Positions 1 through 64,000 of a stretch of DNA of 64,000 bases are shown piece after piece (within the stretch, counting starts at the first letter, position 1; each line of letters starts with the position of its first letter). Source of the stretch: a virus (lineage: Duplodnaviria > Caudoviricetes). Location: the IMG/VR virus record IMGVR_UViG_3300037424_001682, positions 14,115-78,114 of that record. One strand, 5' to 3'. The translations under genes were made by a program, and so were the position numbers. The notes beneath the pieces were generated by a model, which saw nothing but the letters and a program-made list of their open reading frames with translations, ran no database searches and was not told the origin of the DNA.

Positions 1-2
1 AT

Positions 3-1223
3 CCAAATTCATATTATGAGTTTATTCAAGACGGAATGTTTGTGTTAAGTGTACCTTGTAATAGAAGAAAAGTAATTACTGATCAATTAGGTAATCAAAT
101 AGTTGTTTCTGATGATAGCTCTATTGGTGTTTTTACTGAATTTTTAGGTATGGCAATAATTGAACATGAAGACATATCTATAGATAAAACATATAGTGAA
201 TCATGGATAAAACCTAACTCACCAAATGTAGGAAGAACAAGATTTAAAATTCCTCAACAAAATCATAGTATTCGTGAAGATGAAGATAATTACCCTGATA
301 GAAAAACAGAATCCGAATTATGGAGAAAACAATATTCAAGATTTGAAGGCGGTAAATTTTATAGTGTTTCACAATTATTAATGACAAGAATGCCAAAAAA
401 CGGTGAAATTAATGATCCCGATGATAGTGGTACAATCAATACATTTAAAGAAGAAGGTGGATCATATCAACAATTTTTAGATAGAATTATAGGATCATTT
501 AAAGTGGCTGGTGAAGATTTGGTTTTTCAAAGCGATATTGATTTTATCAATATAATTTCAGGAGGAACGTCTGGTGGTACTTCTGGAAGCACATCACCAT
601 CGTTTGAATATGATTTTCCTTGGACATTTTCAGGAAAAACTATAAACGGAGAACTTAATTCTTTGGGTTATACATCAAAATATTTTGGTGGTCAATGGTT
701 AAACTTATCCATGTATTTTCCTCAAATAAACTGGACTTATGACTATACTTCACCATCAACAGCACGAGATCAAAATACTGGCGATCCTTGGTTACCAGCA
801 TATTATCATGGTAGGAATGGTGAAAATGGCGAATGGTTTACTGTTGGAGGTAGTTTATATCAACCGCTTATTGCTGGCGAATTTAATACATCGTTTTTTT
901 CTAAATCACAATCATTATCTACTGATTTTATTGAAGTACCTAAAGTAGATATTATTTCATTAAATAGTTTTGCAAATAAAGGGGTGTCAAAATATGATTT
1001 ATTTTTAGAATCTCTAAATTTAGATGGTAATTATAAATATAGAATACCAACAGATGGAAATGTTGCAAATAATACCGTTCCAAACAGAAATGAATTAAAT
1101 TCAATTTATTTATCAGCAGCAACAGATATCACTTATGGTATAACTGGTGAAAACCCCAGATTTTTTAAGGGAATGTATAACACAGATTGTATTCAATTAT
1201 TATTAGATTTGAATTTTATATAA
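3..1223 (+). CDS. Probable virion structural protein, 5'-truncated by window edge
   Basis: Frame is open from position 3 (CCA AAT TCA...) upstream of the listed ATG at 36; G/S/T/N-rich composition; co-linear with two similar ORFs; no family recognised. Confidence 0.5.
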   Translation, partial: PNSYYEFIQDGMFVLSVPCNRRKVITDQLGNQIVVSDDSSIGVFTEFLGMAIIEHEDISIDKTYSESWIKPNSPNVGRTRFKIPQQNHSIREDEDNYPDRKTESELWRKQYSRFEGGKFYSVSQLLMTRMPKNGEINDPDDSGTINTFKEEGGSYQQFLDRIIGSFKVAGEDLVFQSDIDFINIISGGTSGGTSGSTSPSFEYDFPWTFSGKTINGELNSLGYTSKYFGGQWLNLSMYFPQINWTYDYTSPSTARDQNTGDPWLPAYYHGRNGENGEWFTVGGSLYQPLIAGEFNTSFFSKSQSLSTDFIEVPKVDIISLNSFANKGVSKYDLFLESLNLDGNYKYRIPTDGNVANNTVPNRNELNSIYLSAATDITYGITGENPRFFKGMYNTDCIQLLLDLNFI

Positions 1224-1224
1224 A

Positions 1225-2403
1225 ATGTCTGACAATAGAAGTTATCAATTAAATGAATTTAAGAATGTTGATGCGGTTAATACTGATTTTAATCAAAAAA
1301 TTCAATTAGAATCTAAACAAGATTTAATAATTGAATATGATATTAAAAATGTTTTAGATGTTGCTGCAACATTTGAAGCAGAAAGACAACAAACCAATAT
1401 TTATCGTATATATGGCAGCATTGAGTATCTTTCTATGCTTAATGGTGTTGATACTGGTTATACCTCATATCTTGATTTTTTTAATTCGTCTACGGGTATA
1501 ACTAAGTCCTTTTTAGATGATTTTAATGTTTATCTTGTAAAACCCTTTGGTTATTATAATAACGTAATTAGTGGACAAACTGGTTTTACTAAATTAGATA
1601 ATAATTTATATATTAAAACGTTCGAAATAATTACAAAGTTAGATAGTTTTGAAATATATAATGCAGGTTATGACGTTAGTTTATTCGATGATCAGAGATA
1701 TGGATTCAATTTTAATGTTGATATTGATTTAACTGAACAATATGATGGTTTATATTTCCCAATAAGTGATTTATATTTCTATGTTGAATATCAACCTAAA
1801 CTAAATGGTGAGGGCGATATGGAAACAATGGAACGTAAAGTTTTTAATATGAGCGGTAACACAATAATTAGTGGTTTTACACCAACATCTTTAAATATAG
1901 GAGATATTTTAGATTGGGGAGACGTTATTGAATATAATAAAGATGAATTTACACAAACAGAGGTTAATACTCAAGAATATTATATCAATACGCCTTGTAA
2001 ATCTGGCACAACAGATATCAATATAAAATGGAAGTATGACCCTTTTGTTCAAATACAAATAAACGTCTTCAATGATGAATTAGAAAGAGTAAATATTACC
2101 GGAACTTCTGTAGAAGAAATTGCCCAAGTTCCAGTATATGCAACACGTGTTGATAATCAAGGTAACGTAGTTTGGAGAAATTTACAAGAAAAAAGTTTTT
2201 TTGATCCATTAACGGAACAAGGCACCGCATTTCCTTTTATAAATCAAAGACATTATGTGTTTGATAACTATATAATTAAAATTGTACCAGATTTAAATGA
2301 TCCAACAACATCTGAAATTTTTAATAATATAAAATTTACTGCTAATGAAATTCTAAGTACACAACCAATAACTAAAGCAATTAATTTTGGTGATCCATGT
2401 TAA
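1225..2403 (+). CDS. Probable virion structural protein (tail/baseplate region)
   Basis: 392 aa ORF tightly coupled to neighbours; SG(T/Y)T motifs shared with other structural ORFs here. Confidence 0.45.
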   Translation: MSDNRSYQLNEFKNVDAVNTDFNQKIQLESKQDLIIEYDIKNVLDVAATFEAERQQTNIYRIYGSIEYLSMLNGVDTGYTSYLDFFNSSTGITKSFLDDFNVYLVKPFGYYNNVISGQTGFTKLDNNLYIKTFEIITKLDSFEIYNAGYDVSLFDDQRYGFNFNVDIDLTEQYDGLYFPISDLYFYVEYQPKLNGEGDMETMERKVFNMSGNTIISGFTPTSLNIGDILDWGDVIEYNKDEFTQTEVNTQEYYINTPCKSGTTDINIKWKYDPFVQIQINVFNDELERVNITGTSVEEIAQVPVYATRVDNQGNVVWRNLQEKSFFDPLTEQGTAFPFINQRHYVFDNYIIKIVPDLNDPTTSEIFNNIKFTANEILSTQPITKAINFGDPC

Positions 2404-3167
2404 CACAAAAATATAAAATACGACCAATACCAACTAAAGATATTATAATTCCAATTGCAATATCTAGCGATAATTCATTAAGTGGGTTACAAGATGATAT
2501 TGAAGATTATGTTGAAAGAGAAACGGGGTTATCAATTAATAGTGCGGATGACGGTGAAAGTTTTAGATATTTACCAACGGGAAACACCACAATGATTTTT
2601 GAATTTTATAGCGGTGGGACATATTATACTGATTTATTTGCTGCTGGTTTTAAAAATTCAGATATAGGATATACAAATCCAATTCTTACAAGTTTTTATT
2701 TATTAACATTATTTGATAGTAGAAATAGAAGCTCACAATTAAAATTAAATAACGGTTTTTTAAACGGATTTAACTTTATTGAATCAAGTGGTAACACCAT
2801 TTATGATATCACAAGTAATAAGGAGTTTTCTAATTTATATATTAGAAACGATTATATTAATACATTAACTGGTCTTACTACCTTATATTTCACATTATCG
2901 TTTTTTAATGGTAAAACAGGTGAAATTCAATTGTTTTTTAATAATGATTTATCTGGAGACACTACAGATAATCGAAATTATTTTGGAATTGTTTTAAATC
3001 CAATTAATAAAACTTTTTCTTGGAGTGGTTCTACAATTAATGCAAGAGAAATAATCAATACAGGATTTACTCAAACATATAATCAAACTGTTGATAAATT
3101 TCAAAATCAAAAACCATTATTTCCTAGTGGAAATGCGTTATCAGGCAATACTTATATTACAATTTAA
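2397..3167 (+). CDS. Probable virion structural protein
   Basis: 256 aa ORF overlapping upstream stop; similar composition. Confidence 0.45.
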   Translation: MLTQKYKIRPIPTKDIIIPIAISSDNSLSGLQDDIEDYVERETGLSINSADDGESFRYLPTGNTTMIFEFYSGGTYYTDLFAAGFKNSDIGYTNPILTSFYLLTLFDSRNRSSQLKLNNGFLNGFNFIESSGNTIYDITSNKEFSNLYIRNDYINTLTGLTTLYFTLSFFNGKTGEIQLFFNNDLSGDTTDNRNYFGIVLNPINKTFSWSGSTINAREIINTGFTQTYNQTVDKFQNQKPLFPSGNALSGNTYITI

Positions 3168-3937
3168 ACGTATATCCCAAATCGTGGAGGTCTGCTTGTT
3201 CTGGTAACAATAAATTCTTTTTCGTCTTGAAGAAATCCAAGAAGTTTTATTTTGTATGATGTTACAAAATATCGATCACCATCAATATTTTCAATCGTAT
3301 TTTCTTCATCCATACTATCAAGCAATATTGGCATGGGATTTCCTTTTATGAAAACATATTCTTGAATTGACGCAAAATTACGTAAAGTTTGTTCATCATA
3401 TTTGTTAATATCTATTTGATATTTACTAAATAATCGAACATCATATGTTAAATCAACGTTTACTGGTTCTGGCATCTTTAATCTTAAATTGATGATTTCA
3501 CCATCTTCTGAAATTGGTACATCAACATATCTAAATACTCTTCCTTGTGCAACACGAGCCTGACCACCAATTCTAGTGCCCTTTTCTTTTCGAGTTCTAC
3601 GTATTGTTATTATGGGAAATATAACGTTTTTATCTCCATCAGAGTATTTCCAAGTTTTTTGAAACTCCCCCCAACGTTCATTACTTAAATAAAATGTTGG
3701 TACTTGTTTACCATCAAGAACCAATTTCATATTACCGTTTTTTACATAATCTAAAATTGCTGTATCTAAATTTTTCAATTCTACAGTTCTCGGTAAATAT
3801 TTGGTTTTTTTATCAGTATCAATCATAAGTTTTTCTATTCGATCCATACCATAATGTAAAAACTTATCTCCAACCTTTGGTGGATTGATGTTGGTATTAT
3901 ATTTAAAGTTAGGATGTTTCTTTTTTGGTAATGCCAT
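3164..3937 (-). CDS. Tail terminator / sheath stabiliser-like protein (T4 gp15-like)
   Basis: FPIITIRRT and EPVNVDLTYDVRLFSKY segments resemble gp15-like tail completion proteins; late motif at 3951-3960. Confidence 0.55.
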   Translation of the reverse strand: MALPKKKHPNFKYNTNINPPKVGDKFLHYGMDRIEKLMIDTDKKTKYLPRTVELKNLDTAILDYVKNGNMKLVLDGKQVPTFYLSNERWGEFQKTWKYSDGDKNVIFPIITIRRTRKEKGTRIGGQARVAQGRVFRYVDVPISEDGEIINLRLKMPEPVNVDLTYDVRLFSKYQIDINKYDEQTLRNFASIQEYVFIKGNPMPILLDSMDEENTIENIDGDRYFVTSYKIKLLGFLQDEKEFIVTRTSRPPRFGIYV

Positions 3938-4011
3938 TTTACGTTTTTTATATAAATACTATTGATTTTAGCTTGTGGGATATAAGTGATAAATTAAATT
4001 AGTAAAAACAC

Positions 4012-4042
4012 TTGACAAATAAAATAAAAAGATTTACTTTTG
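4012..4042 (+). promoter_or_regulatory. Early/host-sigma promoter TTGACA-N17-TACTTTTG
   Basis: TTGACA 4012-4017 and TAnnTTTG 4035-4042 (Bacteroidota -7 element), same 17-nt spacing as five other sites. Confidence 0.75.
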
Positions 4043-4161
4043 TAAAGTCAGTAATAAAACAATAAACATAGGGTTGGGTTCATCCGAATTAACGCTTTTG
4101 AATAGTAGACCATACAGTAGGGATTATTATGCAGAAAACTTGATTTGAAACACTAAACAAA

Positions 4162-4467
4162 ATGAAAGATAAGATAAGAGAAAATGCTAAAAAATACTTC
4201 GATGAAGAATTAAGTGGAGAACCATTATACCAAGATTTAGTAATTGATTGGCTTACTGAATTTGCAAAACAGCAAGTAAAATTATTTGCTATACCTGTTG
4301 TTGTGCGTTCGTTGCCGATTGGTGATGAATTACATAAAACAATAGACGGAAGGTATATTCTCAGATGTATATCTTTTCCAATAGCCGATAAATTTAATAC
4401 TCACCCTGAAAAAGTGACGGACGTAGTTGAGCAGATAATAGAGAATTTGAACAGGGTAAGGAAATGA
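4162..4467 (+). CDS. Hypothetical protein, likely fused across an attC-like right end
   Basis: 101 aa; internal GTTGTGCGT (4300-4308) is complementary to ACGCACAAC just after its stop. Confidence 0.6.
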   Translation: MKDKIRENAKKYFDEELSGEPLYQDLVIDWLTEFAKQQVKLFAIPVVVRSLPIGDELHKTIDGRYILRCISFPIADKFNTHPEKVTDVVEQIIENLNRVRK

Positions 4468-4468
4468 C

Positions 4469-4586
4469 GCACAACGTTGAGTATATGAGGCGTTGCACCA
4501 CAAAAATTAATAAAATGAAACGATTATAATTTTAATATAAATTTAAAAAAGACCACAGAGGCAATGCCTTATATACATTGTTATGT
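4469..4586 (+). other. attC-like recombination site 1
   Basis: GCACAAC-N5-GTATATGAGGCGTTG ... CAATGCCTTATATAC-N3-GTTATGT; imperfect inverted repeat directly between a stop codon and the next ATG. Confidence 0.65.
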
Positions 4587-4599
4587 GGCGTTAATTATT

Positions 4600-5004
4600 A
4601 TGAAAAGATTAGAAAAAATTAAAACAAATGAAACCATTTCTGAAATGTTTTTCAGATTAAAAGAAGAATGCGAACAACCAATTACAAAATTAAATTATAT
4701 TGAATTTTTATATAAAATTTTACCTAAAGGTTCTAATATACCAGAAACAAACTTATATGGCATATTACCTGATGGTAGTAAAATACTTCAATATCCTTCA
4801 TTAAATTCTCAATCTATTCTATTTGGTGAACCTGAAACTTATATTCAAAAATTAGAAGAAATAACCAATAAAGATAATTTTTTATGTTGGTGTAATTATA
4901 ATGATTATACCATATGGTGGAATGATAATAATCTTCAACTTGATATGTCTCCATTTCTATCGTGGGTCGATGTTGATATGAACTTAGAGCCAATTAGAAG
5001 GTAG
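4600..5004 (+). CDS. Hypothetical cassette-like protein
   Basis: Start re-assigned to ATG 4600 (MKRLEK) because the listed start 4564 lies inside the attC-like arm. Confidence 0.6.
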   Translation: MKRLEKIKTNETISEMFFRLKEECEQPITKLNYIEFLYKILPKGSNIPETNLYGILPDGSKILQYPSLNSQSILFGEPETYIQKLEEITNKDNFLCWCNYNDYTIWWNDNNLQLDMSPFLSWVDVDMNLEPIRR

Positions 5005-5017
5005 TCGGTAGTATTGT

Positions 5018-5148
5018 GCCTAACGATTTGTATAAATTTCAGGTTGGGATTAAAGTGTGAAGCCCTATCAACCTGCCAAAATGATGCAAGTAACACGACT
5101 ATTTCAAGTTGCTAACAAGCCCCAACTTGAATTTATACAGGGTTATAG
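5018..5148 (+). other. attC-like recombination site 2
   Basis: GCCTAAC (RYYYAAC)-N5-GTATAAATTTCAGGTTGGG ... CCCAACTTGAATTTATAC-N3-GTTATAG, with one extra-helical T; same geometry as site 1. Confidence 0.7.
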
Positions 5149-5167
5149 GGCGTTTATTTTTATCGAA

Positions 5168-5341
5168 ATGAAAAAATATAAAATTACTTTTCAAAATGGA
5201 GAATCAGTTACAGTAAATGGTAAGTTGATTACGCAATGTGAAGCGACAGGGCAAATTTTTATCTATTTTGAAAATGACCCAACGTGGAAAAATATTTCTG
5301 CGATTGTTCCTGCATCAGCCTGTGTTGTTGTTATTGGCTAA
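5168..5341 (+). CDS. Small hypothetical cassette-like protein (57 aa)
   Basis: Start re-assigned to ATG 5168 (MKKYKITF); listed start 5057 lies inside attC-like site 2. Confidence 0.55.
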   Translation: MKKYKITFQNGESVTVNGKLITQCEATGQIFIYFENDPTWKNISAIVPASACVVVIG

Positions 5342-5570
5342 ATGCCCTATAACTATTATATATAAAAACACATATATAACTAACTGATTATGAATGCAAA
5401 ATCAAAAGCAACTCTCACAAAGATGAAAATTTATATGAGAGTTAAGAATTATTCTCGCTTAGGATCTCGATGAAAAAAGAAAAGAAAGATTTCATAGGAT
5501 TTTCTATGAAGTCGGAACTATTTTACGTATATAATATTATAATATAAATTTATGAAAAAATAGATAGACA

Positions 5571-5897
5571 ATGCTAATCAAAAAAGAAACAAAAGGAGAA
5601 GTTGGTGATCAATTTATTGAAGCAATATTTGAATCATCAAACATATTAATGACTACTTATTTTCCAGAAAAAAATAAACTATATATTCACTTTAATAGAG
5701 GTGGTACATATTCATATACTAATGTAACAGAAAATATTTATAATGCGTTTGAAATGGCAGATTCTCAGGGTAAGTATTTTTTAACCGAAATCAAAAAAAA
5801 TCCTAATAAATATCCATACGCAAAAGAATTCTCTCTTACTAACAGTGAAATCAATAATGCAAAACAAGTAATTAAGGAATATAATGAACGCAATTGA
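5571..5897 (+). CDS. KTSC domain protein
   Basis: SSNI...Y...LYIHFNRGGTYSY.NV...Y..F..ADSQGKYF pattern typical of KTSC. Confidence 0.8.
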   Translation: MLIKKETKGEVGDQFIEAIFESSNILMTTYFPEKNKLYIHFNRGGTYSYTNVTENIYNAFEMADSQGKYFLTEIKKNPNKYPYAKEFSLTNSEINNAKQVIKEYNERN

Positions 5898-6309
5898 TTA
5901 TCAAGCATATATTAATGCCATTAATTTAGCAAAACAAGCATTAAAATTCTATGCATCTTCTGATAGTTATGAAGAAAATATCACATATGGTTATAATCTA
6001 ACTTCTAGAATTGAATTAGATAAAGGTCATCAAGCAAAATATGTACTTGATCTTATAGAAAAGTTAATTAAGGAAGATTATGCTAATATTGAGAAAGAAT
6101 TAAAACAAACATTAAAAGACGAAACATTTTATGCTCAGCAAGAATTTGAAATTAATAAAGCATTAAAATCAATGGTTAGCATTGTTGATGATGTTAAAGA
6201 ACAATATGATGAATTGTTAAATTCTGGATTGTTCTTTGAAAAATTTCCTAACTTATCAGGTGATTGGGAAATAGATAAATATGAATTTACAAACAAAATG
6301 TACAAATAA
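5884..6309 (+). CDS. Hypothetical protein
   Basis: 141 aa ORF overlapping upstream stop. Confidence 0.6.
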   Translation: MNAIDYQAYINAINLAKQALKFYASSDSYEENITYGYNLTSRIELDKGHQAKYVLDLIEKLIKEDYANIEKELKQTLKDETFYAQQEFEINKALKSMVSIVDDVKEQYDELLNSGLFFEKFPNLSGDWEIDKYEFTNKMYK

Positions 6310-6401
6310 AATAGAAATTAAAAAATGAATTGGAAAAATCATGATAATTATCAAATATTCAACCATTAGAATCAAAAACAAATTTACAAAAAATAATAGA
6401 T

Positions 6402-6758
6402 ATGAAGGATAATAAAATAAATAGTTTAAACGAATATCAAGATTTAGCATCTAAAACAGCAATATATCCACATGCTGGTGAAGGTACAATATTAGGTTTA
6501 GCATATACTGCATTAGGGTTGGGTGAGGCAGGTGAAGTGCAAAATAAAGTAAAAAAAATAATTAGAGATGATAATAATATTATTTCTGATCAGAAAAAAA
6601 TGGAAATTGCTAAAGAATTAGGGGGAAATTTATGGTACATTTCTCAATGTGCTAAAGAATTAGGATTTACATTAAGCGAAATTGCTACAATTAACATTAA
6701 CGAATTATATTCTCGTATGGAACGTGGTGTTATCACAGGAAGTGGAGATAATAGATAA
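6402..6758 (+). CDS. mazG: MazG-like nucleotide pyrophosphohydrolase
   Basis: LGLGEAGEVQNKVKK ... KELGGNLWYISQ ... N..EL..R..RG.I.GSGDNR signature. Confidence 0.85.
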   Translation: MKDNKINSLNEYQDLASKTAIYPHAGEGTILGLAYTALGLGEAGEVQNKVKKIIRDDNNIISDQKKMEIAKELGGNLWYISQCAKELGFTLSEIATININELYSRMERGVITGSGDNR

Positions 6759-6877
6759 TAAATAACAATACATATTATGGAAAACATTAAAGAAAAAATA
6801 CAAAAAGCAATTGAAGAAAACTTACCCAAACAAATGATATTAGAAAATAATAAATAATAATAAATTTATTAATTATT

Positions 6878-8473
6878 TTATGCAAAAACTTTGTCTTGCT
6901 TAATATCATAACACTCAACTATATGGCTTTTTATCTTGGATTTTGATAATTTCTTTGGTCTATATAATCCCTTTTCTTTAATCATCAACGATTTCCTTAG
7001 AACATCTAAGACCATCCTATCCTCAATCATTTTAGCTGAATGAGTATCCGCATTGGACTTGTGTCCACATGAGATACATTCAAATTCTTCTTGTACTTTC
7101 CTGTTATCCCTTGTTACACTACCACAACATTCACATGTTTGAGATGTATAATAAGGTTGAACGAAAGTAACTTGTATGTTATTCTTATCCCCAATACTCT
7201 TTACAATATTCTTTATTGAAGATAGATTTAGTAATTTAACCAATCTTGAATATTTAAATCCCTCATATTCATCACTCTTTGTGAATGATTTACCGAACAC
7301 CCCCAAATCTTCAAGTATTAAATGATTAAATCCCTTATCTTTTGTTTGTTTAACTAAGACACTTGATTTCCTTTTAAGCATATCAGTTATCTTAATCTTA
7401 AACTTTGTAAGTTTAATCGTATCTTTTATAGATAATTTACTGTTTTTCTCTTTTCTTGTTTTTTTATCATCAAGCTCTTTTAAAAATTTTACATAATCAT
7501 TAAATAAATCTCTATCATAATCAATAATATTACCATATTTATCAACAAATAAATTATGTTTAACATTAATATCTATACCATAATAATCTGTTTTATATTT
7601 AACTTCATTAATAAATTTTGGTTTTGATAATATAACTCTTATCTTATTTCCTTCAAAACATATTTTATATGAAATTACCCTTTGTCCTTTCTTATTAGGT
7701 TTTTTATAATAATATTTTAAATTACCATGATAATTCCTTGAATATTTTATTGGTATATGAATTTTACCGTCATCTGTTTTTTGTCCTGATAAAGAAATAA
7801 AACAATTATATAGAGATTCTTGGTTTTTATTCTTATTTATTATGTTAATTTTTTGTTCAGTACAAGAAGTAAACGATAATGAAGTAAAGGTTATTGAATG
7901 TTTTGTTAAACTATTTATTATATTATTTTGTTTATTTTTAACTAAATTAAGTAATCTATTTTCATATTTATCAATATAATACAAAACATCATTTCTTAAT
8001 TCTGTATTATTATTTTCTTTAAGATAATCAATTAATTTATCATGATAATATTTAACAAGATAACTAACTACCTTAGTTAATTTAGTTTCTTTAAACACTA
8101 TCTCTTTATCTTTTAAATCACCTTTTTTATTATTTTTTGTATTAACTTTATAATAAGCATATTTTATTTCTTTTTGTATTTTTGATTTACTTTTTTTATT
8201 AAAAGAACTTATTTTATTTTCATAAGCAACGTATGTATCTGATATTGCATTAGAAATATCTTGATTATTACAAGAATTTAATTTACATCTAAAATGATTT
8301 ATCCAATCAAATTTAGATAAGTTAAAGAAATGTATAGGATTATTACAAACTTCAGTAGAAATGTTATTTTTAAAATCTCTTAATTGCAATGCTTTATTAT
8401 ACAAAATATCATATTTACCTATATTTAGGTTATCAGAATAGAAAGAATATGATTTTTGTGTAAGTTGTGGCAT
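6878..8473 (-). CDS. tnpB: TnpB RNA-guided nuclease (IS607-associated)
   Basis: RuvC motifs GIDINV, LILEDL, NADTHSA; zinc finger CECCG...CISCG; YTSQTC. Confidence 0.9.
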   Translation of the reverse strand: MPQLTQKSYSFYSDNLNIGKYDILYNKALQLRDFKNNISTEVCNNPIHFFNLSKFDWINHFRCKLNSCNNQDISNAISDTYVAYENKISSFNKKSKSKIQKEIKYAYYKVNTKNNKKGDLKDKEIVFKETKLTKVVSYLVKYYHDKLIDYLKENNNTELRNDVLYYIDKYENRLLNLVKNKQNNIINSLTKHSITFTSLSFTSCTEQKINIINKNKNQESLYNCFISLSGQKTDDGKIHIPIKYSRNYHGNLKYYYKKPNKKGQRVISYKICFEGNKIRVILSKPKFINEVKYKTDYYGIDINVKHNLFVDKYGNIIDYDRDLFNDYVKFLKELDDKKTRKEKNSKLSIKDTIKLTKFKIKITDMLKRKSSVLVKQTKDKGFNHLILEDLGVFGKSFTKSDEYEGFKYSRLVKLLNLSSIKNIVKSIGDKNNIQVTFVQPYYTSQTCECCGSVTRDNRKVQEEFECISCGHKSNADTHSAKMIEDRMVLDVLRKSLMIKEKGLYRPKKLSKSKIKSHIVECYDIKQDKVFA

Positions 8474-8480
8474 TTTATAG

Positions 8481-9068
8481 TTAATTTGTCAAATTTTTTA
8501 TTAGTTTTTCTGTATTTCTTTTACTTCTTCTATTTCCATATATTCTTGAACAAAATGAGGTAATAATTGAAACAAAATCTTCGATAAGGTCTTCTTTTTC
8601 AGATGTTATGTTATTAACCACTTCAATTTCTTTTCCCAAAACTTCGGTAAACAATTGAAAATAATTAAATCCGAATCTAGTTAATCTATCTTTATGTTCA
8701 ACAACTATCTTACTATATTTATTATCTTTTAATATTTTAGATAATTTCGGTCTTTGGTCGTTAACACCGGATGCAATTTCAATTACTACTTCACCAACCT
8801 TATAGCCTTTTGCATTACAATAATTTATTAATCTTTCTTTTTGTGTTTCAAGATTAGATTTATTTTCAGAAGAAGACACTCTACAATAAATAATAACATA
8901 TTCTTCTTTATGTTCTTTAATACCCAATAATCTATTATATGTTTCAAGAGAAACAAAATTTCTATTTGTCTTAGATTTAATAAATTCGATATCACCTTTC
9001 AAACGCCAGTTATAAATTGTAGCTTTTGTCACGCTCAAGTCTTTAGCTAATTTAGATAGTTTAATCAT
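8481..9068 (-). CDS. tnpA: IS607 serine recombinase TnpA
   Basis: N-terminal MerR-like HTH, YCRVSS, EIASGVN, VVEHKDRLTRFGF, EDLIEDFVSIITSFCSRIYG. Confidence 0.92.
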   Translation of the reverse strand: MIKLSKLAKDLSVTKATIYNWRLKGDIEFIKSKTNRNFVSLETYNRLLGIKEHKEEYVIIYCRVSSSENKSNLETQKERLINYCNAKGYKVGEVVIEIASGVNDQRPKLSKILKDNKYSKIVVEHKDRLTRFGFNYFQLFTEVLGKEIEVVNNITSEKEDLIEDFVSIITSFCSRIYGNRRSKRNTEKLIKNLTN

Positions 9069-9197
9069 AAAAAGTTATTTAAGTATAAATACTAAATTTT
9101 TTAAAAAAAACGTCAAATTTTATTGTTTTTTTATTAATTTTTATTTATCTTTGTATTTAGATTCAATGGTTAAGCAGACGGTAAAAAAACAACCTTA

Positions 9198-9455
9198 ATG
9201 ACAATAATTCTATGGATATTAATTACATTATCTATAATTTCAAATCTTTTTTTAGCTATTGCGTATTTCATCTTAATTAAAAAAGTGACACCATTATCAA
9301 AAAAAGAAAAGGAATTTATTGAATTTGCTGTAAATATGTATATTAAATATGCAGAAGAATTAGAAATTACCTCACCTGAACAGCACGAATATATTGTAAA
9401 AGAATTAGAGAAAATTAAAAAAAGATATTTAAATGAACAGACAGAAAATAATTAA
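9198..9455 (+). CDS. Small membrane protein
   Basis: N-terminal hydrophobic helix; early-type promoter TTGTTT-N17-TATCTTTG at 9123-9153. Confidence 0.55.
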   Translation: MTIILWILITLSIISNLFLAIAYFILIKKVTPLSKKEKEFIEFAVNMYIKYAEELEITSPEQHEYIVKELEKIKKRYLNEQTENN

Positions 9456-9638
9456 TTACTTTCCTGATAAAGAATTTATTTTTATCAATGGTATCATATC
9501 TAATCATATTTAATGTAGACAAATATACAAAACTTTTGACTTTTATTAAAAATAATTTAGTTTTTTTTATGAAAATGTTGAAATTTAATTTTTTTATTAG
9601 TATTTATTATTGGTGGGTATATATACCCAAATTATCAA

Positions 9639-11000
9639 ATGTTATTAACTGAATCACATATAATTAAACGTTCTCATTCTTTTTATAAAGAAATTGATTT
9701 ATTGTGTTTTAAATCAAAAAATCTTTATAATTATGCTAATTATATTGTGAGACAAAAGTTTATTGAAACATCTAAACTAAAAGAACGGGGTTTAAAACAA
9801 AACGCTGAATGGATCAGATATCACCAGCTACATAGTATGCTTCTTGATCAAGTTGATTATACTGCGCTCCCTGCTAAAGTCTCTCAACAGGTTTTGTTAA
9901 ACCTGGACAGAAACTGGAAATCATTTTTTGCTTCAATAAAAGATTGGGTCAAGAATCCTTCAAAATATAACGGTAGACCAAAGTTACCAAAATATAAACA
10001 CAAAACGAAGGGTAGGTTTGTTTTGAATTATACTTCTCAAGCTGTTTCCAAAACAGAATTAAGAAAAGGGTTTGTGAAGTTGTCCCTGACAAACATAAAA
10101 ATAAAGTACATTAACAACCAATATCCCATACGACAGGTAAGGATAGTACCATTAAAAAATAAGAATTATAAAGTAGAGATAATTTATGATAGAAACATAG
10201 TTAAATACAGTAGTCAGAAACATGCTTTAATGTCAATAGACTTAGGAGTTAATAATTTTGCAACCATAACGACAAATCAAAAAGGGGTGTCCCCTATGGT
10301 GATTAAAGGTGGAATACTAAAATCAATTAACCAATATTATAATAAGCAGTTGTCAAAATACAAATCTGAGTTACCATATTATAATTTTACCAATAAAGAT
10401 GATAACACAGAAAAGAAACAAGTTTCTTATTCTAACAAGATTTACGGATTAACAAGAAAGAGAAACAATAAGATTAATTATTGGATGCATTTGTATTCAA
10501 AAAGGATCGTTGAATATTGTTTGAAAAACAATATAGGAGAAATTGTTGTCGGAGTTAACAAGGGCTGGAAGCAAGAAACTGAAATGGGTAAGAAGAACAA
10601 TCAGAATTTTGTAACTCTTCCTTATTCTAAATTCAGACAGATGTTAGAATACAAAACAGAGTTGGCGGGCATTAAATACAAAGAACAGGAAGAGAGTTAT
10701 ACATCAAAAGCATCCTTTTTAAATTTAGATCCTATACCAGTGTACAGAAAGAATAATAAAGAGAATTATAAATTTTCTGGATACAGGGTTAGTGGTAAGA
10801 GGGGATTGTATAAAATAAAAAACAACACATTACCACAAGGTAAAGAACTACGTATTAACTCAGATGTAAATGGGTCGTATAACATCTTAAGAAAAGCATT
10901 CCCCAATGAGTTTTCGGAGGGGATAGAGGGCATTGTAGTATGTCCAGTGATATTTGATTTAGATCAGATGCACAAAGCAGAGACTGTTAACAAAAGTTAA
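9639..11000 (+). CDS. tnpB: Solo TnpB (IS200/IS605-type) with atypical RuvC-II and no Cys zinc finger
   Basis: SKNLYNYANY, SIDLGVNN, IVVGVNKGWKQ, EESYTSKASFL, NSDVNGSYNI; no TnpA next to it. Confidence 0.85.
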   Translation: MLLTESHIIKRSHSFYKEIDLLCFKSKNLYNYANYIVRQKFIETSKLKERGLKQNAEWIRYHQLHSMLLDQVDYTALPAKVSQQVLLNLDRNWKSFFASIKDWVKNPSKYNGRPKLPKYKHKTKGRFVLNYTSQAVSKTELRKGFVKLSLTNIKIKYINNQYPIRQVRIVPLKNKNYKVEIIYDRNIVKYSSQKHALMSIDLGVNNFATITTNQKGVSPMVIKGGILKSINQYYNKQLSKYKSELPYYNFTNKDDNTEKKQVSYSNKIYGLTRKRNNKINYWMHLYSKRIVEYCLKNNIGEIVVGVNKGWKQETEMGKKNNQNFVTLPYSKFRQMLEYKTELAGIKYKEQEESYTSKASFLNLDPIPVYRKNNKENYKFSGYRVSGKRGLYKIKNNTLPQGKELRINSDVNGSYNILRKAFPNEFSEGIEGIVVCPVIFDLDQMHKAETVNKS

Positions 11001-11181
11001 GGGTTTTTGTTACTATTACAACAAAATATATACTTGTTTATTCATCATTAAAATGTATTAATATTTTAAAGAAAGATATGCTTGATATTGAAGCAGTCGA
11101 ATATTTTGAATCTAAAGTTGCAGGATTATATATGGGTGAAAAAACACCCATATTCATTCATGATCATCTTAATGATTTGTT

Positions 11182-11733
11182 TTATTGATCGCCCACTAAA
11201 AAAGGGACGGTATCTCCCTTGATGGGAATAGCTGTTATCTCTTTCCAGTATGGTCTGAAGCCAGCAATGGTTTTTTTTGTTGTATCTACTACATTTTGAG
11301 CATTTTCGACTTCATAATATCGTGGTCTATCTCCTGATAAATTATATTCAACAATATCTCCTCTATCTATTTCTAATTTTTTTTCTTCTAATTCTTTTAA
11401 ATACACACCAATACGTATTGGTCCAGTATCGTCACGAACCATACCACCTTCGGTGAAAAATTTTTGAGTTTGATCATCAATATTCACCATTGCATTTATT
11501 CTTATTGGAGGAAAGAATTTTTTGTCAGAAGGTTTTACTTGTCCGTAAGGATCATCATCATCAATTTTTGATTCAATAATATTAATTTTATGGAAATTTA
11601 CTTGATATATGACATCTGTATCTAAAAAATGTCTACCAAGTTCAACATCTAGATCAAAAGAACCATCCGTCATAAAAATTCCATAACGATTTTCTTCTAA
11701 ATCAGTAAATTGTAATTTACGCTTTCTTCCCAT
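11182..11733 (-). CDS. Head-tail joining / neck protein (gp14-like)
   Basis: Size, GDIVEY...YYEV motif and position downstream of gp13-like gene. Confidence 0.5.
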   Translation of the reverse strand: MGRKRKLQFTDLEENRYGIFMTDGSFDLDVELGRHFLDTDVIYQVNFHKINIIESKIDDDDPYGQVKPSDKKFFPPIRINAMVNIDDQTQKFFTEGGMVRDDTGPIRIGVYLKELEEKKLEIDRGDIVEYNLSGDRPRYYEVENAQNVVDTTKKTIAGFRPYWKEITAIPIKGDTVPFLVGDQ

Positions 11734-11868
11734 AATTTATTTCTGAAATATATTTATCATTTTCTTTATCATAATGAGTTTTAACAGATATAACTGATCT
11801 ATCATCCCATATTTTTGAATTGATTAACTCTTTAATGTCTTTAAATTCTATTGTTTTTTCACTCATAA

Positions 11869-12987
11869 TTAAAATGCCATTATAGGATATTGTGGTGGTT
11901 GAAATCCTCTTTCGCGGTTAACGTTTTCAGCAATTTTTGCTCTATCTTCAGTTAATTGTACTAAAGATAATTTATTTAATGTATCGAAAATTTTATCTCT
12001 GGTTTCGGTTTTTAACGTTTCCCCTTCATCTAATAAATGACGATAATCCATAGTAAGTTCTTTATCGGTTGCACCAATAGAGCCAGAAAAAAATCCTCGA
12101 ATACCACCAATTACTATTTTAGTTTGAGCTATAAGTAAATCTCTTACTTGTTGTCTTGCTACAGAATTTAATCTATCCCAATCTAACATATCAATAGACA
12201 CATCTGATGGTAATCTTACTGTATCTTGGTTTTCAGCTAAACATTTATTCCTATCGGAAGTATCTGTATCATAATACCAATACCATACTTTTCTACCGGC
12301 ATAATGTTTACCCCAACGATCAGGAATTTCGTTTCTATTCCCAGGAATTGGATATAAATGAAGCAATTTTCTACCATCTTCAAGGCCAGTGATTCTATAT
12401 GTTAATTCAGATTGCAATACTCTTTGTTTCATACGTCTATCTTGTGCTGCAAGTAATACTGAAAATGTTGGTTGAACATACATTGCTGGACGACCTAAAT
12501 ATGACCATCCGAAATTACCTGATTGCCAATTAGATAATGCAAAGGGATCATTTAAACCACCACCTATTGATGGAGGCGTTTCCCAAAGAACTTCATTTAC
12601 TTCTCTACCAGCAGGTATAAGATAATGTTGAGTATTTCCAGAAGTAACAATATAATCTCTTTTTAATTCCCACCCTTGTGCTGCTGGTGCATTGACACCT
12701 AAACCAACTTGTTTTGAATATGCAAAAGTAAATGAACGCATAAAATCATTTGATTTTGTGGTAAATGCATTAAAAAAAGTATTATCATCTATTTCTATTC
12801 CTTGTAAACCCACCCATTGTTGTTGAATAAGCCATTCATTAACGTATGATGAATAATCTTCAATAACTATTTCTAAATATGAATCCATCATTTCGTCATT
12901 AACCTGTATTGGTCGAACAGGATATCCTAAAGCATGTTTTACTTTAAGAAATAATTTATTTCGTTCAACGGTTGATATTAATGTCAT
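11869..12987 (-). CDS. Neck protein (T4 gp13-like head-tail adaptor)
   Basis: LGYPVRPIQV.DEMMD N-terminus and V..L.IA..K...G..RG C-terminal pattern. Confidence 0.65.
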   Translation of the reverse strand: MTLISTVERNKLFLKVKHALGYPVRPIQVNDEMMDSYLEIVIEDYSSYVNEWLIQQQWVGLQGIEIDDNTFFNAFTTKSNDFMRSFTFAYSKQVGLGVNAPAAQGWELKRDYIVTSGNTQHYLIPAGREVNEVLWETPPSIGGGLNDPFALSNWQSGNFGWSYLGRPAMYVQPTFSVLLAAQDRRMKQRVLQSELTYRITGLEDGRKLLHLYPIPGNRNEIPDRWGKHYAGRKVWYWYYDTDTSDRNKCLAENQDTVRLPSDVSIDMLDWDRLNSVARQQVRDLLIAQTKIVIGGIRGFFSGSIGATDKELTMDYRHLLDEGETLKTETRDKIFDTLNKLSLVQLTEDRAKIAENVNRERGFQPPQYPIMAF

Positions 12988-13028
12988 TTTTTTTTATATT
13001 TGTTCTTTTAATATAAATACGTTTAATA

Positions 13029-13346
13029 ATGCATAAATTTGAATACGAAATAAGATTAAATGATTTAGGTGCACCATATATTTATGTTGTTGAGGGGGTT
13101 AAAGAATCAGAACATAAGTTTATGTTTTTAGAAATGTCCAGAAATTTAATATATGGAATAATTAAATCTATGGAAAAAAAGAAGAACGAAGGTAAATCAA
13201 CGTTGAGTGATAATGATATGGAAAAAATAGTTCAAACATTTAACATATTAAGCCAACTTTCAGATGAAGCAAGTCTTTTATATATAGCACAAAAAGAAAT
13301 TAATGATGAATTAGATGACATACTCGGAAATGAAAGAATTAACTAA
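13029..13346 (+). CDS. Hypothetical protein
   Basis: 105 aa ORF preceding helicase. Confidence 0.55.
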   Translation: MHKFEYEIRLNDLGAPYIYVVEGVKESEHKFMFLEMSRNLIYGIIKSMEKKKNEGKSTLSDNDMEKIVQTFNILSQLSDEASLLYIAQKEINDELDDILGNERIN

Positions 13347-13357
13347 AAAAATTAATT

Positions 13358-16300
13358 ATGTTTACTAATACGGCAGAACAGAATAAAATAGAAGAATATT
13401 TTCAATTTGATAGTAGAAATTTATTAATTGAAGCACTCGCAGGGTGTGGTAAAACGCATACTATTGTAAATGCTGTTAGATTATTACCTCCTAATTCAAA
13501 AATAACTTTTTTAGCATTTAATAAACACATTCAAACTGAATTAAAATTAAAATTACCAAACAACGTATATTGCTATACATCACATGGTCTTGGTAGAGGT
13601 GGTATAACTAGAAAATATAAGGATGCTGAATTAGATGAATTTAAAATAGATAAAATAATCACTACAAAGGCAAAAAAATGGGATTTAAGTGATTTTGCGT
13701 ATGAAGAAGAATTGGAATTATATTTAAAATCAATAAAACAATTAACTTCATTATGTAAATTAACACTTACAACACAAAAAAAGAAGATTCCAGACCTTGC
13801 AGATAAATATAATGTACCGATTTTTACTGATAAAGATGTGAATCGTGTATTATCAATATTAGAAACGTCTATTAATGATAAAAAAACATATGATTTTGAT
13901 GATATGGTGTTTTTACCTGCTGTTGATCCTAAAATATGGTTATTTCCACAAGATTATGTACTTGTTGATGAATGTTTTCCACATAACCAATATATTTCAA
14001 CAGAAATCGGAAAGAAAAAAATAGGTCATTTAGCTAAAATGTTTGAAACTGGTAAAACAATGCCAAAAGTGGAAACATTTAATGAACAAACCAAATCATT
14101 CGAAAAGAAAAATATTGTAAAAGTTTGGTGTAACGGCGAAAGAGATATTTATGAAGTTGTTGTTGGTGGGAAAAGAAAAATTAAATCAACAAAAAACCAC
14201 AAATATTTGACTCTTAATGGCTGGAAAAGATTAGATGAATTAAAATTTGGTGATGCAATATTATCTAATTATTCTGACCAACCATATCGTGGAGTACTTA
14301 ATGAACCACAAGAAGATATATTTATTGGTAGTATGTTAGGTGATGGTTCATTACATAATTTATCTAAAAACATTTCAAGAATAAGGATTATTCATGGAAA
14401 GGAACAAAAAGACTATATTGAATGGAAAGCATCTTTTTTTAATTCTAATGTTGAATTAGTTGAAGAAAATGGTTTTGCAAATAAAATTGCATATAGATTC
14501 ACATCTAAAGGATTTTATTTTGATGATAAATATAAAGATGTTAAGAATATTATTGATAATATCACATTAAAATCTTTAGCTATTGCTTGGATGGATGATG
14601 GGAATATATCATCAAATTATTATTCATCAAGATTATATTCGTGTGCCGAAAGTAAAGAACATTCAGAGTATTTGTCTGAAAAAATGGAAAAAATGTGGAA
14701 AATCAAATCACAAGTAAAGTCGGAATTATCGTCTTCAACAAAAAAAGAATATTTTTGGTTGTTGTTTAATAAGGAAAATACCGAAAGATTGAGTAATTTA
14801 ATTTCCCAATTTATTCACCCAAGTATGGAATATAAAATTTGTCCTAAAGATAGAAAAAATATTAATCAAAACGCTTGGAATTTTGATAATAATCAATATG
14901 GGTGTATGATTGTTACGAAAGAAGCGAAATATATAAAAACAGATAATGTTTATGATATGGAAGTTGAAGATAATCATAACTTCATAATAACACCCCAAAC
15001 CTATACCAAAACAGTAAAAGCGAAAGATTATGGATTTATTGCACACAATTGTCAGGATATGAATAGGGCACAACAAGAATTGATTAAAAAAATACTAAAA
15101 AAAGATAATAAAACTGGTGAAATTATTGGTAGATTAATTTCTGTTGGTGATAAACATCAATGTCAACCAAAAGGGACAAAAATTTTAATGTCTGACGGTA
15201 CAGAAAAAAATATTGAAGATATTAAAATTGGTGATTTAGTAGTTTCATATAATAGAAAAGAAAAGGGTCAATTCGTCGGAAAATATATTAGAAAGGTTAG
15301 TGATCGGTTAAGAAATAAAGCACCAAAGGTTGAAAAAATTTCAAAAAGAAAAATAAATGAAAATCTTATAAAAGTTTCATCTAACAATAAATTTTCTTTA
15401 TATACTTCTAATCATAAAGTTATGGTTAGATTTAAAAAAGAATCATTAAATAAATACGTTTTATATTTAATGAGAAAAGATATTCATTACAGAATTGGTA
15501 TTGTTAAATTATGGAACGGTAAAAATGATTTTGGAGCATTTAGAGCAAGACAAGAAAATGCTGATGATTTTTGGATATTAAAAACATATGATAATAAATT
15601 TGATGCATATACTGATGAACAATATTATTCGTTAGAATATAAAATACCTCAATTAATTTTTAATTATAGAGATCAGAAAGGTAATATTAATCAAACCTAT
15701 ATTAATAAGTTTTATAATAAAATTAATAAGGAAGAATTATTAAACAATTCAAATAAGCTATTAAATTTATTTGGCAGAGATATTAGATATCCTTTTTGGT
15801 CAAAAGAAAATAATAATTATTTTAGTAGAAATCATATGTTTGAATTACATGCTTGTAACATAATTGAAAATGATATGCAAATGATTCATTTTGATGACTC
15901 AAACATAACACTTAGAACACACGGTAAAACTAAAAGAACAAATAAAATAATTAGACCAACTTATCATAATATTGACGGATTATCGAAAGAATTTTATTCT
16001 GATTATGTTTATTCCTTAAAAATTAGTAAATATGAATTATATGTTGCAGATGGAATATTAACACATAATAGTATCTACGGATTTTCAGGATCAGATTCTA
16101 ATTCATTTGAATGGTTTAGAAAATACCCTAACACAATAACATTGCCATTAACAACAACATTTAGATGTTCTAAAGAAGTTGTTAAACATGCAAATAAAAT
16201 AGTTCCAGATTTAAAAGCGATGGAAAATGCTCCACGTGGTTCAGTTAAAAATGGTGATGTTTTAAAGGAAGCCCGTAGCGGTGATTTTGTTTTATGTAGG

Positions 16301-16852
16301 AAATCGTTACCATTGGTTAAATTATTTTTTCAATTTTTAGGCCAACATAAAAAAGCAATAATTAAAGGTAGTGATATTGGTAATTCTTTAATTGAAATTG
16401 TTAAAAGAAAAAGAAATATTGATGTACTTAAAGCAAATTTAAAGGCAGAGCTAAAAGATTATGCCCAAAGAGTAAAATCAACGGGAGTATTAAATGTTAA
16501 AGAACATTCTGGATATTCAGCATTGGAAGATAAAATTATGACACTGTTATTTATTGCTGAAACATGTTCAGATATGATTGAATTAAAGGATAAAATAAAT
16601 AGTATTTTTACTGATAAAATTGAAGGCATTGTATTAAGTACAGTACATAAAATTAAAGGATTAGAAGCCGATAGAGTATTTATTATTAAACCAGATATTC
16701 TACCAATGCAAACAGCAAAAGCGTGGGAATATCAACAAGAAAAAAACTTGGAATATGTTGCAATAACACGTGCACGTCACGAACTAATATATGATCATTT
16801 ATGGGATGACGAAAAAATATCCTTGGCAGAGTTAAAAAACACATTGTTATGA
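13358..16852 (+). CDS. UvrD/Rep-like SF1 helicase with two inteins (about 502 aa after splicing)
   Basis: Walker A ALAGCGKT; DE|CQD; VGDKHQ|SIYGF; TFRCS; STVHKIKGLE; YVAITRA. Confidence 0.9.
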   Translation: MFTNTAEQNKIEEYFQFDSRNLLIEALAGCGKTHTIVNAVRLLPPNSKITFLAFNKHIQTELKLKLPNNVYCYTSHGLGRGGITRKYKDAELDEFKIDKIITTKAKKWDLSDFAYEEELELYLKSIKQLTSLCKLTLTTQKKKIPDLADKYNVPIFTDKDVNRVLSILETSINDKKTYDFDDMVFLPAVDPKIWLFPQDYVLVDECFPHNQYISTEIGKKKIGHLAKMFETGKTMPKVETFNEQTKSFEKKNIVKVWCNGERDIYEVVVGGKRKIKSTKNHKYLTLNGWKRLDELKFGDAILSNYSDQPYRGVLNEPQEDIFIGSMLGDGSLHNLSKNISRIRIIHGKEQKDYIEWKASFFNSNVELVEENGFANKIAYRFTSKGFYFDDKYKDVKNIIDNITLKSLAIAWMDDGNISSNYYSSRLYSCAESKEHSEYLSEKMEKMWKIKSQVKSELSSSTKKEYFWLLFNKENTERLSNLISQFIHPSMEYKICPKDRKNINQNAWNFDNNQYGCMIVTKEAKYIKTDNVYDMEVEDNHNFIITPQTYTKTVKAKDYGFIAHNCQDMNRAQQELIKKILKKDNKTGEIIGRLISVGDKHQCQPKGTKILMSDGTEKNIEDIKIGDLVVSYNRKEKGQFVGKYIRKVSDRLRNKAPKVEKISKRKINENLIKVSSNNKFSLYTSNHKVMVRFKKESLNKYVLYLMRKDIHYRIGIVKLWNGKNDFGAFRARQENADDFWILKTYDNKFDAYTDEQYYSLEYKIPQLIFNYRDQKGNINQTYINKFYNKINKEELLNNSNKLLNLFGRDIRYPFWSKENNNYFSRNHMFELHACNIIENDMQMIHFDDSNITLRTHGKTKRTNKIIRPTYHNIDGLSKEFYSDYVYSLKISKYELYVADGILTHNSIYGFSGSDSNSFEWFRKYPNTITLPLTTTFRCSKEVVKHANKIVPDLKAMENAPRGSVKNGDVLKEARSGDFVLCRKSLPLVKLFFQFLGQHKKAIIKGSDIGNSLIEIVKRKRNIDVLKANLKAELKDYAQRVKSTGVLNVKEHSGYSALEDKIMTLLFIAETCSDMIELKDKINSIFTDKIEGIVLSTVHKIKGLEADRVFIIKPDILPMQTAKAWEYQQEKNLEYVAITRARHELIYDHLWDDEKISLAELKNTLL
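13973..15049 (+). mobile_element. Intein A in helicase (359 aa, LAGLIDADG)
   Basis: CFPHNQ ... IAHN|C in Walker B; FIGSMLGDG and AIAWMDDG motifs. Confidence 0.9.
15161..16069 (+). mobile_element. Intein B in helicase (303 aa)
   Basis: CQPKGT ... ILTHN|S; no LAGLIDADG motif seen. Confidence 0.88.
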
Positions 16853-17253
16853 TAAAAGAAATTAAAAACACAAAAAAACAAATTAAATATTTGGTTAGTA
16901 CAAATCTAAGAGATATTATCGTTTTAGTAAGAGAAAAGGTTGGGATAGAATATGTTGATAAAATGAAAATGAAATTTAGAATTGTTGATGAATATGAACA
17001 AATTAATGATGATGATGGGAATATTGGTTATATAAAAACCATTATTGAAAATAATGAAGAAATTCGATTATATACTCTTGATGATTATAATTTAGAAAAT
17101 ATGTTAGATTTAGTTAATTCTAAATATAAAGAAGAAAGATTAATTGAAGAGTTTATCAATTCATCTTTGAAAGATGCAAAAACAATTGAATTTATTGATG
17201 ATGAGGAAGATAAAATTGATAAAGAAAATGATGACATTATTGATATGAAGTAA
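16849..17253 (+). CDS. Hypothetical acidic protein
   Basis: 134 aa ORF overlapping helicase stop. Confidence 0.55.
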   Translation: MIKEIKNTKKQIKYLVSTNLRDIIVLVREKVGIEYVDKMKMKFRIVDEYEQINDDDGNIGYIKTIIENNEEIRLYTLDDYNLENMLDLVNSKYKEERLIEEFINSSLKDAKTIEFIDDEEDKIDKENDDIIDMK

Positions 17254-17285
17254 CCTATTAATATAATTTTCGTATTTATAAATAT

Positions 17286-17909
17286 ATGAAAAAATTAATA
17301 ACTATAGTTTTACTTTTTATCGGAATTATTGTGTATTCTCAAAATGAACCATATAGATATCGTATTTATTTGGGTGTTGAGCAGTATAATAAACTTCAAA
17401 CTGAATATGTCGAAGGTACAGTTATTTTATTGAATGGTGATAAAATAAATGGATTTATAAATAGAGATTTAAGCGAATCTAAATTAAATGTTATTGTTGG
17501 AAATGACACCGTTAAATATATTGGGAATGAAATTATAGAATTCGAATATAAATCCCAATCTAAAATTATTTCGAGAAATATCGATAGTAAATATTTGTTT
17601 TTACAAATAATTCCTATAGAAAAGGGTAAAATTAATGCATATACATATGATCAAATTTTAATTGAAAAGGGGAGGTCATCAGGAGCGAATTTTTTTTCAA
17701 ATTCAACAGAATATAATAGAGTTGTTGAAGTCTATTTTGAAAAAAACGGAATATATACAAAATTAACAAGTAATGATGATGTGTATTTTTTAATATTTGA
17801 TGATAATCGAACAATGGAATATATAAAAGAACTTGGTGAAATCGAATTAAATAATTTAGATAAAATATTACATATTATAGAATTCTATAATATGAGCGTT
17901 AATAATTAA
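17286..17909 (+). CDS. Exported protein with signal peptide
   Basis: MKKLITIVLLFIGIIVYSQ signal-like N-terminus; GTATTTATA at 17272. Confidence 0.6.
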   Translation: MKKLITIVLLFIGIIVYSQNEPYRYRIYLGVEQYNKLQTEYVEGTVILLNGDKINGFINRDLSESKLNVIVGNDTVKYIGNEIIEFEYKSQSKIISRNIDSKYLFLQIIPIEKGKINAYTYDQILIEKGRSSGANFFSNSTEYNRVVEVYFEKNGIYTKLTSNDDVYFLIFDDNRTMEYIKELGEIELNNLDKILHIIEFYNMSVNN

Positions 17910-18172
17910 TTAAATCCACCAGAGGTGTTTCCTCCCTGATTGTTAGCAGATCGAGTATTTAATGCTTGAACTTGAAGTGTTAAATTAGACAATCCTGATG
18001 AAAAACTACCTAATTTTTCATCAATGTTTTTAAATTTTTCTTCCAAATATTTTTGTTGTGCTTCGATTTGTTCTTTAGTATAATCTTTTATGGAATCATT
18101 ATTTGGTTTTTGGACCATAAAATAAAATGCTATGAATATTGATATTATGCTACCAATAGTAGAAAATAACAT
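17906..18172 (-). CDS. Small membrane protein with coiled coil (holin/spanin-like possible)
   Basis: N-terminal TM followed by heptad pattern; function not established. Confidence 0.4.
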   Translation of the reverse strand: MLFSTIGSIISIFIAFYFMVQKPNNDSIKDYTKEQIEAQQKYLEEKFKNIDEKLGSFSSGLSNLTLQVQALNTRSANNQGGNTSGGFN

Positions 18173-18213
18173 TCCTATTGAAAATTCTATTTTAGTATCT
18201 TTATTGATTGAAA

Positions 18214-18645
18214 TTATTTAACTGGTTCATATTTAGCTTCATTCCATCTTAGGGATATATTAGGATTTTCACTATCCATTTCTAACCAATATATCACTGT
18301 TGGGGTTTGTTTCACGAGTACAGTAAATCCGTTGGGGTATGTTTTTGCACTGGTTTCCATTCCATTTAAAATTATTCTAGTCCCTTCTAACCAAGAATCC
18401 GTAACACTACCATTATGAACGGAATGACTTATAAGGACAATTTCATATAAATATTTGTATGAAATTAATGATTTTCTATTTGAATCATCAACTAATGTTT
18501 TTGTTATGTATGCTTCTATTGATACTTTAGTGTTGATTCCTTTAATAAAATTAGCTGTTCCAAAATGTCTATATATTTCTGAATCTTCCCCTAAAAGAAC
18601 AAATGACATTAACAAAAATAATATTGTAATAAAAAATCGTTTCAT
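18214..18645 (-). CDS. Exported protein with signal peptide
   Basis: MKRFFITILFLLMSFVLLG N-terminus; late motif at 18663. Confidence 0.55.
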   Translation of the reverse strand: MKRFFITILFLLMSFVLLGEDSEIYRHFGTANFIKGINTKVSIEAYITKTLVDDSNRKSLISYKYLYEIVLISHSVHNGSVTDSWLEGTRIILNGMETSAKTYPNGFTVLVKQTPTVIYWLEMDSENPNISLRWNEAKYEPVK

Positions 18646-18698
18646 TTTATTATTTTATTTTTTATAAATACTTTTTTGAAGACAAAAAAAATGGAAAT

Positions 18699-20174
18699 TT
18701 AATTATCCGTAAATTTAAAAAATATATTATCTTTATTTTTACTTTTACCTGCACATCTTCTAGATATTGTAGACTGAGAAATATTTTTATAATATTTTGA
18801 TGTTTCTGTTGTTGATTCAAATTCCATTATTGTTTTTAGAGAAACTGGATCATATGCAATAACCCCTTTACATATTTTGTCTTTTTGTTTTTTACTTAAA
18901 CCGAGTTCTTTTTTTCTTTTACTTATTTTTTCTTTTGTTTCGTTTGATATTGATTTACCAAGCCAAAATTTAGGCGAACTATCACTTAAATGTTTTTTTT
19001 CTTCTTTTGTTTTTGTTTTACCATATTTTTTTGCTTCTAAAGTGCCTGCTTTACTAACTCTATTATTAATCCAAATTGTTGTTTGTTTGATTCCTTTATG
19101 TGATGTGGACATTTTTAATAAAGTTTCCTCATTAGGTATTGAATTTTTACCGCCACTTTCTAAATTATATCCAACTTTTCTATTGGTAGAATCATAATAA
19201 TTAATCCAGTAAATTTCTTTTTTATTTAATTCTTCAATATTAGATGCGGTGTCAATTATTTCGAAATTAAAATTATCAAACCCATGTTTTTTAAATGAAT
19301 TATTTAAATATTCATTACCGAATCCTCTTTTATAATCATTAATTCTATCATTAAATGATCTTGTTGTTTGTCCAACATATATTTTATTATTAATCTTATT
19401 TTTTATCGAATATATTAATCCAAAACAAGAAAGATCTCTTTTTGGATATGGTAATAACAAATGTTTTATATTTTTTTTATATTTATTGTTATTTTTTTTT
19501 TTGTCAAAAAAATAGAAATATCTTCTTTTTCTATATTGTGAAATGAATGTTGCGTTTGGATATTTATTTAAAATAATTTCTTTTTTCATAGAACCAAATT
19601 CTTTTCTTATTGATCTAGAATATCTTAATTTACCATCAATAAGCACTGAAAATCTTTTAGTTTCTTTATTATTATTATAATTACCCGACATTAATCCAAC
19701 ATAATACCAATTTAATGACTGGTAAATGGTGCCAATTTCACCAGCAGAAGGATCAACTGTTGCTGTAATTATTCTGTATTTTGTATTTGTTTTTAACCAT
19801 AAATATATTTTAGATATAAAGTATGATGCCGTGTTTTTTGGTGTCCACCATAAACAAACCCCTCTTGATAATAATAATATTTTATCATCAAAACCATATT
19901 TATCCCAAACACCAGTATTTTGGGCATAATCATCTGAAAATATTAAAACACCCCCTAAATATTCTTTCCCATCAATGTTAAAGTAAATACCAAAATGATA
20001 TCTAGTTATTAATGGAATAGTTTTTAACCATTCATATTCTAGAATAATTTTTTTTGCAAGATTTTTTTTAATTGGTTTAATAACAGTATTTTTTAAATCA
20101 CATTTATTGTGATCAAAACTTAATTTTTCAGTTTTTTCTTTTTCTTTTCTTATTTTATATTGGTGAGCAATCAT
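18699..20174 (-). CDS. Mom-like GNAT domain fused to GIY-YIG endonuclease with NUMOD3/NUMOD1-like DNA-binding tail
   Basis: LLSRGVCL...TASYFIS...ATVDPSAGEIGTIYQSLNWYYVG; GLIYSIKNKINNKIYVGQT; LNKKEIYWI; GYNLESGG; ETKEKIS repeats. Confidence 0.75.
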   Translation of the reverse strand: MIAHQYKIRKEKEKTEKLSFDHNKCDLKNTVIKPIKKNLAKKIILEYEWLKTIPLITRYHFGIYFNIDGKEYLGGVLIFSDDYAQNTGVWDKYGFDDKILLLSRGVCLWWTPKNTASYFISKIYLWLKTNTKYRIITATVDPSAGEIGTIYQSLNWYYVGLMSGNYNNNKETKRFSVLIDGKLRYSRSIRKEFGSMKKEIILNKYPNATFISQYRKRRYFYFFDKKKNNNKYKKNIKHLLLPYPKRDLSCFGLIYSIKNKINNKIYVGQTTRSFNDRINDYKRGFGNEYLNNSFKKHGFDNFNFEIIDTASNIEELNKKEIYWINYYDSTNRKVGYNLESGGKNSIPNEETLLKMSTSHKGIKQTTIWINNRVSKAGTLEAKKYGKTKTKEEKKHLSDSSPKFWLGKSISNETKEKISKRKKELGLSKKQKDKICKGVIAYDPVSLKTIMEFESTTETSKYYKNISQSTISRRCAGKSKNKDNIFFKFTDN

Positions 20175-20253
20175 AGAGCCTGATTTTTATTTATACTTCT
20201 TTTTTTATTATTCAATAACAAATATAAAAAAAAGCTGCAAATTTGCAACCATT

Positions 20254-21861
20254 TTAATTATTTATTTCGTATCTATATTTTCCACAATCCCATATTCTGT
20301 CAAAACCAACTTCTTTCATCATTTCCCACTCAGTTTTTTTATCATCATAAATTTTAGGAAACCTTTTTTTTATATTTTTTTTACCAAAACTAAATTTATG
20401 AAATCTTTTATATCTATCAAATTTGGAGTTATAATAATAATAATCAGGATCTAATATATTAACTAATTTAAAACCCAATTTAGTATATAAATTATTGTTT
20501 TTTTCTGGTGTCCATCTTATATCAGCAAATGATATAATTTTTTTTGGATTATATTTTTTTATAAAAAATTTTAATATTCTTGAGCCAATTCCATTTATTT
20601 TATATTTGTTTTTAACAGCAAATCTTGTTAATTCATATATAGTATGATCATGATCCTTAGTTTTATTCATATGTCTTTTATTATTAAAACACATCATGGC
20701 GACTATTTCACCATTTAATTCTGCAACTAACGATATGTTTGATTTATCATTACCTTGTAAATGATTCTCGTTTAAAAAATTAGATTTATATGTTGGATTA
20801 TTAAGTTCATAAATTATACATTTTCTTGCGTGTAAAATTTCTTTATTGTTAATACCCAATATATGTGAAATTTTATCAATAATTATTGTTGGTTTATAAT
20901 GTATTTCATCCTCAAATATATGATATAAATTTATGTTTTTATCTTTAGCGAGCAATGTTTTATTTAAATGATATTTCTTATTTTTCCCACCAAAAATTTC
21001 TGTGTGATATAAATTACCATTAATTTCAAAACCGATATTATTGTAAAGTAAATCTATCTCTAAACCATTTAATATTTTTCTATTACTTTGTTCAAAAGTA
21101 ATGTTAATGTTTTCTTTTATAAAAAACTCTAAAGATGAAAAATTTTTTAATGTGGTAGTATAATTATTTTTAAGTTTTTCCTTTGTTTCTGACGAAATTA
21201 ATAAATTTTCGTGTTTTATTTTATATTCTAATTGAGTAATTCCGTGTTTTTTTAATAAATGTGTGTTTGTAATCATTTTATAATGTTTTTTACAAATACA
21301 ACACTCCACCATATCATCATAAATTTCTTTCTTTATATATTTTTTTTCATCGGGATATTCTTTTAAATATACATCTAAGTCAATGTTATGGATAGATTTT
21401 AAATGCTTCTCATATGAACCTGCTTTATTCTCGATATCGTGTGTTGTCCAATCACAATATTTACATTTTTTTCTTTCTTTATTTTTTATTTTCAAAAAAT
21501 AAAAATATTCGTCATACCAAAATTTTCCGTTTTTATATTCAATGGATTTTCGAATATAATTTGATGGTATTATTATATCATTATATGTTTTTTTTAGATG
21601 TTCTGTCAGACAACCAGATTTGTTTTTATAATCGTAAAAAAATTTGTTTGTCTTTTTACATTTACAAACAATATGATATCCATTTTTATTAGGATAATTA
21701 ATCTCTATTTTTTTTTCAAAATCAAAACTCATCATTTGTTTTTGAATAAAACCAAACGAATATGAATGTTGTTTTGCTAATTTTCTAAGTGATGTTCCTG
21801 TTTTATATTTTAAATATATATCATTTAAAATATTTATTGGTATTTCTATTTTTTTTATCAT
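20254..21861 (-). CDS. Hef-like nuclease: zinc fingers + PD-(D/E)xK domain + C-terminal GNAT/Mom-like domain
   Basis: CKYC...HLKSIH, CCIC...HLLKKH; LEIDLLY...GFEINGNLYH; YELTRFA...ISFAD...YTKLGF...IWDCG. Confidence 0.75.
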   Translation of the reverse strand: MIKKIEIPINILNDIYLKYKTGTSLRKLAKQHSYSFGFIQKQMMSFDFEKKIEINYPNKNGYHIVCKCKKTNKFFYDYKNKSGCLTEHLKKTYNDIIIPSNYIRKSIEYKNGKFWYDEYFYFLKIKNKERKKCKYCDWTTHDIENKAGSYEKHLKSIHNIDLDVYLKEYPDEKKYIKKEIYDDMVECCICKKHYKMITNTHLLKKHGITQLEYKIKHENLLISSETKEKLKNNYTTTLKNFSSLEFFIKENINITFEQSNRKILNGLEIDLLYNNIGFEINGNLYHTEIFGGKNKKYHLNKTLLAKDKNINLYHIFEDEIHYKPTIIIDKISHILGINNKEILHARKCIIYELNNPTYKSNFLNENHLQGNDKSNISLVAELNGEIVAMMCFNNKRHMNKTKDHDHTIYELTRFAVKNKYKINGIGSRILKFFIKKYNPKKIISFADIRWTPEKNNNLYTKLGFKLVNILDPDYYYYNSKFDRYKRFHKFSFGKKNIKKRFPKIYDDKKTEWEMMKEVGFDRIWDCGKYRYEINN

Positions 21862-21907
21862 ATTTTATAACCATTTTTTGGGTTATAATCATATATACGA
21901 TAAAAAA

Positions 21908-21937
21908 CAAAAAAGGTTACATAAATGTAACCTTTTT
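21908..21937. terminator. Intrinsic terminator after major capsid gene
   Basis: AAAAGGTTACA-TAAA-TGTAACCTTTT with A/T tracts on both sides. Confidence 0.8.
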
Positions 21938-21958
21938 AATTATTTATTTTACTTACTG

Positions 21959-23629
21959 TTATTGTAAGTCACCGATACCGAACACTTGTAATCCATCTAC
22001 ATAGATTCTACCGTAATAACGGTTAAGAATCATTTTTTTAGCGTAACGTGTCATAATACCACGAATTGGCTTAAAGTCAAATGGGTTATACATTACAGGA
22101 GTAAGCTGCATTGGCACGTACGGCGCGTATATGTAGCCGGATTCGAGAATACTGGTACCTTTGTGACCAATTAACATAGTGTTAGCTGGTGAATAAGGAT
22201 CACGATATACTTCATATCGACCATTCAATGAACCGATTTTTTCGATACCCATATTGTATCGATCTTGTTCAGGAGCAGCATTACTTACGTGGAAGTATTC
22301 AAGATCATCAAGTACAGCACTAATTTCAGGAGAAACTACGATCCAAGAAGCCCCACCTCTAAGAACTGCTTTATGAATTTGAGCAGAAATTTGGTTGATC
22401 TTCATGATCAAAGTTTGGTTCCAGTCTTTTTGAGTACCGTAGTAAGGTGAAGTATATTTTCTCCATCCGTTCCAATCCCATCTAAGAGTCCATGCAGCAC
22501 CTCTTCTAAGGTCACGCAATACTTCTCTATCGATTTCAGCAGCCATTTGCTCAGAAAGCAATGCAGTTAATTCTGCTTCTGCGTCAATGTTATGGAAAGC
22601 ACTAACGTCTTGTGCAAGTTCAGGAGTCCATTGTGATCTCATTTTTCGAGTTTCAACATCCACAGTTACTTCATCAAGACCGAAAGTTACTTCTGCCATT
22701 TCACTATCTTCTTCCAGATCAGAGTAAACTCTATATGCGAAGTTGAAAGTAACAGCACTAGTTGCAGCACTAAATGGTTGATAACCATCTTGGCCAGGGT
22801 AGGTAAGGTCAACAAGTAATGTTAAATCACCGGTTGAAGTTACGATTGGTTGACCATATTTTTGAACCTTAACATTGTAAGGAACAATATCACCAGCAGT
22901 AATGCTTTCATCAGCAAAAGGAGCAGGAGCGATAAGATCAGTGTCTGCATAAATTTTCAATGATGCAAGGAATGATTCAGAGTCCATAGGAACACCAGCA
23001 GGACCAACAAGTTTACCTTGATTTGTAGTTGAGAAACCACCAACAACGACAGTTACAACGCTATTACCTTGAGTGTAAGCAGGTGTTTGTGTAGTTGTAC
23101 CAGTTACAACTTCAAATCGACCTTTACTTCTGTCAAATAATGAAGTACCTTCTTCGTTATATGCTGTTGCATAGAAAGCATCATAAAGTGATCTTTCTTC
23201 GAATTGAGTTCTTCCAGAAGCTGCTGTAGTTGCTGCGTTTTGGTATGCACCATCAGGAGATGTATGTGCAAACGATCCTGCAGACTCAACTCTAACACTA
23301 GTTTTAGGATTAATGTAATATAATTTACCTATTGGTAAGTTCAATGCTTGTACAGAAACGATATCGTTAGCAAGCAATTTTGCGAATACTCTTCGTATTA
23401 CAGGGAATGCAACGGTTTCAAATTGACCAGATGATGCAGAATCAGTTGATTCGTTAATCATATGTGAAAGTTGGTTCTCAAAAAGTTGAGCACAGTTTTC
23501 TTTCATATGACCATCAAGTCCTTCTAAAAGACCGATACTATCCCATCTATTGGTAATAATTTCTCTTTGTTCTCTAAGTTGTTTTATACCTATATTACCA
23601 ACTGATGCAGATTCAGTTAAAAAACCCAT
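21959..23629 (-). CDS. gp23: Major capsid protein (T4 gp23-like)
   Basis: FPVIRRVF...VSVQALNLP.G; TRKMRSQWTPELAQD; EAELTALLSEQMAAEIDRE; GYIYAPYVP; RGIMTRYA. Confidence 0.95.
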   Translation of the reverse strand: MGFLTESASVGNIGIKQLREQREIITNRWDSIGLLEGLDGHMKENCAQLFENQLSHMINESTDSASSGQFETVAFPVIRRVFAKLLANDIVSVQALNLPIGKLYYINPKTSVRVESAGSFAHTSPDGAYQNAATTAASGRTQFEERSLYDAFYATAYNEEGTSLFDRSKGRFEVVTGTTTQTPAYTQGNSVVTVVVGGFSTTNQGKLVGPAGVPMDSESFLASLKIYADTDLIAPAPFADESITAGDIVPYNVKVQKYGQPIVTSTGDLTLLVDLTYPGQDGYQPFSAATSAVTFNFAYRVYSDLEEDSEMAEVTFGLDEVTVDVETRKMRSQWTPELAQDVSAFHNIDAEAELTALLSEQMAAEIDREVLRDLRRGAAWTLRWDWNGWRKYTSPYYGTQKDWNQTLIMKINQISAQIHKAVLRGGASWIVVSPEISAVLDDLEYFHVSNAAPEQDRYNMGIEKIGSLNGRYEVYRDPYSPANTMLIGHKGTSILESGYIYAPYVPMQLTPVMYNPFDFKPIRGIMTRYAKKMILNRYYGRIYVDGLQVFGIGDLQ

Positions 23630-23666
23630 TTTCTTAATAGTTTAATTTATTTTTAATTATTATTTC

Positions 23667-25262
23667 TTATTTAGTGAACTTATAATTAATAAGTCCCTTT
23701 AATTTATTGAGGTGTTGATCATTTTTGTATGCAGATTCAGTAACTAATTTACTTTTATCCTTTACTGTTGATGATTCCCCAATTATTTCTTTATTTAATT
23801 TTTCTTCAACCTGTTCTTTGATTACTTCTTTGTTGTTATTTTTCATCTCAGAAACTACTTGTTTGAAGACTTTTTTAGATTCATCAATATTATTGATGGT
23901 TTTGAATTTGTTGATAATCTGTTTTACATTTTCTTTGTTTTCAACAGATTCAACCAAAATGTTATTAACATGAGCGAGATTAGTATTAAAGACTGCCATT
24001 TCTTGAAGGTGTGTTCTATATTTAGTCAAACCTTCTTTATATTGCTCGTTTACTTTTTCAAGTTTTCCAAGTTGATTTCTTTGTTCGTTGATCTTTTTAG
24101 ATAATTTCTTCTTGTCTTCAAGAAGAGTTTTGATCTTCTTATTTAAAGATTCAGCCATTTCACCCCATTCGGCACGAGTTCTTTCATGACCAGCACGGTT
24201 TCTGTATTGTTGACCATCATTAGGAAGACTACCTGCGCGAACTTTACCAGCAGAATAAGATTGGCCATGAATTTCGTCAATAGCCTCTTTATCTTCTTCT
24301 TTATCTTCGATATCAACATCTTCTTCATTAATTGTTGCTTGAGATGGTCCACCAGCACCGTTAGCGTTTCCTTTATTTTGATCAGGTCCAGATAATCCAC
24401 CAACTTCTTTCATTTCATCAACATTAGGAGTTTTCCCTTGTTTTTCACCAAACGGTTCACTATCGCCTACGTTTTCTTTAATGTTTTTCTTGTCAGTTTC
24501 ATCAAATGGATCGGTTTCGCCATGCTTTTTTTCAGGATTGTCAAAAGGTTCACCCTCATTTTCGTTTAACGATTTATCTTTGAAAGGATCACCCATTTTA
24601 CGAGCTTTGAATTCTTCATATAATGAGTTATAAACATCTTCTGATAAGTTATGATTTTCACCAAACATATTAGTTATATGTCCATTAAATTCATTCTCGT
24701 ACATTGTTTCTTTTTCTTTATTTTCCATGTCTGTTACGATTTCGCCCATTTTTTCATAAAGCATTTTAAATTTTTGGTACGGGTCTGTTACTTCGGCAGT
24801 TTCTTTAACTGCGCTTTCACCTGCCATATCTGGAATTACATCGGTGGTGTCATCAACATTTATTGAAGCACTACCAGTATCTAATCCTGCAAGTTCTTTT
24901 TCTAATTCACTGAAATCAAATTCATCATTTTCTACAGCAAATTGATCTTCGGGATTTGCGTTATTATACACATCTTCTACAGTATCCATACTCTCGGTTG
25001 TTAAATCAACTTCTTCATTGATTTGTTTTTCAGATTTTTTATTATCAACTAATTCTTTTTTATTTTTGCCTTCAACAATAGGCTCTTTATCTGATTTATT
25101 AGTAATTTTTTTTATTTCTTCATTTAATATTTCATCAAATTTATCAGGCATCGCCTTGATAATTTTTTCACGAGCAGATTTATCTGCTTCTTGAAGAAGA
25201 ACTTTAAAATCAATTAATGCTTCTTCTAAAATAGTTTTTTTAATTTCTTTTTTATTTTCCAT
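23667..25262 (-). CDS. Prohead scaffold/core protein (gp22-like)
   Basis: Acidic coiled-coil protein between protease and capsid; L..N..FK...I.ESK..F C-terminal pattern. Confidence 0.75.
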   Translation of the reverse strand: MENKKEIKKTILEEALIDFKVLLQEADKSAREKIIKAMPDKFDEILNEEIKKITNKSDKEPIVEGKNKKELVDNKKSEKQINEEVDLTTESMDTVEDVYNNANPEDQFAVENDEFDFSELEKELAGLDTGSASINVDDTTDVIPDMAGESAVKETAEVTDPYQKFKMLYEKMGEIVTDMENKEKETMYENEFNGHITNMFGENHNLSEDVYNSLYEEFKARKMGDPFKDKSLNENEGEPFDNPEKKHGETDPFDETDKKNIKENVGDSEPFGEKQGKTPNVDEMKEVGGLSGPDQNKGNANGAGGPSQATINEEDVDIEDKEEDKEAIDEIHGQSYSAGKVRAGSLPNDGQQYRNRAGHERTRAEWGEMAESLNKKIKTLLEDKKKLSKKINEQRNQLGKLEKVNEQYKEGLTKYRTHLQEMAVFNTNLAHVNNILVESVENKENVKQIINKFKTINNIDESKKVFKQVVSEMKNNNKEVIKEQVEEKLNKEIIGESSTVKDKSKLVTESAYKNDQHLNKLKGLINYKFTK

Positions 25263-25395
25263 GATAAAATATCATTACATAAATTTAATTTTCAATTCTT
25301 TTATAAATACACAAAAAAAAATAAAAAGTACATTTTTTTATAAAACGACTCTACAATTTTTATTTTTTGGTGCATTTTTTGCTTTTTTATTTTTT

Positions 25396-27270
25396 TTATC
25401 CTAATAAAATATCAATGCCTTTTTGCAATTTGCCTATTTTATTCTCAACCTCTAATATATTTTTCTTAATTGTTGATTCGGTACTAATTTGAAGTTCATT
25501 TCTTTCGGGAAATAAATAAGCCCCTGGCGTTGAAGGACTTGACACTAAATCAAAAGAAATTAATTCAAAATCATTTTGTACAATGTTTTTACCATTTACT
25601 TCTTCTATTGATCCAACACCACGAGAAGAAATACCTAATCGAATACCTCTTTTTAAATATTCCGCAATCTTATCACCAATCATGAAGGGTTCGCCTCTTT
25701 CCATATATGCTGGTGATGTTATTAATTCTAATTGTCCATATAAAATATTTTCATTGGCACCATTACCCCACCACATTTTTCGAATTATATGTGAAAGATT
25801 ATGTAAAGAAACGACCGAAGAATTACCCGTCCAATGCGCTTTACCATTTACTCTTGTCATAAAATTACCGTTTGGAACTCTAACACAAGCAATTTTATCG
25901 TTAATATGGATTTTATTTATTTTTATTGATCGTTTATCTAACCAAATATATGAAGTGTTTGATATATGTAAATTATATTGTATTTTAGAATTTTTAGATA
26001 ATATTTTTTTTTCGTTTTCAAATATTTCAACAGTGCCATCTTCTAACACCCTTTCTTTTTTATCTATAATTACCCTATCTATTGGTTGATATGTAGTTAT
26101 ATTACCAGAACCACCAATTTTTATTAAAACTTCATGTAAATCATCAATAAGTTGTTTAGATGTTGAAAAAACAGAGTTTCTTTTAGTTTTATTTATTGTA
26201 TTTAAACTTCTACCATCACCCAATCTAAACCAATCGAAAAATGTTTTTAATAAATCGGACGATGCTTGTTTTATTTCATACGGTATGTATTTATTGTGTG
26301 AATTACCCAAAGGAAATAAATATTTATATAATCTTGCGTCATGAATATGGTATTGTTCTTTACCATCATTAAAATTTTGAACTCTGTATTCAAAAGGTAA
26401 TCTATCTAATAATTCTTTTATTTTTTTCTTAGTATTTTCTTTCTTTTGAGTTATACAAATATCATAATATGTTCTTTTATTTGATTTTACTCCTAAACAA
26501 TGACCATCAGCAAGATAAATACCTAAAAAAGCAAACCAATCCTCCGCATTGATTGAAATGTTTTGAGTATATTTATATTTTAAGTCTTTTCTTATACTAT
26601 ATCCCAAATATTCATCTTCTACACCATTTAAAACAAATTCACTTAAAGTTTCACCAATCCACTCGGATTTTTTTAATATTTTATTTTTTCCTGATGATAA
26701 TATTCCACCAACATCCTCATAAATTTCTTGTGCAGTCATATAAAACCGAACGCCCTTATTATCTTCTAATAAAAATCTATGGTTGGGTGTTACTGTTATA
26801 TCTATAGTTCTTGATTTAAATTCAAACATTTCACCATTATAGTCTTCATAAATTTTCTTATCAATTTTTTGAATTTCAATTTTATTTGTTTTAGTATTTA
26901 ATGTTTGAATCTCTTCATTTTCAGAAATATTTTCCCATTCTTTCCACCCATTTTTTGTAAGTATTTGAGAGTCTTTTTCAACCCACATACAGTCGGGGTG
27001 ATCAGCTTCGGAGACGGCAGAATTCATATCAATTAATTTTTGATATGCTTCAACTTGTGGTACTAATATTTCTTTTGGATAAATTCTACCGTTTTTATTT
27101 TCAGTACCCCACTTTTGTAAAACACAATTAATTAAAATTGGTTGATTAGGGTCTAATGTTAATTTACCTTCGGTTAATAAACTTTTATTTAATTGATCAT
27201 CTATATATCCACTATCTTGTTCTATTAAAATCCCAAAACCAGTTTCGCCTCTTTGTAATATCTTACTCAT
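25396..27270 (-). CDS. gp21: Prohead protease (T4 gp21-like) with one intein
   Basis: NKNGRIYP-like ENKNGRIYP; EADHPD|SSVVSL; GISSRGVGS; DLVSSPSTPGA. Confidence 0.92.
   Translation of the reverse strand: MSKILQRGETGFGILIEQDSGYIDDQLNKSLLTEGKLTLDPNQPILINCVLQKWGTENKNGRIYPKEILVPQVEAYQKLIDMNSAVSEADHPDCMWVEKDSQILTKNGWKEWENISENEEIQTLNTKTNKIEIQKIDKKIYEDYNGEMFEFKSRTIDITVTPNHRFLLEDNKGVRFYMTAQEIYEDVGGILSSGKNKILKKSEWIGETLSEFVLNGVEDEYLGYSIRKDLKYKYTQNISINAEDWFAFLGIYLADGHCLGVKSNKRTYYDICITQKKENTKKKIKELLDRLPFEYRVQNFNDGKEQYHIHDARLYKYLFPLGNSHNKYIPYEIKQASSDLLKTFFDWFRLGDGRSLNTINKTKRNSVFSTSKQLIDDLHEVLIKIGGSGNITTYQPIDRVIIDKKERVLEDGTVEIFENEKKILSKNSKIQYNLHISNTSYIWLDKRSIKINKIHINDKIACVRVPNGNFMTRVNGKAHWTGNSSVVSLHNLSHIIRKMWWGNGANENILYGQLELITSPAYMERGEPFMIGDKIAEYLKRGIRLGISSRGVGSIEEVNGKNIVQNDFELISFDLVSSPSTPGAYLFPERNELQISTESTIKKNILEVENKIGKLQKGIDILLG
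25822..26991 (-). mobile_element. Intein in prohead protease (390 aa, LAGLIDADG)
   Basis: CMWVEKDSQILT ... WTGN|S next to the catalytic His motif; FLGIYLADG and FRLGDG. Confidence 0.85.
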
Positions 27271-27274
27271 GTTT

Positions 27275-27712
27275 TTATAATATTTTATTATAAATAGTTT
27301 CTTTTTTTGTTATTTTCTCATCAAAAGCATCTGCATACATCTTATTTTTGTAAATTATTATTATTTCAGAAGGTTTAATTGCTTCAATAATATGATATGT
27401 ATTACTAGGGATTAATTGAGAATCTTGAGATTTTAATTTGATTTTTTCATCATATTGAGGAATGATTAAATTTATCTCTCCACTTAAACATGTAATTCTT
27501 TTTAATTTATCGTCAATAATTGTGTTTGTTGTAGTATTTGCTCCATATTTAATAATACTACAAGACGTTTCGTTATTCGATGTATCAAATAATATTTTTT
27601 CGTCTGAAATATTTTTAATTTTTTTTTCGTTTAATACAGATTCAATAATAGAACATCTATTATCAATCCTTTTGGTGATATATTTAAATGCATCTATCTT
27701 CATATTATCCAT
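27275..27712 (-). CDS. Cupin-like protein
   Basis: ITCLSGEI...L...DSQLIPSNTYH pattern; similar in type to 51808-52227. Confidence 0.55.
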   Translation of the reverse strand: MDNMKIDAFKYITKRIDNRCSIIESVLNEKKIKNISDEKILFDTSNNETSCSIIKYGANTTTNTIIDDKLKRITCLSGEINLIIPQYDEKIKLKSQDSQLIPSNTYHIIEAIKPSEIIIIYKNKMYADAFDEKITKKETIYNKIL

Positions 27713-28253
27713 TTCTGTTAAAACTATTTTCTAACAATTTAATACTATTAATTAAATTAGTTTCTAAAGTACTTAATTTATCCAAAATTTGAGTATGTCT
27801 ATTACTGGTCATAATATCCCCGTTCTCAATTAATTTATTTAAGCCTTTAATAACATCCATTGCATATTTTTCAGATTCGGCCCATTGTTTGTTCCATTCA
27901 TCAACTTTATTCATTAATAATGTATTTATTGTGTCGTTTCTTTTTGTTGACTCTAATCTAACATCATCAACACGTTTAATAAATGTATTATTAATTTCGT
28001 CAATTTTATTTAAATGGCTTCTCGTTAAATCTTCAATTTTTTTTGCATAATCATCTTTGCTGTCTTCTAATTGTTTAGTTTTTTTAGAAAGCTCTTTCCA
28101 TAAAAGACCAACAACCCCTAATAATAATGCACCAGCAACACTAACAATCCAAACCAAAACCTTTGTAACCTCACCACTTTCTGCTGCCTTATCTAATCCC
28201 TCAATAGGGATGTTTGTTTGTAATAAACTAAATAATAAATTATAGATTCCCAT
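27705..28253 (-). CDS. Membrane protein with one TM and long coiled coil
   Basis: VLVWIVSVAGALLLGVVGLLW followed by heptads; late motif at 28269. Confidence 0.6.
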   Translation of the reverse strand: MGIYNLLFSLLQTNIPIEGLDKAAESGEVTKVLVWIVSVAGALLLGVVGLLWKELSKKTKQLEDSKDDYAKKIEDLTRSHLNKIDEINNTFIKRVDDVRLESTKRNDTINTLLMNKVDEWNKQWAESEKYAMDVIKGLNKLIENGDIMTSNRHTQILDKLSTLETNLINSIKLLENSFNRNG

Positions 28254-28338
28254 TTCATCAATTTTATATATAAATAGTTTTTTTGAGTCGAAAAAAGGTT
28301 TTTTCTAATTAAGTATTTATAAGAAAATATAAAAAAAT

Positions 28339-31300
28339 ATGGGGGTACAACTTATCGACCCGATAGAGGCAATTAAACAGTTTCCATTTGCAAACGGTGT
28401 TCCTGAATATGAACGAATGTTTATATTTGCAGAATTAACAGCACAACGTAGAGGTAGATCAATTATACTTTCAAGTGGAAATGGTACATTTAGTTTAGAA
28501 AGAACAATTAATAGTGATTTAACTGTTAATATGTTAGGTCCAGATAAACCAACTAATACTTTTACTACAAATTGGAGTGAAGCAACATCTGCAACCGAAG
28601 ATAATTTTGAAGGATTTGGTATTACTAGAATTTCAGTTAAGATTAATTCTAGTTTTGTACCTGTAGTTACTATTGATTTTTTAGATATTAGAGGTTTGGC
28701 ATTTTTTAATTCTGGTTCTAATTCACCATATGCTGTTTTACATGATTTTCCACCACCAATGTTTGATTTAACATTAAAAGGATATTATGGGAAATCATTA
28801 ACCTATCAACTCCATTTAATTAGGCAAAACACAACATTTGAAGGCACTAGTGGTAATTATAAAACTACCGCAGAATTTGTTGCACGAACCTTTGCACCAT
28901 TAACAGATATTTTATTTCAATATCCTAGAATGTTCCCTTTAATGGAAACAGATACTATTAATATTCCTGCACCACAAGCAAATTCTGCACCCGTAGGTAA
29001 TTTAATCACATCTAATAGAGCAATTCAACCCAAAGGTATCTTTAATTTGTTAGATAATATAAAAAACACATATCAACAAATTGATAGATTATTGCAAGAT
29101 TCAGATGAAAAAGAAAAAATAGAAACAAAACAAAAACAAAGAAATGATATTCGTATCAATTTAAATGAAATAAATAGATTTGCTACTCAATTAGATAATA
29201 AATCTTACAACAGTAATAATACTTCATTATTAATTCAAAAATTCGGTCCCGACCATAATTTCGTTGAAGATACTGTAGGACAATCGTTAACTTTATTATC
29301 GAACATTCAGGATTATCAAAAATCATTAAAATCAACCGAAACTACTGGTGTTGATTATAATAATAGATTATTTTTAGGTATTAAATTAAATGATGAAGAA
29401 GTTACACCAACTAATTTAGTTCCTAACATATCTTCTAATTTATATAACAATATTCAAACAAGAAACGCATTAAATACATTAGATAATTATAGAAAAAAAT
29501 TAATTGGTCAATATCCGAAAGAAGCAAATAACGAATTATTTGGTATCACATCAACCGGTTCTGAATCAGATATTAATAAAGTTATACCACAAGCACAAAT
29601 CAAATTTATCTATGTTTCATTAACAAATTCTAGTACACAAAATACTAATTATAAAAAAACTAATTATGTGACATTAGACATTACTTTGTTTTATCAAAAA
29701 TTATTTAAATATTTTACTGTTCAATTAGAAAAAGAAATCGATGAATTACAACGTGATTTAGGTGACCGTGTAAATGATATTACTGAAAGTAATTTGGAAA
29801 TGAAACCAACAATTAAAAACATTTTTAAAATAATTTGTGATGACGTTGATATTTTTTTTAATAAATTAAGAAATGCTGCTGTTAAGGGCCAAGAACATCA
29901 TAACGACCCTACAAATAAAGTAATAATTACAGGTAATGATGACTTACCAGAAGAAAAAAATAAAGTAACAGAAGTTGATGCTTTTCCGTTATATATTGAA
30001 CAATCCGTAATTAATGATATTAACGGTAATTGTAAAACAATAACTAGAAAACAACGTGCGTATCCCGCAAAAGATGGTGGTATTAGTAATCAAACAACTA
30101 CTCCGTTTCCAGAAGTAGAATTAGTTGAAAGATTTATTAATACATACATACAAATAAGAAATTTAGAATTAATCGATAAATTAAGAAACAAACAAAGTGC
30201 TAGTGGCGATTTAGTGTTCATACCATCATCGCCATACGATTCACTTTTAGGTAATCCAGATGCCTACCAATCTCCATATGTAGCGTCAAGCGTTGCTGGT
30301 GGAATAGGTACTGGTGAACTAACTCAAGAACAAATATTTAATGTTTTACTTAATAGATTCTATGTGTTTTCACAATATACTTATGCAGAATCTTTTTATA
30401 AAGAAGACAATAAAAATATTAAAGAATCCCTTGCTAAATTTGGTGGTGAAAGTGAAGCATCTAACATTGCATTATCAATAGTTAATACAGAAGTTATTGA
30501 TAATATGATTACATTATTAAATAATTATAGCACTTCTGATGCATTATTTGGATATTTATCCGGGAATACAAATATCGATAATTATTCTAAACAACAAACA
30601 TCAATATTATACGGTAAAAGTTCAAGTAATTTTGATCCTATATATAAAAGTAAAAGTAACGCAGCCCCTTATTTTGGGTTGAATATTCTTGATTCAAATA
30701 CTATTGGATTAGAAAGAAGTGGAGGTGAAGATAATATTATTGAAAAATATATCACAAATATTCAAAACGCGCCTACGGGATGGTTTGATAAAACAATAAA
30801 TTATATTAAAAATTTCTTCAATATTAACGAAAATTTAGTCTTTTCTATTGAAAATATTCAATTAATTAAAGACGCACCTAATAGTGAAAATGGTCAAACA
30901 AAATATGGGTTAGAATATAAACAATTCGACCCCACTCATAAAACAATAAATTATTTAGATAAATTAAGTACTGTTTTTGGTGGTAGATTTTCAGATGATT
31001 TTCATAACGATGCGGTGTTGTTGAAATTTTTGAAAGATCATCCTAATTCAGAATCTAGTTATTTTTTATTGTGTTCTTTATTTACCTTTTCAAAGACAAT
31101 ATTTACTACTGATATAAATCAAGCAATAGACGTTCCAGCATTATTTAACGTTCCTGCTTCTTTCCTTGTATATAGTGGTGCTTTATTGGATTATGAAACT
31201 AATTTTCAACCAGATTTACAACCATTATTTGATGCATTTAAAGAAGAATATGTTCGTCCAGTATTTTCTGCTCAAGGAACTCAAAATATTAATCTAACAA

Positions 31301-32901
31301 ACTTATCTGTAGATGATATCCAAATAATTAAAGATTTACCTCAACGACAATATTTATCTTCTAGAGATCAAGCAGAATTAAGAGATTATTATCTTAACTT
31401 CTTTGCCAATGAAGGTGAAAGCATATATTTGGATATTGTATCGATATTAGAAGAAGGTGTGGCAAATAATTGGTTAAAAGATGATTATTTAAATGCGTTA
31501 CAAAACGCAACAATAGAATCAAATTCACCAATAAAAAAATTGTATGAAGGAAAAGGGTTTGTTAATTATTCAGAATTAACTTTAAATCAACAAGAATCTA
31601 CTGTAGATAATTTAGGTGTTAATCCAAACATTTTTGTACCATTATCACAAACAAATATTAATCCTGAACTTAAAACGGTTAATGATGTATATTTTAATGC
31701 TTTTATAAGAAAATTAGTTAGAGAATTAAGGGCCAGAAAAACATTTGTTAATAATCAAAATTTAGAAATATCATCATCACTAGAAGATACTGATATTAAG
31801 AATCAATGTTACTATTCATTTAAATCAATATCAGACAAATGGTTATCAGGATTTGGTAATGCATCCAATGGATTTCCTTTTAATCCAGTAGGAAAAAGTT
31901 TAATTGATCAATTCATTTTTGTTGACCGAGCATTTAATGATATTGGTGATAAAGTTGTAATTAATTTAAGACCATTGCTTGAATATGAAAACGATTATGA
32001 TAGTAGCGTTTTTAGTGTAATGTCAAGAATATTAGCATTAAATGGGTTTGAATTTTTCCCATTACAAAATTTTATGAGTTTTAATTCACAAGATTGGGAA
32101 GATTCATTTAGAATTTGGGAAACCTTAGATCAAGAAACCGCACCTGCGTTTGTATGTATGTATGTTGGTGGCGTTTCTTCTAAATTAAAAGCATTTACTG
32201 GCGATGATGTTTTTGATGATGACGGTATTGGAGATATTAGTAATCAACAAGAAATTCCTGATTTTTGGAGTAACGAATTGAATGATTGTAATAGAAATGA
32301 TACTCCATCTACAGATAATAATGTTCAATCAAAGCAAGATCAAACAAAAAATACACCCGAAACCGCACAAGATTTACAATTTAATCAGGTTAAAGCCTTT
32401 AGAGTTAGATTTGGTGAACAAGATCAAGCAGTATTTAAAAACATTCATTTAGATACTAGAGAATTTAAAGATACAAATGAAAGTTTGGCAATTCTTTCCG
32501 AAATTGCACAAGACGAATCATATGCAACACCAGTACCAAAAGGACAAAATTTATTTAACACCTTTGAACAAAGATCGTATTCATGTACAGTAGATATGTT
32601 AGGTGATATGATGATACAACCAACACAATATTTTCAATTAGAAAATATACCACTATTTTCTGGTGCGTATTTAATTTTAAACGTTGAACATGAATTTACC
32701 GCAAATCATGCATCAACATCATTTACTGGAATTCGAATTTTAAAATATCCTGTACCATATGTTACTGATTTTGCATCTACTGCTGGTTTAAAATCAAATG
32801 ATGATACCCAAGAAGGCGGTGCACCATCAACAAAAGAAGAAATTAGTCAAAATGCTGTAGCATATGTTGGCATGAATCAATTAAGTATAAACGCAAGATA
32901 A
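28339..32901 (+). CDS. Large baseplate hub-like structural protein
   Basis: N-terminal GITRISVKINSSFVPVVTIDFLDIRG and C-terminal CTVDMLGDMMIQPTQYF...GAYLILNVEH typical of hub proteins. Confidence 0.6.
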   Translation: MGVQLIDPIEAIKQFPFANGVPEYERMFIFAELTAQRRGRSIILSSGNGTFSLERTINSDLTVNMLGPDKPTNTFTTNWSEATSATEDNFEGFGITRISVKINSSFVPVVTIDFLDIRGLAFFNSGSNSPYAVLHDFPPPMFDLTLKGYYGKSLTYQLHLIRQNTTFEGTSGNYKTTAEFVARTFAPLTDILFQYPRMFPLMETDTINIPAPQANSAPVGNLITSNRAIQPKGIFNLLDNIKNTYQQIDRLLQDSDEKEKIETKQKQRNDIRINLNEINRFATQLDNKSYNSNNTSLLIQKFGPDHNFVEDTVGQSLTLLSNIQDYQKSLKSTETTGVDYNNRLFLGIKLNDEEVTPTNLVPNISSNLYNNIQTRNALNTLDNYRKKLIGQYPKEANNELFGITSTGSESDINKVIPQAQIKFIYVSLTNSSTQNTNYKKTNYVTLDITLFYQKLFKYFTVQLEKEIDELQRDLGDRVNDITESNLEMKPTIKNIFKIICDDVDIFFNKLRNAAVKGQEHHNDPTNKVIITGNDDLPEEKNKVTEVDAFPLYIEQSVINDINGNCKTITRKQRAYPAKDGGISNQTTTPFPEVELVERFINTYIQIRNLELIDKLRNKQSASGDLVFIPSSPYDSLLGNPDAYQSPYVASSVAGGIGTGELTQEQIFNVLLNRFYVFSQYTYAESFYKEDNKNIKESLAKFGGESEASNIALSIVNTEVIDNMITLLNNYSTSDALFGYLSGNTNIDNYSKQQTSILYGKSSSNFDPIYKSKSNAAPYFGLNILDSNTIGLERSGGEDNIIEKYITNIQNAPTGWFDKTINYIKNFFNINENLVFSIENIQLIKDAPNSENGQTKYGLEYKQFDPTHKTINYLDKLSTVFGGRFSDDFHNDAVLLKFLKDHPNSESSYFLLCSLFTFSKTIFTTDINQAIDVPALFNVPASFLVYSGALLDYETNFQPDLQPLFDAFKEEYVRPVFSAQGTQNINLTNLSVDDIQIIKDLPQRQYLSSRDQAELRDYYLNFFANEGESIYLDIVSILEEGVANNWLKDDYLNALQNATIESNSPIKKLYEGKGFVNYSELTLNQQESTVDNLGVNPNIFVPLSQTNINPELKTVNDVYFNAFIRKLVRELRARKTFVNNQNLEISSSLEDTDIKNQCYYSFKSISDKWLSGFGNASNGFPFNPVGKSLIDQFIFVDRAFNDIGDKVVINLRPLLEYENDYDSSVFSVMSRILALNGFEFFPLQNFMSFNSQDWEDSFRIWETLDQETAPAFVCMYVGGVSSKLKAFTGDDVFDDDGIGDISNQQEIPDFWSNELNDCNRNDTPSTDNNVQSKQDQTKNTPETAQDLQFNQVKAFRVRFGEQDQAVFKNIHLDTREFKDTNESLAILSEIAQDESYATPVPKGQNLFNTFEQRSYSCTVDMLGDMMIQPTQYFQLENIPLFSGAYLILNVEHEFTANHASTSFTGIRILKYPVPYVTDFASTAGLKSNDDTQEGGAPSTKEEISQNAVAYVGMNQLSINAR

Positions 32902-32902
32902 T

Positions 32903-33907
32903 ATGGCTGTTAAATCAAATAAACATGAAACTATAACTGTTGGTGGTAGAAATTTTATAGCAAAAGCATTATCCGTTGCAGCATATAATGGCTTCGAAGG
33001 TGCTATGGGTTGGGACCAAAAAGATGGCGGTATTAAAAAAAATGAAATTGTTAGTGCAAACATTAAAGATCATTTAGGAAACACTATAACAACTAATGAT
33101 CAATATTTTAATGCAATAGTTTATTGGTATGAATTGTATGGTCAAAAATACAACATAAACCCAAATATTTTAGCGGCCCAAGGATATGTTGAAAGTACAT
33201 TTAGATCATATGCATATGCACAAACATCTACAGCAATGGGTATTGGTCAATTTACTATAGATACGATTCATGATGTGATATTTGGTAATTTAATGGCTGA
33301 ATTTACTAATAGCGAAATTAATACTCTTACTAATGGAATTGTGTCATATAACACTAATGTTCCCGTAACAAATTTGAAGAATTATTATATTGTAAAAGAT
33401 GCACCACCAACACAATCAAATTCAACAAAAACACAAGCAGAACTTAGCCTTAATAATAAATTGATATTATATCACAATGTTGTAAATAATCCACAAATTA
33501 TGATTAAAGCACAAGCTGTTTTATTAGCAGCAATATCTAAAAACCATAATAATTTAGCTGCATCAACATTAATGATGTATCATAACGGACCGTTTTTAAA
33601 ATATCCTAGCGGTGATTCAAATCTTAAATCAACTAATTTTGGTGAATTGTTTGATAAAGTTTTGAAATTAAGAAATAAATATGGTAAAGACGTATATAAT
33701 GCCGATGTTATTAATCGAGGATTAGATTATGTTAGAAGAATATTAGACATGTTAGCAAAAGATGGTGGAACCCGCCTTGGAGGATCAATAGAAAATTTTG
33801 GATTTGTTATTGATAGAACCGAAATCAAAGGAAGTGCTCTTGTGGATGCAAGTCTAAGTCACAATCTTAGAACTCAACCAAGTGAAATAGCAGGTACTCA
33901 AGATTAA
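32903..33907 (+). CDS. Lytic transglycosylase (SLT-like), probably virion-associated
   Basis: LAAQGYVES.F...AMGIGQF and YHNG motifs. Confidence 0.75.
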   Translation: MAVKSNKHETITVGGRNFIAKALSVAAYNGFEGAMGWDQKDGGIKKNEIVSANIKDHLGNTITTNDQYFNAIVYWYELYGQKYNINPNILAAQGYVESTFRSYAYAQTSTAMGIGQFTIDTIHDVIFGNLMAEFTNSEINTLTNGIVSYNTNVPVTNLKNYYIVKDAPPTQSNSTKTQAELSLNNKLILYHNVVNNPQIMIKAQAVLLAAISKNHNNLAASTLMMYHNGPFLKYPSGDSNLKSTNFGELFDKVLKLRNKYGKDVYNADVINRGLDYVRRILDMLAKDGGTRLGGSIENFGFVIDRTEIKGSALVDASLSHNLRTQPSEIAGTQD

Positions 33908-34629
33908 GATAACAAATGTTGTTTGTAATTTACTAACTTAATAATACTTGTATTTATTGATTCGCTATCTGATAGTAATTTATTGATTGAATCAATTGCT
34001 TCATTTATCTTATCCTCAATACCATTGTTGTTACCTTCATTAGTTAATTCAATAGTTTCTTTTTTTAGTGTTTCAAAAATACTTTGTTTACTTTCTAATG
34101 TTGAAGTGGTTAAAATACTAAATAATCTTCTTTGTTCTTCATCTAACACCTTGTATTTATCATTAAATTTGTTAACAGCAAATTCCAAAATAACTTCTCT
34201 ATCTATATTATCGGGTAATTTAATAACATCTTCATTTAATACTTCTGGTTTATTGTTTTGAATGTGTTCTAACACTACAACGTAGGCATCATGTTGTTTA
34301 TCTACATCTTCGCTATGTAATAGAGTATGGATTGATTCATATAGTGCTTGTTTTTTTTCATCAATAGAAATTTGTTCGTTAAATTCTTGAATTTTTTCCA
34401 ATTCACTTTCAGATAAAATTCCTCTTTTTGATACATTTCTATCAATGTGCTTCATTGCAAGCATTGGGTTTGGAATGTATGCTTTTTCTAATGATTTATA
34501 TATTTTAAATTCATTTTGTAGTTTAGTTGAATTTTTTATTGCTTCAATAAATTTAGAAATTGATTTAGCAGAGGATGAATTAAAATATTTATTGCTTTGA
34601 ATTGCCTTTATTTTACCAAAATTTTCCAT
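33904..34629 (-). CDS. Hypothetical head-module protein
   Basis: 241 aa downstream of portal; own late motif at 34719. Confidence 0.6.
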   Translation of the reverse strand: MENFGKIKAIQSNKYFNSSSAKSISKFIEAIKNSTKLQNEFKIYKSLEKAYIPNPMLAMKHIDRNVSKRGILSESELEKIQEFNEQISIDEKKQALYESIHTLLHSEDVDKQHDAYVVVLEHIQNNKPEVLNEDVIKLPDNIDREVILEFAVNKFNDKYKVLDEEQRRLFSILTTSTLESKQSIFETLKKETIELTNEGNNNGIEDKINEAIDSINKLLSDSESINTSIIKLVNYKQHLLS

Positions 34630-34797
34630 ATTTTCCGTTACTTAATATATAATGAGCCACCCATCTACACTTTCTGATAAATGAGCTTCGATTTTTATAG
34701 TGATTTGCTCTTTACCTTTATAAATACTATATAATATGATAAAAAGTTAGGTAATTATTGTTGAAATGGAATTATTGAAAATATATGTGGATAGTCT

Positions 34798-37700
34798 TTA
34801 AACGCTATCCACATCAATATCGTTAATATTAAATTCTTCTGTTATATTCTCTTCATTTTTTTCACTATAGGTTCTAAGATGTTCTATAGATTTTGAATTA
34901 AGAGTGTCTTTTCCTTCTCCCAATAAATTATCAATTTCACCAACTAAATTTGATGCTTTTTTTATGTATTCTTGATTTCTTTCATTTAATTCTTCATTTA
35001 TTACTATGTTTTTGGTTGTTTCTTTTATTTCAGTGGCAGATTTACCATTTTTCACCAATCGATCTAATAAATCAACATATTGTCTTTCGCTTAGATATTT
35101 TTTACCATTAGAATCTCTAATTACACTATCAACTAAACGTTTTTGCCCCTCTTTATCATAAATATATTTACTTTCAACCGGTGGTAATTGTGCTGGACTT
35201 CCAAAATCTCCACCACCCATTCCTGATAAATCTTCTGGCCCACCTTCCGTACCTAACCCACCACCATCTTGTCCACCGCCTGCTTGTGGCAATTCTTCTG
35301 GTGGGACATCACCGATACCGTATTTTTTATCAATATCAGAGAACAAACCTGTTTTTCTAATAATAAGTGGTGAATCTTGTAATTCTTGTGCAACAGCACG
35401 TTCCATTCTTTGATTAAGATAATCATCAACAATATCTTTATCACTCCAACCAAAAAAGAATTTCTTAGCATTAGTATGAGACATCGCTGCAATGCCAGAT
35501 TCTGAACGAGTAAGTTCAGTATATACCTGTGCTTTTTGTTGCCACAATTCTGTTTTAAGTAAATCTTGTTGTGTACTAGGATTAGTTAATGAAAGTTGGA
35601 AATCATAAATTTCTTCTTTTTTAAATCCTAACAACATTAAATGAATTATGGCAATTTTATTTAATTCTTGAATTGTTGCTTGTTGAATTCTATTTATTTT
35701 TTTAGCAAAACGAACATCCATTTGAGCCATATTTTTACCATCACCAGCAGCTTGTTGATAACCTAAAAATGGTTTTGGTACACCAAGACCAGTAAATAAA
35801 TTATCTCTTAAATACTCGATATCGTGGATTTGATCTAAATTGGAATTTAAAGTAAAGATTCCTGAACTTAATGCAAATGTGTGATAATCAGTGAGTTGTT
35901 CTTTTCCATCAATTGTAATTGTACCCGTATCTTGTTTATCTTCTAACCATTCAATTGCTACAATTTTATGGTTATAACAAGGAATTTTGGATTTAAAATC
36001 TCTCCAATTTAAATAACCAAAATATTTTAACATTTTATCAATGTTATTTCTGGTTATGGCAGACATTTTATTTAATTGTTTATTATTTTGATTTAAAACA
36101 TTAAATTCTTCAATCCATTCAGAATTTTTTATATTAATTTTATTTTCAAGAATTAAATCAATTCTATTATATTCATTAACATAATCTATTAATAAATCAA
36201 GTAATTTATGAGAATATTTAATTGATTGTTTTTCTTTTATAATTTCACGTAAATTACTATTCTCCCATCGTAATTTGATGTGTTTAGCTTGTTTAATTCT
36301 ATTTTCTTTTAATGATTTAGTTTTACTTATTGATTTTCCTCTTTCTTTAATAATTGAATCTCTGTTTGGGTTATTACTGAATGTTTCAACTGCTTTATCT
36401 CTTGACATTAAAGAATTATTAATAGCAATATTTTTCTTAATAATAAGTTCTTCTTCACTTATATTATTCCAATATTTATTAATTCCTTTTTTTCCAACAT
36501 ATTTATGTGTGAATTCTTCGTGTAGATTTTTTTCTTTCATATAATTAGCAACCATGCGATGTGTAAAAACCCAATCCTGTTTTGAATGATCATAAATCAT
36601 TTCATATGGTTTTGCATATTTCTTATTGGATATTTTTTCTTCTTTTTTATTAAATGCCCACATAGATTCACCAATATTTAAATCTTTTGCTTCTTTTTTA
36701 CCATTATATTTTGTTGGAAATTTATGATCAGGAGTACAAGTAATTGTTTCACCATTATCTAATGTTAATTTTAAAACTTGTGCATTTTTTCTTGTAACAC
36801 CTGCCCAAGTAATTTTTCCTGGAACAATTAAACCACTTTTAGGATCAATTGAATATGACCATAATGATTTACCATCATTATATTCATTAATAATATCTTT
36901 TAATTCAAGACTTCTACCGTCAAGTAATTCAATTTTAGTATCTAATGCAAAACATGCTCCTTGTAAAGTTTCAATACCCGTTTGAACGTTTGCATTTCTT
37001 ACTGGTAAGAAAAAGTCTTCATCATTACCTAAAATATTAAATGTGTAATCTATTTGTCCAGAATCGGGATATATTTGTTGTTGTTTTTTAAATCTTGTTG
37101 CAATTTTATGAATATATGATTCAACATCATCTTCATCAATATTACCAACATCAATTTTAAATACACGTTTTTCGCCAGCACGTAATATACGATAAGTTAA
37201 CATTGCATCTTCAGCCATTACACAGTTATGTACAACAACACCTTCTGCAATAAAATTATGTTCATCATTATCAATTTCGATATCCCACACTTCACCCATA
37301 CCTATTGATTCTATAGAAGTAATTTTTTGAAAATCAACATTTGGAGTTTCATTTTCATATTTAATATATAAAGTATATGTTTCTTTTCTATCAATTACTT
37401 TATTAAAAGAATCTGACCATTCGCATCCTTTTCTTTTATGTGTAATTACATTACCCACTTTCAAATTACATGATTGGGATAAAACTCTTAATCTTTCAAT
37501 TAATCCTTTATTTGATGACGAATAATTACCATTAGAATCACAACCATCAGCATCAAAAATACCTCTAATAAACACTAATTTCCATTTTTTTGGCAATGAA
37601 AAAACCCAATCAGGAATTATTTTATTACTAAACCCTGTTTTAAAATCAAAAGATTTGATTATTTTTAAAAATTCAATTGAATGTGTTACATTATTCTCAT

Positions 37701-40539
37701 CTATTGATGGCAATACTAATTTATCAATTTTTTTATCAATTTCATTAATGTTTTTATATGAATATTCATTATTTTCATTAATTATTAAGATTGGGTGATC
37801 ATTTGTAACAATGATATTTCTATGTCTTGTTTTTATTTCAAACCTTTCTTTTATGCCATTGTTTGATATATTCGAAACTTTAGAAGTAAAATACTTCCCA
37901 TCCTTCAAGGAATAAGAAAAAACATTGTCATTAATATTTAAATCTTTGATTTTTGTATATCCGTCCGGTGTCCAAATTTTTGAATTTGAATCTAAACATT
38001 GGCGAAATACCCTTCTGATTTTATTTAATATAGAGTTATGAACAATAATATTATTAGCAAAAAAATTATGATTTTCATTATCAACATGTATATCAAAAAC
38101 AAACCCCTTTCCATCGGGTTTAATTGATATTATTTTTTCAACAATAAAATCGTCTGATTTTCTATTATTTATGTCAGCAATAATTGTTTGAATATTTTCA
38201 CTTTCATAGAAATATATTACATATGAATCTGCAATGGTAATTACTTTATTTCCATTAATAATAACGTCTTTTTTTCTTGGTTTTCTTTTATTAATATTAC
38301 CTGTTTTATATCCAAGTGATTGGGCAAGTAGTTTAATGTCATTTACTAATTCATAATTTGCCAATTCAATTTGGAATCTCTTACAATTCCATTTATCAAT
38401 ATTTACACTCCCATCTGCATCCATTAACCCATCTAAAAATGCTTTTCTAATTTCTTTAGATGTAGAATAAACCCACTTAGGAATTCTTTTGGTTCGTGAA
38501 TTACCATCAAAGCCCATGTTTGATAATACTGTTGCCAATGATTTTGAATTAACAATAGCAGATGCAATACCATTGGCATATTGATTATTTTTTCTTAAAT
38601 AAATGTTTTTATTTGAATATTTTTCTAATAGAGATATGTATTTTTTATTAACGGTTTCCTCAATCCCATACGCAAAATAAACCATATACGGTCTCTTAAA
38701 ATTGATTCCACCATCACCAAGCAAAAAGCCGAACATTTTAGCAAAATCTTTATCAACATAATCAGGAATGTGTTTTAAATCATTAGTAAAGTCATCGTAT
38801 ATTCTACCACAATATTCTTTAATTTCTACAGTTTTATTAATTTTAATGTTTTCATTATAATCATCAGATTTATTAATCACTAAACCATCTCCAATCATTA
38901 ATTCAGAAACAAATTTATATTTAAAACTATTAATTGAATAATCATAAACTAATACTTTATGATTCTCGGTCGCTTTAATATAATTGTGTGGTGTCGATAT
39001 TTTTAATATGTCTTTTTCACCGTTACATACAACATCTAACACATTACTTGTGATTAATTTTTGTGTGTTAATATCAAAACCATATACAACATCACCCTTA
39101 ACAATGTCCTTAATTTCCTTAATTCCAGTACTTGTTTTTATGTAACTGTCTGATAATAAGCAACTTCCGTAGGGCAGGTACTTGTCGTCACCTAATATTC
39201 TAAAATGTGCTATTTCAAAAATATTAAACTCATCATTAGTTTCTCGTTGTTTAAATTTAACGATTGGTTTACCAAATTCGACACGTTCAATACGTTCCAT
39301 TTCATAGTTAACCAATTGTTTTACAAAGCTGATACCTCTATTTTTTTGACCTACTAAATAAACAAAATTATCACCATATTTACAGTTTGAGACAAAAATA
39401 CCATTTCTGGTGTAATTTCCGTTAGAATCTTTTGAACAAATTGGAAAATTGTGTCTATCGTGCTCTCCATTTTTACCAACAACTTCCATACAATAAACAT
39501 CAGATTTTTCATTTAAAAACTCAACAGAAAGAACTTTATGATTAATAACGTTTTGGCTTTGTCTTTTAGTTGATTCTTCAAAATATTTTGGATAATTATT
39601 TCTTTTATTAAAATCAATATGATGTGTATCGAAAATACCACCAAATGATTTTTCTTCTAATAAATTTCTATGTAATTCATGTGCAACAACGTTATGTGTA
39701 TATTTATATTGATTTGAAGACGGATTATATACTTTTTCATAACCATTAATATTATCTTTAGGTGTTACACTTTCTCTAGTATAGAAAGGCATTAAACTAT
39801 CGTTTTTCTTTAAATTTTGTGCTTGAACATATGTACCATTTCGTAACATAAATTCGTGGTCTGGGGTTGTTTCAACGTAACTACCATCATCAAGAGTTAC
39901 TTTTACAATAGTACTATTTTTTCTTGTTAAATCACACCAAATAATTTTACCTACAACAATATTATTTGTCTTATCTTGTACAGAATAAGTCCAAATTTCA
40001 TCATTTGGATTATTTTTTAACCTTTCAGAAATTTCCTTTATTGTTATTTCTGTACCATCTAATAAAGGTATTATTGAATCTTCTTTTATTGGTAATTGTC
40101 TAATCCAAAATGGTAAGTTTGTATTTACATTGATAATATCATAGAATAATTCATCTAATCTGTTTTTTATCCGATCATTATTTGAATAAATATTAAGCAT
40201 TTTACCATTTTCGCCAATAGTTGTAGATTCTTCCATGAATAAATCTAAAGCACTGGCAATTAATGGGTAATATTCCATGCCTTCATAATCTAAATATGCT
40301 GGAAGTCTTGCAGCTTCATATTGCATTGCTTTTTGGAAACCATGATCAGTAACTTTAAAAAATTTATCTTCTAACGATTTTTTTTGTTGTAATTCTAACG
40401 CTTTTCTTTTTAAATCATCAGGGTTATCGCCTCTAATTATGATTTTTTTCTTATCTCTATTTTTAGGGTCTTCAAATCCAAATCCATCAAAATTTAAGGT
40501 GCTACCTAGTTTTTGAAATATTGTCTTATTCTCTGCCAT
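34798..40539 (-). CDS. gp20: Portal protein (T4 gp20-like) with four inteins (about 673 aa after splicing)
   Basis: YPLIASALD; WIRQL|CKYGDNF; YLPYGS|SIL; AEDAMLTYRILRAGEKRVFKIDVGN; EDFFLPVR; IEYLRDNLFTGLGVPK; RFAKKINRIQ. Confidence 0.93.
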   Translation of the reverse strand: MAENKTIFQKLGSTLNFDGFGFEDPKNRDKKKIIIRGDNPDDLKRKALELQQKKSLEDKFFKVTDHGFQKAMQYEAARLPAYLDYEGMEYYPLIASALDLFMEESTTIGENGKMLNIYSNNDRIKNRLDELFYDIINVNTNLPFWIRQLPIKEDSIIPLLDGTEITIKEISERLKNNPNDEIWTYSVQDKTNNIVVGKIIWCDLTRKNSTIVKVTLDDGSYVETTPDHEFMLRNGTYVQAQNLKKNDSLMPFYTRESVTPKDNINGYEKVYNPSSNQYKYTHNVVAHELHRNLLEEKSFGGIFDTHHIDFNKRNNYPKYFEESTKRQSQNVINHKVLSVEFLNEKSDVYCMEVVGKNGEHDRHNFPICSKDSNGNYTRNGIFVSNCKYGDNFVYLVGQKNRGISFVKQLVNYEMERIERVEFGKPIVKFKQRETNDEFNIFEIAHFRILGDDKYLPYGSCLLSDSYIKTSTGIKEIKDIVKGDVVYGFDINTQKLITSNVLDVVCNGEKDILKISTPHNYIKATENHKVLVYDYSINSFKYKFVSELMIGDGLVINKSDDYNENIKINKTVEIKEYCGRIYDDFTNDLKHIPDYVDKDFAKMFGFLLGDGGINFKRPYMVYFAYGIEETVNKKYISLLEKYSNKNIYLRKNNQYANGIASAIVNSKSLATVLSNMGFDGNSRTKRIPKWVYSTSKEIRKAFLDGLMDADGSVNIDKWNCKRFQIELANYELVNDIKLLAQSLGYKTGNINKRKPRKKDVIINGNKVITIADSYVIYFYESENIQTIIADINNRKSDDFIVEKIISIKPDGKGFVFDIHVDNENHNFFANNIIVHNSILNKIRRVFRQCLDSNSKIWTPDGYTKIKDLNINDNVFSYSLKDGKYFTSKVSNISNNGIKERFEIKTRHRNIIVTNDHPILIINENNEYSYKNINEIDKKIDKLVLPSIDENNVTHSIEFLKIIKSFDFKTGFSNKIIPDWVFSLPKKWKLVFIRGIFDADGCDSNGNYSSSNKGLIERLRVLSQSCNLKVGNVITHKRKGCEWSDSFNKVIDRKETYTLYIKYENETPNVDFQKITSIESIGMGEVWDIEIDNDEHNFIAEGVVVHNCVMAEDAMLTYRILRAGEKRVFKIDVGNIDEDDVESYIHKIATRFKKQQQIYPDSGQIDYTFNILGNDEDFFLPVRNANVQTGIETLQGACFALDTKIELLDGRSLELKDIINEYNDGKSLWSYSIDPKSGLIVPGKITWAGVTRKNAQVLKLTLDNGETITCTPDHKFPTKYNGKKEAKDLNIGESMWAFNKKEEKISNKKYAKPYEMIYDHSKQDWVFTHRMVANYMKEKNLHEEFTHKYVGKKGINKYWNNISEEELIIKKNIAINNSLMSRDKAVETFSNNPNRDSIIKERGKSISKTKSLKENRIKQAKHIKLRWENSNLREIIKEKQSIKYSHKLLDLLIDYVNEYNRIDLILENKINIKNSEWIEEFNVLNQNNKQLNKMSAITRNNIDKMLKYFGYLNWRDFKSKIPCYNHKIVAIEWLEDKQDTGTITIDGKEQLTDYHTFALSSGIFTLNSNLDQIHDIEYLRDNLFTGLGVPKPFLGYQQAAGDGKNMAQMDVRFAKKINRIQQATIQELNKIAIIHLMLLGFKKEEIYDFQLSLTNPSTQQDLLKTELWQQKAQVYTELTRSESGIAAMSHTNAKKFFFGWSDKDIVDDYLNQRMERAVAQELQDSPLIIRKTGLFSDIDKKYGIGDVPPEELPQAGGGQDGGGLGTEGGPEDLSGMGGGDFGSPAQLPPVESKYIYDKEGQKRLVDSVIRDSNGKKYLSERQYVDLLDRLVKNGKSATEIKETTKNIVINEELNERNQEYIKKASNLVGEIDNLLGEGKDTLNSKSIEHLRTYSEKNEENITEEFNINDIDVDSV
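35845..36954 (-). mobile_element. Portal intein 4 (370 aa)
   Basis: CFALDTKIELLDG ... TCTPDH ... GIFTLN|S; central THRMVA-type HNH remnant. Confidence 0.85.
37225..37998 (-). mobile_element. Portal intein 3 (258 aa, partial LAGLIDADG)
   Basis: CLDSNS ... VVHN|C; only one motif (FIRGIFDADG) remains. Confidence 0.88.
38035..39162 (-). mobile_element. Portal intein 2 (376 aa, LAGLIDADG)
   Basis: CLLSDS ... IVHN|S; FGFLLGDG and FLDGLMDADG. Confidence 0.9.
39385..40092 (-). mobile_element. Portal intein 1 (236 aa), Pro1, block-F Cys, HNH remnant
   Basis: PIKEDSIIPLLDG ... TTPDH ... THHIDFNKRNN ... VYCMEV ... IFVSN|C. Confidence 0.8.
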
Positions 40540-40609
40540 TATTATAATTTTTTATAGTTTTTTATAAATACTACTTTTTTTACTAAAAGCCTTTATTTTA
40601 AATACTTTT

Positions 40610-43600
40610 TTATCTTCGATTGTTATTTAATCCATTAAATAACCATGAGTTTGCGCCATACGGATTTCTTCTATTTACCCTAAAATCTGGTCTTTTTGAA
40701 TCTAATGTTGAATTATGTTTTTCTTTTTCTGGTCTTTCAACAATTTGATCATTATTTAATTTCATAAAAGCATCAAGTATTTTTTTTGTTTTTTCATTGT
40801 CAAACCCATAAATTTCCATATCAAAATTAAGAACGTACATACCCACACCCATACCTAATAATGAATCGTCGTGAAACGATCTTTTATGGTCAGCCATACG
40901 TGATCCTTCAACAGTTACAAAAGTTTTCATTTCATCAACCATGCGAGATGAATGAATAATAACATCTTTCATTCTAATTGCTCTTTCCATTTCGATAAGT
41001 ACGCTTGGTCGATTATTTCCAATGAAAAATCCTGGCACTAAATCTATTTTTTGTACAATTCCGTTAGCTAATGTTTTATGTATTGTTTTTAAATATGGTA
41101 ATAATCTATTTTCCATATTTTTATTTGATACATCTGAATAATGAACATTTTCATAACCCATTTCCATTAATTTTTCAGATGTATTTGCACCCCAACCACC
41201 AGTAACATCAATAATAGTGTATGCATTGTTATATTTAATTCCATATTGATAAGAAATATCAGCAAGCACTTGTGGGCTAACTTTCCCATAATATTCTGCA
41301 ACTTGTTCTGCTATTTTACGTGTAGCCTTTTTCATTTTAATTACACCATTTCTATTAACTGGTTTGGTAATTGTTTCTTCTAAAATTTTAAAAACATTTA
41401 CACTAGAATTATCTTCCCCATGTCCAGCAGAAGCATCAACTATTTGAATATATTCAGCATCTTCAATTTCATCTTCCCATATCCACATATTTTTATCCAC
41501 ATATTCCTTACGAATAGGATTACACATTTCTTCTTGTTCAATACGTTGAATATGTTCTTGTGAAATGAAGTTATCACCAGAACCTAGAAAAGAACAAAGT
41601 AATTCTTGAGCCAATTGTCTATCATTACCATTATAGTCTAAAACCATTGATTCAAACCAAGAAGATGATGCTTCATATCCATTTTTTATCATTTCTAATC
41701 TTTTTTCCTCTGACCAATGTTCATCCTTTACTCTATCTTCGGTATCTTTGCCTTTATTTTTAATCCAGACTAGATCAAAGACGCCTTTTTTTGTGTGGGT
41801 GTATCTAGGGTCATTATACCACCAAAGTTCAACAGAATTGAAATTTGACTCCCCTCTTCGAGCATCTTCAAAAGTTTTATAGAATACGCTGTCAAGCCCA
41901 TTCGGCGTATTGTGGGTAACAAACTGATTATACGTAAGTTGCATATGAAATTCATCCTTTTCTTTAGGATTTTCATTACTCATTGAAAAATCGTAAGTCC
42001 GATTTTTGGATTTTTCAATTGAAGTAATTTTAGTCCAAACCATATTCTCGTTTATAATATGATCATATTTTTCAAGAATTTGATTTGAAATATTTTCTTT
42101 TTCTGATTTAATTAAATTTAATATTGTTTTTCTCGATGTGGGTCTTATTCCTTTCTTTTTTTGAACAATATCTTTAACATTAATATTGTTTTCATTTAAA
42201 TAACTATGTATTCCATAATACATTATATCTTGACATATATCATCAATAATTTCACTTCCATTAGGAATATTATCTGAAACCCCAACATGACCTAATTTAG
42301 AAATATCATAATCATTAATAATAAATTTTTTTCTTTTCAATCTAAAACCAATTTCATCAAAATATTTTTTTGCATAAGAACCATTTGCAGTTAATCTATA
42401 TTGAGTTGATTCAACTTTAACTTTTTCGGTTTTTGGAGTAATAACTTGTTGAAATTCAGTTAAAATACCGAAATTGTTTAGTATGATTCTTAATTGTTTT
42501 ATTAATTCTAAAGATGAAAGACCAATACCAATTCTAATTTTGTTTTTTTTGGAATTATACGTTGCCCAACCATCTCCATCCATAATACCTTGCATCATTG
42601 CAACAATATTTTCTTTTGACATTTCTAAAAGACGAGATGGAATTATTTTTTGCGGTGCTTTTTTTGAGAAGTCAAATCCTAAGTATTCAAAAAATTCTGA
42701 AACATTTAGTGAACCAATTTCATAATGTAATTTATCTTTTGTATAAAAAGGAATATTTAAATTAATCAATGTATTTGAAATATCATCACCACAAGTGATT
42801 GTAATACCCTGATATTTTTTTCTTCTTTTTATACCACAACCCTCACTAATATATAATCCAATTAAATATGATAATTCTGACGTAATTACTGTTGGTTTAA
42901 AAACATTTTTAATATGATGCGATTCTGTTGGCTTAAAATCTGAACAATCATCATTAGAACCCCAAACATTAACACCCTTTTGTATTGATACATAGTCACC
43001 AATTTCTAATTCAGATGCTTTAATCCAACCATATTTATCATTTTTATATGCCCAAAATTTATGATTTTCACTTGATTCTAATTCACTATAAGTTGTTTTA
43101 ATTTTAAAAGTATCAACATAACCATTATTAAAAATAATATTAGATTTTCTGGTGTTATGAACTCCTACAAAATTAGTGTTTTTGATAATGTGTGGTCCTA
43201 ATTTTTCTGTATTAATAAAATCTTTTATTTGTTTTATTCCCTTTTCTGTGAAAACAAATGAATCTTTTGTAACACAAGAAACAAATATGGTGTTACCACC
43301 CGTTGAATTAACAGCAGGTCGGGTTGCGGTCCAGAATTGTTCTGCTCTTTCTGTCCATGCTGTTTCATCCCAAAATATTAATGTAGGTGTCGGACCACGA
43401 AGACCTTTAGATGAAAATGCTTTTAATTCAGAACCATTATCATAAATCTTATGCGTTGCAGCATCTCTACCTGTTGGTTTTCTTTGTAACCAATCAGGAC
43501 AAGATTCAATAAATCCAACAATATCAGCCATCAATTCATCACGAGCAGTATCTAATTTGTTTGCAACAATTGCGGCAGTTCTATTTTTATTAAAACTAAC

Positions 43601-44023
43601 ATACCAAGCAATATATCCACAAGTTGTTGTTGACACACCGGCCTGACGATATTTGTTAGCAATGTTTTGTTTAAATTGTTGATATGCTCTTACTAATTTT
43701 TTTTGGAATGGGAATAATTTAAATGGTACAATTTCACCTTGTTCCCCCTTTGTTTGATCAAATACTGTTAAATATGTTTCAATATAATATATTGGGTCTA
43801 ATGCACATCTAAGATATTCTTGTTTTTGTTCTTGTTTAGTTAATTCTGTGGCTAATTTAAGTTCTTTGTCATCGGTATAAATAATAGGTACAAATTTACC
43901 TTCCATTTCATCCCGCATTTTTTTCTCTCTTAATCGGAGTTCTTGTTTTTTTTCTAAATAAACATCGTTTAACGGAATAACATTAAATAATTCGCTTACA
44001 TCTTTATCTCTAATAGCAGCCAT
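40610..44023 (-). CDS. terL: Terminase large subunit (T4 gp17-like) with one intein
   Basis: KYRQAGVST; IFWDETA; FVS|TPNG; AQELLCSF; IVDASAG; HDDSL; start re-assigned to MAAIRD at 44023, 15 nt after the late motif. Confidence 0.92.
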   Translation of the reverse strand: MAAIRDKDVSELFNVIPLNDVYLEKKQELRLREKKMRDEMEGKFVPIIYTDDKELKLATELTKQEQKQEYLRCALDPIYYIETYLTVFDQTKGEQGEIVPFKLFPFQKKLVRAYQQFKQNIANKYRQAGVSTTTCGYIAWYVSFNKNRTAAIVANKLDTARDELMADIVGFIESCPDWLQRKPTGRDAATHKIYDNGSELKAFSSKGLRGPTPTLIFWDETAWTERAEQFWTATRPAVNSTGGNTIFVSCVTKDSFVFTEKGIKQIKDFINTEKLGPHIIKNTNFVGVHNTRKSNIIFNNGYVDTFKIKTTYSELESSENHKFWAYKNDKYGWIKASELEIGDYVSIQKGVNVWGSNDDCSDFKPTESHHIKNVFKPTVITSELSYLIGLYISEGCGIKRRKKYQGITITCGDDISNTLINLNIPFYTKDKLHYEIGSLNVSEFFEYLGFDFSKKAPQKIIPSRLLEMSKENIVAMMQGIMDGDGWATYNSKKNKIRIGIGLSSLELIKQLRIILNNFGILTEFQQVITPKTEKVKVESTQYRLTANGSYAKKYFDEIGFRLKRKKFIINDYDISKLGHVGVSDNIPNGSEIIDDICQDIMYYGIHSYLNENNINVKDIVQKKKGIRPTSRKTILNLIKSEKENISNQILEKYDHIINENMVWTKITSIEKSKNRTYDFSMSNENPKEKDEFHMQLTYNQFVTHNTPNGLDSVFYKTFEDARRGESNFNSVELWWYNDPRYTHTKKGVFDLVWIKNKGKDTEDRVKDEHWSEEKRLEMIKNGYEASSSWFESMVLDYNGNDRQLAQELLCSFLGSGDNFISQEHIQRIEQEEMCNPIRKEYVDKNMWIWEDEIEDAEYIQIVDASAGHGEDNSSVNVFKILEETITKPVNRNGVIKMKKATRKIAEQVAEYYGKVSPQVLADISYQYGIKYNNAYTIIDVTGGWGANTSEKLMEMGYENVHYSDVSNKNMENRLLPYLKTIHKTLANGIVQKIDLVPGFFIGNNRPSVLIEMERAIRMKDVIIHSSRMVDEMKTFVTVEGSRMADHKRSFHDDSLLGMGVGMYVLNFDMEIYGFDNEKTKKILDAFMKLNNDQIVERPEKEKHNSTLDSKRPDFRVNRRNPYGANSWLFNGLNNNRR
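41909..43276 (-). mobile_element. Intein in terminase (456 aa, LAGLIDADG)
   Basis: CVTKDS ... VTHN|T; LIGLYISEG and MMQGIMDGDG. Confidence 0.9.
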
Positions 44024-44055
44024 AAATAGTTTTTTTTTATAAATACTTATAAAAA

Positions 44056-44083
44056 AAAACCACAAGCAAAGACTTGTGGTTTT
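44056..44083. terminator. Intrinsic terminator
   Basis: AAAACCACAAG-CAAAGA-CTTGTGGTTTT. Confidence 0.75.
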
Positions 44084-44107
44084 GTAAATCAAACAATTGT
44101 TCTTTAA

Positions 44108-44575
44108 TTAAAATTTTATTTTCGTATTATGTACAAAATCGTTATTTTTCAAAATTATATCCCTTTCATAAAATATGTCAATTACTTGTGATATTGGCAT
44201 TCCAAAATGGAATACCAATAAAGGTAAATCATCATAAATCATATCAAATTCACTTTCTACGTTCAAATCCGACGAATCGTCATTTTCATATGCTAATGCA
44301 TGTATTGTATGGTATCCATGTATATATGGTCTATCATTTGCTTCATGTAAACATATTAGATCAAATAGATTAGTTTTTAAATTAAGGACTTTATCTATAT
44401 GATTTTTATCTGGTGGTTGGGCATTACTAGAGGCAGGGGAATCATCCCAACCCCAACCTTCTCCATCAACATTTTCCGTATTCTTCGCAAAAATAAACTG
44501 ATACATGCCCTCTCCCATTGCATCATAGCCAATTTTATGTACATATATCAGTTTTTCTTCATTAGGGTTTCCCAT
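44108..44575 (-). CDS. Hypothetical protein upstream of terminase
   Basis: 155 aa ORF in late operon. Confidence 0.6.
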   Translation of the reverse strand: MGNPNEEKLIYVHKIGYDAMGEGMYQFIFAKNTENVDGEGWGWDDSPASSNAQPPDKNHIDKVLNLKTNLFDLICLHEANDRPYIHGYHTIHALAYENDDSSDLNVESEFDMIYDDLPLLVFHFGMPISQVIDIFYERDIILKNNDFVHNTKIKF

Positions 44576-47343
44576 TATTTTCCTATTTTCTTGCCAACAA
44601 CATCTTGATATAATTTAAGTTGTTCGCTAATTATTTTATCTAACAATTTTGAAGTTTTAGATTTTTCGTTTTCATTAAGACTTGGTTTTCTTTTACCTAA
44701 CGCCTCTTCAATTTTATTTCGAATGATTTTTCTTAATTTTTCTTCTTCATTCATTGTTACAATTACTTTACCTGTTTGTAAATCAACATCTACTGATTTT
44801 TGTTTTGCAGTTTCAGGTTTTACAACACCAGCACCCATTACTTCACCGCCCAAACCAAACGATGGTTCTGGTTTCTTTGGTTTATTAGTTAAGTCAAGAA
44901 TTTCAATTTCATCATCATTAGTTTCTGGTTCATCAAATTCAACACTGGCATCATCGGATGGGTCTTCATCGTCTTCTCCCATTAATGGGTCGACAGTTGG
45001 TTCATATGAACCGAATTTAACACCACCTTCACCAATGTTCTTTATAAATGGTTCTGCTTGTGCAACATAATCACCATGACCATAATCTGCAACATCACTT
45101 TTCACTTGCGGATCTGCTAAATAAATTGCAACACCTTCAAAGTCACCATCATTCATACCTTCTTTGTGAGCATCAGCATATCCAGAAATCAAGTCAGCCA
45201 TTTCCATTCCAGAACATTCACTAACATTCATTCCTCTACCTTGAACATATGATTCAAACGTACCACATTCAGCACATTCTTCATTATCTTCAATACCTAA
45301 TTTGCCAGCAACATCGCCATCAATTATTTCATCACCATCTACAGTCATTGGAGTGTCTTCTTCCACACCGCCTTCTGCACCACCTAGATCAGAAATTTGC
45401 TGATCAATAGCAGCATCGGTATTTTCTTCACCACCACTATCAGGAGCCATTTCTTCACCACCTTGATCATTCATACCTTCACCAGCAGTTACTTTTTCAA
45501 TTTTATCGCTCCATTCTTGACCTTTTTGAGCACCAGCTTTAGCTAAGTTTTTCTCAAAATTACCAATCAATGCAGTAAAAATTTCATCTGTTTTGTTTAC
45601 ATCCAAATTAGCATCTTGTACAGCATGTCCAAGTTTACCTGCTAATTTTTCAATTTCTTTAATCATAGGGTCTTCTGATTCACCGCCAGCATCGGGTGTA
45701 GCATTAACATCAACTTCGCTATCCGTTTCATTTTCCCCACCATCTTCTGGTTCTGTTTCGCTATCCATATTGATCTCCGCATCGGAAGTGGGATCATCAT
45801 CAACACCCAAATCAAGGCTATCAACATCAATATCAGAAGGAACTTCTTCTGCATCTGCTTGTGCATCTACAGCATCAAGTTCGTTTTCTTTTTCTGCTGC
45901 TGCTGCAAGAGTATCTTCAACACCTTCTCTAATATTAGTTTTATTTGCTAAAGAATTATCTGGTTCTAATTCAGAATCAGCAACAATTAATGATTCACCA
46001 CTTTTTTTTGGTGCAGGATTAGATTCATTTGCAAGAGACTTTTCTGGCTCCAATTCAGAATCAGAAACGATTAATGATTCACCAGATTTTTTTGGCGCAG
46101 GATTGGTTTTATTCGCTAATGAGCTAGCAGGGTCTGCTTGAGAATCTTCTGTTGATAACGCCTCACCTTCTGCAACAATTGAACCGTTTTGTTTAATTGG
46201 TTTTAATTGAGCACCCTTTGCCTCTTTTTGACCTTTATTTGGTTGATTATAGTTATTATACGGTGCTTCTGGTTTAGTGGTTACTTTTTTACTTTGTGAA
46301 ACAGAATCTTCGATATCTTGTTCAGAATCTTCTGTAGAAATGTCTTCTCCTTCGTTTACACTTCCACCAGCATTGTTTTTATCTGCTTCTTTTTTAGCAT
46401 TAACATCATTGATAGGTGCTTGAGCACCTTCTTTTTTGTCTTTTTTATTTGGAAGAATTTCATTGTCAGAAACTTCTGAATCAGCAGTAGAAAGAACTTC
46501 ATTTTCATTAACAGCAATTGATTTACCAGAAACGGGTTTTGCTGGTATTTTATCTTTACCAGTTGCTTTATCTGCCATTTTCTTAGCATTACTATCATTA
46601 ATAGGTGCTTGAGGATTTTCCTTCCCTTTTTTGTTGGCAATTTCGTCTTTTTCAGAGATTTCAGAATCCTCAGTAGAAAGAACCTTTCCTGTTTTAGTGT
46701 TAACAGCATTTGCTTTTTGTGCAACAGAATCACTATTAACAATTTCAGAATCAGCAGTAGATAAATCGTTTTCTTCTGTAATTAAACCCATTGCTTTTCT
46801 GATTTCAGTTAAAGCAGTTTCGTTCATCAAACCACCAGTTTTCTTTGAAATTTCGTCTTTTTCTTTTATTAATGAAGATTTAAATTTTTCTTCTCTACCA
46901 TCATTAATGTTTTTTTTTCCTTCTGAAATTCTGTTTCGCAAAAATGAATACTTATCGTCTTTATAATCCAACGGGTTTTTTTCTTGCTTAATTTCTTCAT
47001 TAACTAAATATGCTTTACCTGTTAATGAAAATGCTTCATTTAAAGATTTAAGTTTATAATTTCTTTGTTTTTGTGCTTCACTAAGAGTTTTGAATTGATT
47101 CTCGGCTTTGTTTCTGAAACCACCAATATAGCCGAAGTCAGCAACAGTTAGATTTTCCCCCTTTACTTTAGAAACTTTAACATGATAATCGTGATTTTCT
47201 TTTACTATGCCAAGCGCAATGCCATCATTGGCTCTTTCTATATCAATTAGCGTAGAATTGTTTAGACTGATATTTTCGTTTACTTTTTTATCAGTACCTG
47301 CTAACTGATTTAATCTCTTATAAAATTGTTGCGAATTTGCCAT
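44575..47343 (-). CDS. Large acidic repeat-containing protein, probable prohead core/internal head protein
   Basis: 922 aa, D/E-rich, seven internal repeats, late motif at 47397. Confidence 0.6.
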   Translation of the reverse strand: MANSQQFYKRLNQLAGTDKKVNENISLNNSTLIDIERANDGIALGIVKENHDYHVKVSKVKGENLTVADFGYIGGFRNKAENQFKTLSEAQKQRNYKLKSLNEAFSLTGKAYLVNEEIKQEKNPLDYKDDKYSFLRNRISEGKKNINDGREEKFKSSLIKEKDEISKKTGGLMNETALTEIRKAMGLITEENDLSTADSEIVNSDSVAQKANAVNTKTGKVLSTEDSEISEKDEIANKKGKENPQAPINDSNAKKMADKATGKDKIPAKPVSGKSIAVNENEVLSTADSEVSDNEILPNKKDKKEGAQAPINDVNAKKEADKNNAGGSVNEGEDISTEDSEQDIEDSVSQSKKVTTKPEAPYNNYNQPNKGQKEAKGAQLKPIKQNGSIVAEGEALSTEDSQADPASSLANKTNPAPKKSGESLIVSDSELEPEKSLANESNPAPKKSGESLIVADSELEPDNSLANKTNIREGVEDTLAAAAEKENELDAVDAQADAEEVPSDIDVDSLDLGVDDDPTSDAEINMDSETEPEDGGENETDSEVDVNATPDAGGESEDPMIKEIEKLAGKLGHAVQDANLDVNKTDEIFTALIGNFEKNLAKAGAQKGQEWSDKIEKVTAGEGMNDQGGEEMAPDSGGEENTDAAIDQQISDLGGAEGGVEEDTPMTVDGDEIIDGDVAGKLGIEDNEECAECGTFESYVQGRGMNVSECSGMEMADLISGYADAHKEGMNDGDFEGVAIYLADPQVKSDVADYGHGDYVAQAEPFIKNIGEGGVKFGSYEPTVDPLMGEDDEDPSDDASVEFDEPETNDDEIEILDLTNKPKKPEPSFGLGGEVMGAGVVKPETAKQKSVDVDLQTGKVIVTMNEEEKLRKIIRNKIEEALGKRKPSLNENEKSKTSKLLDKIISEQLKLYQDVVGKKIGK
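45935..46775 (-). repeat. Seven degenerate coding repeats (LST(A/E)DSE / LIV(S/A)DSE ... LANK)
   Basis: Visible in translation; near-tandem 28-aa units GESLIVSDSELEPEKSLANESNPAPKKS. Confidence 0.75.
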
Positions 47344-47446
47344 TTTTATTTTTTTATTTTAAAACAAATTAATTCTTATGTAAATTACATTTTTTTATAA
47401 ATACTAAATTACTTTGAAAAAATAATTATTTGGTGTAGAATATAAA

Positions 47447-47472
47447 AAAAAAGGGAAAAATTTCCCTTTTTT
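47447..47472. terminator. Intrinsic terminator
   Basis: AAAAGGGAAA-AA-TTTCCCTTTT. Confidence 0.65.
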
Positions 47473-47493
47473 GGTTCATTTTTTCAGTATTAA

Positions 47494-47754
47494 TTACAAA
47501 TTATCTCGTGCTGAAATAAGTATTTTTTTATCAACACCTTTTTTTATTAATGATTCAGCAACTATTTTTGTTATTTTACCTTTTTTATAATATGGTTTAA
47601 TTAATGAAATCATTGCAGAATTATGTTTGCTTTCATTAAGATTTTTTTTCGCTTTTTCTAATTTCTCAAAAATTTCATTAATAAGTTTTCGCTCTTCTTT
47701 TTTTCTTTCAAAAAGTGCAATCATTTGTTCTTGAGTAATAAAATATTTTTTCAT
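47494..47754 (-). CDS. Small basic hypothetical protein
   Basis: 86 aa, overlaps upstream stop. Confidence 0.55.
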   Translation of the reverse strand: MKKYFITQEQMIALFERKKEERKLINEIFEKLEKAKKNLNESKHNSAMISLIKPYYKKGKITKIVAESLIKKGVDKKILISARDNL

Positions 47755-48866
47755 TATTTGTCAATATTTCCATCCATTGTTCCACTTGTATATATGGAAT
47801 TATTTTCTAATGATAATTCTTTGGTTAATCCTTCTTTTTTCATTTCGGCCAATTTTTCTAAATAACCACTATGGCGTAAACCTTTGAATACTAGATTTTC
47901 AGTTGAAAATTCACCACCATCTTCTAATCCTGCTTTTCTATATTCCTTTAATTTATCCATAAATTTATCAATAGTATTATTTTTTTCGTCGCCGTCTTCA
48001 TATTCTTCAATATCATTAATCATTTTAGCAATATGGTTTGCTTTTTGTTTAATATTGTTAATATCAATAGCAACCATTTCTTTTATTGGTTTTGTTAGCC
48101 ATTTGTCTAATCTTATTGAATAAACACCTGTCGATGTATGTGGTTCGTTTATGTTTTGAATATACATTTCAACATCGTGGCCTTTAACTTTAATTGGCAT
48201 TCTTTCACCCCATAATGATTTTTTTGTTCGAAAATAATCATCTAAAAATTCCTCATCTTGTCCTAATTGAGAAAAATCGAGTAATAAATGAATGTCTAAA
48301 TCTGAATTTTCGGTCCAGTTATAATTTGCAAGCGAACCAGTTAAAATAACATCTTTAAATTTAACATTTTCCATTTCAAGGAATTTGATAAATGCTAACG
48401 CATTTTTTATTAATGCTATCCTAACATCTGGATTCATTTTATCACCATTCCAAATTTTAGGACATAGTTCATCTTTTTTCTTTAAATTTTCAACATCAAA
48501 ATCACCAGTTTCCATTATTTCATTAATGACTTCGGTAATGGTTTTTTTCTTTAAATTTTTTCCTTCAATACGTTTAATTTCTTCAATACGCATTCCTTTT
48601 TTTTGAAAATATGGGCCAATATCTATTTTAACATCATCTGTTTGCATTCCTAAAATATTAGAAAGTTTACTAGCCCCAAGATCAAAATGAGAAACGGTAT
48701 TATTACCTTTCATACCAAAATATTCGACTAAAACATTAACTATTTCTGTTGCTTTTGATTTAATATTGGGACCATATAATTCCACTAAGTAATCGAAAAA
48801 TTCATTTACTTCTTCTTCTTTCATTACTCTTTCTTGTGGTTTATCAATAGCTACGTTGAAATTCAT
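47754..48866 (-). CDS. Pol-beta superfamily nucleotidyltransferase
   Basis: VILTGSLANYNW...SDLDIHL (GS...DxD) plus third acidic strand VEMY. Confidence 0.8.
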   Translation of the reverse strand: MNFNVAIDKPQERVMKEEEVNEFFDYLVELYGPNIKSKATEIVNVLVEYFGMKGNNTVSHFDLGASKLSNILGMQTDDVKIDIGPYFQKKGMRIEEIKRIEGKNLKKKTITEVINEIMETGDFDVENLKKKDELCPKIWNGDKMNPDVRIALIKNALAFIKFLEMENVKFKDVILTGSLANYNWTENSDLDIHLLLDFSQLGQDEEFLDDYFRTKKSLWGERMPIKVKGHDVEMYIQNINEPHTSTGVYSIRLDKWLTKPIKEMVAIDINNIKQKANHIAKMINDIEEYEDGDEKNNTIDKFMDKLKEYRKAGLEDGGEFSTENLVFKGLRHSGYLEKLAEMKKEGLTKELSLENNSIYTSGTMDGNIDK

Positions 48867-49387
48867 TACTTTGTTTTTTTGAATGTTTTTGCTAAATTTA
48901 ATTGACGTTTAAATTCTCTATCATCCGCACTCATTTTTTCTCCTTCTTTATATTTTGCATCTATTTTTTTTATTTCTGAATTAATTCTTTCCATTGGAAT
49001 ATCATCTTCTTCTGGAATACCTAATTTTTTACTCAAAGCACCTTTATGCTTAACAGCACTTTGCATCCATTTATCTTCATTTTCGCTCATTGGTTGGTAA
49101 GATTCCCCTATAAATCTTTTTGCATTATCTAAGCCAAGGGATAATCTTTTCTTAATATTAGCGATGTCGGTAGAAAATTCAGGCGATTGTTGTAACATAT
49201 TATCTAAATAACGCATGGTTTCTTCAATATTGCTAACCAGATTTCTAATAATGCCTTCGCCAACACCTGATTTTTCAGCATACATATTACTACTAACCCC
49301 TTGATCACTATAAATATCTTCTTTTAATGGCATACCTCCGATTTTCTTCATTCTTTCGAATAGTAGAGTTTTGTTTGATTTTTCCAT
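48866..49387 (-). CDS. Hypothetical protein
   Basis: 173 aa; late motif at about 49405. Confidence 0.55.
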   Translation of the reverse strand: MEKSNKTLLFERMKKIGGMPLKEDIYSDQGVSSNMYAEKSGVGEGIIRNLVSNIEETMRYLDNMLQQSPEFSTDIANIKKRLSLGLDNAKRFIGESYQPMSENEDKWMQSAVKHKGALSKKLGIPEEDDIPMERINSEIKKIDAKYKEGEKMSADDREFKRQLNLAKTFKKTK

Positions 49388-49461
49388 AGCACATTATACT
49401 TTTTTATAAATACATGATAAATTGCGAAACAGATATGTATTTATAAAAAAGAAACGACATA

Positions 49462-51555
49462 ATGGATTTAAATTGTTTAAATGGGATAATAACTGATAAT
49501 CTAGCAATACACATTGATTTAACTAACGAAAAATCGTGGGATTATAACACAGGATTTACTTCTGTTAGTTTAACTAAATGGAAAAATGCCGTATCTGACA
49601 ATCTTAATTTATATGATTTTGGATTAACAGGATATGATAACGGAAGAGTAGATAGAATGTACAGTGGATTAACGTTTACACCTCAAGATACCAACGTTAC
49701 TCTTTATCGCGTAGGTTATAATCAATGTATTTCACCATATAGTGGTGATACTATGTATGATTTGTATCCATTATCTGCCATCACTACAGAAGATGTTGGT
49801 AATTATTTTGCATTAAGTGGAGGATATTTACAAGGATTTTTTAAATTAGAAAAATACAATTTCGAACAATTTCCATCAAGATATAATTATGGCATAACTA
49901 TTGAAACAATAATAAATCTTTATTCTGATTCTTCTGGAATATTCTATCATATGGGTTTACGTGCTGAAGATAAATATAATGATTATTTTTCTGGCGAAAC
50001 AAAAAAAACAATTTCAACCCAGTATGAAACAGTAAATACTGGTGTTAGTGGTCCTAATGCAATTATTTCTGAAACAATCACTGGTTGGTCTGGTGTATCA
50101 ACAAGTGAAAATCATTATTTACATGAATATGTCGAAAAAGAAGTATTAAAAAACGCATTTGGTTCATTAGATGATGGATTGAATATGGAACAAGATTGGG
50201 TAAAAGTTAATCAATCCGCAAATACAAAAAATAACATAATTGCATTTGGTATTACTGACGATAAAAGATTATACTATCAATTAATTGATGGAAATAATTT
50301 AATAAGATTCAATACTTCATCAAATCAGTTAAATATAATAAGTGGATGGACAATAATCGCAATTTCATTTACCCCTGATGGACCAATAGCAAATTATGAT
50401 CCAACAATGCCTAATTGTTATCCAAGAAGAAAAGGTACATTATCATTTTATGTAAATGGAAGATTATTTTGGAAAGAAAAGGATTTTGATGAATTTTATT
50501 TTAGAGCAATTGGTAATGATAGAGAAAAACAATTAGGCGTACCATATAACATTTCATGGGGTGGTGGTAGTTACGGATTAAAACATTCTTGTCATTATGA
50601 TATTGATACGCATAATTTATATAGTGGTGAAACCACACAATATATTTTAGATTATTTTATCTCTAAATTATATCCTTTTAATATAAACCCACATACTGGT
50701 GCAACTTTTGGTGAAATTACATTTAGTGGTGATAGTAATACTTTTGTAGATCAAAATAACGATCCGATAACCGTATTTAGAGTAGATTATACTGGTACTA
50801 CAGCACAAACACCTTCAAATCAATATTATATCGAACATACCGAACCGTTTGAAATATTATCAAACAGAGAATATAATTTATCAGTAAAAATATATGATAC
50901 CGGTATTTTTAATAAATACGATAGTAATAATAGTGTTACTAACAATAGTATTTCATTAATTGTTTATGGTACAGAAGACATCGAAATAATTAGTGAAACA
51001 AAATATAAAAATCCTATAACACCATCCGATAATAATCTGGCAGCACAAAATGCACCATATCCAATTCTTTCACAAGAATATCAATATTATGATCCAATTA
51101 GTGGATTACTTATTAGTGGGCCAACCGGTTATCCTGCAAATGTTCCAGAAAATCAAGAACAAATAAATAGATTGGCAGCTATTGGTGTTGTAACTGGAAC
51201 AAATAAATGGAATACATTAAACTTGAAATTTAAATTAAAAGATAATAGTGCAGTACAAACAATTTTTATTGGATTATTAATTAATTCAAACGTAAATTTA
51301 AAAAACGATTTCACTTTCTTTATTAATGATTGGAAATATTCTGGTTCTGATGCATTAAATAAAGATATAAGAAAAGATGATTTATTAATTCAACAAAATT
51401 TTGATAAATCATTTAATGGTGGAATTCAAAAATTAAGAATTTATGATGTGGCTTTTAATTCACAGCAAATATTGCATAATGCAATTGTTGAATCACAAGG
51501 CAATTCTGCATATAATTTAATTATTCAAAGAGGGGGAAGAATTATATATAGATAA
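49462..51555 (+). CDS. Virion structural protein with LamG/concanavalin-like segments
   Basis: W..IAISF...L.FYVNG and FNGGIQKLRIYD.A patterns; late motif at about 49436. Confidence 0.6.
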   Translation: MDLNCLNGIITDNLAIHIDLTNEKSWDYNTGFTSVSLTKWKNAVSDNLNLYDFGLTGYDNGRVDRMYSGLTFTPQDTNVTLYRVGYNQCISPYSGDTMYDLYPLSAITTEDVGNYFALSGGYLQGFFKLEKYNFEQFPSRYNYGITIETIINLYSDSSGIFYHMGLRAEDKYNDYFSGETKKTISTQYETVNTGVSGPNAIISETITGWSGVSTSENHYLHEYVEKEVLKNAFGSLDDGLNMEQDWVKVNQSANTKNNIIAFGITDDKRLYYQLIDGNNLIRFNTSSNQLNIISGWTIIAISFTPDGPIANYDPTMPNCYPRRKGTLSFYVNGRLFWKEKDFDEFYFRAIGNDREKQLGVPYNISWGGGSYGLKHSCHYDIDTHNLYSGETTQYILDYFISKLYPFNINPHTGATFGEITFSGDSNTFVDQNNDPITVFRVDYTGTTAQTPSNQYYIEHTEPFEILSNREYNLSVKIYDTGIFNKYDSNNSVTNNSISLIVYGTEDIEIISETKYKNPITPSDNNLAAQNAPYPILSQEYQYYDPISGLLISGPTGYPANVPENQEQINRLAAIGVVTGTNKWNTLNLKFKLKDNSAVQTIFIGLLINSNVNLKNDFTFFINDWKYSGSDALNKDIRKDDLLIQQNFDKSFNGGIQKLRIYDVAFNSQQILHNAIVESQGNSAYNLIIQRGGRIIYR

Positions 51556-51590
51556 TGTTGACAATTAAATATTTTTAACATAAATTTGTA

Positions 51591-51824
51591 TTGATGAAAA
51601 AAATAAAATATATGACAATTTTAGAAGAAATTTTTTTTGGTTGGAAAAACTATATTTGGGCTAATAAAACAATTGAAGATTTAGCAAAAAAACGTATTCA
51701 AATTTGTGCCGATAAGACTATTTGTGATAAATTAAAAACAAATAAAAGATGTGCTATTTGTGGTTGTTATATGCCAGCAAAGGTAAGAAGCCCTAAATCT
51801 AAATGTCCTAGAAAATTTTGGTAA
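51591..51824 (+). CDS. Small Cys-rich (Zn-binding) protein
   Basis: C...C...C..CGCY..AKVR.....CP..FW. Confidence 0.65.
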   Translation: MMKKIKYMTILEEIFFGWKNYIWANKTIEDLAKKRIQICADKTICDKLKTNKRCAICGCYMPAKVRSPKSKCPRKFW

Positions 51825-52227
51825 TTAAAACGAAATATGAATCTTTATATGATTCTCCACTATATTTTTTATGTGGTTCAACACATATCTTAGTAAGCGG
51901 ATCTAACATTTTATAGTCACCTTCAATATCTATTGAAAGTTGCCCATCTAATAAAATAAAACATTCCATATAGTCGTTAGATCGTGCCTTTATTTTAATA
52001 CCTTTAGGAATAACCCCTAAAAATATTTTTTCTTCTGTATCATTTAAATTGGCAATCTTTTTTATTTTGATATTATCATAAACACTATCTTCCCATTTAG
52101 AAAAAAACTTAATAACAATACCGTCTTCTAATTCATGAACAACTGGAAACGTATCAATCATTAGTTCTTTTTTTTCGTAAATGATTTTTTTTGCGCTTTC
52201 AAATGCTTCTTTTAATTCATTAATCAT
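51808..52227 (-). CDS. Cupin-like protein
   Basis: ECFILLDGQL...KYSG pattern. Confidence 0.5.
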   Translation of the reverse strand: MINELKEAFESAKKIIYEKKELMIDTFPVVHELEDGIVIKFFSKWEDSVYDNIKIKKIANLNDTEEKIFLGVIPKGIKIKARSNDYMECFILLDGQLSIDIEGDYKMLDPLTKICVEPHKKYSGESYKDSYFVLITKIF

Positions 52228-52849
52228 TTTTTAATGTTCAGCGTATATATTACAATCATTTTTTGTGTTCTCTATTAATTCAACTAAATATGAAACATTT
52301 TTTACAATTTAATAGATGTTATTTTTTTAATATATTAACACATATTTTTATATAAATAGTTATAAAAAAACATAAAAATTAAATGTAACCCAATAAAATA
52401 TTTATCCGTATATATTATTAACATGAAAAATATTATGAAATTATTTGTACAAAGTTGTGATAGTAGAGAATGTAGAAAAAAACATAAAAATCAAATAAAC
52501 GATATGTGTGAAGCAGTTACAACAATTCATTATTATAATCCCAACACAAAAGAAGTTATTTGTACAGAATGTGGAAAATCATATAAATTGTCTAATTAAG
52601 CAACATTAATTTTTCTATATCCATTATCGATTGCCCATTGAGCAAGATTTTTTATTCTATTTAATATTGGTAAAATATAATCTTTACCTTTAATATTTGA
52701 ATATATATTTTTATGTGTAGTGGTATCTCTTGTTGTTTTATCTGGATAACCAAACAACATATTCTCAGCAACATTTATTTTCATAATCAAATCAACCGCA
52801 TCATAGGAATTTTCAGCACAATTAAACTATTCCATAGATCAAAATATTG

Positions 52850-52922
52850 TTGTCCCATCAGGATTTGAACCTGAAACCTTCTCCTTCAAAGGGAGTTGCA
52901 CTGCCAGTTGTGCTATAGGACA
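52850..52922 (-). tRNA. tRNA-Gln(UUG)
   Basis: Acceptor TGTCCTA/TGGGACA, loop CTTTGAA, T-arm TCAGG TTCAAAT CCTGA. Confidence 0.85.
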
Positions 52923-52951
52923 AAATATTTCTGTAATATATTAAACATTTG

Positions 52952-53023
52952 GGTGTAAGGACGGTTTCGATCCGTCTACTCCGTGTTCACGGCACGGTAT
53001 GTTACCATTACAATACAAACACC
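52952..53023 (-). tRNA. tRNA-His(GUG), atypical copy
   Basis: G-1:C73, loop CCGTGAA (C33), T-loop ATCGAAA, two acceptor mismatches. Confidence 0.6.
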
Positions 53024-53025
53024 AT

Positions 53026-53103
53026 ATGGACGCAAATTCTAACTCGAACAGAATATTTCTCAGCCATCATGCCAAGCGTGTTATCGTATTACACTAAACC
53101 ATC
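53026..53103 (-). pseudogene. Degenerate tRNA-like sequence
   Basis: D-arm-like TAGTGTAATACGATAACAC and TTCGAGT loop, anticodon arm not recognisable. Confidence 0.4.
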
Positions 53104-53189
53104 ATAATAGGAAGTATATTACACTTTTTTGATGTTTTTTCATAAATCAAAACAAATAACAACTAAATGAGCAATATATCACACTTTTT

Positions 53190-53261
53190 GGTGTAAGAGG
53201 GGAATCGAACCCCCATATACATGAGTCACAATCATGCGCTTTACCATTAAGCTACCTACAC
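53190..53261 (-). tRNA. tRNA-His(GUG)
   Basis: Acceptor GTGTAGG/CTTACAC, C73, loop TTGTGAC; position -1 is T in the DNA. Confidence 0.85.
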
Positions 53262-53378
53262 AGTCAATATGAAAAGATTCGAACTTTTGAATGAAGATTC
53301 CTTGTCTTCAAACACCCAACATAATTTTATTTTGCGTTCCTTCAAAATTACTTTTATGTTTACATATTGAGTTATTTG

Positions 53379-54233
53379 TTAAATTGAATTATAATAATCT
53401 AAGAATTTTTTAATTTCATTTTCAATATATAATTTTCCTTTTTTTGTATTAATACTTTTCCAATGTATTCTATATACATTAAAACCATTTTTTTTTAAAA
53501 TATTATCTCTTTTTTTATCGTGTTCTTTTCTATATCTATGCTGTTTACCATCAATTTCCAAATCAATATTTTTATTAGAAATATAAAAATCTAAAAAGTA
53601 TGAATATGGTTCATTAACACCCAAATCTTTTTTTAAGATAGAATAATTATGTTGATAATCAATATTATTATTTTTTAATACTTTAATGAAAATTTTTTCT
53701 GGATAACTAATAATATTTCTAGTTTTCCATCCCTGATGTCTACCTTCTTTAATAATTCTTTCCATAGAAATTTTATTCATTACTGATTTATGTTTTTTTC
53801 GACAATTTTCTGAACAACATTTTGAATTACTAAATGTACCATTTTTAATTCTATTAACATTAAAAGTTTTTTTACAGTAAACACAATTTCTTTTTTTTGT
53901 TATATATCTTGAACAATATTCTTTCTTTTTACCTGCTAATGATAAACTAATTTTCTTTTTTGTTTCATCAGAAAGTTTTCTTTTTTTATTATTAAACTTA
54001 GCAGAACAAGAAGAATTACAAAATTTTTTAATGTTAGAATTTAATTCTTTACCACATTCAAGACAATATTTAGAATCTTTTACCCAATGTGAAATATCAA
54101 CATTAAATTTAATTATCCATTGATTTAATTTTTCATAAGAATGTTTATTTGAATAACCAAAATATTTTAAATTAAATTCATTTTTAGATTTACTGTTTTT
54201 AATACAATTAATAATCTTTTCTTTAGTACTCAT
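53379..54233 (-). CDS. Homing-type endonuclease (Zn finger + DUF559/Vsr-like PD-(D/E)xK) inside tRNA cluster
   Basis: KFCNSSCSAKFNN; SYPEKIF; YFLDFYI...LEIDGKQH; D..RD..L. Confidence 0.8.
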   Translation of the reverse strand: MSTKEKIINCIKNSKSKNEFNLKYFGYSNKHSYEKLNQWIIKFNVDISHWVKDSKYCLECGKELNSNIKKFCNSSCSAKFNNKKRKLSDETKKKISLSLAGKKKEYCSRYITKKRNCVYCKKTFNVNRIKNGTFSNSKCCSENCRKKHKSVMNKISMERIIKEGRHQGWKTRNIISYPEKIFIKVLKNNNIDYQHNYSILKKDLGVNEPYSYFLDFYISNKNIDLEIDGKQHRYRKEHDKKRDNILKKNGFNVYRIHWKSINTKKGKLYIENEIKKFLDYYNSI

Positions 54234-54333
54234 ATTTTTTTTTAATATAAATACTATTAGTTGTCTAAAAACTTAGTTTTGAACTAAAATTATTTCAAAG
54301 AACATATAATAATCTTAAACTCAGATAATTACG

Positions 54334-54408
54334 TCAGGATGGTGAGATTCGAACTCACGAAAACTAGTTCCCAAAACTAGTCCATATGGCCAACTGTGGA
54401 ACATCCTG
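54334..54408 (-). tRNA. tRNA-Pro(UGG)
   Basis: C1:G72, A73, loop TTTGGGA with G37. Confidence 0.88.
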
Positions 54409-54481
54409 ATATTTTGTCCAGCGTATTTACAAGTGCACTTGTATATGAGATGCATACAGACAGTAATCTCACTTTACTTTG

Positions 54482-54553
54482 TATAGTAAGCGGGAATCGA
54501 ACCCGCTACCCGATGGGTCCAAGCCATCGTTGCTACCTTAGACTCTCTACTAT
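54482..54553 (-). tRNA. tRNA-Pro(UGG)-anticodon, atypical body
   Basis: Loop CTTGGAC in CGATGG/CCATCG stem; T-arm GCGGG TTCGATT CCCGC; acceptor ATAGTAG/TTACTAT lacks C1:G72. Confidence 0.6.
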
Positions 54554-54564
54554 ATTTTAGACAC

Positions 54565-54593
54565 AAAAAAACCCCGAACTTTCGAACGGGGTC
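54565..54593 (-). terminator. Attenuator terminator of the Pro/His/Gln tRNA cluster
   Basis: Minus strand ACCCCG-TTCGAAAGTT-CGGGGT followed by T run, 11 nt before first tRNA. Confidence 0.85.
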
Positions 54594-54624
54594 TTGATAG
54601 TTAGATTGAATGTCTCCAAAATAG

Positions 54625-54699
54625 CTAAAGCATAGAACGCCCGTTCAACAGTTGTGGCTGATGTTGGGGTTGATGTACTATGTTAACTATTTTATTCAT
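54625..54699 (-). CDS. Leader peptide MNKIVNIVHQPQHQPQLLNGRSML (24 aa)
   Basis: Translated by hand; control codons CAT CAA CCC CAA CAT CAG CCA CAA at 54675-54652; antiterminator GAACGGG at 54646-54640. Confidence 0.85.
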   Translation of the reverse strand: MNKIVNIVHQPQHQPQLLNGRSML

Positions 54700-54760
54700 T
54701 TTTAATGCTTTTTATGTTTTTATATATTATTTGCACCAATCATGTGGTACATAACAGGTG

Positions 54761-54791
54761 CAAATATAGTAATTCTATTTTTACTTGTCAA
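54761..54791 (-). promoter_or_regulatory. Early/host-sigma promoter TTGACA-N17-TATATTTG driving minus tRNA cluster
   Basis: TTGACA 54791-54786, TATATTTG 54768-54761. Confidence 0.8.
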
Positions 54792-54969
54792 GTGTTTTCA
54801 AAAAAACTTTTGACTTTTTTTTAGAGAACCTTCAACTTAACTTTTCAAGCATCCGAAAATTCTCTTTGACTATACCCGATAATCACGGACTTAACTTAAT
54901 TTTATTTTTTTAAGCAATAGCCATTATAATTATAAATACGCATCAATAAAAAAATGGTTACTATTTTAC

Positions 54970-55000
54970 TTGACTTTTTTTTAGTTTTTTTTTAACTTTA
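54970..55000 (+). promoter_or_regulatory. Divergent early-type promoter TTGACT-N17-TAACTTTA
   Basis: Same spacing as other sites, one mismatch in -7 element. Confidence 0.5.
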
Positions 55001-55186
55001 CAAAAAAAATAGAATAATGGATACAGTATGAAATAATATTGAATATTATTCCTTTTTTAAACATAAAGTTTAAATGGGTTTACTGCTAAACCCTCTATTC
55101 CCTCCATTAATGCTTCGGGAACTGCTTTTCTCATAAATACTAATAAAATAAAAAAAAAATATAATTCTGAATAAAAAAATAATATA

Positions 55187-55561
55187 ATGGATACATTAAA
55201 TGTTTTAATTTTAATATTCGCGCTTCATTTTATTGGAGATTTTATATTTCAAACAAGAGAAATGGCTGAAAATAAAAGCAAGTCAATTTATTGGTTGACT
55301 TATCATGTATTTAATTATTGTTTACCTTTTGTTCCTATAGCATTCTTAATTGGATTTGATGTTCAATATATAGAATTCTTATTTGTTTTATTTATTACTC
55401 ATTGGTTAACAGATTTTTTCACATCAAAAGCAACTTCTTATTTTTGGAAAAATAAAAAAGAAAAATTGTTTTTTTCTATGATTGGTTTTGATCAATTAAT
55501 ACATACTATTACATTAATAGAAATTTACAAATATTTCATTCATCCATTCGTATTTATATAA
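55187..55561 (+). CDS. DUF3307 membrane protein
   Basis: ALHFIGDFIFQT..MA..K; H; THWLTD; GFDQLIH. Confidence 0.85.
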   Translation: MDTLNVLILIFALHFIGDFIFQTREMAENKSKSIYWLTYHVFNYCLPFVPIAFLIGFDVQYIEFLFVLFITHWLTDFFTSKATSYFWKNKKEKLFFSMIGFDQLIHTITLIEIYKYFIHPFVFI

Positions 55562-55571
55562 AAATGTAAAA

Positions 55572-56057
55572 ATGGATATGAACACTAAAAAGTTAATCAA
55601 AATAATAAACGAAGAAATAAATAGGTTTGATTATCTTAGTAGAGATATTAAAGAGGCTTCCGACGCTAAAAAATCTGTGGTGGATTCTAAAGATTTTAAA
55701 GTAAATTTTGTGAATGATATTTTAACAAACAATACTGATGCAATTAAATTCTCAGAAGTCGTTGGTTCAAAAAAAGATAATGAAAATCCAAATGATATAT
55801 TTAATGTAGGTAATAGTGAATTATATTATGAAATACATTTGTTTTATGAATTTTTAGGTAAAGAATATGAATTAACATTATTGTTAGAAGGCAGAAATGT
55901 TAAAAGTGAACCAAAAATTGATTATAATTCTATAGATACTATATTAACCCTAGATGAAAATGGTGAAGAAGTTGATCTTGATTGGTTAAAAACCGATAAA
56001 GAAATGTATAGTAGATTCATTCAATCTTTAATTAAAAATGATTTTGACGAAGATTAA
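55572..56057 (+). CDS. Hypothetical protein
   Basis: 161 aa; GTATTTATA motif just upstream. Confidence 0.55.
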   Translation: MDMNTKKLIKIINEEINRFDYLSRDIKEASDAKKSVVDSKDFKVNFVNDILTNNTDAIKFSEVVGSKKDNENPNDIFNVGNSELYYEIHLFYEFLGKEYELTLLLEGRNVKSEPKIDYNSIDTILTLDENGEEVDLDWLKTDKEMYSRFIQSLIKNDFDED

Positions 56058-56098
56058 ATGTTTTAATTTGTCCATAATAAAAAAACTTGTGAGATTAC

Positions 56099-56129
56099 TT
56101 GCAAGTTTTTTTTGTTTTTTGTATCTTGC
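56099..56129 (+). promoter_or_regulatory. Early-type promoter TTGCAA-N17-TATCTTGC
   Basis: TTGCAA 56099-56104, TATCTTGC 56122-56129. Confidence 0.55.
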
Positions 56130-56152
56130 ATAAAAAAAATAAATTTAAACCT

Positions 56153-56455
56153 ATGAATGGAAATAATATAAATTTAATTTCTGGATCATCTATTGGTGAT
56201 GATGATATTATTGTTAATATGTATATGCTTATAATTGTGTATAAAACTGAGACATATGTTCATTATTTGGAAGAATCGGCATTAATTAAAGAATTTGAAG
56301 ATGAAAATAATGAAGAATTGTGGATAGGAATTGATTTTTACAATAAATTTCCTTTTGGCGAATTTGAAAAAAATAAAGCTATTCTATTTAATATTAAGAA
56401 TAAAAAAATTGTTGTTCCAAAATTTAAAAAATCATTTAAAGTTGAATTATATTAA
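56153..56455 (+). CDS. Hypothetical protein
   Basis: Start re-assigned to ATG 56153; listed TTG start is the promoter -35. Confidence 0.5.
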   Translation: MNGNNINLISGSSIGDDDIIVNMYMLIIVYKTETYVHYLEESALIKEFEDENNEELWIGIDFYNKFPFGEFEKNKAILFNIKNKKIVVPKFKKSFKVELY

Positions 56456-56526
56456 ATATTTGGACGTTAAACATAACCTAAAATCAGAAAATGCGTATAT
56501 ATATTCAGTAATAAGAAGACTTTATA

Positions 56527-56928
56527 ATGAAAATTGCGAAAAAATATAAATTATTTCTTGATGACATCCGTGATCCACGTGAGGCATATCCATATACAGG
56601 ATTTCAAGAATTCTTAAATGATGATTGGAAAATCGTGCGTAATTATGACCAATTTGTTGATTATGTTACAAAAAATTGGAAAACGCATAAAGCATTTCCT
56701 ACTCTAATAGCATTCGATCACGATTTATCGATAGAAGACATAATGAAAACAGATAATTTCAAAGAAAAAACTGGAATGGATTGTGCTAAATGGCTGGTTG
56801 ATTTTTGTATTGACAATAATTTAGAACTACCAAATTGGATTTCTCATTCAATGAACCCTGCTGGTAGAGATAACATAAATTTATTTTTAAAGAATTATCT
56901 TAAATTATCAAAAAAAAATGGAAACTAA
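56527..56928 (+). CDS. Cyclic-phosphate-processing receiver (Rec)-like domain protein
   Basis: KLFLDDIRDP; VRNYDQF; IAFDHDL; TGMDCAKWL; HSMNPAGRDNI. Confidence 0.8.
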   Translation: MKIAKKYKLFLDDIRDPREAYPYTGFQEFLNDDWKIVRNYDQFVDYVTKNWKTHKAFPTLIAFDHDLSIEDIMKTDNFKEKTGMDCAKWLVDFCIDNNLELPNWISHSMNPAGRDNINLFLKNYLKLSKKNGN

Positions 56929-57095
56929 ATTAAGTGAAAATGTAATTAAAGTTTTAAACGAAAACGAAAAAAAAGGGGCTAATTATGGTAATAGAATAAT
57001 TAATAACGATGGGGTTATTTTTGACTATTCAAATAATGGTTATCATGTTAGAGTTGAAAACATAAAATAATAATTAAATATAATTTCTAAATATT

Positions 57096-57410
57096 ATGTT
57101 AACGGAAGGCAAAAATAAAACAAATGTAAAACCACAATATTTAAAATGTGTTTGTTGTGGTTTTAGTGCACCTGAATATAAATTTGAAAACGGTTTTTGG
57201 TTTTTTAAAAAAAGAAAATGTCCAATTTGTGGATCGCATTTTTATGATAAAATAGAAAGAAAGAAAACTACTCCCGCTCCACAAGGTAGTAAATTGAGAA
57301 CGGACGATAAAAGATGTTTAGAATTTATTTATAATCGATTGATTAACGTTTATAATGAAAACTCAAATTATGATTATATGATAAATTTTAAAAAAATTAT
57401 TGACAAATGA
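57096..57410 (+). CDS. Small Zn-ribbon protein
   Basis: CVCCG and CPICG motifs. Confidence 0.6.
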   Translation: MLTEGKNKTNVKPQYLKCVCCGFSAPEYKFENGFWFFKKRKCPICGSHFYDKIERKKTTPAPQGSKLRTDDKRCLEFIYNRLINVYNENSNYDYMINFKKIIDK

Positions 57411-57700
57411 AAAAGACAATATCTTATAATAAAGCAGAAAAATCATTATGTGTTTTTTATAATTTTAATGATGAGCACATAAGAACATTAATTGTTATTT
57501 ACGAAAACGGCAAAGAATGCGAATTTGAAAAACGTGATCCAATGATAGATGAAGATGTTGACGGTAATGAAATATCTTGGGCAATTTGTGATGAACTAGT
57601 CGAAATGGGTTTATTAAATGAAGATGAGGAATCGTTCGATGTTTTTTATGAAATGACTAATGATGGAATAGAATTGGTTTATGAATTAATAAATAAATGA
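57407..57700 (+). CDS. Hypothetical acidic protein
   Basis: 97 aa, coupled to upstream ORF. Confidence 0.5.
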   Translation: MKKTISYNKAEKSLCVFYNFNDEHIRTLIVIYENGKECEFEKRDPMIDEDVDGNEISWAICDELVEMGLLNEDEESFDVFYEMTNDGIELVYELINK

Positions 57701-57765
57701 TTAACTTATTTAAGAAATTTTTCAGATAAAACTAAAGAAGCATTTAAGGAAAATAAGAGATAATT

Positions 57766-58146
57766 ATGAGTTGTAATAGTAGAATTTGTGGATATTCATT
57801 AAAATTAAATGAAAATTTACAAAATATGGATAAATTAAAAGAAATATCAGAAATATTGGGATATAGTTGGGATGATGATTGTGAATGGGATGAAATTATG
57901 TTTAGTGAATGGGATAAATATATAAATAAATGGAAACCACATAAAGATTATTTTGGTAATTTAGGATTTATTTATACGAAAGACTATGAATATGATGCCG
58001 ATGATGTTATATTTTATTGTGAAATAAATGAAATAGAATTAGCATTAAAAGATTATATTGATAAAACTAATATAATTCCTGATAATAATATAAAATCATT
58101 TGCTATTATTTATTATAATGGAAGCGATTGTCCTTTTAAATATTAA
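57766..58146 (+). CDS. Hypothetical protein
   Basis: 126 aa ORF. Confidence 0.55.
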   Translation: MSCNSRICGYSLKLNENLQNMDKLKEISEILGYSWDDDCEWDEIMFSEWDKYINKWKPHKDYFGNLGFIYTKDYEYDADDVIFYCEINEIELALKDYIDKTNIIPDNNIKSFAIIYYNGSDCPFKY

Positions 58147-58148
58147 CT

Positions 58149-58628
58149 ATGAAAAAAATACTAAAATTTTTAATTAAAAATAAATTAACATTAATATCTA
58201 TAGGTTTTTTTGCTATTGCTGTGTTATTATTAGCATTCGGACCTATTCTTATCGATAAGAAATTTAAAAACTCTAAAACTTATCCTAAGAAACATTATAT
58301 ATATGAAGAAAAGTTTGATCTAAGTACTGTACCTTCTGGATATGTCATTTGGCGACATGGAGTTCCAAAATATCCCATGAATTTTAATTATGCAGATTCT
58401 GCAACAAAATATGAATATTTTGATATTGGAATATTTGACAATAATAATGGAATTATATATCAAGTTAGAGTTCCATTCTACGCTATAGGTATTTTTAGAC
58501 AAGAATATGTCAATACAGATATGTATAGAAAAAAAAACTCTATTCCAAAATTCCCTAAAAAACAACCTAAAGAGGAAAAAAAAGAAGATTTAAAAGATGA
58601 TTATAAATTAATTTTATTCTATAAATAA
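58149..58628 (+). CDS. Membrane-anchored hypothetical protein
   Basis: N-terminal TM LISIGFFAIAVLLLAFG. Confidence 0.55.
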   Translation: MKKILKFLIKNKLTLISIGFFAIAVLLLAFGPILIDKKFKNSKTYPKKHYIYEEKFDLSTVPSGYVIWRHGVPKYPMNFNYADSATKYEYFDIGIFDNNNGIIYQVRVPFYAIGIFRQEYVNTDMYRKKNSIPKFPKKQPKEEKKEDLKDDYKLILFYK

Positions 58629-58645
58629 AAAAAATACGGAAAAAC

Positions 58646-58676
58646 TTGACATTTTCCGTAACCTTTTTTATCTTTG
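58646..58676 (+). promoter_or_regulatory. Early/host-sigma promoter TTGACA-N17-TATCTTTG driving plus tRNA cluster
   Basis: TTGACA 58646-58651, TATCTTTG 58669-58676; -35 flanked by 9-bp inverted repeat. Confidence 0.82.
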
Positions 58677-58728
58677 CAACGTATTTAAAGTTAAACAATA
58701 TAAAAAAAAAATAAAAAGTTCGAAAATA

Positions 58729-58848
58729 ATGAAAACATTAAACGACATAGTAGTATTAGTAGTAGATGCAGTCGCAGCCATGTTATGGTTGGAAGATGAT
58801 GCAGAACGCATGTCTTGTCGGGTAATGAATAAGATTACAATTGAATAA
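58729..58848 (+). CDS. Leader peptide MKTLNDIVVLVVDAVAAMLWLEDDAERMSCRVMNKITIE (39 aa)
   Basis: Translated by hand; 19 control codons at 58750-58806; GTCGGGT at 58817-58823 duplicates terminator 3' arm. Confidence 0.85.
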   Translation: MKTLNDIVVLVVDAVAAMLWLEDDAERMSCRVMNKITIE

Positions 58849-58870
58849 AGAGTAATCAAAAAGAAATTCG

Positions 58871-58898
58871 AAACCCGATCTAAACAGTCGGGTTTTTT
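58871..58898 (+). terminator. Attenuator terminator of the Leu/Ala/Val/Met/Glu/Asp/Trp cluster
   Basis: AAACCCGA-TCTAAACAG-TCGGGTTT followed by T run. Confidence 0.85.
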
Positions 58899-58978
58899 GT
58901 TTTATACATAATTAAAAGAAATGAAAAGAGAAAATATATATAGCGAAGGTTTATGTGGCACAGAGAGTGACTTAAAAC

Positions 58979-59066
58979 GCCTCTGTGGTGGAATTAGTAG
59001 ACGCGTCAGGCCTAAACCCTGATGATTCCGTAATGGGTCGTGCAGGTGCAACTCCTGTCAGAGGTA
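58979..59066 (+). tRNA. tRNA-Leu(UAA)
   Basis: GCCTCTG/CAGAGGT, long variable arm, loop CCTAAAC (C33), T-loop TGCAACT. Confidence 0.8.
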
Positions 59067-59122
59067 CTAAAATATATTATATCTAATATAAACGTTATTT
59101 GACATATTGTTATTATTAAAAT

Positions 59123-59198
59123 GGGGGCGCATGTTCCAAAGCCTTGGCGATGAAAACTTGCAATTTTCGTGTGGTGGATGCGATTTCCACCGTCTCCA
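59123..59198 (+). tRNA. tRNA-Ala(UGC)
   Basis: G3:U70 in GGGGGCG/CGTCTCC, A73, loop CTTGCAA, T-loop TGCGATT. Confidence 0.8.
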
Positions 59199-59231
59199 CA
59201 AAAAAGTTCTTTGACATGTTGTTATTATTAT

Positions 59232-59305
59232 ACACCCATAACTCAATTTGGTAGAGTGGCATTTTTACATGATGTTGGTTCTTGGTTCAAGTCCAAGTGG
59301 GTGGA
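59232..59305 (+). tRNA. tRNA-Val(UAC)
   Basis: Loop TTTACAT, T-arm CTTGG TTCAAGT CCAAG, A1/G72 mismatch. Confidence 0.8.
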
Positions 59306-59406
59306 CTCATACAGGGATAGTATAATGTTAGTACACACCCATCGCAAGGTGAAATAGTCGGTTCAATTGTACGAATAAAGTTTCAGATGATAAGTTTAAT
59401 ACATAT

Positions 59407-59480
59407 CGGGGTGTAGCCAAGCGGCCTAAGGCACTTCTCTCATAAGGAAGGATTCGTGGGTTCAAATCCCATTACCCCTA
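59407..59480 (+). tRNA. tRNA-Met(CAU)
   Basis: Loop CTCATAA; C1/T72 mismatch is initiator-like but anticodon stem lacks three G:C pairs; Met versus lysidine-Ile not resolvable. Confidence 0.75.
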
Positions 59481-59540
59481 CAAAATAAAATAAAAATATG
59501 TGATTTTTTCAATAATATGGAAATATTGTATATTTTAAAT

Positions 59541-59611
59541 GCTGCCGAATGCAATGGGTGAGCAACCAGCCCTTCACGTTGGTGTACAGGGTTCGAGTCC
59601 CTGCGGCAGTA
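59541..59611 (+). tRNA. tRNA-Glu(UUC)
   Basis: Stem CCAGC/GTTGG, loop CCTTCAC (C33), T-arm CAGGG TTCGAGT CCCTG. Confidence 0.75.
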
Positions 59612-59755
59612 GACAATTATAGTTAAACCACCTGCACGTGGTAATTGTTGCACAACCAATTGGTTGACCAAGAGTTTAACAATGTTCTTTAATCCCTACC
59701 TTTGGTAGGAATTCTACAAAGGTTTTAAATGTTGAGCCCATAATCAACATTTAAT

Positions 59756-59828
59756 CGTCTGCGAAGTGTAATGGTTTTGCATGGCATCCTGTCACGGTGA
59801 AGGAGGGGTTCAATTCCCACGTGGACGG
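59756..59828 (+). tRNA. tRNA-Asp(GUC)
   Basis: CGTCTGC/GTGGACG, G73, loop CTGTCAC. Confidence 0.8.
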
Positions 59829-59863
59829 CAAAAAGAAATTGTTCTTTGAAATATTGTTTTTAT

Positions 59864-59938
59864 ACACTCGTAGCTCAGTCTGGTCAGAGCGGTAGGTTCC
59901 AGCCCTATGTGTCGTGCGTTCGAATCGTACCGAGTGTG
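59864..59938 (+). tRNA. tRNA-Trp(CCA)
   Basis: ACACTCG/CGAGTGT, G73, loop TTCCAGC. Confidence 0.88.
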
Positions 59939-60012
59939 CTCTCCAAAAACATAAATAAATTTAATAAATAGATGATGTTTTTGGAAACCCATAGTATTTA
60001 TAATAAAATATT

Positions 60013-60687
60013 ATGGAAAAAAAATGTTGTAAGTGTGGTTTATCTAAAGATTTAAAATCTTTCAGTAAAAACAAAAAAAAGAAAGATGGTTATAATTCTA
60101 CTTGTAAAGAATGTCATTCTAAATATAGAAAAGAACATTATAAAATAAATAAAGAAACCGTATTAAAACAGGTTATTAAATATAAAGAAGATAATCCTGA
60201 AAAATATATAACAAAATTTGCAAATAGAAAACCAAATAAAAAAGCGGGAAGAATAATAAAAGAAAAATGTTCTAATCCAAAATGTAATGTAATTGTTTAT
60301 ATTTCACTAAATGATATAAAAAATAAAACAAAAAGATATTGTTGTGATGAATGTAAACGCTGGAACTATCATCCATTAAATAGATATTTATATGATATAA
60401 AAAGGAGAGCAAAAAAAGCTAATTATAGTTTCAATTTAGATTTCAATTTTATAAAAGATTTACTTGAGGTTAAACAAAACAATAAATGTGCTATTACTAA
60501 TGTTGATATTGAATTTGGTAATAAAACAATCTTATATGAAACACCTTCATTGGACAGAATAGATAGTAAGAAAGGATATACGAAGGATAATGTTCAATGG
60601 GTTATGTTAGGTATTAATTATATGAAAATGAAATTTAGTAATGAAGAATTAATTAAAACGTTGAATTTAATTAAAGAAAATTATTAA
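60013..60687 (+). CDS. HNH/His-Cys-type homing endonuclease inside tRNA region
   Basis: CCKC...CKECH; CAIT; TPSLDRIDSKKGYTKDNVQWV...N.MK. Confidence 0.8.
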   Translation: MEKKCCKCGLSKDLKSFSKNKKKKDGYNSTCKECHSKYRKEHYKINKETVLKQVIKYKEDNPEKYITKFANRKPNKKAGRIIKEKCSNPKCNVIVYISLNDIKNKTKRYCCDECKRWNYHPLNRYLYDIKRRAKKANYSFNLDFNFIKDLLEVKQNNKCAITNVDIEFGNKTILYETPSLDRIDSKKGYTKDNVQWVMLGINYMKMKFSNEELIKTLNLIKENY

Positions 60688-61314
60688 TTAACACCAGAAG
60701 AAGCAATTAGAGTAAAATTAAAATATTTGGTTAACGATAAATCTTTTGTTAGTGCAGTTAAACATCTAAAAGATTTAATTTACTTAGAAACGAATAAAGC
60801 AGATATTATTGAAGCTATTAACAATAGTTCTGTTTTCAGTGATAGTGACAATATAAAAGAAAAATAAAATAATATTATATCTTTTTTGTAACCTAAATTA
60901 AATAAATTACGTATATAAAGATACAAATTGAGGGAAACCTAATCACCGGTAACTCGTAAGTGTTAACGTGGCACGTAGGCGTACTTGATTGATGTTCGTT
61001 TTAAAAATGAATGCAATTCAAGAGCATACTCGGTACAAGGCGACAATTTGTATTTTAATTATTAAATTATTTGAAAAATGAGTAACGAAAAAGATTTAAA
61101 AATCAAAAAATTAAAAAAATTAGTGTCTGTTTTAAATGATGCTTTGCTTGAAGCAAATAATATACTCAAAAAAAATAGATTACCAGAAATAACAAAGGAT
61201 ATTTCTGATATATATTAAAAACAATCTGGCATATCTAATAAAAGGTTCTACCAAACTAAGTAAAAAGATATTCGGATGACATCAATTGTGAAGTGGTAGC
61301 GTAGCATTGATGTT

Positions 61315-61386
61315 TAAATAGTCGTCTAAAGGGATTAAGACACCCCCGTTAAGGGGGAAATACGGGTTCGAATCCTGTCTATTTAG
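61315..61386 (+). tRNA. tRNA-like gene with 5-nt anticodon loop (GTTAA); identity undetermined
   Basis: Perfect TAAATAG/CTATTTA acceptor, G73, D and T arms, CCCCC-GTTAA-GGGGG. Confidence 0.55.
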
Positions 61387-61533
61387 CAAAAACTATTGCG
61401 ATGTAGTTGAAATAGGAAAGTCATCGTTTCCAACATATCAAGGGGTAATAGGCCATTATCTTTTGTTGGATGAAAGAAATGTTTAAAACTGATCCGAGTA
61501 CGTATAGGTGAGGTTTAGTTTTATAGACTAGAT

Positions 61534-61590
61534 GGCGACAACACCCTCGTATAGAGAGGGAGATTGCAGGTTCGATTCCTGTCGTCGCTA
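61534..61590 (+). ncRNA. Truncated tRNA-like element (anticodon and T arms intact)
   Basis: CCCTC-GTATAGA-GAGGG, GCAGG TTCGATT CCTGT; GGCGAC can pair with GTCGCT. Confidence 0.4.
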
Positions 61591-61678
61591 CTAATATAAA
61601 CATATACCCTTTTAAGGAGAAATTAAAACGTTTTGGCAGTAAAGTCTGCAATGTTTATTTAAAGTATTTATAATATAT

Positions 61679-61768
61679 TGCGGGGTGGAGAAGTTGGTAT
61701 CTCGCCTGTCTCATAAGCACGGAGTCCTGAAATACGGTTTAACGCTGGTTCGATTCCAGCCCCCGCTA
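61679..61768 (+). tRNA. tRNA-fMet-like (CAU) with long variable region
   Basis: TGCGGGGTGGAG...TGGTATCTCG 5' half like initiator tRNA, 1/72 mismatch, loop CTCATAA, about 21-nt variable region. Confidence 0.65.
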
Positions 61769-61955
61769 CTACTGATTCCCTCTTGTCCCTGTAAATCAAA
61801 CTTGAGGGTAGAGTATATATATTATATTGAATAGCATAGACGATCAATAAAACGCTGTAATTATTAGTTACTCCAAAAAAAAAGATATATATGGAATCTT
61901 TGAGTAATTACAAAGGGTGGAGAATCGGGAATCCCTCATATTCAATATAACAATT

Positions 61956-62288
61956 GGGGCATACTGGATTTGACAGTAGGTGATTAGTAAACAGTGCAAG
62001 TACAGGGAAGTTACTCTACCTGTTAATAATTGGTAACGAACAATAAGTGAAGCAGAAATGCTAATGGCTGCTTAATCCGTAAGGATTTTGTGGTATCAGA
62101 GAGTAAGGGTACAAGGTATCCTCTCTCATTTATAATTATGAACTTCTTTTTTTGTTTTTAGAAGATTTAATAAAAACAATTTGATGCAGGAATAAAATCC
62201 AAAGCAGTTATGCTTTAAATAACTAAACTTGTGAATGACTGTTTATTTATTACACTATTGGAGATGGGTTCGATTCCCATATGCTCCA
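61956..62288 (+). ncRNA. ssrA: tmRNA
   Basis: GGGGCAT/ATGCTCC acceptor with G3:U70, GGATTTGAC 5' motif, T-arm ATGGG TTCGATT CCCAT, tag-like region ending GCT GCT TAA. Confidence 0.9.
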
Positions 62289-62352
62289 CAAGTAATTGAT
62301 TATAAGTTATTTATAATAATAATAATAACATAGAAAAAAGTAAAAGAAATGG

Positions 62353-62553
62353 GTGATGGAAACCATATTGAGAAGTGTGGCTATTGGATACGCAAGGTTG
62401 TTTCCAGAGTTACTTGATCGTTATCATAAAGATGGCGATCAAACTATAGTAAAATTGATTGCTGAAAAATCAAAAAATAAATTTGAAAAAAATATTGTAG
62501 ATATTTGTAAATTAAAAGAAGATATTGTATTTTTACTGAAAAATGGACTATAA
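62353..62553 (+). CDS. Small hypothetical protein
   Basis: 66 aa ORF; start uncertain. Confidence 0.45.
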   Translation: MMETILRSVAIGYARLFPELLDRYHKDGDQTIVKLIAEKSKNKFEKNIVDICKLKEDIVFLLKNGL

Positions 62554-62591
62554 TGATCTAAAAAATAGATAAATTAAAAATTTTTAATACA

Positions 62592-62831
62592 ATGACAACT
62601 AACGAAATAAAAAAAGAATTATATAAACAAAATCCAAAAGCTAAATTTGATTTCATCAGGCAAGGATTAGCATATTATAAAGCAAAAATAACTGTAGAGA
62701 ATGAAGGTCAAATACCTTTCAATAAATTTATAACTTTTGAAGTTCCAATTTCTGATATGGGAAGTGCTGATTTCTTTGCTGAAATAGATGCAAAGCATCT
62801 AAATAGGTGGATTGTAAACGAAGAAAAATAA
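62592..62831 (+). CDS. Hypothetical protein
   Basis: 79 aa ORF. Confidence 0.6.
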   Translation: MTTNEIKKELYKQNPKAKFDFIRQGLAYYKAKITVENEGQIPFNKFITFEVPISDMGSADFFAEIDAKHLNRWIVNEEK

Positions 62832-63046
62832 TTTTGAAATATTATTGCGATTCTCATAGACATTTAGTATGTTTGCCATACAGTATTGAAAATCTACATA
62901 AAATGGCAGTAGATTTGAATATTAAAAAGGTGTGGTTCCACAAGAACCATTATGACATTCCAAAAAGAAGAATTGAAGAAATAATGGAAAAATGTGAAAT
63001 TGTTTCAAGTAAAGAAATTGTAAATATTATAAATGGAAAAAACTGA
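62807..63046 (+). CDS. DUF4031-like protein
   Basis: HLVC...SIENLH.MA..L.IK..WFH..HYDI; true start likely a few codons downstream. Confidence 0.7.
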   Translation: MDCKRRKIILKYYCDSHRHLVCLPYSIENLHKMAVDLNIKKVWFHKNHYDIPKRRIEEIMEKCEIVSSKEIVNIINGKN

Positions 63047-63344
63047 AATTAAAAATCTTGAAGATGCATTTGCATGGTTGGATTCCTTAAATGTTCAAGA
63101 CGTTCAAGAATGGTTAAATAATGATGAAGATAAAGCAGTTGGTCTTGCCCATCATGGTTTTGGTACTATGATTCGCAATGAATTAGATTTGTGGCATAAT
63201 GGTTCGATTGTCTCATATTTTAATAATTTAGGTATATATCATGCTGATGATATGAGTGGGATTATTTTAACTTCTTTTCATAGAAATAAAAATGGTAAAG
63301 AACTAAATATTGATGAGCAAGTAAATAAATATGTTGATTATTAG
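63033..63344 (+). CDS. Hypothetical protein
   Basis: HHGFGTMIRNELDLW ... GIYHADDMSGIILTSFHR pattern, 103 aa. Confidence 0.6.
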   Translation: MEKTEIKNLEDAFAWLDSLNVQDVQEWLNNDEDKAVGLAHHGFGTMIRNELDLWHNGSIVSYFNNLGIYHADDMSGIILTSFHRNKNGKELNIDEQVNKYVDY

Positions 63345-63393
63345 GAAAAAGTTGATCCTAAAGTAAATAAGGAAAAATATAAATAAAAATATC

Positions 63394-63687
63394 ATGAGTT
63401 GGTTTTTATCGGGTGATAATTATTGGGATGGGGGTAAAAAAAAATTGGAAGGTGTTCATTTAAGAATTAAACATAACACCAATAATGATGTTGTAAATAA
63501 AATATGTGAAAAATTTAATACAACAATATTTAATATTGGATATGTTAAATTAAATAAATATATCGAAAGCATTGATAGTTTTGAAATAAAATTATCGATT
63601 AATAAAAATAAAGAATTTTTGATTATTCCTTATAGTCCTGATTGGGTTTGTGAAGGATATTTAACAGAGATTTTAATTTTAAATTAG
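63394..63687 (+). CDS. Hypothetical protein
   Basis: 97 aa ORF. Confidence 0.5.
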   Translation: MSWFLSGDNYWDGGKKKLEGVHLRIKHNTNNDVVNKICEKFNTTIFNIGYVKLNKYIESIDSFEIKLSINKNKEFLIIPYSPDWVCEGYLTEILILN

Positions 63688-63836
63688 GTGAATATGATTA
63701 TTAATTACAAAATTTTCACATTTTAACAAAAACGAGTGGCGGTGGGTGTTAAAACATTTCAATAAGATTATTATCAAATAATATCAATTTTTATTGAATA
63801 TTTCAAAATATTTTAGTATTTATAATAAATTAAATT

Positions 63837-64000
63837 ATGAAACTATCTAAATGGGCAAAAGAGAAGGGTGTATCCTATATAACAGCATATCGATGGGCTA
63901 AAGCGGGTGAAATTGAAGGTGTCCAATTTATGAAATCTGGCACTATTTTAGTAAATGAAACTAAATCAAATAATAAAAATAATCCAAATGTAGTTGTTTA
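63837..64000 (+). CDS. tnpA: Second IS607 TnpA, 3'-truncated by window edge
   Basis: MKLSKWAKEKGVSYITAYRWAKAGEI... MerR-like HTH typical of IS607 recombinases; AGTATTTATA upstream. Confidence 0.75.
   Translation, partial: MKLSKWAKEKGVSYITAYRWAKAGEIEGVQFMKSGTILVNETKSNNKNNPNVVV

Follow-up and report, generated by a model that had tools for sequence, protein, structure and literature searches.

Does a row of small genes in a phage genome, separated from one another by long hairpins, represent an integron-like gene-cassette array, and if so, which enzyme could have operated it? Integrons, the classic example of a device by which genes are stockpiled and shuffled, are generally regarded as IntI-dependent and as nearly missing from Bacteroidota. 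The question is raised by positions 4279-5473 of the window analyzed here, a stretch of 64,000 nucleotides belonging to a phage contig of 78,114 bp (27.7% G+C), whose completeness was estimated by CheckV at 27%. Because relatives of the flanking gene occur in contigs as long as 349 kb, the contig of the window is considered part of a large phage genome; it has Bacteroidota-type promoters. We assign a probability of about 80% to the reading in which this segment is a decayed member of an integron-like gene-cassette system of Bacteroidota and their phages, run by a Xer-like recombinase.

Hairpin sites, cassettes and array end of the window

Two imperfect inverted repeats of equal geometry, each placed between a stop codon and the next ATG, had been pointed out in the initial annotation and were confirmed from the sequence. 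Hairpin site 1 (4465-4596, plus strand; stem-loop 4476-4579), which has a class I interior, fills the gap between the stop codon at 4465-4467 and the ATG at 4600. It is composed of AAC (4473-4475), a 5-nt spacer, GTATA (starting at 4481), TATAC (4572-4576), a 3-nt spacer and GTT (starting at 4580), and its 16-bp stem includes two G.T wobbles, at stem positions 7 and 12. Hairpin site 2 (5014-5158, plus strand; stem-loop 5025-5141), with a class II interior and a stem of the type also present in L116, fills the gap between the stop codon at 5002-5004 and the ATG at 5168, and carries AAC at 5022-5024, GTATA at 5030, TATAC at 5134-5138 and GTT at 5142. The cores span 4473-4582 and 5022-5144, which gives AAC-to-GTT distances of 110 and 123 nt, respectively. 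The consensus beside the core is ATAAC/GTTAT and not RYYYAAC/GTTRRRY. The hairpin base is followed by a T-rich run, with the ATG located 8-25 nt beyond.

Covariance model R1, built from an alignment of 57 copies found in unrelated phage contigs, recognized site 1 with 109.2 bits (E 1e-19) and site 2 with 86.5 bits (E 7e-15); site 1 is additionally supported by its folding (z = -4.3) and by compensatory changes in the alignment. No site other than these two was detected by the R1 scan of the 78-kb contig. The composite motif occurs at just two adjacent places in the entire contig, and the half-motifs taken singly are found at chance frequency (4 vs. 3.55 expected, and 3 vs. 2.68). A search of Rfam (E up to 10) returned a full-length match of WsnRNA46 (Wolbachia sRNA 46) to positions 4464-4596, with 21.6 bits against a gathering score of 65 (E 0.55), which was taken as a chance match.

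The class I interior has some coding peculiarities. An ATG within the right arm of site 1 provides orf2 with a spurious N-terminal extension of 12 residues (4564-4602), the ORF being called from 4564. L160 has the same leader peptide on an ORF unrelated to orf2 that follows a class I site (3001-3270, minus strand), so gene callers will add it to any gene located behind such a site. The class I loops (e.g., L022, L024, L026, L029 and L032) also contain a conserved mini-ORF of 8 codons, with synonymous and conservative changes between copies; the copy of the window (4508-4522) is frameshifted and has 4 codons.

The two sites delimit three cassettes. In cassette 1 (body 4300-4475, plus strand, from GTT to AAC), the first 9 bases (4300-4308) are perfectly reverse-complementary to the last 9 (4467-4475); the chance of such a pair, according to our own estimate from base composition, is approximately 4e-4. 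Cassette 2 (4580-5024, plus strand) carries orf2 (4600-5004; 134 aa, no known family) and its ends are not complementary. Cassette 3 (5142-5353, plus strand) carries orf3 (5168-5341; 57 aa, no known family), and a repeat search identified its ends as an inverted repeat matching at 14 of 15 positions (5142-5156 and 5339-5353). Both complementary pairs, as well as the exception in the middle, had been noted correctly: cassettes 1 and 3 obey the cassette rule and cassette 2 fails it. A degenerate tail-like stretch within orf2 (4874-4904, 74% similar) was considered as the reason for this failure and was judged too weak. Neither Pfam nor PHROGs yielded a match for orf1, orf2 or orf3; no usable match for the cassette genes was found in Atlas, and no relatives of orf2 or orf3 were found in IMG/VR.

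Upstream of cassette 1, a relic of a hairpin right arm, ending with TATAC and followed by a 5-nt spacer (4279-4299, plus strand), was distinguished; it matches the right arm of the stem class of L072, L111 and L145. The predicted protein of orf1 (4162-4467; 101 aa) is a chimera, whose residues 1-40 are 93% identical to a 78-aa zinc-ribbon ORF of L292-L294. The first 38 codons of this small zinc-ribbon protein gene (4162-4275, plus strand) are fused in frame to cassette 1, and the nucleotide sequence homology ends near position 4275. The remainder of the first hairpin has been deleted, and the deletion joined cassette 1 to the start of another gene.

At the opposite end, the AAC of the last cassette (ending at 5353) is followed by a spacer (5354-5389, plus strand) of approximately 36 nt, conserved between the last AAC and the recombinase ATG in L117, L089, L065 and the bacterial L190, with which the window is collinear. 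Behind it lies a 5' remnant of a Xer-like recombinase gene (5390-5473, plus strand), with 22 alignable codons (5390-5455) and a stop after 27 codons, which shares 54.5% identity with residues 1-22 of the L117 enzyme (tblastn, E 1e-5 within a 401-nt subject). Further tblastn matches to the recombinase within 5482-5531 were weak and mutually overlapping in different frames, and were discarded. Since the collinearity with intact systems continues past the AAC at 5353 through the spacer and 22 recombinase codons, the place described previously as a third site truncated after its AAC does stop after AAC, but it is an attI-like array end, not a damaged hairpin, and the recombinase gene has been deleted. 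A putative attI-like site is thus present between the cassettes and the recombinase gene, defined by position only, as no activity data are available. The claim that the window lacks an integrase holds for intact genes, given that the search for PF00589 in the window and in the 78-kb contig gave no match, but it overlooked the 22-codon remnant at 5390-5473. Taken as a whole, the window contains a row of three cassettes joined at folded hairpin sites, worn down and broken at both ends.

Sediment metagenome contigs from the same samples pile up on positions 5319-5520. They share 5354-5445/5457 with the window and diverge from it upstream at 5348-5354, exactly at the AAC/spacer junction, which indicates that other genomes in the sediment carry the same spacer with different last cassettes. 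The depth of these contigs over 5319-5520 is approximately 10-fold that of the surroundings (131 vs. 11.7 in run X2). Both the spacer and the start of the recombinase gene occur in many other contigs, several of which part from the window again at 5445-5457, close to the end of its remnant. None of these contigs showed an excision joint located at a core site. The only joint seen (4108 to 5459, run X5) has flanks of 27 and 43 nt with less than 95% likeness and is not positioned at a core, and it was rejected as too weak to represent an empty site.

The whole block is an accessory insertion, as judged from 30 relatives of the phage in which the KTSC gene directly follows an equivalent promoter, R1 sites are absent and the entire 1.6-kb block is missing. 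A Bacteroidota-type promoter (TTG, 19-nt gap, TAnnTTTG; 4012-4042, plus strand) was recognized in the sequence and by a regular expression scan, in which it was the sole host-type promoter within 3900-5650; it probably drives the entire block as far as the KTSC gene. The proposed resemblance of this promoter to Pc is correct insofar as it is the only host-type promoter of the block and can drive the cassettes, but it lies at the end far from the recombinase. The three cassettes are probably fixed passengers transcribed from this promoter together with the KTSC gene, and the array has probably lost its mobility, except where a related recombinase is supplied in trans. In some relatives (L046, 6750-7150; L054, 6740-7330; reverse-complemented loci) the same promoter is separated from the KTSC gene by other small genes, which have a duplicated promoter on their flanks and no hairpin sites, and represent a different, moron-like gene addition at the same spot.

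Related arrays, the cassette rule and the moving unit

The family of sites was explored at increasing breadth. Among GenBank phages, blastn with site 1 identified one partial copy, in a 462-kb uncultured phage (LR756500.1), in which a second good copy was not found. A 20-base pattern derived from site 1 retrieved 11 IMG/VR contigs, where an element of approximately 135 nt ends at a start codon, with a different gene each time. The pattern common to both window sites was found in 104 stretches, about 60 of which show the full architecture, with several unrelated interiors. Besides the two places in the 78-kb contig, the motif search suggested at the outset led to sites elsewhere that are arranged in one-strand arrays. 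With model R1, 279 matches were obtained in 100 sources, forming one-strand arrays of up to 11 sites spaced by 300-800 bp. Arrays are present not only in phages, but also in the chromosomes of Flavobacteriaceae (Tamlana, Maribacter, Polaribacter and Kordia) and in Bacteroidales MAGs. Those of the Maribacter litopenaei (L221) and Tamlana fucoidanivorans (L227) chromosomes and of Polaribacter sp. (L231) comprise 5-8 sites, and their cassettes are longer than the phage ones (median 870 vs. 338 nt); L221 contains an exact 476-nt cassette duplication inside one array.

The 57-copy alignment defines a stem of 16 bp with 93.9% of the stem cells paired and compensatory changes at 12 of the 16 pairs. 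At stem positions 7 and 12, a left-arm G nearly always faces a right-arm T, and over all stems the gene-sense strand carries 55 wobbles vs. 6 on the other strand. Bulged (extrahelical) bases, which in the L box of integron sites mark the recombining strand, were not seen in these stems; in their stead there are the two fixed positions, read as G.T in the gene sense and as A.C in the antisense, which may or may not serve the same purpose.

The cassette rule was examined with a threshold of at least 6 complementary positions between the 8 variable bases that follow the GTT of a site and the 8 that precede the AAC of its successor. This threshold was reached at 82 of 126 phage steps and at 42 of 51 steps in Bacteroidota chromosomes (177 steps in total), whereas the two ends of the same site reached it in 3 of 195 phage and none of 86 bacterial cases, the value for random pairs being 3.9%. 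Pairing of each site's own two ends was accordingly rejected (3.0 of 8 positions matched vs. 2.9 in random pairs). The observed complementarity of tail and left end is the signature of units able to close into circles, and is accounted for neither by an RNA function nor by homologous recombination. The circular intermediates themselves are inferred, and the rule is broken in about a third of the phage steps.

The boundaries of the moving unit were documented by three kinds of observation. (i) In the cassette common to L024 and L117, as well as in the cassette duplicated in a Maribacter array, the upstream hairpins are 100% identical and the downstream ones 61-66%. (ii) A block of identity between L069 and L073 begins exactly at AAC|G and extends for approximately 360 nt. 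(iii) At the array ends, the recombinase gene is preceded directly by a left end with its AAC, and a hairpin is lacking there. Consequently, the moving unit, in gene sense, consists of a hairpin, a tail, a gene and a left end. The crossover falls on the AAC side in gene sense, which equals G|TT on the complementary strand, where the unit becomes a canonical integron cassette; it may be inferred from this geometry that the well-folding gene-sense strand corresponds to the integron "bottom" strand. The boundary inference rests on a handful of informative pairs. Of direct evidence of recombination there is none, as neither circles nor excision joints were observed.

The hairpins could instead be intergenic RNA or regulatory elements (processing sites, terminators or promoter-terminator modules similar to PeSLs), with the genes between them shuffled by ordinary homologous recombination in the absence of a dedicated recombinase. 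Their location between a stop codon and a start codon, the G.U nature of the wobbles on the sense strand, the T-rich run past the hairpin base and the fixed short distance to the start codon are all compatible with such a function, and gene shuffling at PeSL motifs has been described in T4-type phages (PMC2839356, PMC4122927). Moreover, T4-type PeSLs, the nearest analogue known from phages, are likewise stem-loops that separate small variable genes, in the hyperplastic regions of large phage genomes, with mini-circles proposed as intermediates (PMC2839356, PMC4122927). Those elements, however, hold an early promoter and use homologous recombination, whereas the TTG...TAnnTTTG promoter was found neither inside site 1 nor inside site 2, and sites of the window family obey a site-specific cassette rule and accompany a recombinase. 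If the genes were shuffled by homologous recombination, there would be no reason to expect cassette starts to pair with their own distal ends in preference to the neighboring arm, breakpoints placed exactly at AAC|G, or arrays that end at a recombinase gene behind a conserved spacer. For these reasons the purely regulatory explanation is very unlikely, although an additional RNA role of the hairpins is not excluded.

The array-adjoining recombinase and comparison with integrons

In L117, L089, L065, L114 and L125, the last site is closely followed by a gene, oriented like the cassette genes, for a tyrosine recombinase of 268-270 aa. These proteins are mutually 52-59% identical, and more distant homologues adjoin the bacterial arrays. 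The best NCBIfam match of the enzyme is XerA (177 bits). The IntI model TIGR02249 gave 138 bits, with the match split in two stretches, against a cut-off of 265. The nearest solved structures are those of XerA (4a8e and 5hxy), and the alignment to IntI4 (2a3v) extends only to residue 179. The array-adjoining enzyme is therefore Xer-like and not IntI. Two complete array-bearing phage contigs contain no tyrosine recombinase, and so the assignment of the enzyme to the arrays rests on its adjacency in other genomes.

The central proposal of the initial annotation, a phage-borne cassette array recombining at the AAC/GTT core through a tyrosine recombinase, is supported by the cassette rule across 177 steps, the homology breaks at the core, the recombinase beside intact arrays and the absence of the block from relatives; the comparison with related phages that it called for showed 30 relatives without the 1.6-kb block. 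Mobilization at G^TT by a host or phage enzyme was also part of that proposal. It applies to the complementary strand, but in gene sense the exchange lies on the AAC side, and the enzyme is a phage-encoded Xer-like recombinase whose gene was once present at this locus. The search for an IntI-like recombinase, in contrast, failed: no protein of five array-bearing Bacteroidota genomes exceeded the IntI family cut-off, and the Xer-like enzyme was found beside the arrays instead.

This bears on the possibility that the sites are true integron attC sites (a CALIN) mobilized by an IntI integrase of the host. The likeness is considerable, especially to CALINs and to sedentary chromosomal integrons with homogeneous attC sites. 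It comprises (i) one-strand arrays of single-gene, promoterless cassettes; (ii) imperfect-palindrome sites with the R''/R' geometry, i.e., invariant AAC and GTT, an unpaired spacer, a paired L box and a variable loop, as in attC-type sites; (iii) a cassette start complementary to the cassette's own distal site, in line with the cassette rule; and (iv) an array end at a hairpin-less site beside a tyrosine recombinase gene, with one strand folding better than the other. HattCI has also called an attC in P12002L_attC1, a short member of the family of the window sites (PMC9892861, Table S3).

There are also differences from integrons. In place of IntI there is a Xer-like enzyme of 268 aa without the IntI-specific insert. 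The cassette genes are read in the direction of the recombinase gene, with the promoter at the opposite end of the array, whereas in classical integrons Pc lies beside intI and the cassette genes read away from it. The R-box pairing covers 9-11 bp with spacers of 5-6 and 3 nt, and two fixed G.T positions occur in place of extrahelical bases. The hosts are Bacteroidota and their phages, and IntegronFinder 2.0 reports essentially no integrons in Bacteroidetes except in Salinibacter (PMC9024848). Mobilization by a host IntI is most unlikely in view of the orientation of the genes, the IntegronFinder result for Bacteroidetes, the lack of proteins at the IntI family cut-off in the five array-bearing Bacteroidota genomes, the split, low-scoring match of the adjoining enzyme to TIGR02249 with its partial alignment to IntI4, and the unverified IntI1 junctions of P12002L_attC1 (PMC9892861).

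The closest published material also concerns phages. A screen of 10,705 phage genomes by Qi et al. (2023) yielded 3 integrons and 17 small attC clusters, one of them in Polaribacter phage P12002L; the sites, 2-3 per phage and without an associated recombinase, were treated as integron attC serviced by bacterial IntI (PMC9892861). P12002L_attC1 is a short-loop member of the family of the window sites, and it is the one phage site with unverified IntI1 junctions (PMC9892861, section 3.4). One cassette of this family is the gp35 DNA methyltransferase gene of P12002L (L298, 29240-30060, minus strand): P12002L_attC1 precedes it, and the GTT tail is complementary to the AAC end located past the stop codon. 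No long-type site was found by the R1 scan of P12002L.

The suggestion that the elements are small, non-autonomous, MITE-like transposable elements with terminal inverted repeats, landed in intergenic gaps, is in keeping with imperfect palindromes with conserved ends in many unrelated genomes and with a TnpB-like gene nearby (6878-8473), but it is barely conceivable given that the elements of an array always lie on the same strand as the flanking genes, target-site duplications were not seen and the ends of one element pair worse together than with the ends of its neighbors. The gene in question (minus strand), located approximately 1.4 kb past the array, encodes a 531-aa TnpB/Cas12f-like protein (Pfam Cas12f1-like TNB domain; PHROG transposase), and no link between it and the hairpin sites was found. 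Modules of the Xer/dif type differ from the present arrays in having 28-bp dif-like sites (11-6-11), not hairpins of 110-125 nt.

A proposed cassette-exchange system of Bacteroidota and their phages

The integron-like system run by a Xer-like recombinase can be outlined as follows. A cassette, in gene sense, is composed of (i) a folded site of 110-125 nt, with a 16-bp stem, two fixed G.T wobbles and a variable interior; (ii) a GTT tail; (iii) one small promoterless gene; and (iv) a left end that terminates in AAC and is complementary to the cassette's own tail. Pairing of tail and left end would allow the cassette to close into a circle. The Xer-like recombinase, encoded past the last cassette behind the attI-like spacer, is presumed to act on the folded single strand, with strand exchange at the AAC/GTT core; both its catalysis and the single-strand mechanism are inferred. 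The folding strand would be the gene-sense strand, and incoming cassettes would be inserted beside the recombinase gene. In the phage of the window, the recombinase gene has been cut to 22 codons, and the first hairpin has been lost with the fusion of cassette 1, which would have left the array frozen.

No paper describing these arrays or their Xer-like enzyme was found in the literature, and the system appears to be undescribed. More tentatively, and with clearly less than even odds, we suggest that Bacteroidota and their phages share one cassette-exchange system separate from integrons, in which a short Xer-like recombinase acts on a folded gene-sense strand and phages and hosts draw small accessory genes, plausibly for defense and counter-defense, from a common pool. 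In the same proposal, the hairpins may have a second role in the transcript, as signals for processing or translation, in view of the G.U pairs on the sense strand and the fixed distance to the start codon. Only one match between a phage cassette and a bacterial cassette was found at the protein level (37% identity), and thus a common cassette pool has not been demonstrated.

The copy in the window adds a stage of decay to the picture, that of an array frozen by the loss of its recombinase gene and distal site, with a cassette fusing to another gene. A parallel system of this kind, with a different recombinase and inverted gene orientation, and present in large phages and in chromosomes of Flavobacteriaceae, would give a direct handle, through outward PCR and recombinase assays, to harvest such genes. 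It would also explain part of the "ORFan" regions of jumbo phages, and would widen the known routes by which phages gain and lose small genes.

Follow-up and report, generated by a model that had tools for sequence, protein, structure and literature searches.

Organization of the First tRNA Operon

The window analyzed here, a 64,000-nt stretch (positions 14,115 to 78,114) of the Caudoviricetes virus record IMGVR_UViG_3300037424_001682, carries on its minus strand a block of five tRNA genes (operon 1) preceded by a promoter, a short ORF and a hairpin with a T run. In order of transcription, its features are as follows.

54761-54791, minus strand: promoter, TTGACA (54791-54786), 17-nt spacer, TATATT(TG) (54768-54761), from promoter-motif scoring
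54625-54699, minus strand: putative leader ORF 1, ATG at 54699 to TAG, 24 codons plus stop
54652-54675, minus strand: putative control codons CAT CAA CCC CAA CAT CAG CCA CAA (HQPQHQPQ)
54635-54647, minus strand: segment 2, the predicted antiterminator strand, containing GAACGGG and able to pair with the terminator 5' arm
54565-54593, minus strand: predicted intrinsic terminator 1, hairpin 54593-54570 (5' arm contains CCCGTTC) followed by a T run, -12.5 kcal/mol
54481-54553, minus strand: tRNA-Pro(UGG), ARAGORN
54333-54408, minus strand: tRNA-Pro(UGG), ARAGORN and Rfam
53379-54233, minus strand: DUF559/NUMOD3 endonuclease-like ORF of 284 aa, between the Pro and His tRNAs
53190-53261, minus strand: tRNA-His(GUG), ARAGORN and Rfam
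52951-53022, minus strand: tRNA-His(GUG), second copy, Rfam (40.9 bits) and ARAGORN at relaxed threshold
52849-52922, minus strand: tRNA-Gln(UUG), last of the array, ARAGORN and Rfam

The promoter lies where the sequence-only reading had placed it and matches TTGACA/TATATT (54768-63) at 11 of 12 positions, the joint top score among 116 promoter-like sites in 50000-64000. The element TATATTTG (54768-54761) also fits TAnnTTTG, the -7 box of Bacteroidetes sigmaA (PMC7366714, PMC9723704). Leader ORF 1 starts about 55 nt past the promoter, after an A-rich untranslated leader, and contains the eight consecutive His/Gln/Pro codons that had been described for a 24-aa minus-strand ORF at this position. 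This run is far beyond chance: it is the sole H/Q/P run longer than five in the six frames of the window, and the longest found in 200 shuffles was 6. We took its TAG as a stop codon because the standard code reads well in the 78-kb contig, where ORFs of at least 80 aa cover 86% of the sequence and the longest ORFs do not change on reading TAG or TGA as sense codons; stop-codon recoding was rejected on these grounds.

ARAGORN at default settings identified Pro(tgg) twice, His(gtg) and Gln(ttg), and the fifth tRNA was recovered by Rfam and by relaxed ARAGORN, which bears out the set Pro, Pro, His, His and Gln claimed to lie behind leader 1; very low thresholds or intron searches in ARAGORN returned only noise. 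All codons of HQPQHQPQ can be read by the anticodons of this array (GUG, UUG, and UGG). The genes that would be regulated are tRNAs, and not proteins for amino-acid biosynthesis, transport or charging. The 284-aa ORF is probably a mobile homing endonuclease, and it shares 72% nucleotide identity with a gene between tRNA-His and tRNA-Pro in a tRNA operon of phage Lak-A1.

Competing Pairings in Operon 1

The hairpin and T run claimed at 54593-54565 do fold as a predicted terminator, placed 12 nt ahead of the first tRNA gene. As the upstream gene is divergent, there is nothing else for this hairpin to terminate. The claimed complementarity between GAACGGG (54646-54640) and CCCGTTC (54590-54584) is also present, and segment 2 is the best complement of the 5' arm, with a duplex of -13.0 kcal/mol (shuffles -5.2 +/- 2.1; z -3.7), in agreement with the mutually exclusive antiterminator that had been proposed. 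In the ribosome-position model described below, segment 2 would be free while a ribosome occupies the control codons and covered once it has moved beyond them. Without a ribosome, the minimum-energy fold pairs segment 2 with the control-codon stretch AACCCC (54671-54666), which pairs with GGGCGTT inside a longer predicted protector helix (54694-54666 with 54642-54617).

A Second Operon of the Same Layout

The same layout is repeated on the plus strand of the window, at 58646-59939 (operon 2).

58646-58676, plus strand: promoter, TTGACA, 17 nt, TATCTT(TG)
58729-58848, plus strand: putative leader ORF 2, 39 codons plus TAA
58816-58824, plus strand: predicted antiterminator strand TGTCGGGTA
58871-58900, plus strand: predicted terminator, hairpin 58871-58895 followed by a T run, -10.5 kcal/mol
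58979-59939, plus strand: tRNA array, Leu(UAA), Ala(UGC)-like (59123-59198), Val(UAC), Met(CAU), Glu(UUC), Asp(GUC) and Trp(CCA), and two spacers that were left unassigned

The control run of leader 2 comprises 19 codons (8-26) that specify solely Val, Leu, Asp, Ala, Met, Trp and Glu, and these seven amino acids are those of the identified tRNAs of the operon, including the Ala and Asp tRNAs, which the leader predicted and default tRNA finders missed. Five of its six Val codons are GTA, compared with 30% GTA in the phage's genes, a choice that fits tRNA-Val(UAC). The antiterminator strand ends 22 nt ahead of the leader stop codon, so that it would stay uncovered by a ribosome paused at the stop, and the placement of a strand freed and then blocked by the ribosome is less clear here than in operon 1.

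Recurrence and Leader-Array Correspondence in Other Phages

We found the same layout in 11 further operons, from Lak-A1 and the 735-, 635- and 642-kb phages (LR756501, LR745206, LR756502), giving 13 operons in five phage genomes. In operon 1 and the 12 others alike, a short ORF with a start codon lies between the promoter and the first tRNA gene, and in 13 of 13 a hairpin with a T run directly after it separates leader and tRNAs. Every leader is enriched in the amino acids of its own array. Among the 11 further operons, for example, the leader MIQEQMQQIQ precedes Glu/Met/Gln/Ile tRNAs, YNDYCIND precedes Ile/Cys/Asp/Asn/Tyr/His tRNAs, KHSKHFSSSSKWF precedes Trp/His/Phe/Lys/Ser tRNAs, and a Leu-rich leader precedes five tRNA-Leu. 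Over the 13 operons, the fractions of leader residues that match their own array add up to 5.89, vs. 3.10 +/- 0.38 for shuffled pairings, and none of 200,000 permutations reached the observed value (p < 5e-6); leaving out the 642-kb phage does not change this result. The comparative test suggested by the sequence-only reading, whether leader codons track tRNA content in relatives, therefore came out in its favor.

The leader mid-sections are wholly different between operons and follow the downstream tRNA set. In addition, the leaders share an N-terminal pattern, in that residue 7 is Ile in nine of the 13. Within the Lak phages, the leader, the terminator stems and the arm-pairing CTTGAG core are invariant in Lak A, B and C, and the hairpin loop varies.

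The window itself was considered as a Lak phage and this was rejected; its terminase and portal are T4-like, with nearest relatives (~28%) in cyanobacterial and Flavobacterium phages. Searches with the neighboring 697-aa and DUF3307 proteins yielded no syntenic loci for operon 1, and tblastn of the 1520-aa ORF against phages gave no match. A degenerate HQPQHQPQ pattern occurs in at least 119 stretches in IMG/VR, with no tRNAs downstream among the fetched loci, and, among cultured phages considered as test systems, no clear combination of leader and terminator was seen in Flavobacterium phage immuto (3-4 tRNAs) or Bacteroides phage DAC17. A search for sequencing runs containing 52500-62400 turned up no RNA run; the DNA runs are sediment and soil metagenomes, and four of these gave only contigs of low depth from the same strain, for which no leader difference was recorded.

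Folding and Ribosome-Position Models

For each of the 13 leaders, the sequence most complementary to the terminator 5' arm lies inside the leader ORF, just after the control codons (at 0.68-0.91 of ORF length in 12 of 13). The predicted antiterminator pairing beats shuffles at p<0.05 in eight leaders and is no stronger than shuffles in the other five. The leaders have no Shine-Dalgarno sequence ahead of them, as is expected in Bacteroidota.

The ribosome-position model is a proxy for co-transcriptional folding in which the transcript ends before the terminator 3' arm, and its outcome partly follows from where the antiterminator strand is located. In operon 1, upstream pairing of the 5' arm has a probability of 0.86-0.98 while the A site is on codons 1-14; from codon 15 onward this falls to ~0.1, and it is 0.14 with no ribosome. 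In 13 of 13 leaders, upstream pairing falls where the control run ends or close to that point, 2-6 codons early in four of them. The protector helix is absent or weak in several relatives, where the 5' arm is paired upstream at 0.64-0.72 without a ribosome; Lak-A1 operon a and operons a and e of the 735-kb phage have the arm already paired upstream in that state. When the full-length leaders are folded at equilibrium with a ribosome footprint, the terminator prevails at almost all ribosome positions in 10 of the 13, and so the switch would have to be kinetic. This equilibrium calculation separates the two states in just three leaders and was not counted as support, the model with the shortened transcript being the more informative of the two.

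A Model for Attenuation of tRNA Arrays

The reading that we favor, with a probability of roughly 0.8, is ribosome-mediated attenuation of the trp/his type in which the output is the tRNAs themselves, with feedback on tRNA supply. It rests on sequence and folding models. The sequence-only reading had proposed attenuation of the his/trp/thr type with tRNAs as the output, and this is supported by the leader-array match and the competing pairings. Leader-peptide attenuation has been reported for amino-acid operons of the likely host phylum (PMC9723704).

In operon 1, transcription would start from the promoter near 54761, with a ribosome translating the 24-codon leader. When His, Gln and Pro codons are decoded fast, the ribosome would leave the control run and cover segment 2 (54647-54635), the hairpin 54593-54570 would form, and RNA polymerase would halt at the T run before the tRNAs. 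Slow decoding of any control codon, where charged tRNA is scarce, would instead stall the ribosome on the control run and disrupt the pairing of control codons with segment 2, which could then take the terminator 5' arm; with the terminator blocked, the Pro, Pro, His, His and Gln tRNAs would be transcribed. This output would relieve the stall and so feed back negatively on the supply of precisely these tRNAs, and operon 2 may apply the same logic to seven other amino acids. Physiologically, the switch could be triggered by codon usage that does not match that of the host or by the loss of host tRNAs.

The alternative that survives best, which we nevertheless consider unlikely, keeps the same RNA switch and takes its true input to be amino-acid supply or charging, so that the arrays would be turned on in starved host cells. 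What a stalling ribosome reports is charged tRNA alone, as known from the trp and his attenuators, and a missing and an uncharged tRNA are indistinguishable to an attenuator; the sequence likewise does not separate tRNA abundance from amino-acid supply as the input. However, extra tRNA is no cure for a shortage of amino acids, and under starvation the loop would stay unclosed. The codons of leader 2 also follow the anticodons of the array rather than phage usage (the GTA bias among Val codons noted above), and the arrays have U34 anticodons for the A-ending codons that the phage prefers (CAA 93%, GAA 92%, TTA 66%). Because of this codon choice and these anticodons, the sequences suggest that the leaders sense tRNA species.

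Somewhat less probable still is that the elements act in another way: the hairpin could serve processing or stability, leader translation could shield the RNA against Rho or RNases, or the switch could run the opposite way, an efficiently translated leader opening the terminator in a positive feedback. tRNA precursors need 5' processing anyway, and a ribosome close to the ORF end frees the antiterminator strand again in both operon 2 and Lak-A1 operon a. Against this, a T run stands directly after every hairpin, as in intrinsic terminators, and in the operon 1 model the terminator is favored without a ribosome and past the control run, and the antiterminator only during the run; this pattern is that of classical negative logic, which would also be the direction of the switch in vivo. 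It is highly improbable that the small ORFs are chance frames or functional micropeptides and the hairpins ordinary terminators or spacers, for although the shared N-terminal pattern with Ile at residue 7 could reflect a peptide function, the leader middles follow the downstream tRNA set, the H/Q/P run exceeds chance by far, and the divergent upstream gene leaves the hairpin without another transcript to end.

Comparison With Known Systems

The proposed tRNA attenuators resemble enterobacterial trpL, hisL, leuL and pheL in having a short promoter-proximal ORF, a run of regulatory codons and a terminator before the first regulated gene, and in an antiterminator strand that sits right after the control codons and competes for the terminator 5' arm; operon 1 also shares their protector pairing of control codons with segment 2. 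Leaders with several amino acids are reminiscent of thrL (Thr/Ile) and the ilvL leader of ilvGMEDA (Ile/Leu/Val). Unlike the enterobacterial attenuators, the phage operons yield tRNAs rather than biosynthetic enzymes, so that the product sensed would be the product made. Their leaders also span up to ~7 amino acids (~14 in Lak-A1 operon b), and they are phage-borne, with several copies per genome and a shared promoter. No match to Rfam leader families (His_leader, Trp_leader, Leu_leader, Thr_leader, Phe_leader and others) was found in 50000-64000 (cmscan, E<=1), or in 59060-59860 (cmscan, E<=10); both scans gave only tRNA, tmRNA and chance-level matches.

In the pheST attenuator of E. coli, the pheM leader controls phenylalanyl-tRNA synthetase, a decoding component for the leader's own codons. 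By contrast with the phage operons, pheST lies in a cellular genome, and its output is a protein, the synthetase for a single amino acid. T-box riboswitches are alike in that a terminator/antiterminator switch reports tRNA status and controls translation-related genes, but they bind uncharged tRNA directly without translation, whereas the phage system has a translatable ORF instead; no T-box or other Rfam cis-regulatory family was identified in 50000-64000 at E<=1. As in other phage tRNA arrays, the genes are clustered and have anticodons for the A/T-ending codons of the phage. Phage tRNAs are presented in PMC12409363 as probable replacements for host tRNAs struck by defence nucleases. Other phage arrays have been treated as simply expressed, while each array here appears to carry its own sensor.

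Implications for Phage tRNA Arrays

Phage tRNA genes are usually regarded as passively expressed cargo. In the literature, including the papers that first described these genomes, we found no prior account of such control for tRNA genes, and neither 'leader' nor 'attenuat' occurs in the text of the papers on Lak phages and the 634-735-kb phages. The system has gone unremarked in well-known published genomes (the Lak megaphages and the 735-kb phage), and the model can be tested on existing material.

We see about even odds that the arrangement is general, in that many phages, at least of Bacteroidota, gate each tRNA array by a multi-amino-acid, codon-matched leader that senses decoding speed. 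Any one shortage would then open the whole block (OR logic), and the arrays would act both as a tRNA supply that tunes itself and as a sentinel for the loss of host tRNAs, e.g., through anticodon nucleases. Late in infection, the phage's own tRNA with a UUA anticodon might override this control by reading through the leader stop into or up to the terminator.

If the proposed model is true, the phage gauges the decoding capacity of its host in real time and makes just the tRNAs that are scarce. It would extend textbook attenuation to products that are RNAs and themselves close the feedback loop, and would link tRNA arrays to codon-usage mismatch and to host defences that target tRNAs. The leaders are also useful for tRNA annotation, as with the Ala and Asp tRNAs of operon 2, and the model offers a testable account of how huge phages arrange their tRNAs in blocks.

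Codon-matched leaders head both tRNA operons

The sequence-only reading had proposed leader-peptide attenuation for the minus-strand tRNA operon at 52849-54791 (operon 1), and its promoter, leader, hairpin and tRNAs proved right in every detail.

Features of operon 1
54791-54786, minus, promoter element TTGACA (read from sequence)
54768-54763, minus, promoter element TATATT after a 17-nt spacer (read from sequence)
ATG 54699 to TAG 54627-54625, minus, leader ORF of 24 codons, its ATG ~55 nt past the promoter
Codons 9-16 of this ORF, minus, control run (leader codons matching the downstream tRNAs), CAT CAA CCC CAA CAT CAG CCA CAA = HQPQHQPQ
54593-54570, minus, terminator hairpin, then T tract (-12.5 kcal/mol)
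53379-54233, minus, DUF559/NUMOD3 endonuclease-like ORF of 284 aa, between the Pro and His genes
53022-52951, minus, second tRNA-His(GUG) (Rfam 40.9 bits; ARAGORN at relaxed threshold)

The promoter scores 11/12, tied for top among promoter-like sites in 50000-64000, and the first tRNA gene lies 12 bases past the terminator T tract. ARAGORN at default calls Pro(UGG), Pro(UGG), His(GUG) and Gln(UUG). The run of eight His/Gln/Pro codons is the sole run longer than five in six frames of the 64-kb window; the longest such run in 200 window shuffles was six, seen twice, and His, Gln and Pro together account for 7.9% of the amino acids encoded by this phage's long ORFs. Directly upstream of tRNA-His, a T-arm remnant (53263-53334, minus; AAAAGTTCGAATCTTTT, canonical) is called Pro(agg) by ARAGORN at low threshold only and has no cloverleaf fold, so that it probably represents a tRNA gene that has decayed.

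A second, plus-strand tRNA operon (operon 2, 58646-59939) has the same layout.

Features of operon 2
58646-58676, plus, promoter similar to that of operon 1
58729-58848, plus, leader ORF of 39 codons
58871-58900, plus, terminator hairpin with T run
59123-59198, plus, tRNA-Ala(UGC) with odd D arm

Codons 8-26 of its leader specify Val, Leu, Asp, Ala, Met, Trp and Glu only. Leu(UAA), Val(UAC), Met, Glu(UUC) and Trp(CCA) tRNAs are called at default thresholds, and tRNA-Asp(GUC) at a relaxed one (Rfam 27.9 bits). The odd tRNA-Ala aligns with ARAGORN-called tRNA-Ala of the 635- and 642-kb phages described below, with an invariant anticodon loop and, as judged by eye, apparently compensating anticodon-stem changes. 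With the Asp and odd Ala tRNAs counted, the seven control-run amino acids match the seven tRNA identities of the array exactly. Five of the six Val codons in this leader are GTA, against 30% in phage genes overall, a preference that fits the UAC anticodon.

Two array spacers of operon 2 gave no tRNA call (59306-59406 and 59613-59756); the latter folds well (z -3.3), with a 7-bp stem, GTTAAAC/GTTTAAC, around small hairpins. Each of these spacers may be a tRNA of degenerate or unusual form, or a processing element. Operon 2 also has an inserted ORF (60013-60687, plus) with Cys-rich zinc-finger-like repeats and no Pfam match.

Leaders and arrays in related phages

Relatives were reached by two routes: the operon 1 endonuclease gene gave Prevotella phage Lak-A1 and LR756501 (735 kb), and the odd tRNA-Ala gave LR745206 (635 kb) and LR756502 (642 kb). 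The endonuclease-like ORF shares 72% nucleotide identity with the gene at the matching place in the Lak-A1 tRNA operon. In phages that are only distantly related, tRNA arrays seem to be homing targets of mobile endonucleases. Every multi-tRNA array examined in these four relatives is headed by a succession of promoter-like block, short ORF and strong hairpin with T run; the leader/terminator unit is absent at their single tRNAs and CUA/UUA suppressor-type tRNAs.

Leaders and downstream tRNAs in relatives
Lak-A1, operon a: leader rich in Gly, Met, His, Pro, Cys, Arg; tRNAs His, Pro, Arg, Arg, Gly, Cys, Met
735-kb phage: Thr/Pro/Ala/Val/Arg/Gly leader; tRNAs Arg, Thr, Val, Ala, Gly, Pro
735-kb phage: leader MIQEQMQQIQ; tRNAs Glu, Met, Gln, Ile
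735-kb phage: leader YNDYCIND; tRNAs Ile, Cys, Asp, Asn, Tyr, His
735-kb phage: Leu-rich leader; five tRNA-Leu
735-kb phage: leader KHSKHFSSSSKWF; tRNAs Trp, His, Phe, Lys, Ser
635- and 642-kb phages: Tyr/Glu leaders; tRNAs Glu, Tyr
635- and 642-kb phages: Ile/Gly/Ala leaders; tRNAs Ile, Gly, Ala

For 13 distinct operons we summed the fraction of leader residues falling within the array's amino-acid set, and random re-pairing of leaders and arrays (200,000 permutations) served as the null. The true pairing gave 5.89 versus 3.10 +/- 0.38 at random, a sum that 0/200,000 permutations reached (p < 5e-6), and omitting the 642-kb phage, which is related to the 635-kb one, left the outcome unchanged. 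The expectation of the sequence-only reading that leader codons track tRNA content in relatives is thus borne out.

All five tRNA operons of LR756501 (loci L010-L013 and L003) have a promoter-like block in common ahead of the leader, consisting of GAAAAAA, (T/C)GAC, a T run and ATATATA in that order, and in three of them the terminator hairpin is nearly identical (CCCAATCAG...TGATTGGG). Judged from these sequences, the shared parts suggest that the cassette was duplicated and that the control codons alone were rewritten. The 13 leaders begin with Met followed mostly by Lys or Asn, residues 6-7 are Asn-Ile in seven and residue 7 is Ile in nine, and the control run begins at codon 8-9 in most (compared at window positions 54699-54676 and 58729-58752 and at loci L001, L003, L005, L010-L013, L139 and L140). 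The pattern suggests that the putative cassette had a single origin or is subject to a spacing rule.

Predicted RNA switch

The best duplex with the terminator 5' arm was sought from start codon to hairpin in each leader. For operon 1 this is 54647-54635 (-13.0 kcal/mol; shuffles -5.2 +/- 2.1), a segment that contains GAACGGG, the antiterminator originally proposed. The pairing segment lies within the ORF in 13/13 leaders, at 0.68-0.91 of ORF length and just past the control run in 12/13, and is better than 95% of shuffles in 8/13. Three 735-kb phage operons have leaders whose last part, CTGATTGG or TTGATTGGG, nearly duplicates the terminator 3' arm.

In the predicted fold of operon 1 without a ribosome, AACCCC (54671-54666, control codons) pairs with the antiterminator strand (segment 2) in a longer helix, and the terminator is formed. 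With the ribosome modelled as a 30-nt footprint and the transcript ending just before the terminator 3' arm, the 5' arm had an upstream pairing probability of 0.86-0.98 for A-site codons 1-14, ~0.1 for codon 15 through the stop, and 0.14 without a ribosome. A comparable drop occurs at or near the control-run end in 13/13 leaders (2-6 codons earlier in four), a result that in part restates the antiterminator position. As modelled, leader folding is the classical 1:2 / 2:3 / 3:4 attenuation logic, in which a stall on the control codons would allow read-through and smooth translation would lead to termination.

The terminator dominates at equilibrium on the full leader in most cases, so the decision must be kinetic, as it is in known attenuators. 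The protector helix is absent from some relatives' leaders. The operon 2 antiterminator strand ends 22 nt short of the stop, and therefore timing or a small hairpin (58832-58858) must contribute.

Phage and host

The contig (78 kb; G+C 27.7%) derives from sediment metagenomes and reads under the standard code, with no sign of stop-codon recoding. Its portal and large terminase are T4-type, and inteins interrupt both.

Intein-bearing genes
34798-40539, T4 Gp20-like portal, four intein-domain stretches and LAGLIDADG
40610-44092, large terminase, one intein
13358-16852, UvrD-like helicase, inteins and LAGLIDADG

The closest terminases (~28%) are from Microcystis, Flavobacterium and Synechococcus phages; on these affinities, assignment to the Lak phages was rejected and the contig is a divergent T4-like phage. 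The Bacteroidetes primary sigma factor uses TAnnTTTG as its -7 box (PMC7366714, PMC9723704), a motif present in both window tRNA promoters; the predicted hosts of Lak and the 634-735-kb phages are Bacteroidetes (PMC7162821), and leader-peptide attenuation has been inferred for Flavobacterium amino-acid operons (PMC9723704). Together, these observations make a Bacteroidota host likely. Contigs from two other sediment samples carry a C>A variant at 58672 in the operon 2 -7 box (TATCTTTG -> TATATTTG), which retains TAnnTTTG and gives both operons the same box.

A 370-aa nucleotidyltransferase-like ORF (47754-48866, minus; PF01909 weak, under the Pfam cut-off) lies ~4 kb beyond operon 1 and might encode a CCA-adding or tRNA-repair type enzyme.

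Other small RNAs near the operons

A tRNA with a UUA anticodon ('Stop' in ARAGORN) lies at 61315-61387, and Lak-A1 has a counterpart (L008). Ribosomes reading through the leader stop would run over the terminator in operon 2, and in operon 1 would come as close to it as 8 nt; going by these distances, the tRNA could possibly act as a late override of the switch. A third RNA group comprises a long tRNA-Met (61679-61769) preceding a phage-borne tmRNA (61956-62291; Rfam 69 bits) whose short tag reads EAEMLMAA, and no leader/terminator unit lies upstream of this group. A tRNA-sized element at 61533-61591 combines an acceptor stem with a single central hairpin and a canonical T arm (GGTTCGATTCC), lacks a D arm, and received no Rfam call and no ARAGORN call at default settings.

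Proposed attenuation of tRNA arrays

Full-text literature searches found no account of leader-peptide attenuation of tRNA genes, 'leader' and 'attenuat' are absent from the papers first describing Lak and the 634-735-kb phages, and no Rfam family matching the leaders was found. The proposed mechanism itself is of a known kind; what would be new is that it acts on arrays of tRNA genes, through codon-matched leaders that each cover several amino acids and recur within a genome.

Codons of this phage are mostly A/T-ending (CAA 93%, GAA 92%, TTA 66%), and the arrays provide U34 tRNAs for such phage-preferred codons. Amino-acid starvation would trip the switch too and might, though less probably, be the real signal. 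We infer that the leader would report the cell's current ability to decode these codons. A shortage of any one tRNA, possibly through mismatch with the host tRNA pool or through host tRNA loss in infection or via defence nucleases, would cause the entire block to be transcribed, and the newly made tRNAs would then close the switch.

Follow-up and report, generated by a model that had tools for sequence, protein, structure and literature searches.

A candidate leader-peptide attenuator of phage tRNA operons with control codons matching the tRNAs behind it

Layout of the two tRNA operons

The DNA analysed here (the window) is 64,000 nt long and corresponds to bases 14115-78114 of a 78-kb IMG/VR viral contig. 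Since the contig is estimated to be 27% complete, the window is a fragment of a large phage. Its DNA similarity is weak and limited to phages of marine Flavobacteriia (Cellulophaga, Olleya), and the phage DNA occurs in sediment metagenomes. The standard code keeps the long ORFs of the window open. Two tRNA operons lie within it, operon 1 on the minus strand and operon 2 on the plus strand, and each begins with a promoter, a short leader ORF and an intrinsic terminator.

In operon 2, a consensus scan, a reading of the ORFs and a terminator scan find all three elements that the initial annotation had placed upstream of the tRNA genes. The promoter (58646-58676, plus strand) consists of TTGACA, a 17-nt spacer and TAnnTTTG, and is of the Bacteroidota sigma-A type; the same site scores 10/12 in a sigma-70 scan. 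The pattern TTGACA-N17-21-TAnnTTTG occurs at five sites in the window against 0.34 expected. Two of these five sites belong to the tRNA leaders, which have the best promoter consensus within the window. The leader ORF (58729-58848, plus strand) has 39 codons and is not preceded by a Shine-Dalgarno sequence. It starts 46 nt past the presumed transcript start, behind a 5' UTR that is A-rich and, by folding, unstructured. The terminator (58870-58903, plus strand) comprises a stem at 58870-58896 and a T run, and is of modest strength (about -8 kcal/mol, with 6 core pairs). Neither the 39-aa product of this leader nor the 24-aa product of the operon 1 leader matches a Pfam or PHROG profile. For the 159-aa gene upstream, no relatives were found in viral contigs.

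The tRNA array of operon 2 spans 58979-59939, with all of its genes on the plus strand. The initial annotation had listed seven tRNAs, and for five of them the assignment holds with default ARAGORN calls: Leu(UAA) at 58979-59067, Val(UAC) at 59232-59306, a tRNA with a CAU anticodon at 59407-59481, Glu(UUC) at 59540-59612 and Trp(CCA) at 59864-59939. Rfam also finds these genes, except tRNA-Glu, which has no Rfam match at E<1. ARAGORN calls the CAU tRNA Met; it may alternatively be Ile2. The remaining two genes have a different standing. The Asp(GUC) gene (59756-59829) is sub-threshold, being called by relaxed ARAGORN and scoring 27.9 bits in Rfam against a gathering score of 29 bits. The Ala(UGC) tRNA-like gene (59123-59198) was recognized by eye and is called a tRNA neither by ARAGORN, also in its relaxed mode, nor by Rfam, which gives only partial matches, to the acceptor and T arm of tmRNA.

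The Ala-like gene has acceptor, anticodon and T stems, a UGC anticodon loop and a G3:U70 pair; its D arm is non-canonical. An unannotated copy of it is present in Cellulophaga phage phi38:1 (35419-35493), directly past a leader terminator. Between the two copies 97% of the pairs are kept, and eight pairs are changed on both sides. In the related phage phi4:1, a canonical tRNA-Ala takes the same first position in its block. On this comparative sequence evidence, we accept 59123-59198 as a real Ala tRNA-like gene.

The gap from the terminator to tRNA-Leu in operon 2 is about 75 nt, and a 24-nt repeat that contains TTGACA precedes both the Ala-like and the Val genes. The gap and the repeat make internal starts possible, and judged by these sequences operon 2 may have some transcription that is independent of its leader.

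Operon 1 was claimed to be a second instance of the same logic, and the claim stands: it has the promoter, a run of His, Gln and Pro codons, an antiterminator, a terminator and the matching tRNAs, all on the minus strand. Its promoter (54761-54791) has the same consensus, and its leader ORF (54625-54699) has 24 codons, of which codons 9-16 (54652-54675) read His-Gln-Pro-Gln twice. The 5' strand of the antiterminator is at 54635-54643 and the intrinsic terminator at 54565-54596. The cargo (52849-54553), identified with ARAGORN, Rfam and protein profiles, is made of two Pro(UGG) genes, a homing-endonuclease ORF (53379-54233), His(GUG), a His(GUG)-like gene (52951-53022) and Gln(UUG). The first tRNA-Pro starts about 14 nt past the T run of the terminator.

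Control codons and alternative RNA structures

Codons 8-26 of the operon 2 leader (58750-58806) read exactly as they were first listed: 19 codons in a row that specify only Val, Leu, Asp, Ala, Met, Trp and Glu, the seven specificities of the cargo. These seven amino acids make up 33% of the residues in the long ORFs of the window. Among 223 six-frame ORFs of at least 30 aa in the window, the next longest run of this kind is 8 codons, and the probability of a run of at least 19 in an ORF of the same length is about 1e-8. In operon 1, Pro, His and Gln together account for 7.8% of residues, and the probability of its 8-codon run is about 2e-8. When each of the two leaders is scored with the amino-acid set of the other operon, the longest runs are 0 and 2. 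The match extends to decoding, as 17 of the 19 codons in the operon 2 run are readable by the anticodons of the array under standard wobble rules, the two others, GTC and GCC, requiring four-way reading by U34. Two of the amino acids in the run, Val and Ala, are seldom used by this phage, whose DNA is AT-rich.

The operon 2 statistic depends on how the array is read. Without Ala the run shrinks from 19 to 7 codons, and with only the default-called tRNAs it shrinks to 5. The statistic thus leans on the Ala-like gene, and the figure of 19 hinges on accepting both the Ala-like and the Asp genes. Scanned blindly, with array limits set naively, operon 2 obtains P values of only 4e-3 to 1e-2. Such a scan under-detects the modules of the window because of the missed tRNAs and the endonuclease gene inside operon 1. 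One further argument had been drawn from the Leu codons. Their restriction to TTA and TTG is indeed seen, but TTA and TTG are 78% of the Leu codons of this phage genome-wide, so their use is uninformative as evidence for matching to the UAA isoacceptor, and we reject it as such.

The RNA between the run and the terminator can form two alternative structures. The initial annotation had noticed that 58817-58823 could capture the 5' arm of the terminator, and pairing analysis confirms the complementarity. The helix continues past a 2x2 internal loop with five more pairs, between 58826-58830 and 58866-58870. The antiterminator can thus be described by region 2, its 5' strand (58817-58830), and region 3 (58866-58879), which is the 5' arm of the terminator plus five bases upstream and is common to antiterminator and terminator. 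A possible region 1 (58736-58747) is the partner of region 2 without a ribosome, as found in the minimum-energy fold of the full-length leader, whose z-score is -4.6. All three regions are on the plus strand.

To place the ribosome in this scheme, it was masked at every codon (A-site -15 to +12), and the RNA 3' of the ribosome was folded, excluding the 3' arm of the terminator. In operon 2, the antiterminator is predicted to be present when the A site is at any of codons 2-26, to be halved at codon 27 and to be absent from codon 28 on. In operon 1, it is predicted to persist up to codon 15-16, where the run ends, and to be lost beyond. The probability of pairing between regions 2 and 3 in operon 2 is 0.95, both with the ribosome in the middle of the run and at its last codon; in operon 1, the antiterminator pairs with a probability of 0.98 when the ribosome is mid-run. 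In both operons, none of 300 dinucleotide shuffles matches the mid-run probability. Because pairing is kept to codon 26 and lost after it, the end of the control run would be the point where a translating ribosome starts melting the antiterminator. In these predicted folds, the placement of the antiterminator relative to the end of the run is the geometry of known attenuators.

The folds also bear on how termination would come about. With the ribosome at the stop codon, the antiterminator probability drops to 0.40 in operon 2 and to 0.04 in operon 1. In operon 2, a ribosome parked on the stop codon leaves region 2 uncovered, so termination there would rely either on a ribosome located between regions 2 and 3 or on pairing between regions 1 and 2. 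Folded at full length and with no ribosome, the leaders of both operons form the terminator and have segment 2 paired with a partner upstream of it, as in the classical scheme of four segments. A whole-leader shuffle test of operon 1 without a ribosome, in which the antiterminator probability is 0.06, looks negative. This result is not counted against attenuation, because segment 2 is then held by its upstream partner, as in trp; what bears on the model is the shuffle test in which the ribosome is stalled.

Leaders and tRNA blocks in other phages

The operon 2 leader peptide has a single relative (74% identity) among 1.84 billion representative proteins. The sole relative of the leader sits on a 645-nt contig, L124, where the promoter, the leader, the antiterminator strand and the terminator with its stem are all kept. 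One change in the terminator stem of L124 makes the pairing perfect. In the codon run, both changes inside the conserved core are synonymous, and two other changes bring in Ile and Gly codons. Past the terminator, L124 has an HNH endonuclease gene, and then the contig ends. HNH genes are mobile and are found also inside or beside the arrays of the window itself.

A degenerate DNA pattern of the conserved core of the operon 2 leader has no match in viral or metagenome contigs. The operon 1 run, used as a degenerate pattern, matches unrelated low-complexity repeats in coding sequence, over 119 in number and in no case upstream of tRNAs on the same strand. Contigs from four sediment DNA runs yielded identical fragments and other loci sharing the promoter only, and no informative variation. 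Among nine tRNA arrays on four unrelated viral contigs, none has a comparable upstream ORF (best P 0.07).

In cultured phages, the comparison was made with Cellulophaga phages phi38:1 (NC_021796) and phi4:1 (NC_021788). Each has three tRNA blocks, and every one of the six has the same layout in front of it: promoter, short ORF, terminator. The initial annotation had proposed that phage genomes be searched for a match between leader codons and downstream anticodons; in these two phages the match recurs in 6/6 blocks. For phi38:1, the in-set runs of the three leaders have lengths of 11, 16 and 13 codons, and for phi4:1 of 11, 16 and 10 codons. One of the 16-codon runs, in phi38:1, consists of exactly Tyr, Ser, Asn, Trp, Phe and Cys, which are all six specificities that the seven tRNAs in its block have. 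When every leader is compared with every array, the matrix of matches is diagonal. The correspondence reaches the level of isoacceptors: in 4/4 cases, Arg is written as AGA in leaders of blocks with Arg(UCU) and as CGA or CGT in leaders of blocks with Arg(ACG), and TCN and AGY codons for Ser are both used where the block holds both Ser isoacceptors. The antiterminators of the three phi4:1 leaders are not above shuffles.

The position of the first tRNA is also informative. It begins within about 20 nt of the start of the T run (9-18 nt) both in operon 1 and in every block of phi38:1 and phi4:1, the range in the blocks of these two phages being 9-12 nt. Such proximity to the terminator leaves no room for another promoter, so that the first tRNA would be made only by read-through. 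In each of the nine leaders, the frame that contains the matching triplets opens with a start codon 45-55 nt from the promoter and closes with a stop codon, behind which comes a terminator with a T run.

The tRNAs of operon 2 are spread over three different blocks in phi38:1 and phi4:1, and the operon 2 leader tracks the new mix. As the leader matches its re-partitioned array, the contents of leader and array covary. This covariation, as it appears from comparing the sequences, we regard as the strongest single argument.

Proposed mechanism, alternatives and implications

As far as the sequences tell, both arrays of the window have everything that leader-peptide attenuation requires. The reading we favor is that operon 2 is a phage tRNA operon controlled by ribosome-mediated transcription attenuation, to which we assign a probability of about 0.8. 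Sequence and computation show which parts there are, how they are ordered and spaced, that codons match anticodons, that two helices compete and that the design recurs in further phages; leader translation, ribosome stalling, conditional read-through and the biological trigger are parts of this reading that we infer. Host RNA polymerase would start at 58646-58676 and transcribe the 39-codon leader with a ribosome behind it. If any aminoacyl-tRNA for codons 8-26 were scarce, the ribosome would stall within the run. Region 2 (58817-58830) would then be free to pair with region 3 (58866-58879), no terminator hairpin would form, and the polymerase would enter the seven tRNA genes. If decoding were fast, the ribosome would cross 58817-58830 on its way to the stop codon, the terminator (58870-58903) would form, and the tRNAs would not be made. 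Operon 1 (54791 to 52849, minus strand) would use the same switch for Pro, His and Gln. The trigger could be a poor fit between phage codons and the tRNA supply of the host, or the cleavage of tRNAs by host nucleases.

Two properties would follow from this arrangement. Since the product is the molecule that is sensed, the loop would be a direct negative feedback on tRNA supply. Since a stall at any control codon would have the same effect, the switch would work as an OR gate over seven inputs. Production of these tRNAs by the phage is thus probably confined to times when ribosomes are slow on the listed codons.

Other explanations account for part of the same observations. The leader could be translated and matched to the cargo while control is exerted elsewhere, through stability or processing of the precursor, through Rho-type polarity, or with the leader merely reporting decoding quality. 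The codon match argues for translational sensing without naming the step that is controlled, and the modest operon 2 terminator leaves room for control of this kind. However, a terminator with a T run lies behind 9/9 leaders, and the competing helix is placed at the footprint edge of a ribosome that decodes the last control codons, a spacing that would otherwise be purposeless. We consider control at another step improbable, and slightly more improbable the explanation that dispenses with sensing altogether. There, an ordinary small protein gene would lie upstream by chance, expression of the tRNAs would be constitutive, owing to leaky read-through or to internal starts, for which the TTGACA-bearing repeat before two of the tRNAs could serve, and a peptide that is hydrophobic and then acidic would resemble a list of the cargo by coincidence. 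The peptide is 74% conserved in L124, where an HNH endonuclease and not a tRNA comes next, and the run is only 7 codons if the Ala-like gene is discounted. On the other hand, the mobility of HNH genes, and their presence in and beside the arrays of the window, weakens the argument from L124. The leader peptides match no protein family, and the run contains Val and Ala, which are rare in this AT-rich phage. The same coincidence would be needed in operon 1 and in six blocks of two phages, with different sets each time and none cross-matching.

Sensing could also, in principle, proceed without a ribosome, with the anticodons of tRNAs pairing with the codon run of the leader and steering the terminator as in T-box elements, inasmuch as the run is a list of anticodon complements. 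Against this, an Rfam search of 50000-64000 at E<1 gives only tRNA, tmRNA and chance-level matches, with no T-box or other family among them. In 9/9 leaders the triplets are in frame between start and stop codons, and 19 adjacent specifiers would be without structural precedent. We therefore hold direct tRNA sensing to be very improbable, the least likely of the three.

Ribosome-mediated attenuation, the reading we prefer, has clear relatives among known systems. The ilvGMEDA leader contains Leu, Val and Ile codons and the thr leader Thr and Ile codons. These attenuators resemble the phage elements in having a short leader ORF, control codons for several amino acids, a strand common to antiterminator and terminator and, as proposed here, read-through upon any stall. 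They differ in that biosynthetic enzymes lie behind the switch, whereas in the phage tRNA genes do, so that the output would be the sensed molecule. The phage leaders also list more amino acids, up to seven in the window and nine in one phi38:1 block, and the element is phage-borne, has a Bacteroidota-type promoter and lacks a Shine-Dalgarno sequence. The trpL, hisL, leuL and pheL leaders share the four-segment logic, in which segment 1 sequesters segment 2 when there is no ribosome (as in operon 1 and possibly operon 2). However, they respond to one amino acid through one repeated codon, and not to a set equal to the cargo. In pheST of E. coli, the Phe-codon leader peptide pheM controls a gene of the translation apparatus and the supply of charged tRNA feeds back, as proposed here, but that system is chromosomal, has one input and controls a synthetase gene, while the phage cargo is tRNAs. 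T-box riboswitches likewise monitor tRNA status and choose between terminator and antiterminator. Unlike the phage leaders, they bind uncharged tRNA without a ribosome, and their hallmarks (Stem I, specifier loop, T-box motif) were not found here.

To our knowledge, all attenuators control genes of amino-acid biosynthesis or aminoacyl-tRNA synthetases. With seven tRNA genes as its cargo, operon 2 differs from described attenuators in the class of genes controlled, and full-text literature searches turned up no account of tRNA genes controlled by a leader peptide. The control of bacterial tRNA genes is known to us only as global, by growth rate and the stringent response, and we know of no case of feedback from the supply of a specific tRNA on its own transcription. 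The wider proposal is that Bacteroidota phages have an on-demand tRNA controller that resolves isoacceptors, in which each block is transcribed upon stalling over its own codons and supplies exactly the missing tRNAs after codon mismatch or tRNA cleavage. It would be the first specific feedback from decoding on the transcription of tRNA genes. We think this broader view is reasonably likely, if less secure than attenuation of operon 2 itself.

For annotation, the content of a leader predicts its cargo; in operon 2 it led to the Ala tRNA-like gene, which the programs had missed. Several small CDS annotated in the GenBank records of phi38:1 and phi4:1 are leaders or artefacts. Because the same design is present in these two phages, which are cultured and have a culturable host, the idea is directly testable. 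If true, classical attenuation would have been rewired so that the sensed molecule is the product, with up to seven inputs per switch. This would account for the way in which phages carrying many tRNA genes keep from making tRNAs that they do not need, and would offer them a ready answer to host defences that cut tRNAs.

The array of operon 2 and its promoter

By sequence comparison, a tRNA-like gene for Ala(UGC) is common to the window phage (59123-59198) and the cultured Cellulophaga phage phi38:1 (NC_021796, 35419-35493), whose record carries no annotation for it. The gene has G3:U70 and lacks a canonical D arm, and its T arm and acceptor are tmRNA-like in Rfam alignments. Neither ARAGORN nor Rfam calls it. 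Directly 5' of this gene and of the Val tRNA gene are the two copies of a 24-nt direct repeat (59095-59118 and 59207-59230, + strand; chance expectation 0), which has TTGACA within it. The repeat may serve as a signal for processing or as an internal start, or it may be left over from a duplication. By eye, a looser copy lies ahead of tRNA-Trp, at about 59840-59865.

At the other end of operon 2, a 9-bp hairpin (58635-58660) that has T runs on either strand overlaps the leader promoter at its -33 element. This hairpin, probably a bidirectional terminator serving the upstream gene (58149-58628), is not kept in L124, a 645-nt contig bearing a relative of this leader.

Degenerate tRNA-like stretches and homing-endonuclease-type genes

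The tRNA arrays of the window contain degenerate tRNA-like remnants and low-scoring calls in three stretches: one with a broken cloverleaf (59307-59406), a possible Pro(AGG) (53263-53334, - strand) and a second His(GUG) with C at loop position 33 (52951-53022, - strand). Within or adjoining the arrays are also homing-endonuclease-type genes, at 53379-54233 (-) and 60013-60687 (+), of types DUF559/NUMOD3 and endonuclease VII/HNH. In L124, an HNH gene (414-644) lies immediately 3' of the leader terminator; its top PHROG match is an HNH-headed family that bears the name RNA ligase.

A third RNA cluster

A third RNA cluster occupies 61315-62291 (+) of the window, and neither a leader nor a terminator module is found upstream of it. 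Its members, all on the + strand, are a tRNA-like gene that ARAGORN reads as 'tRNA-Stop' with anticodon UUA (61315-61387; Rfam tRNA, 43.5 bits), a 91-nt tRNA (61679-61769) that has a CAU anticodon and a long extra arm, and a tmRNA carried by the phage, with two Ala at the tag end (61956-62291; Rfam, 69 bits). Outside the cluster, long ORFs of the window stay open under the standard code.

Small coding sequences in the phi38:1 and phi4:1 records

Several small CDS in the GenBank records of phi38:1 (35253-35360, 36714-36845, 37283-37402 and 38163-38294) and of a second cultured Cellulophaga phage, phi4:1 (NC_021788; 1690-1809 and 3818-3919), look mis-called. Some of them are leaders, with the annotated start contained in the promoter; others either run antisense to a leader or coincide in part with tRNA genes (Tyr, Ser, Trp, Cys, Pro and Glu) that are absent from these records.
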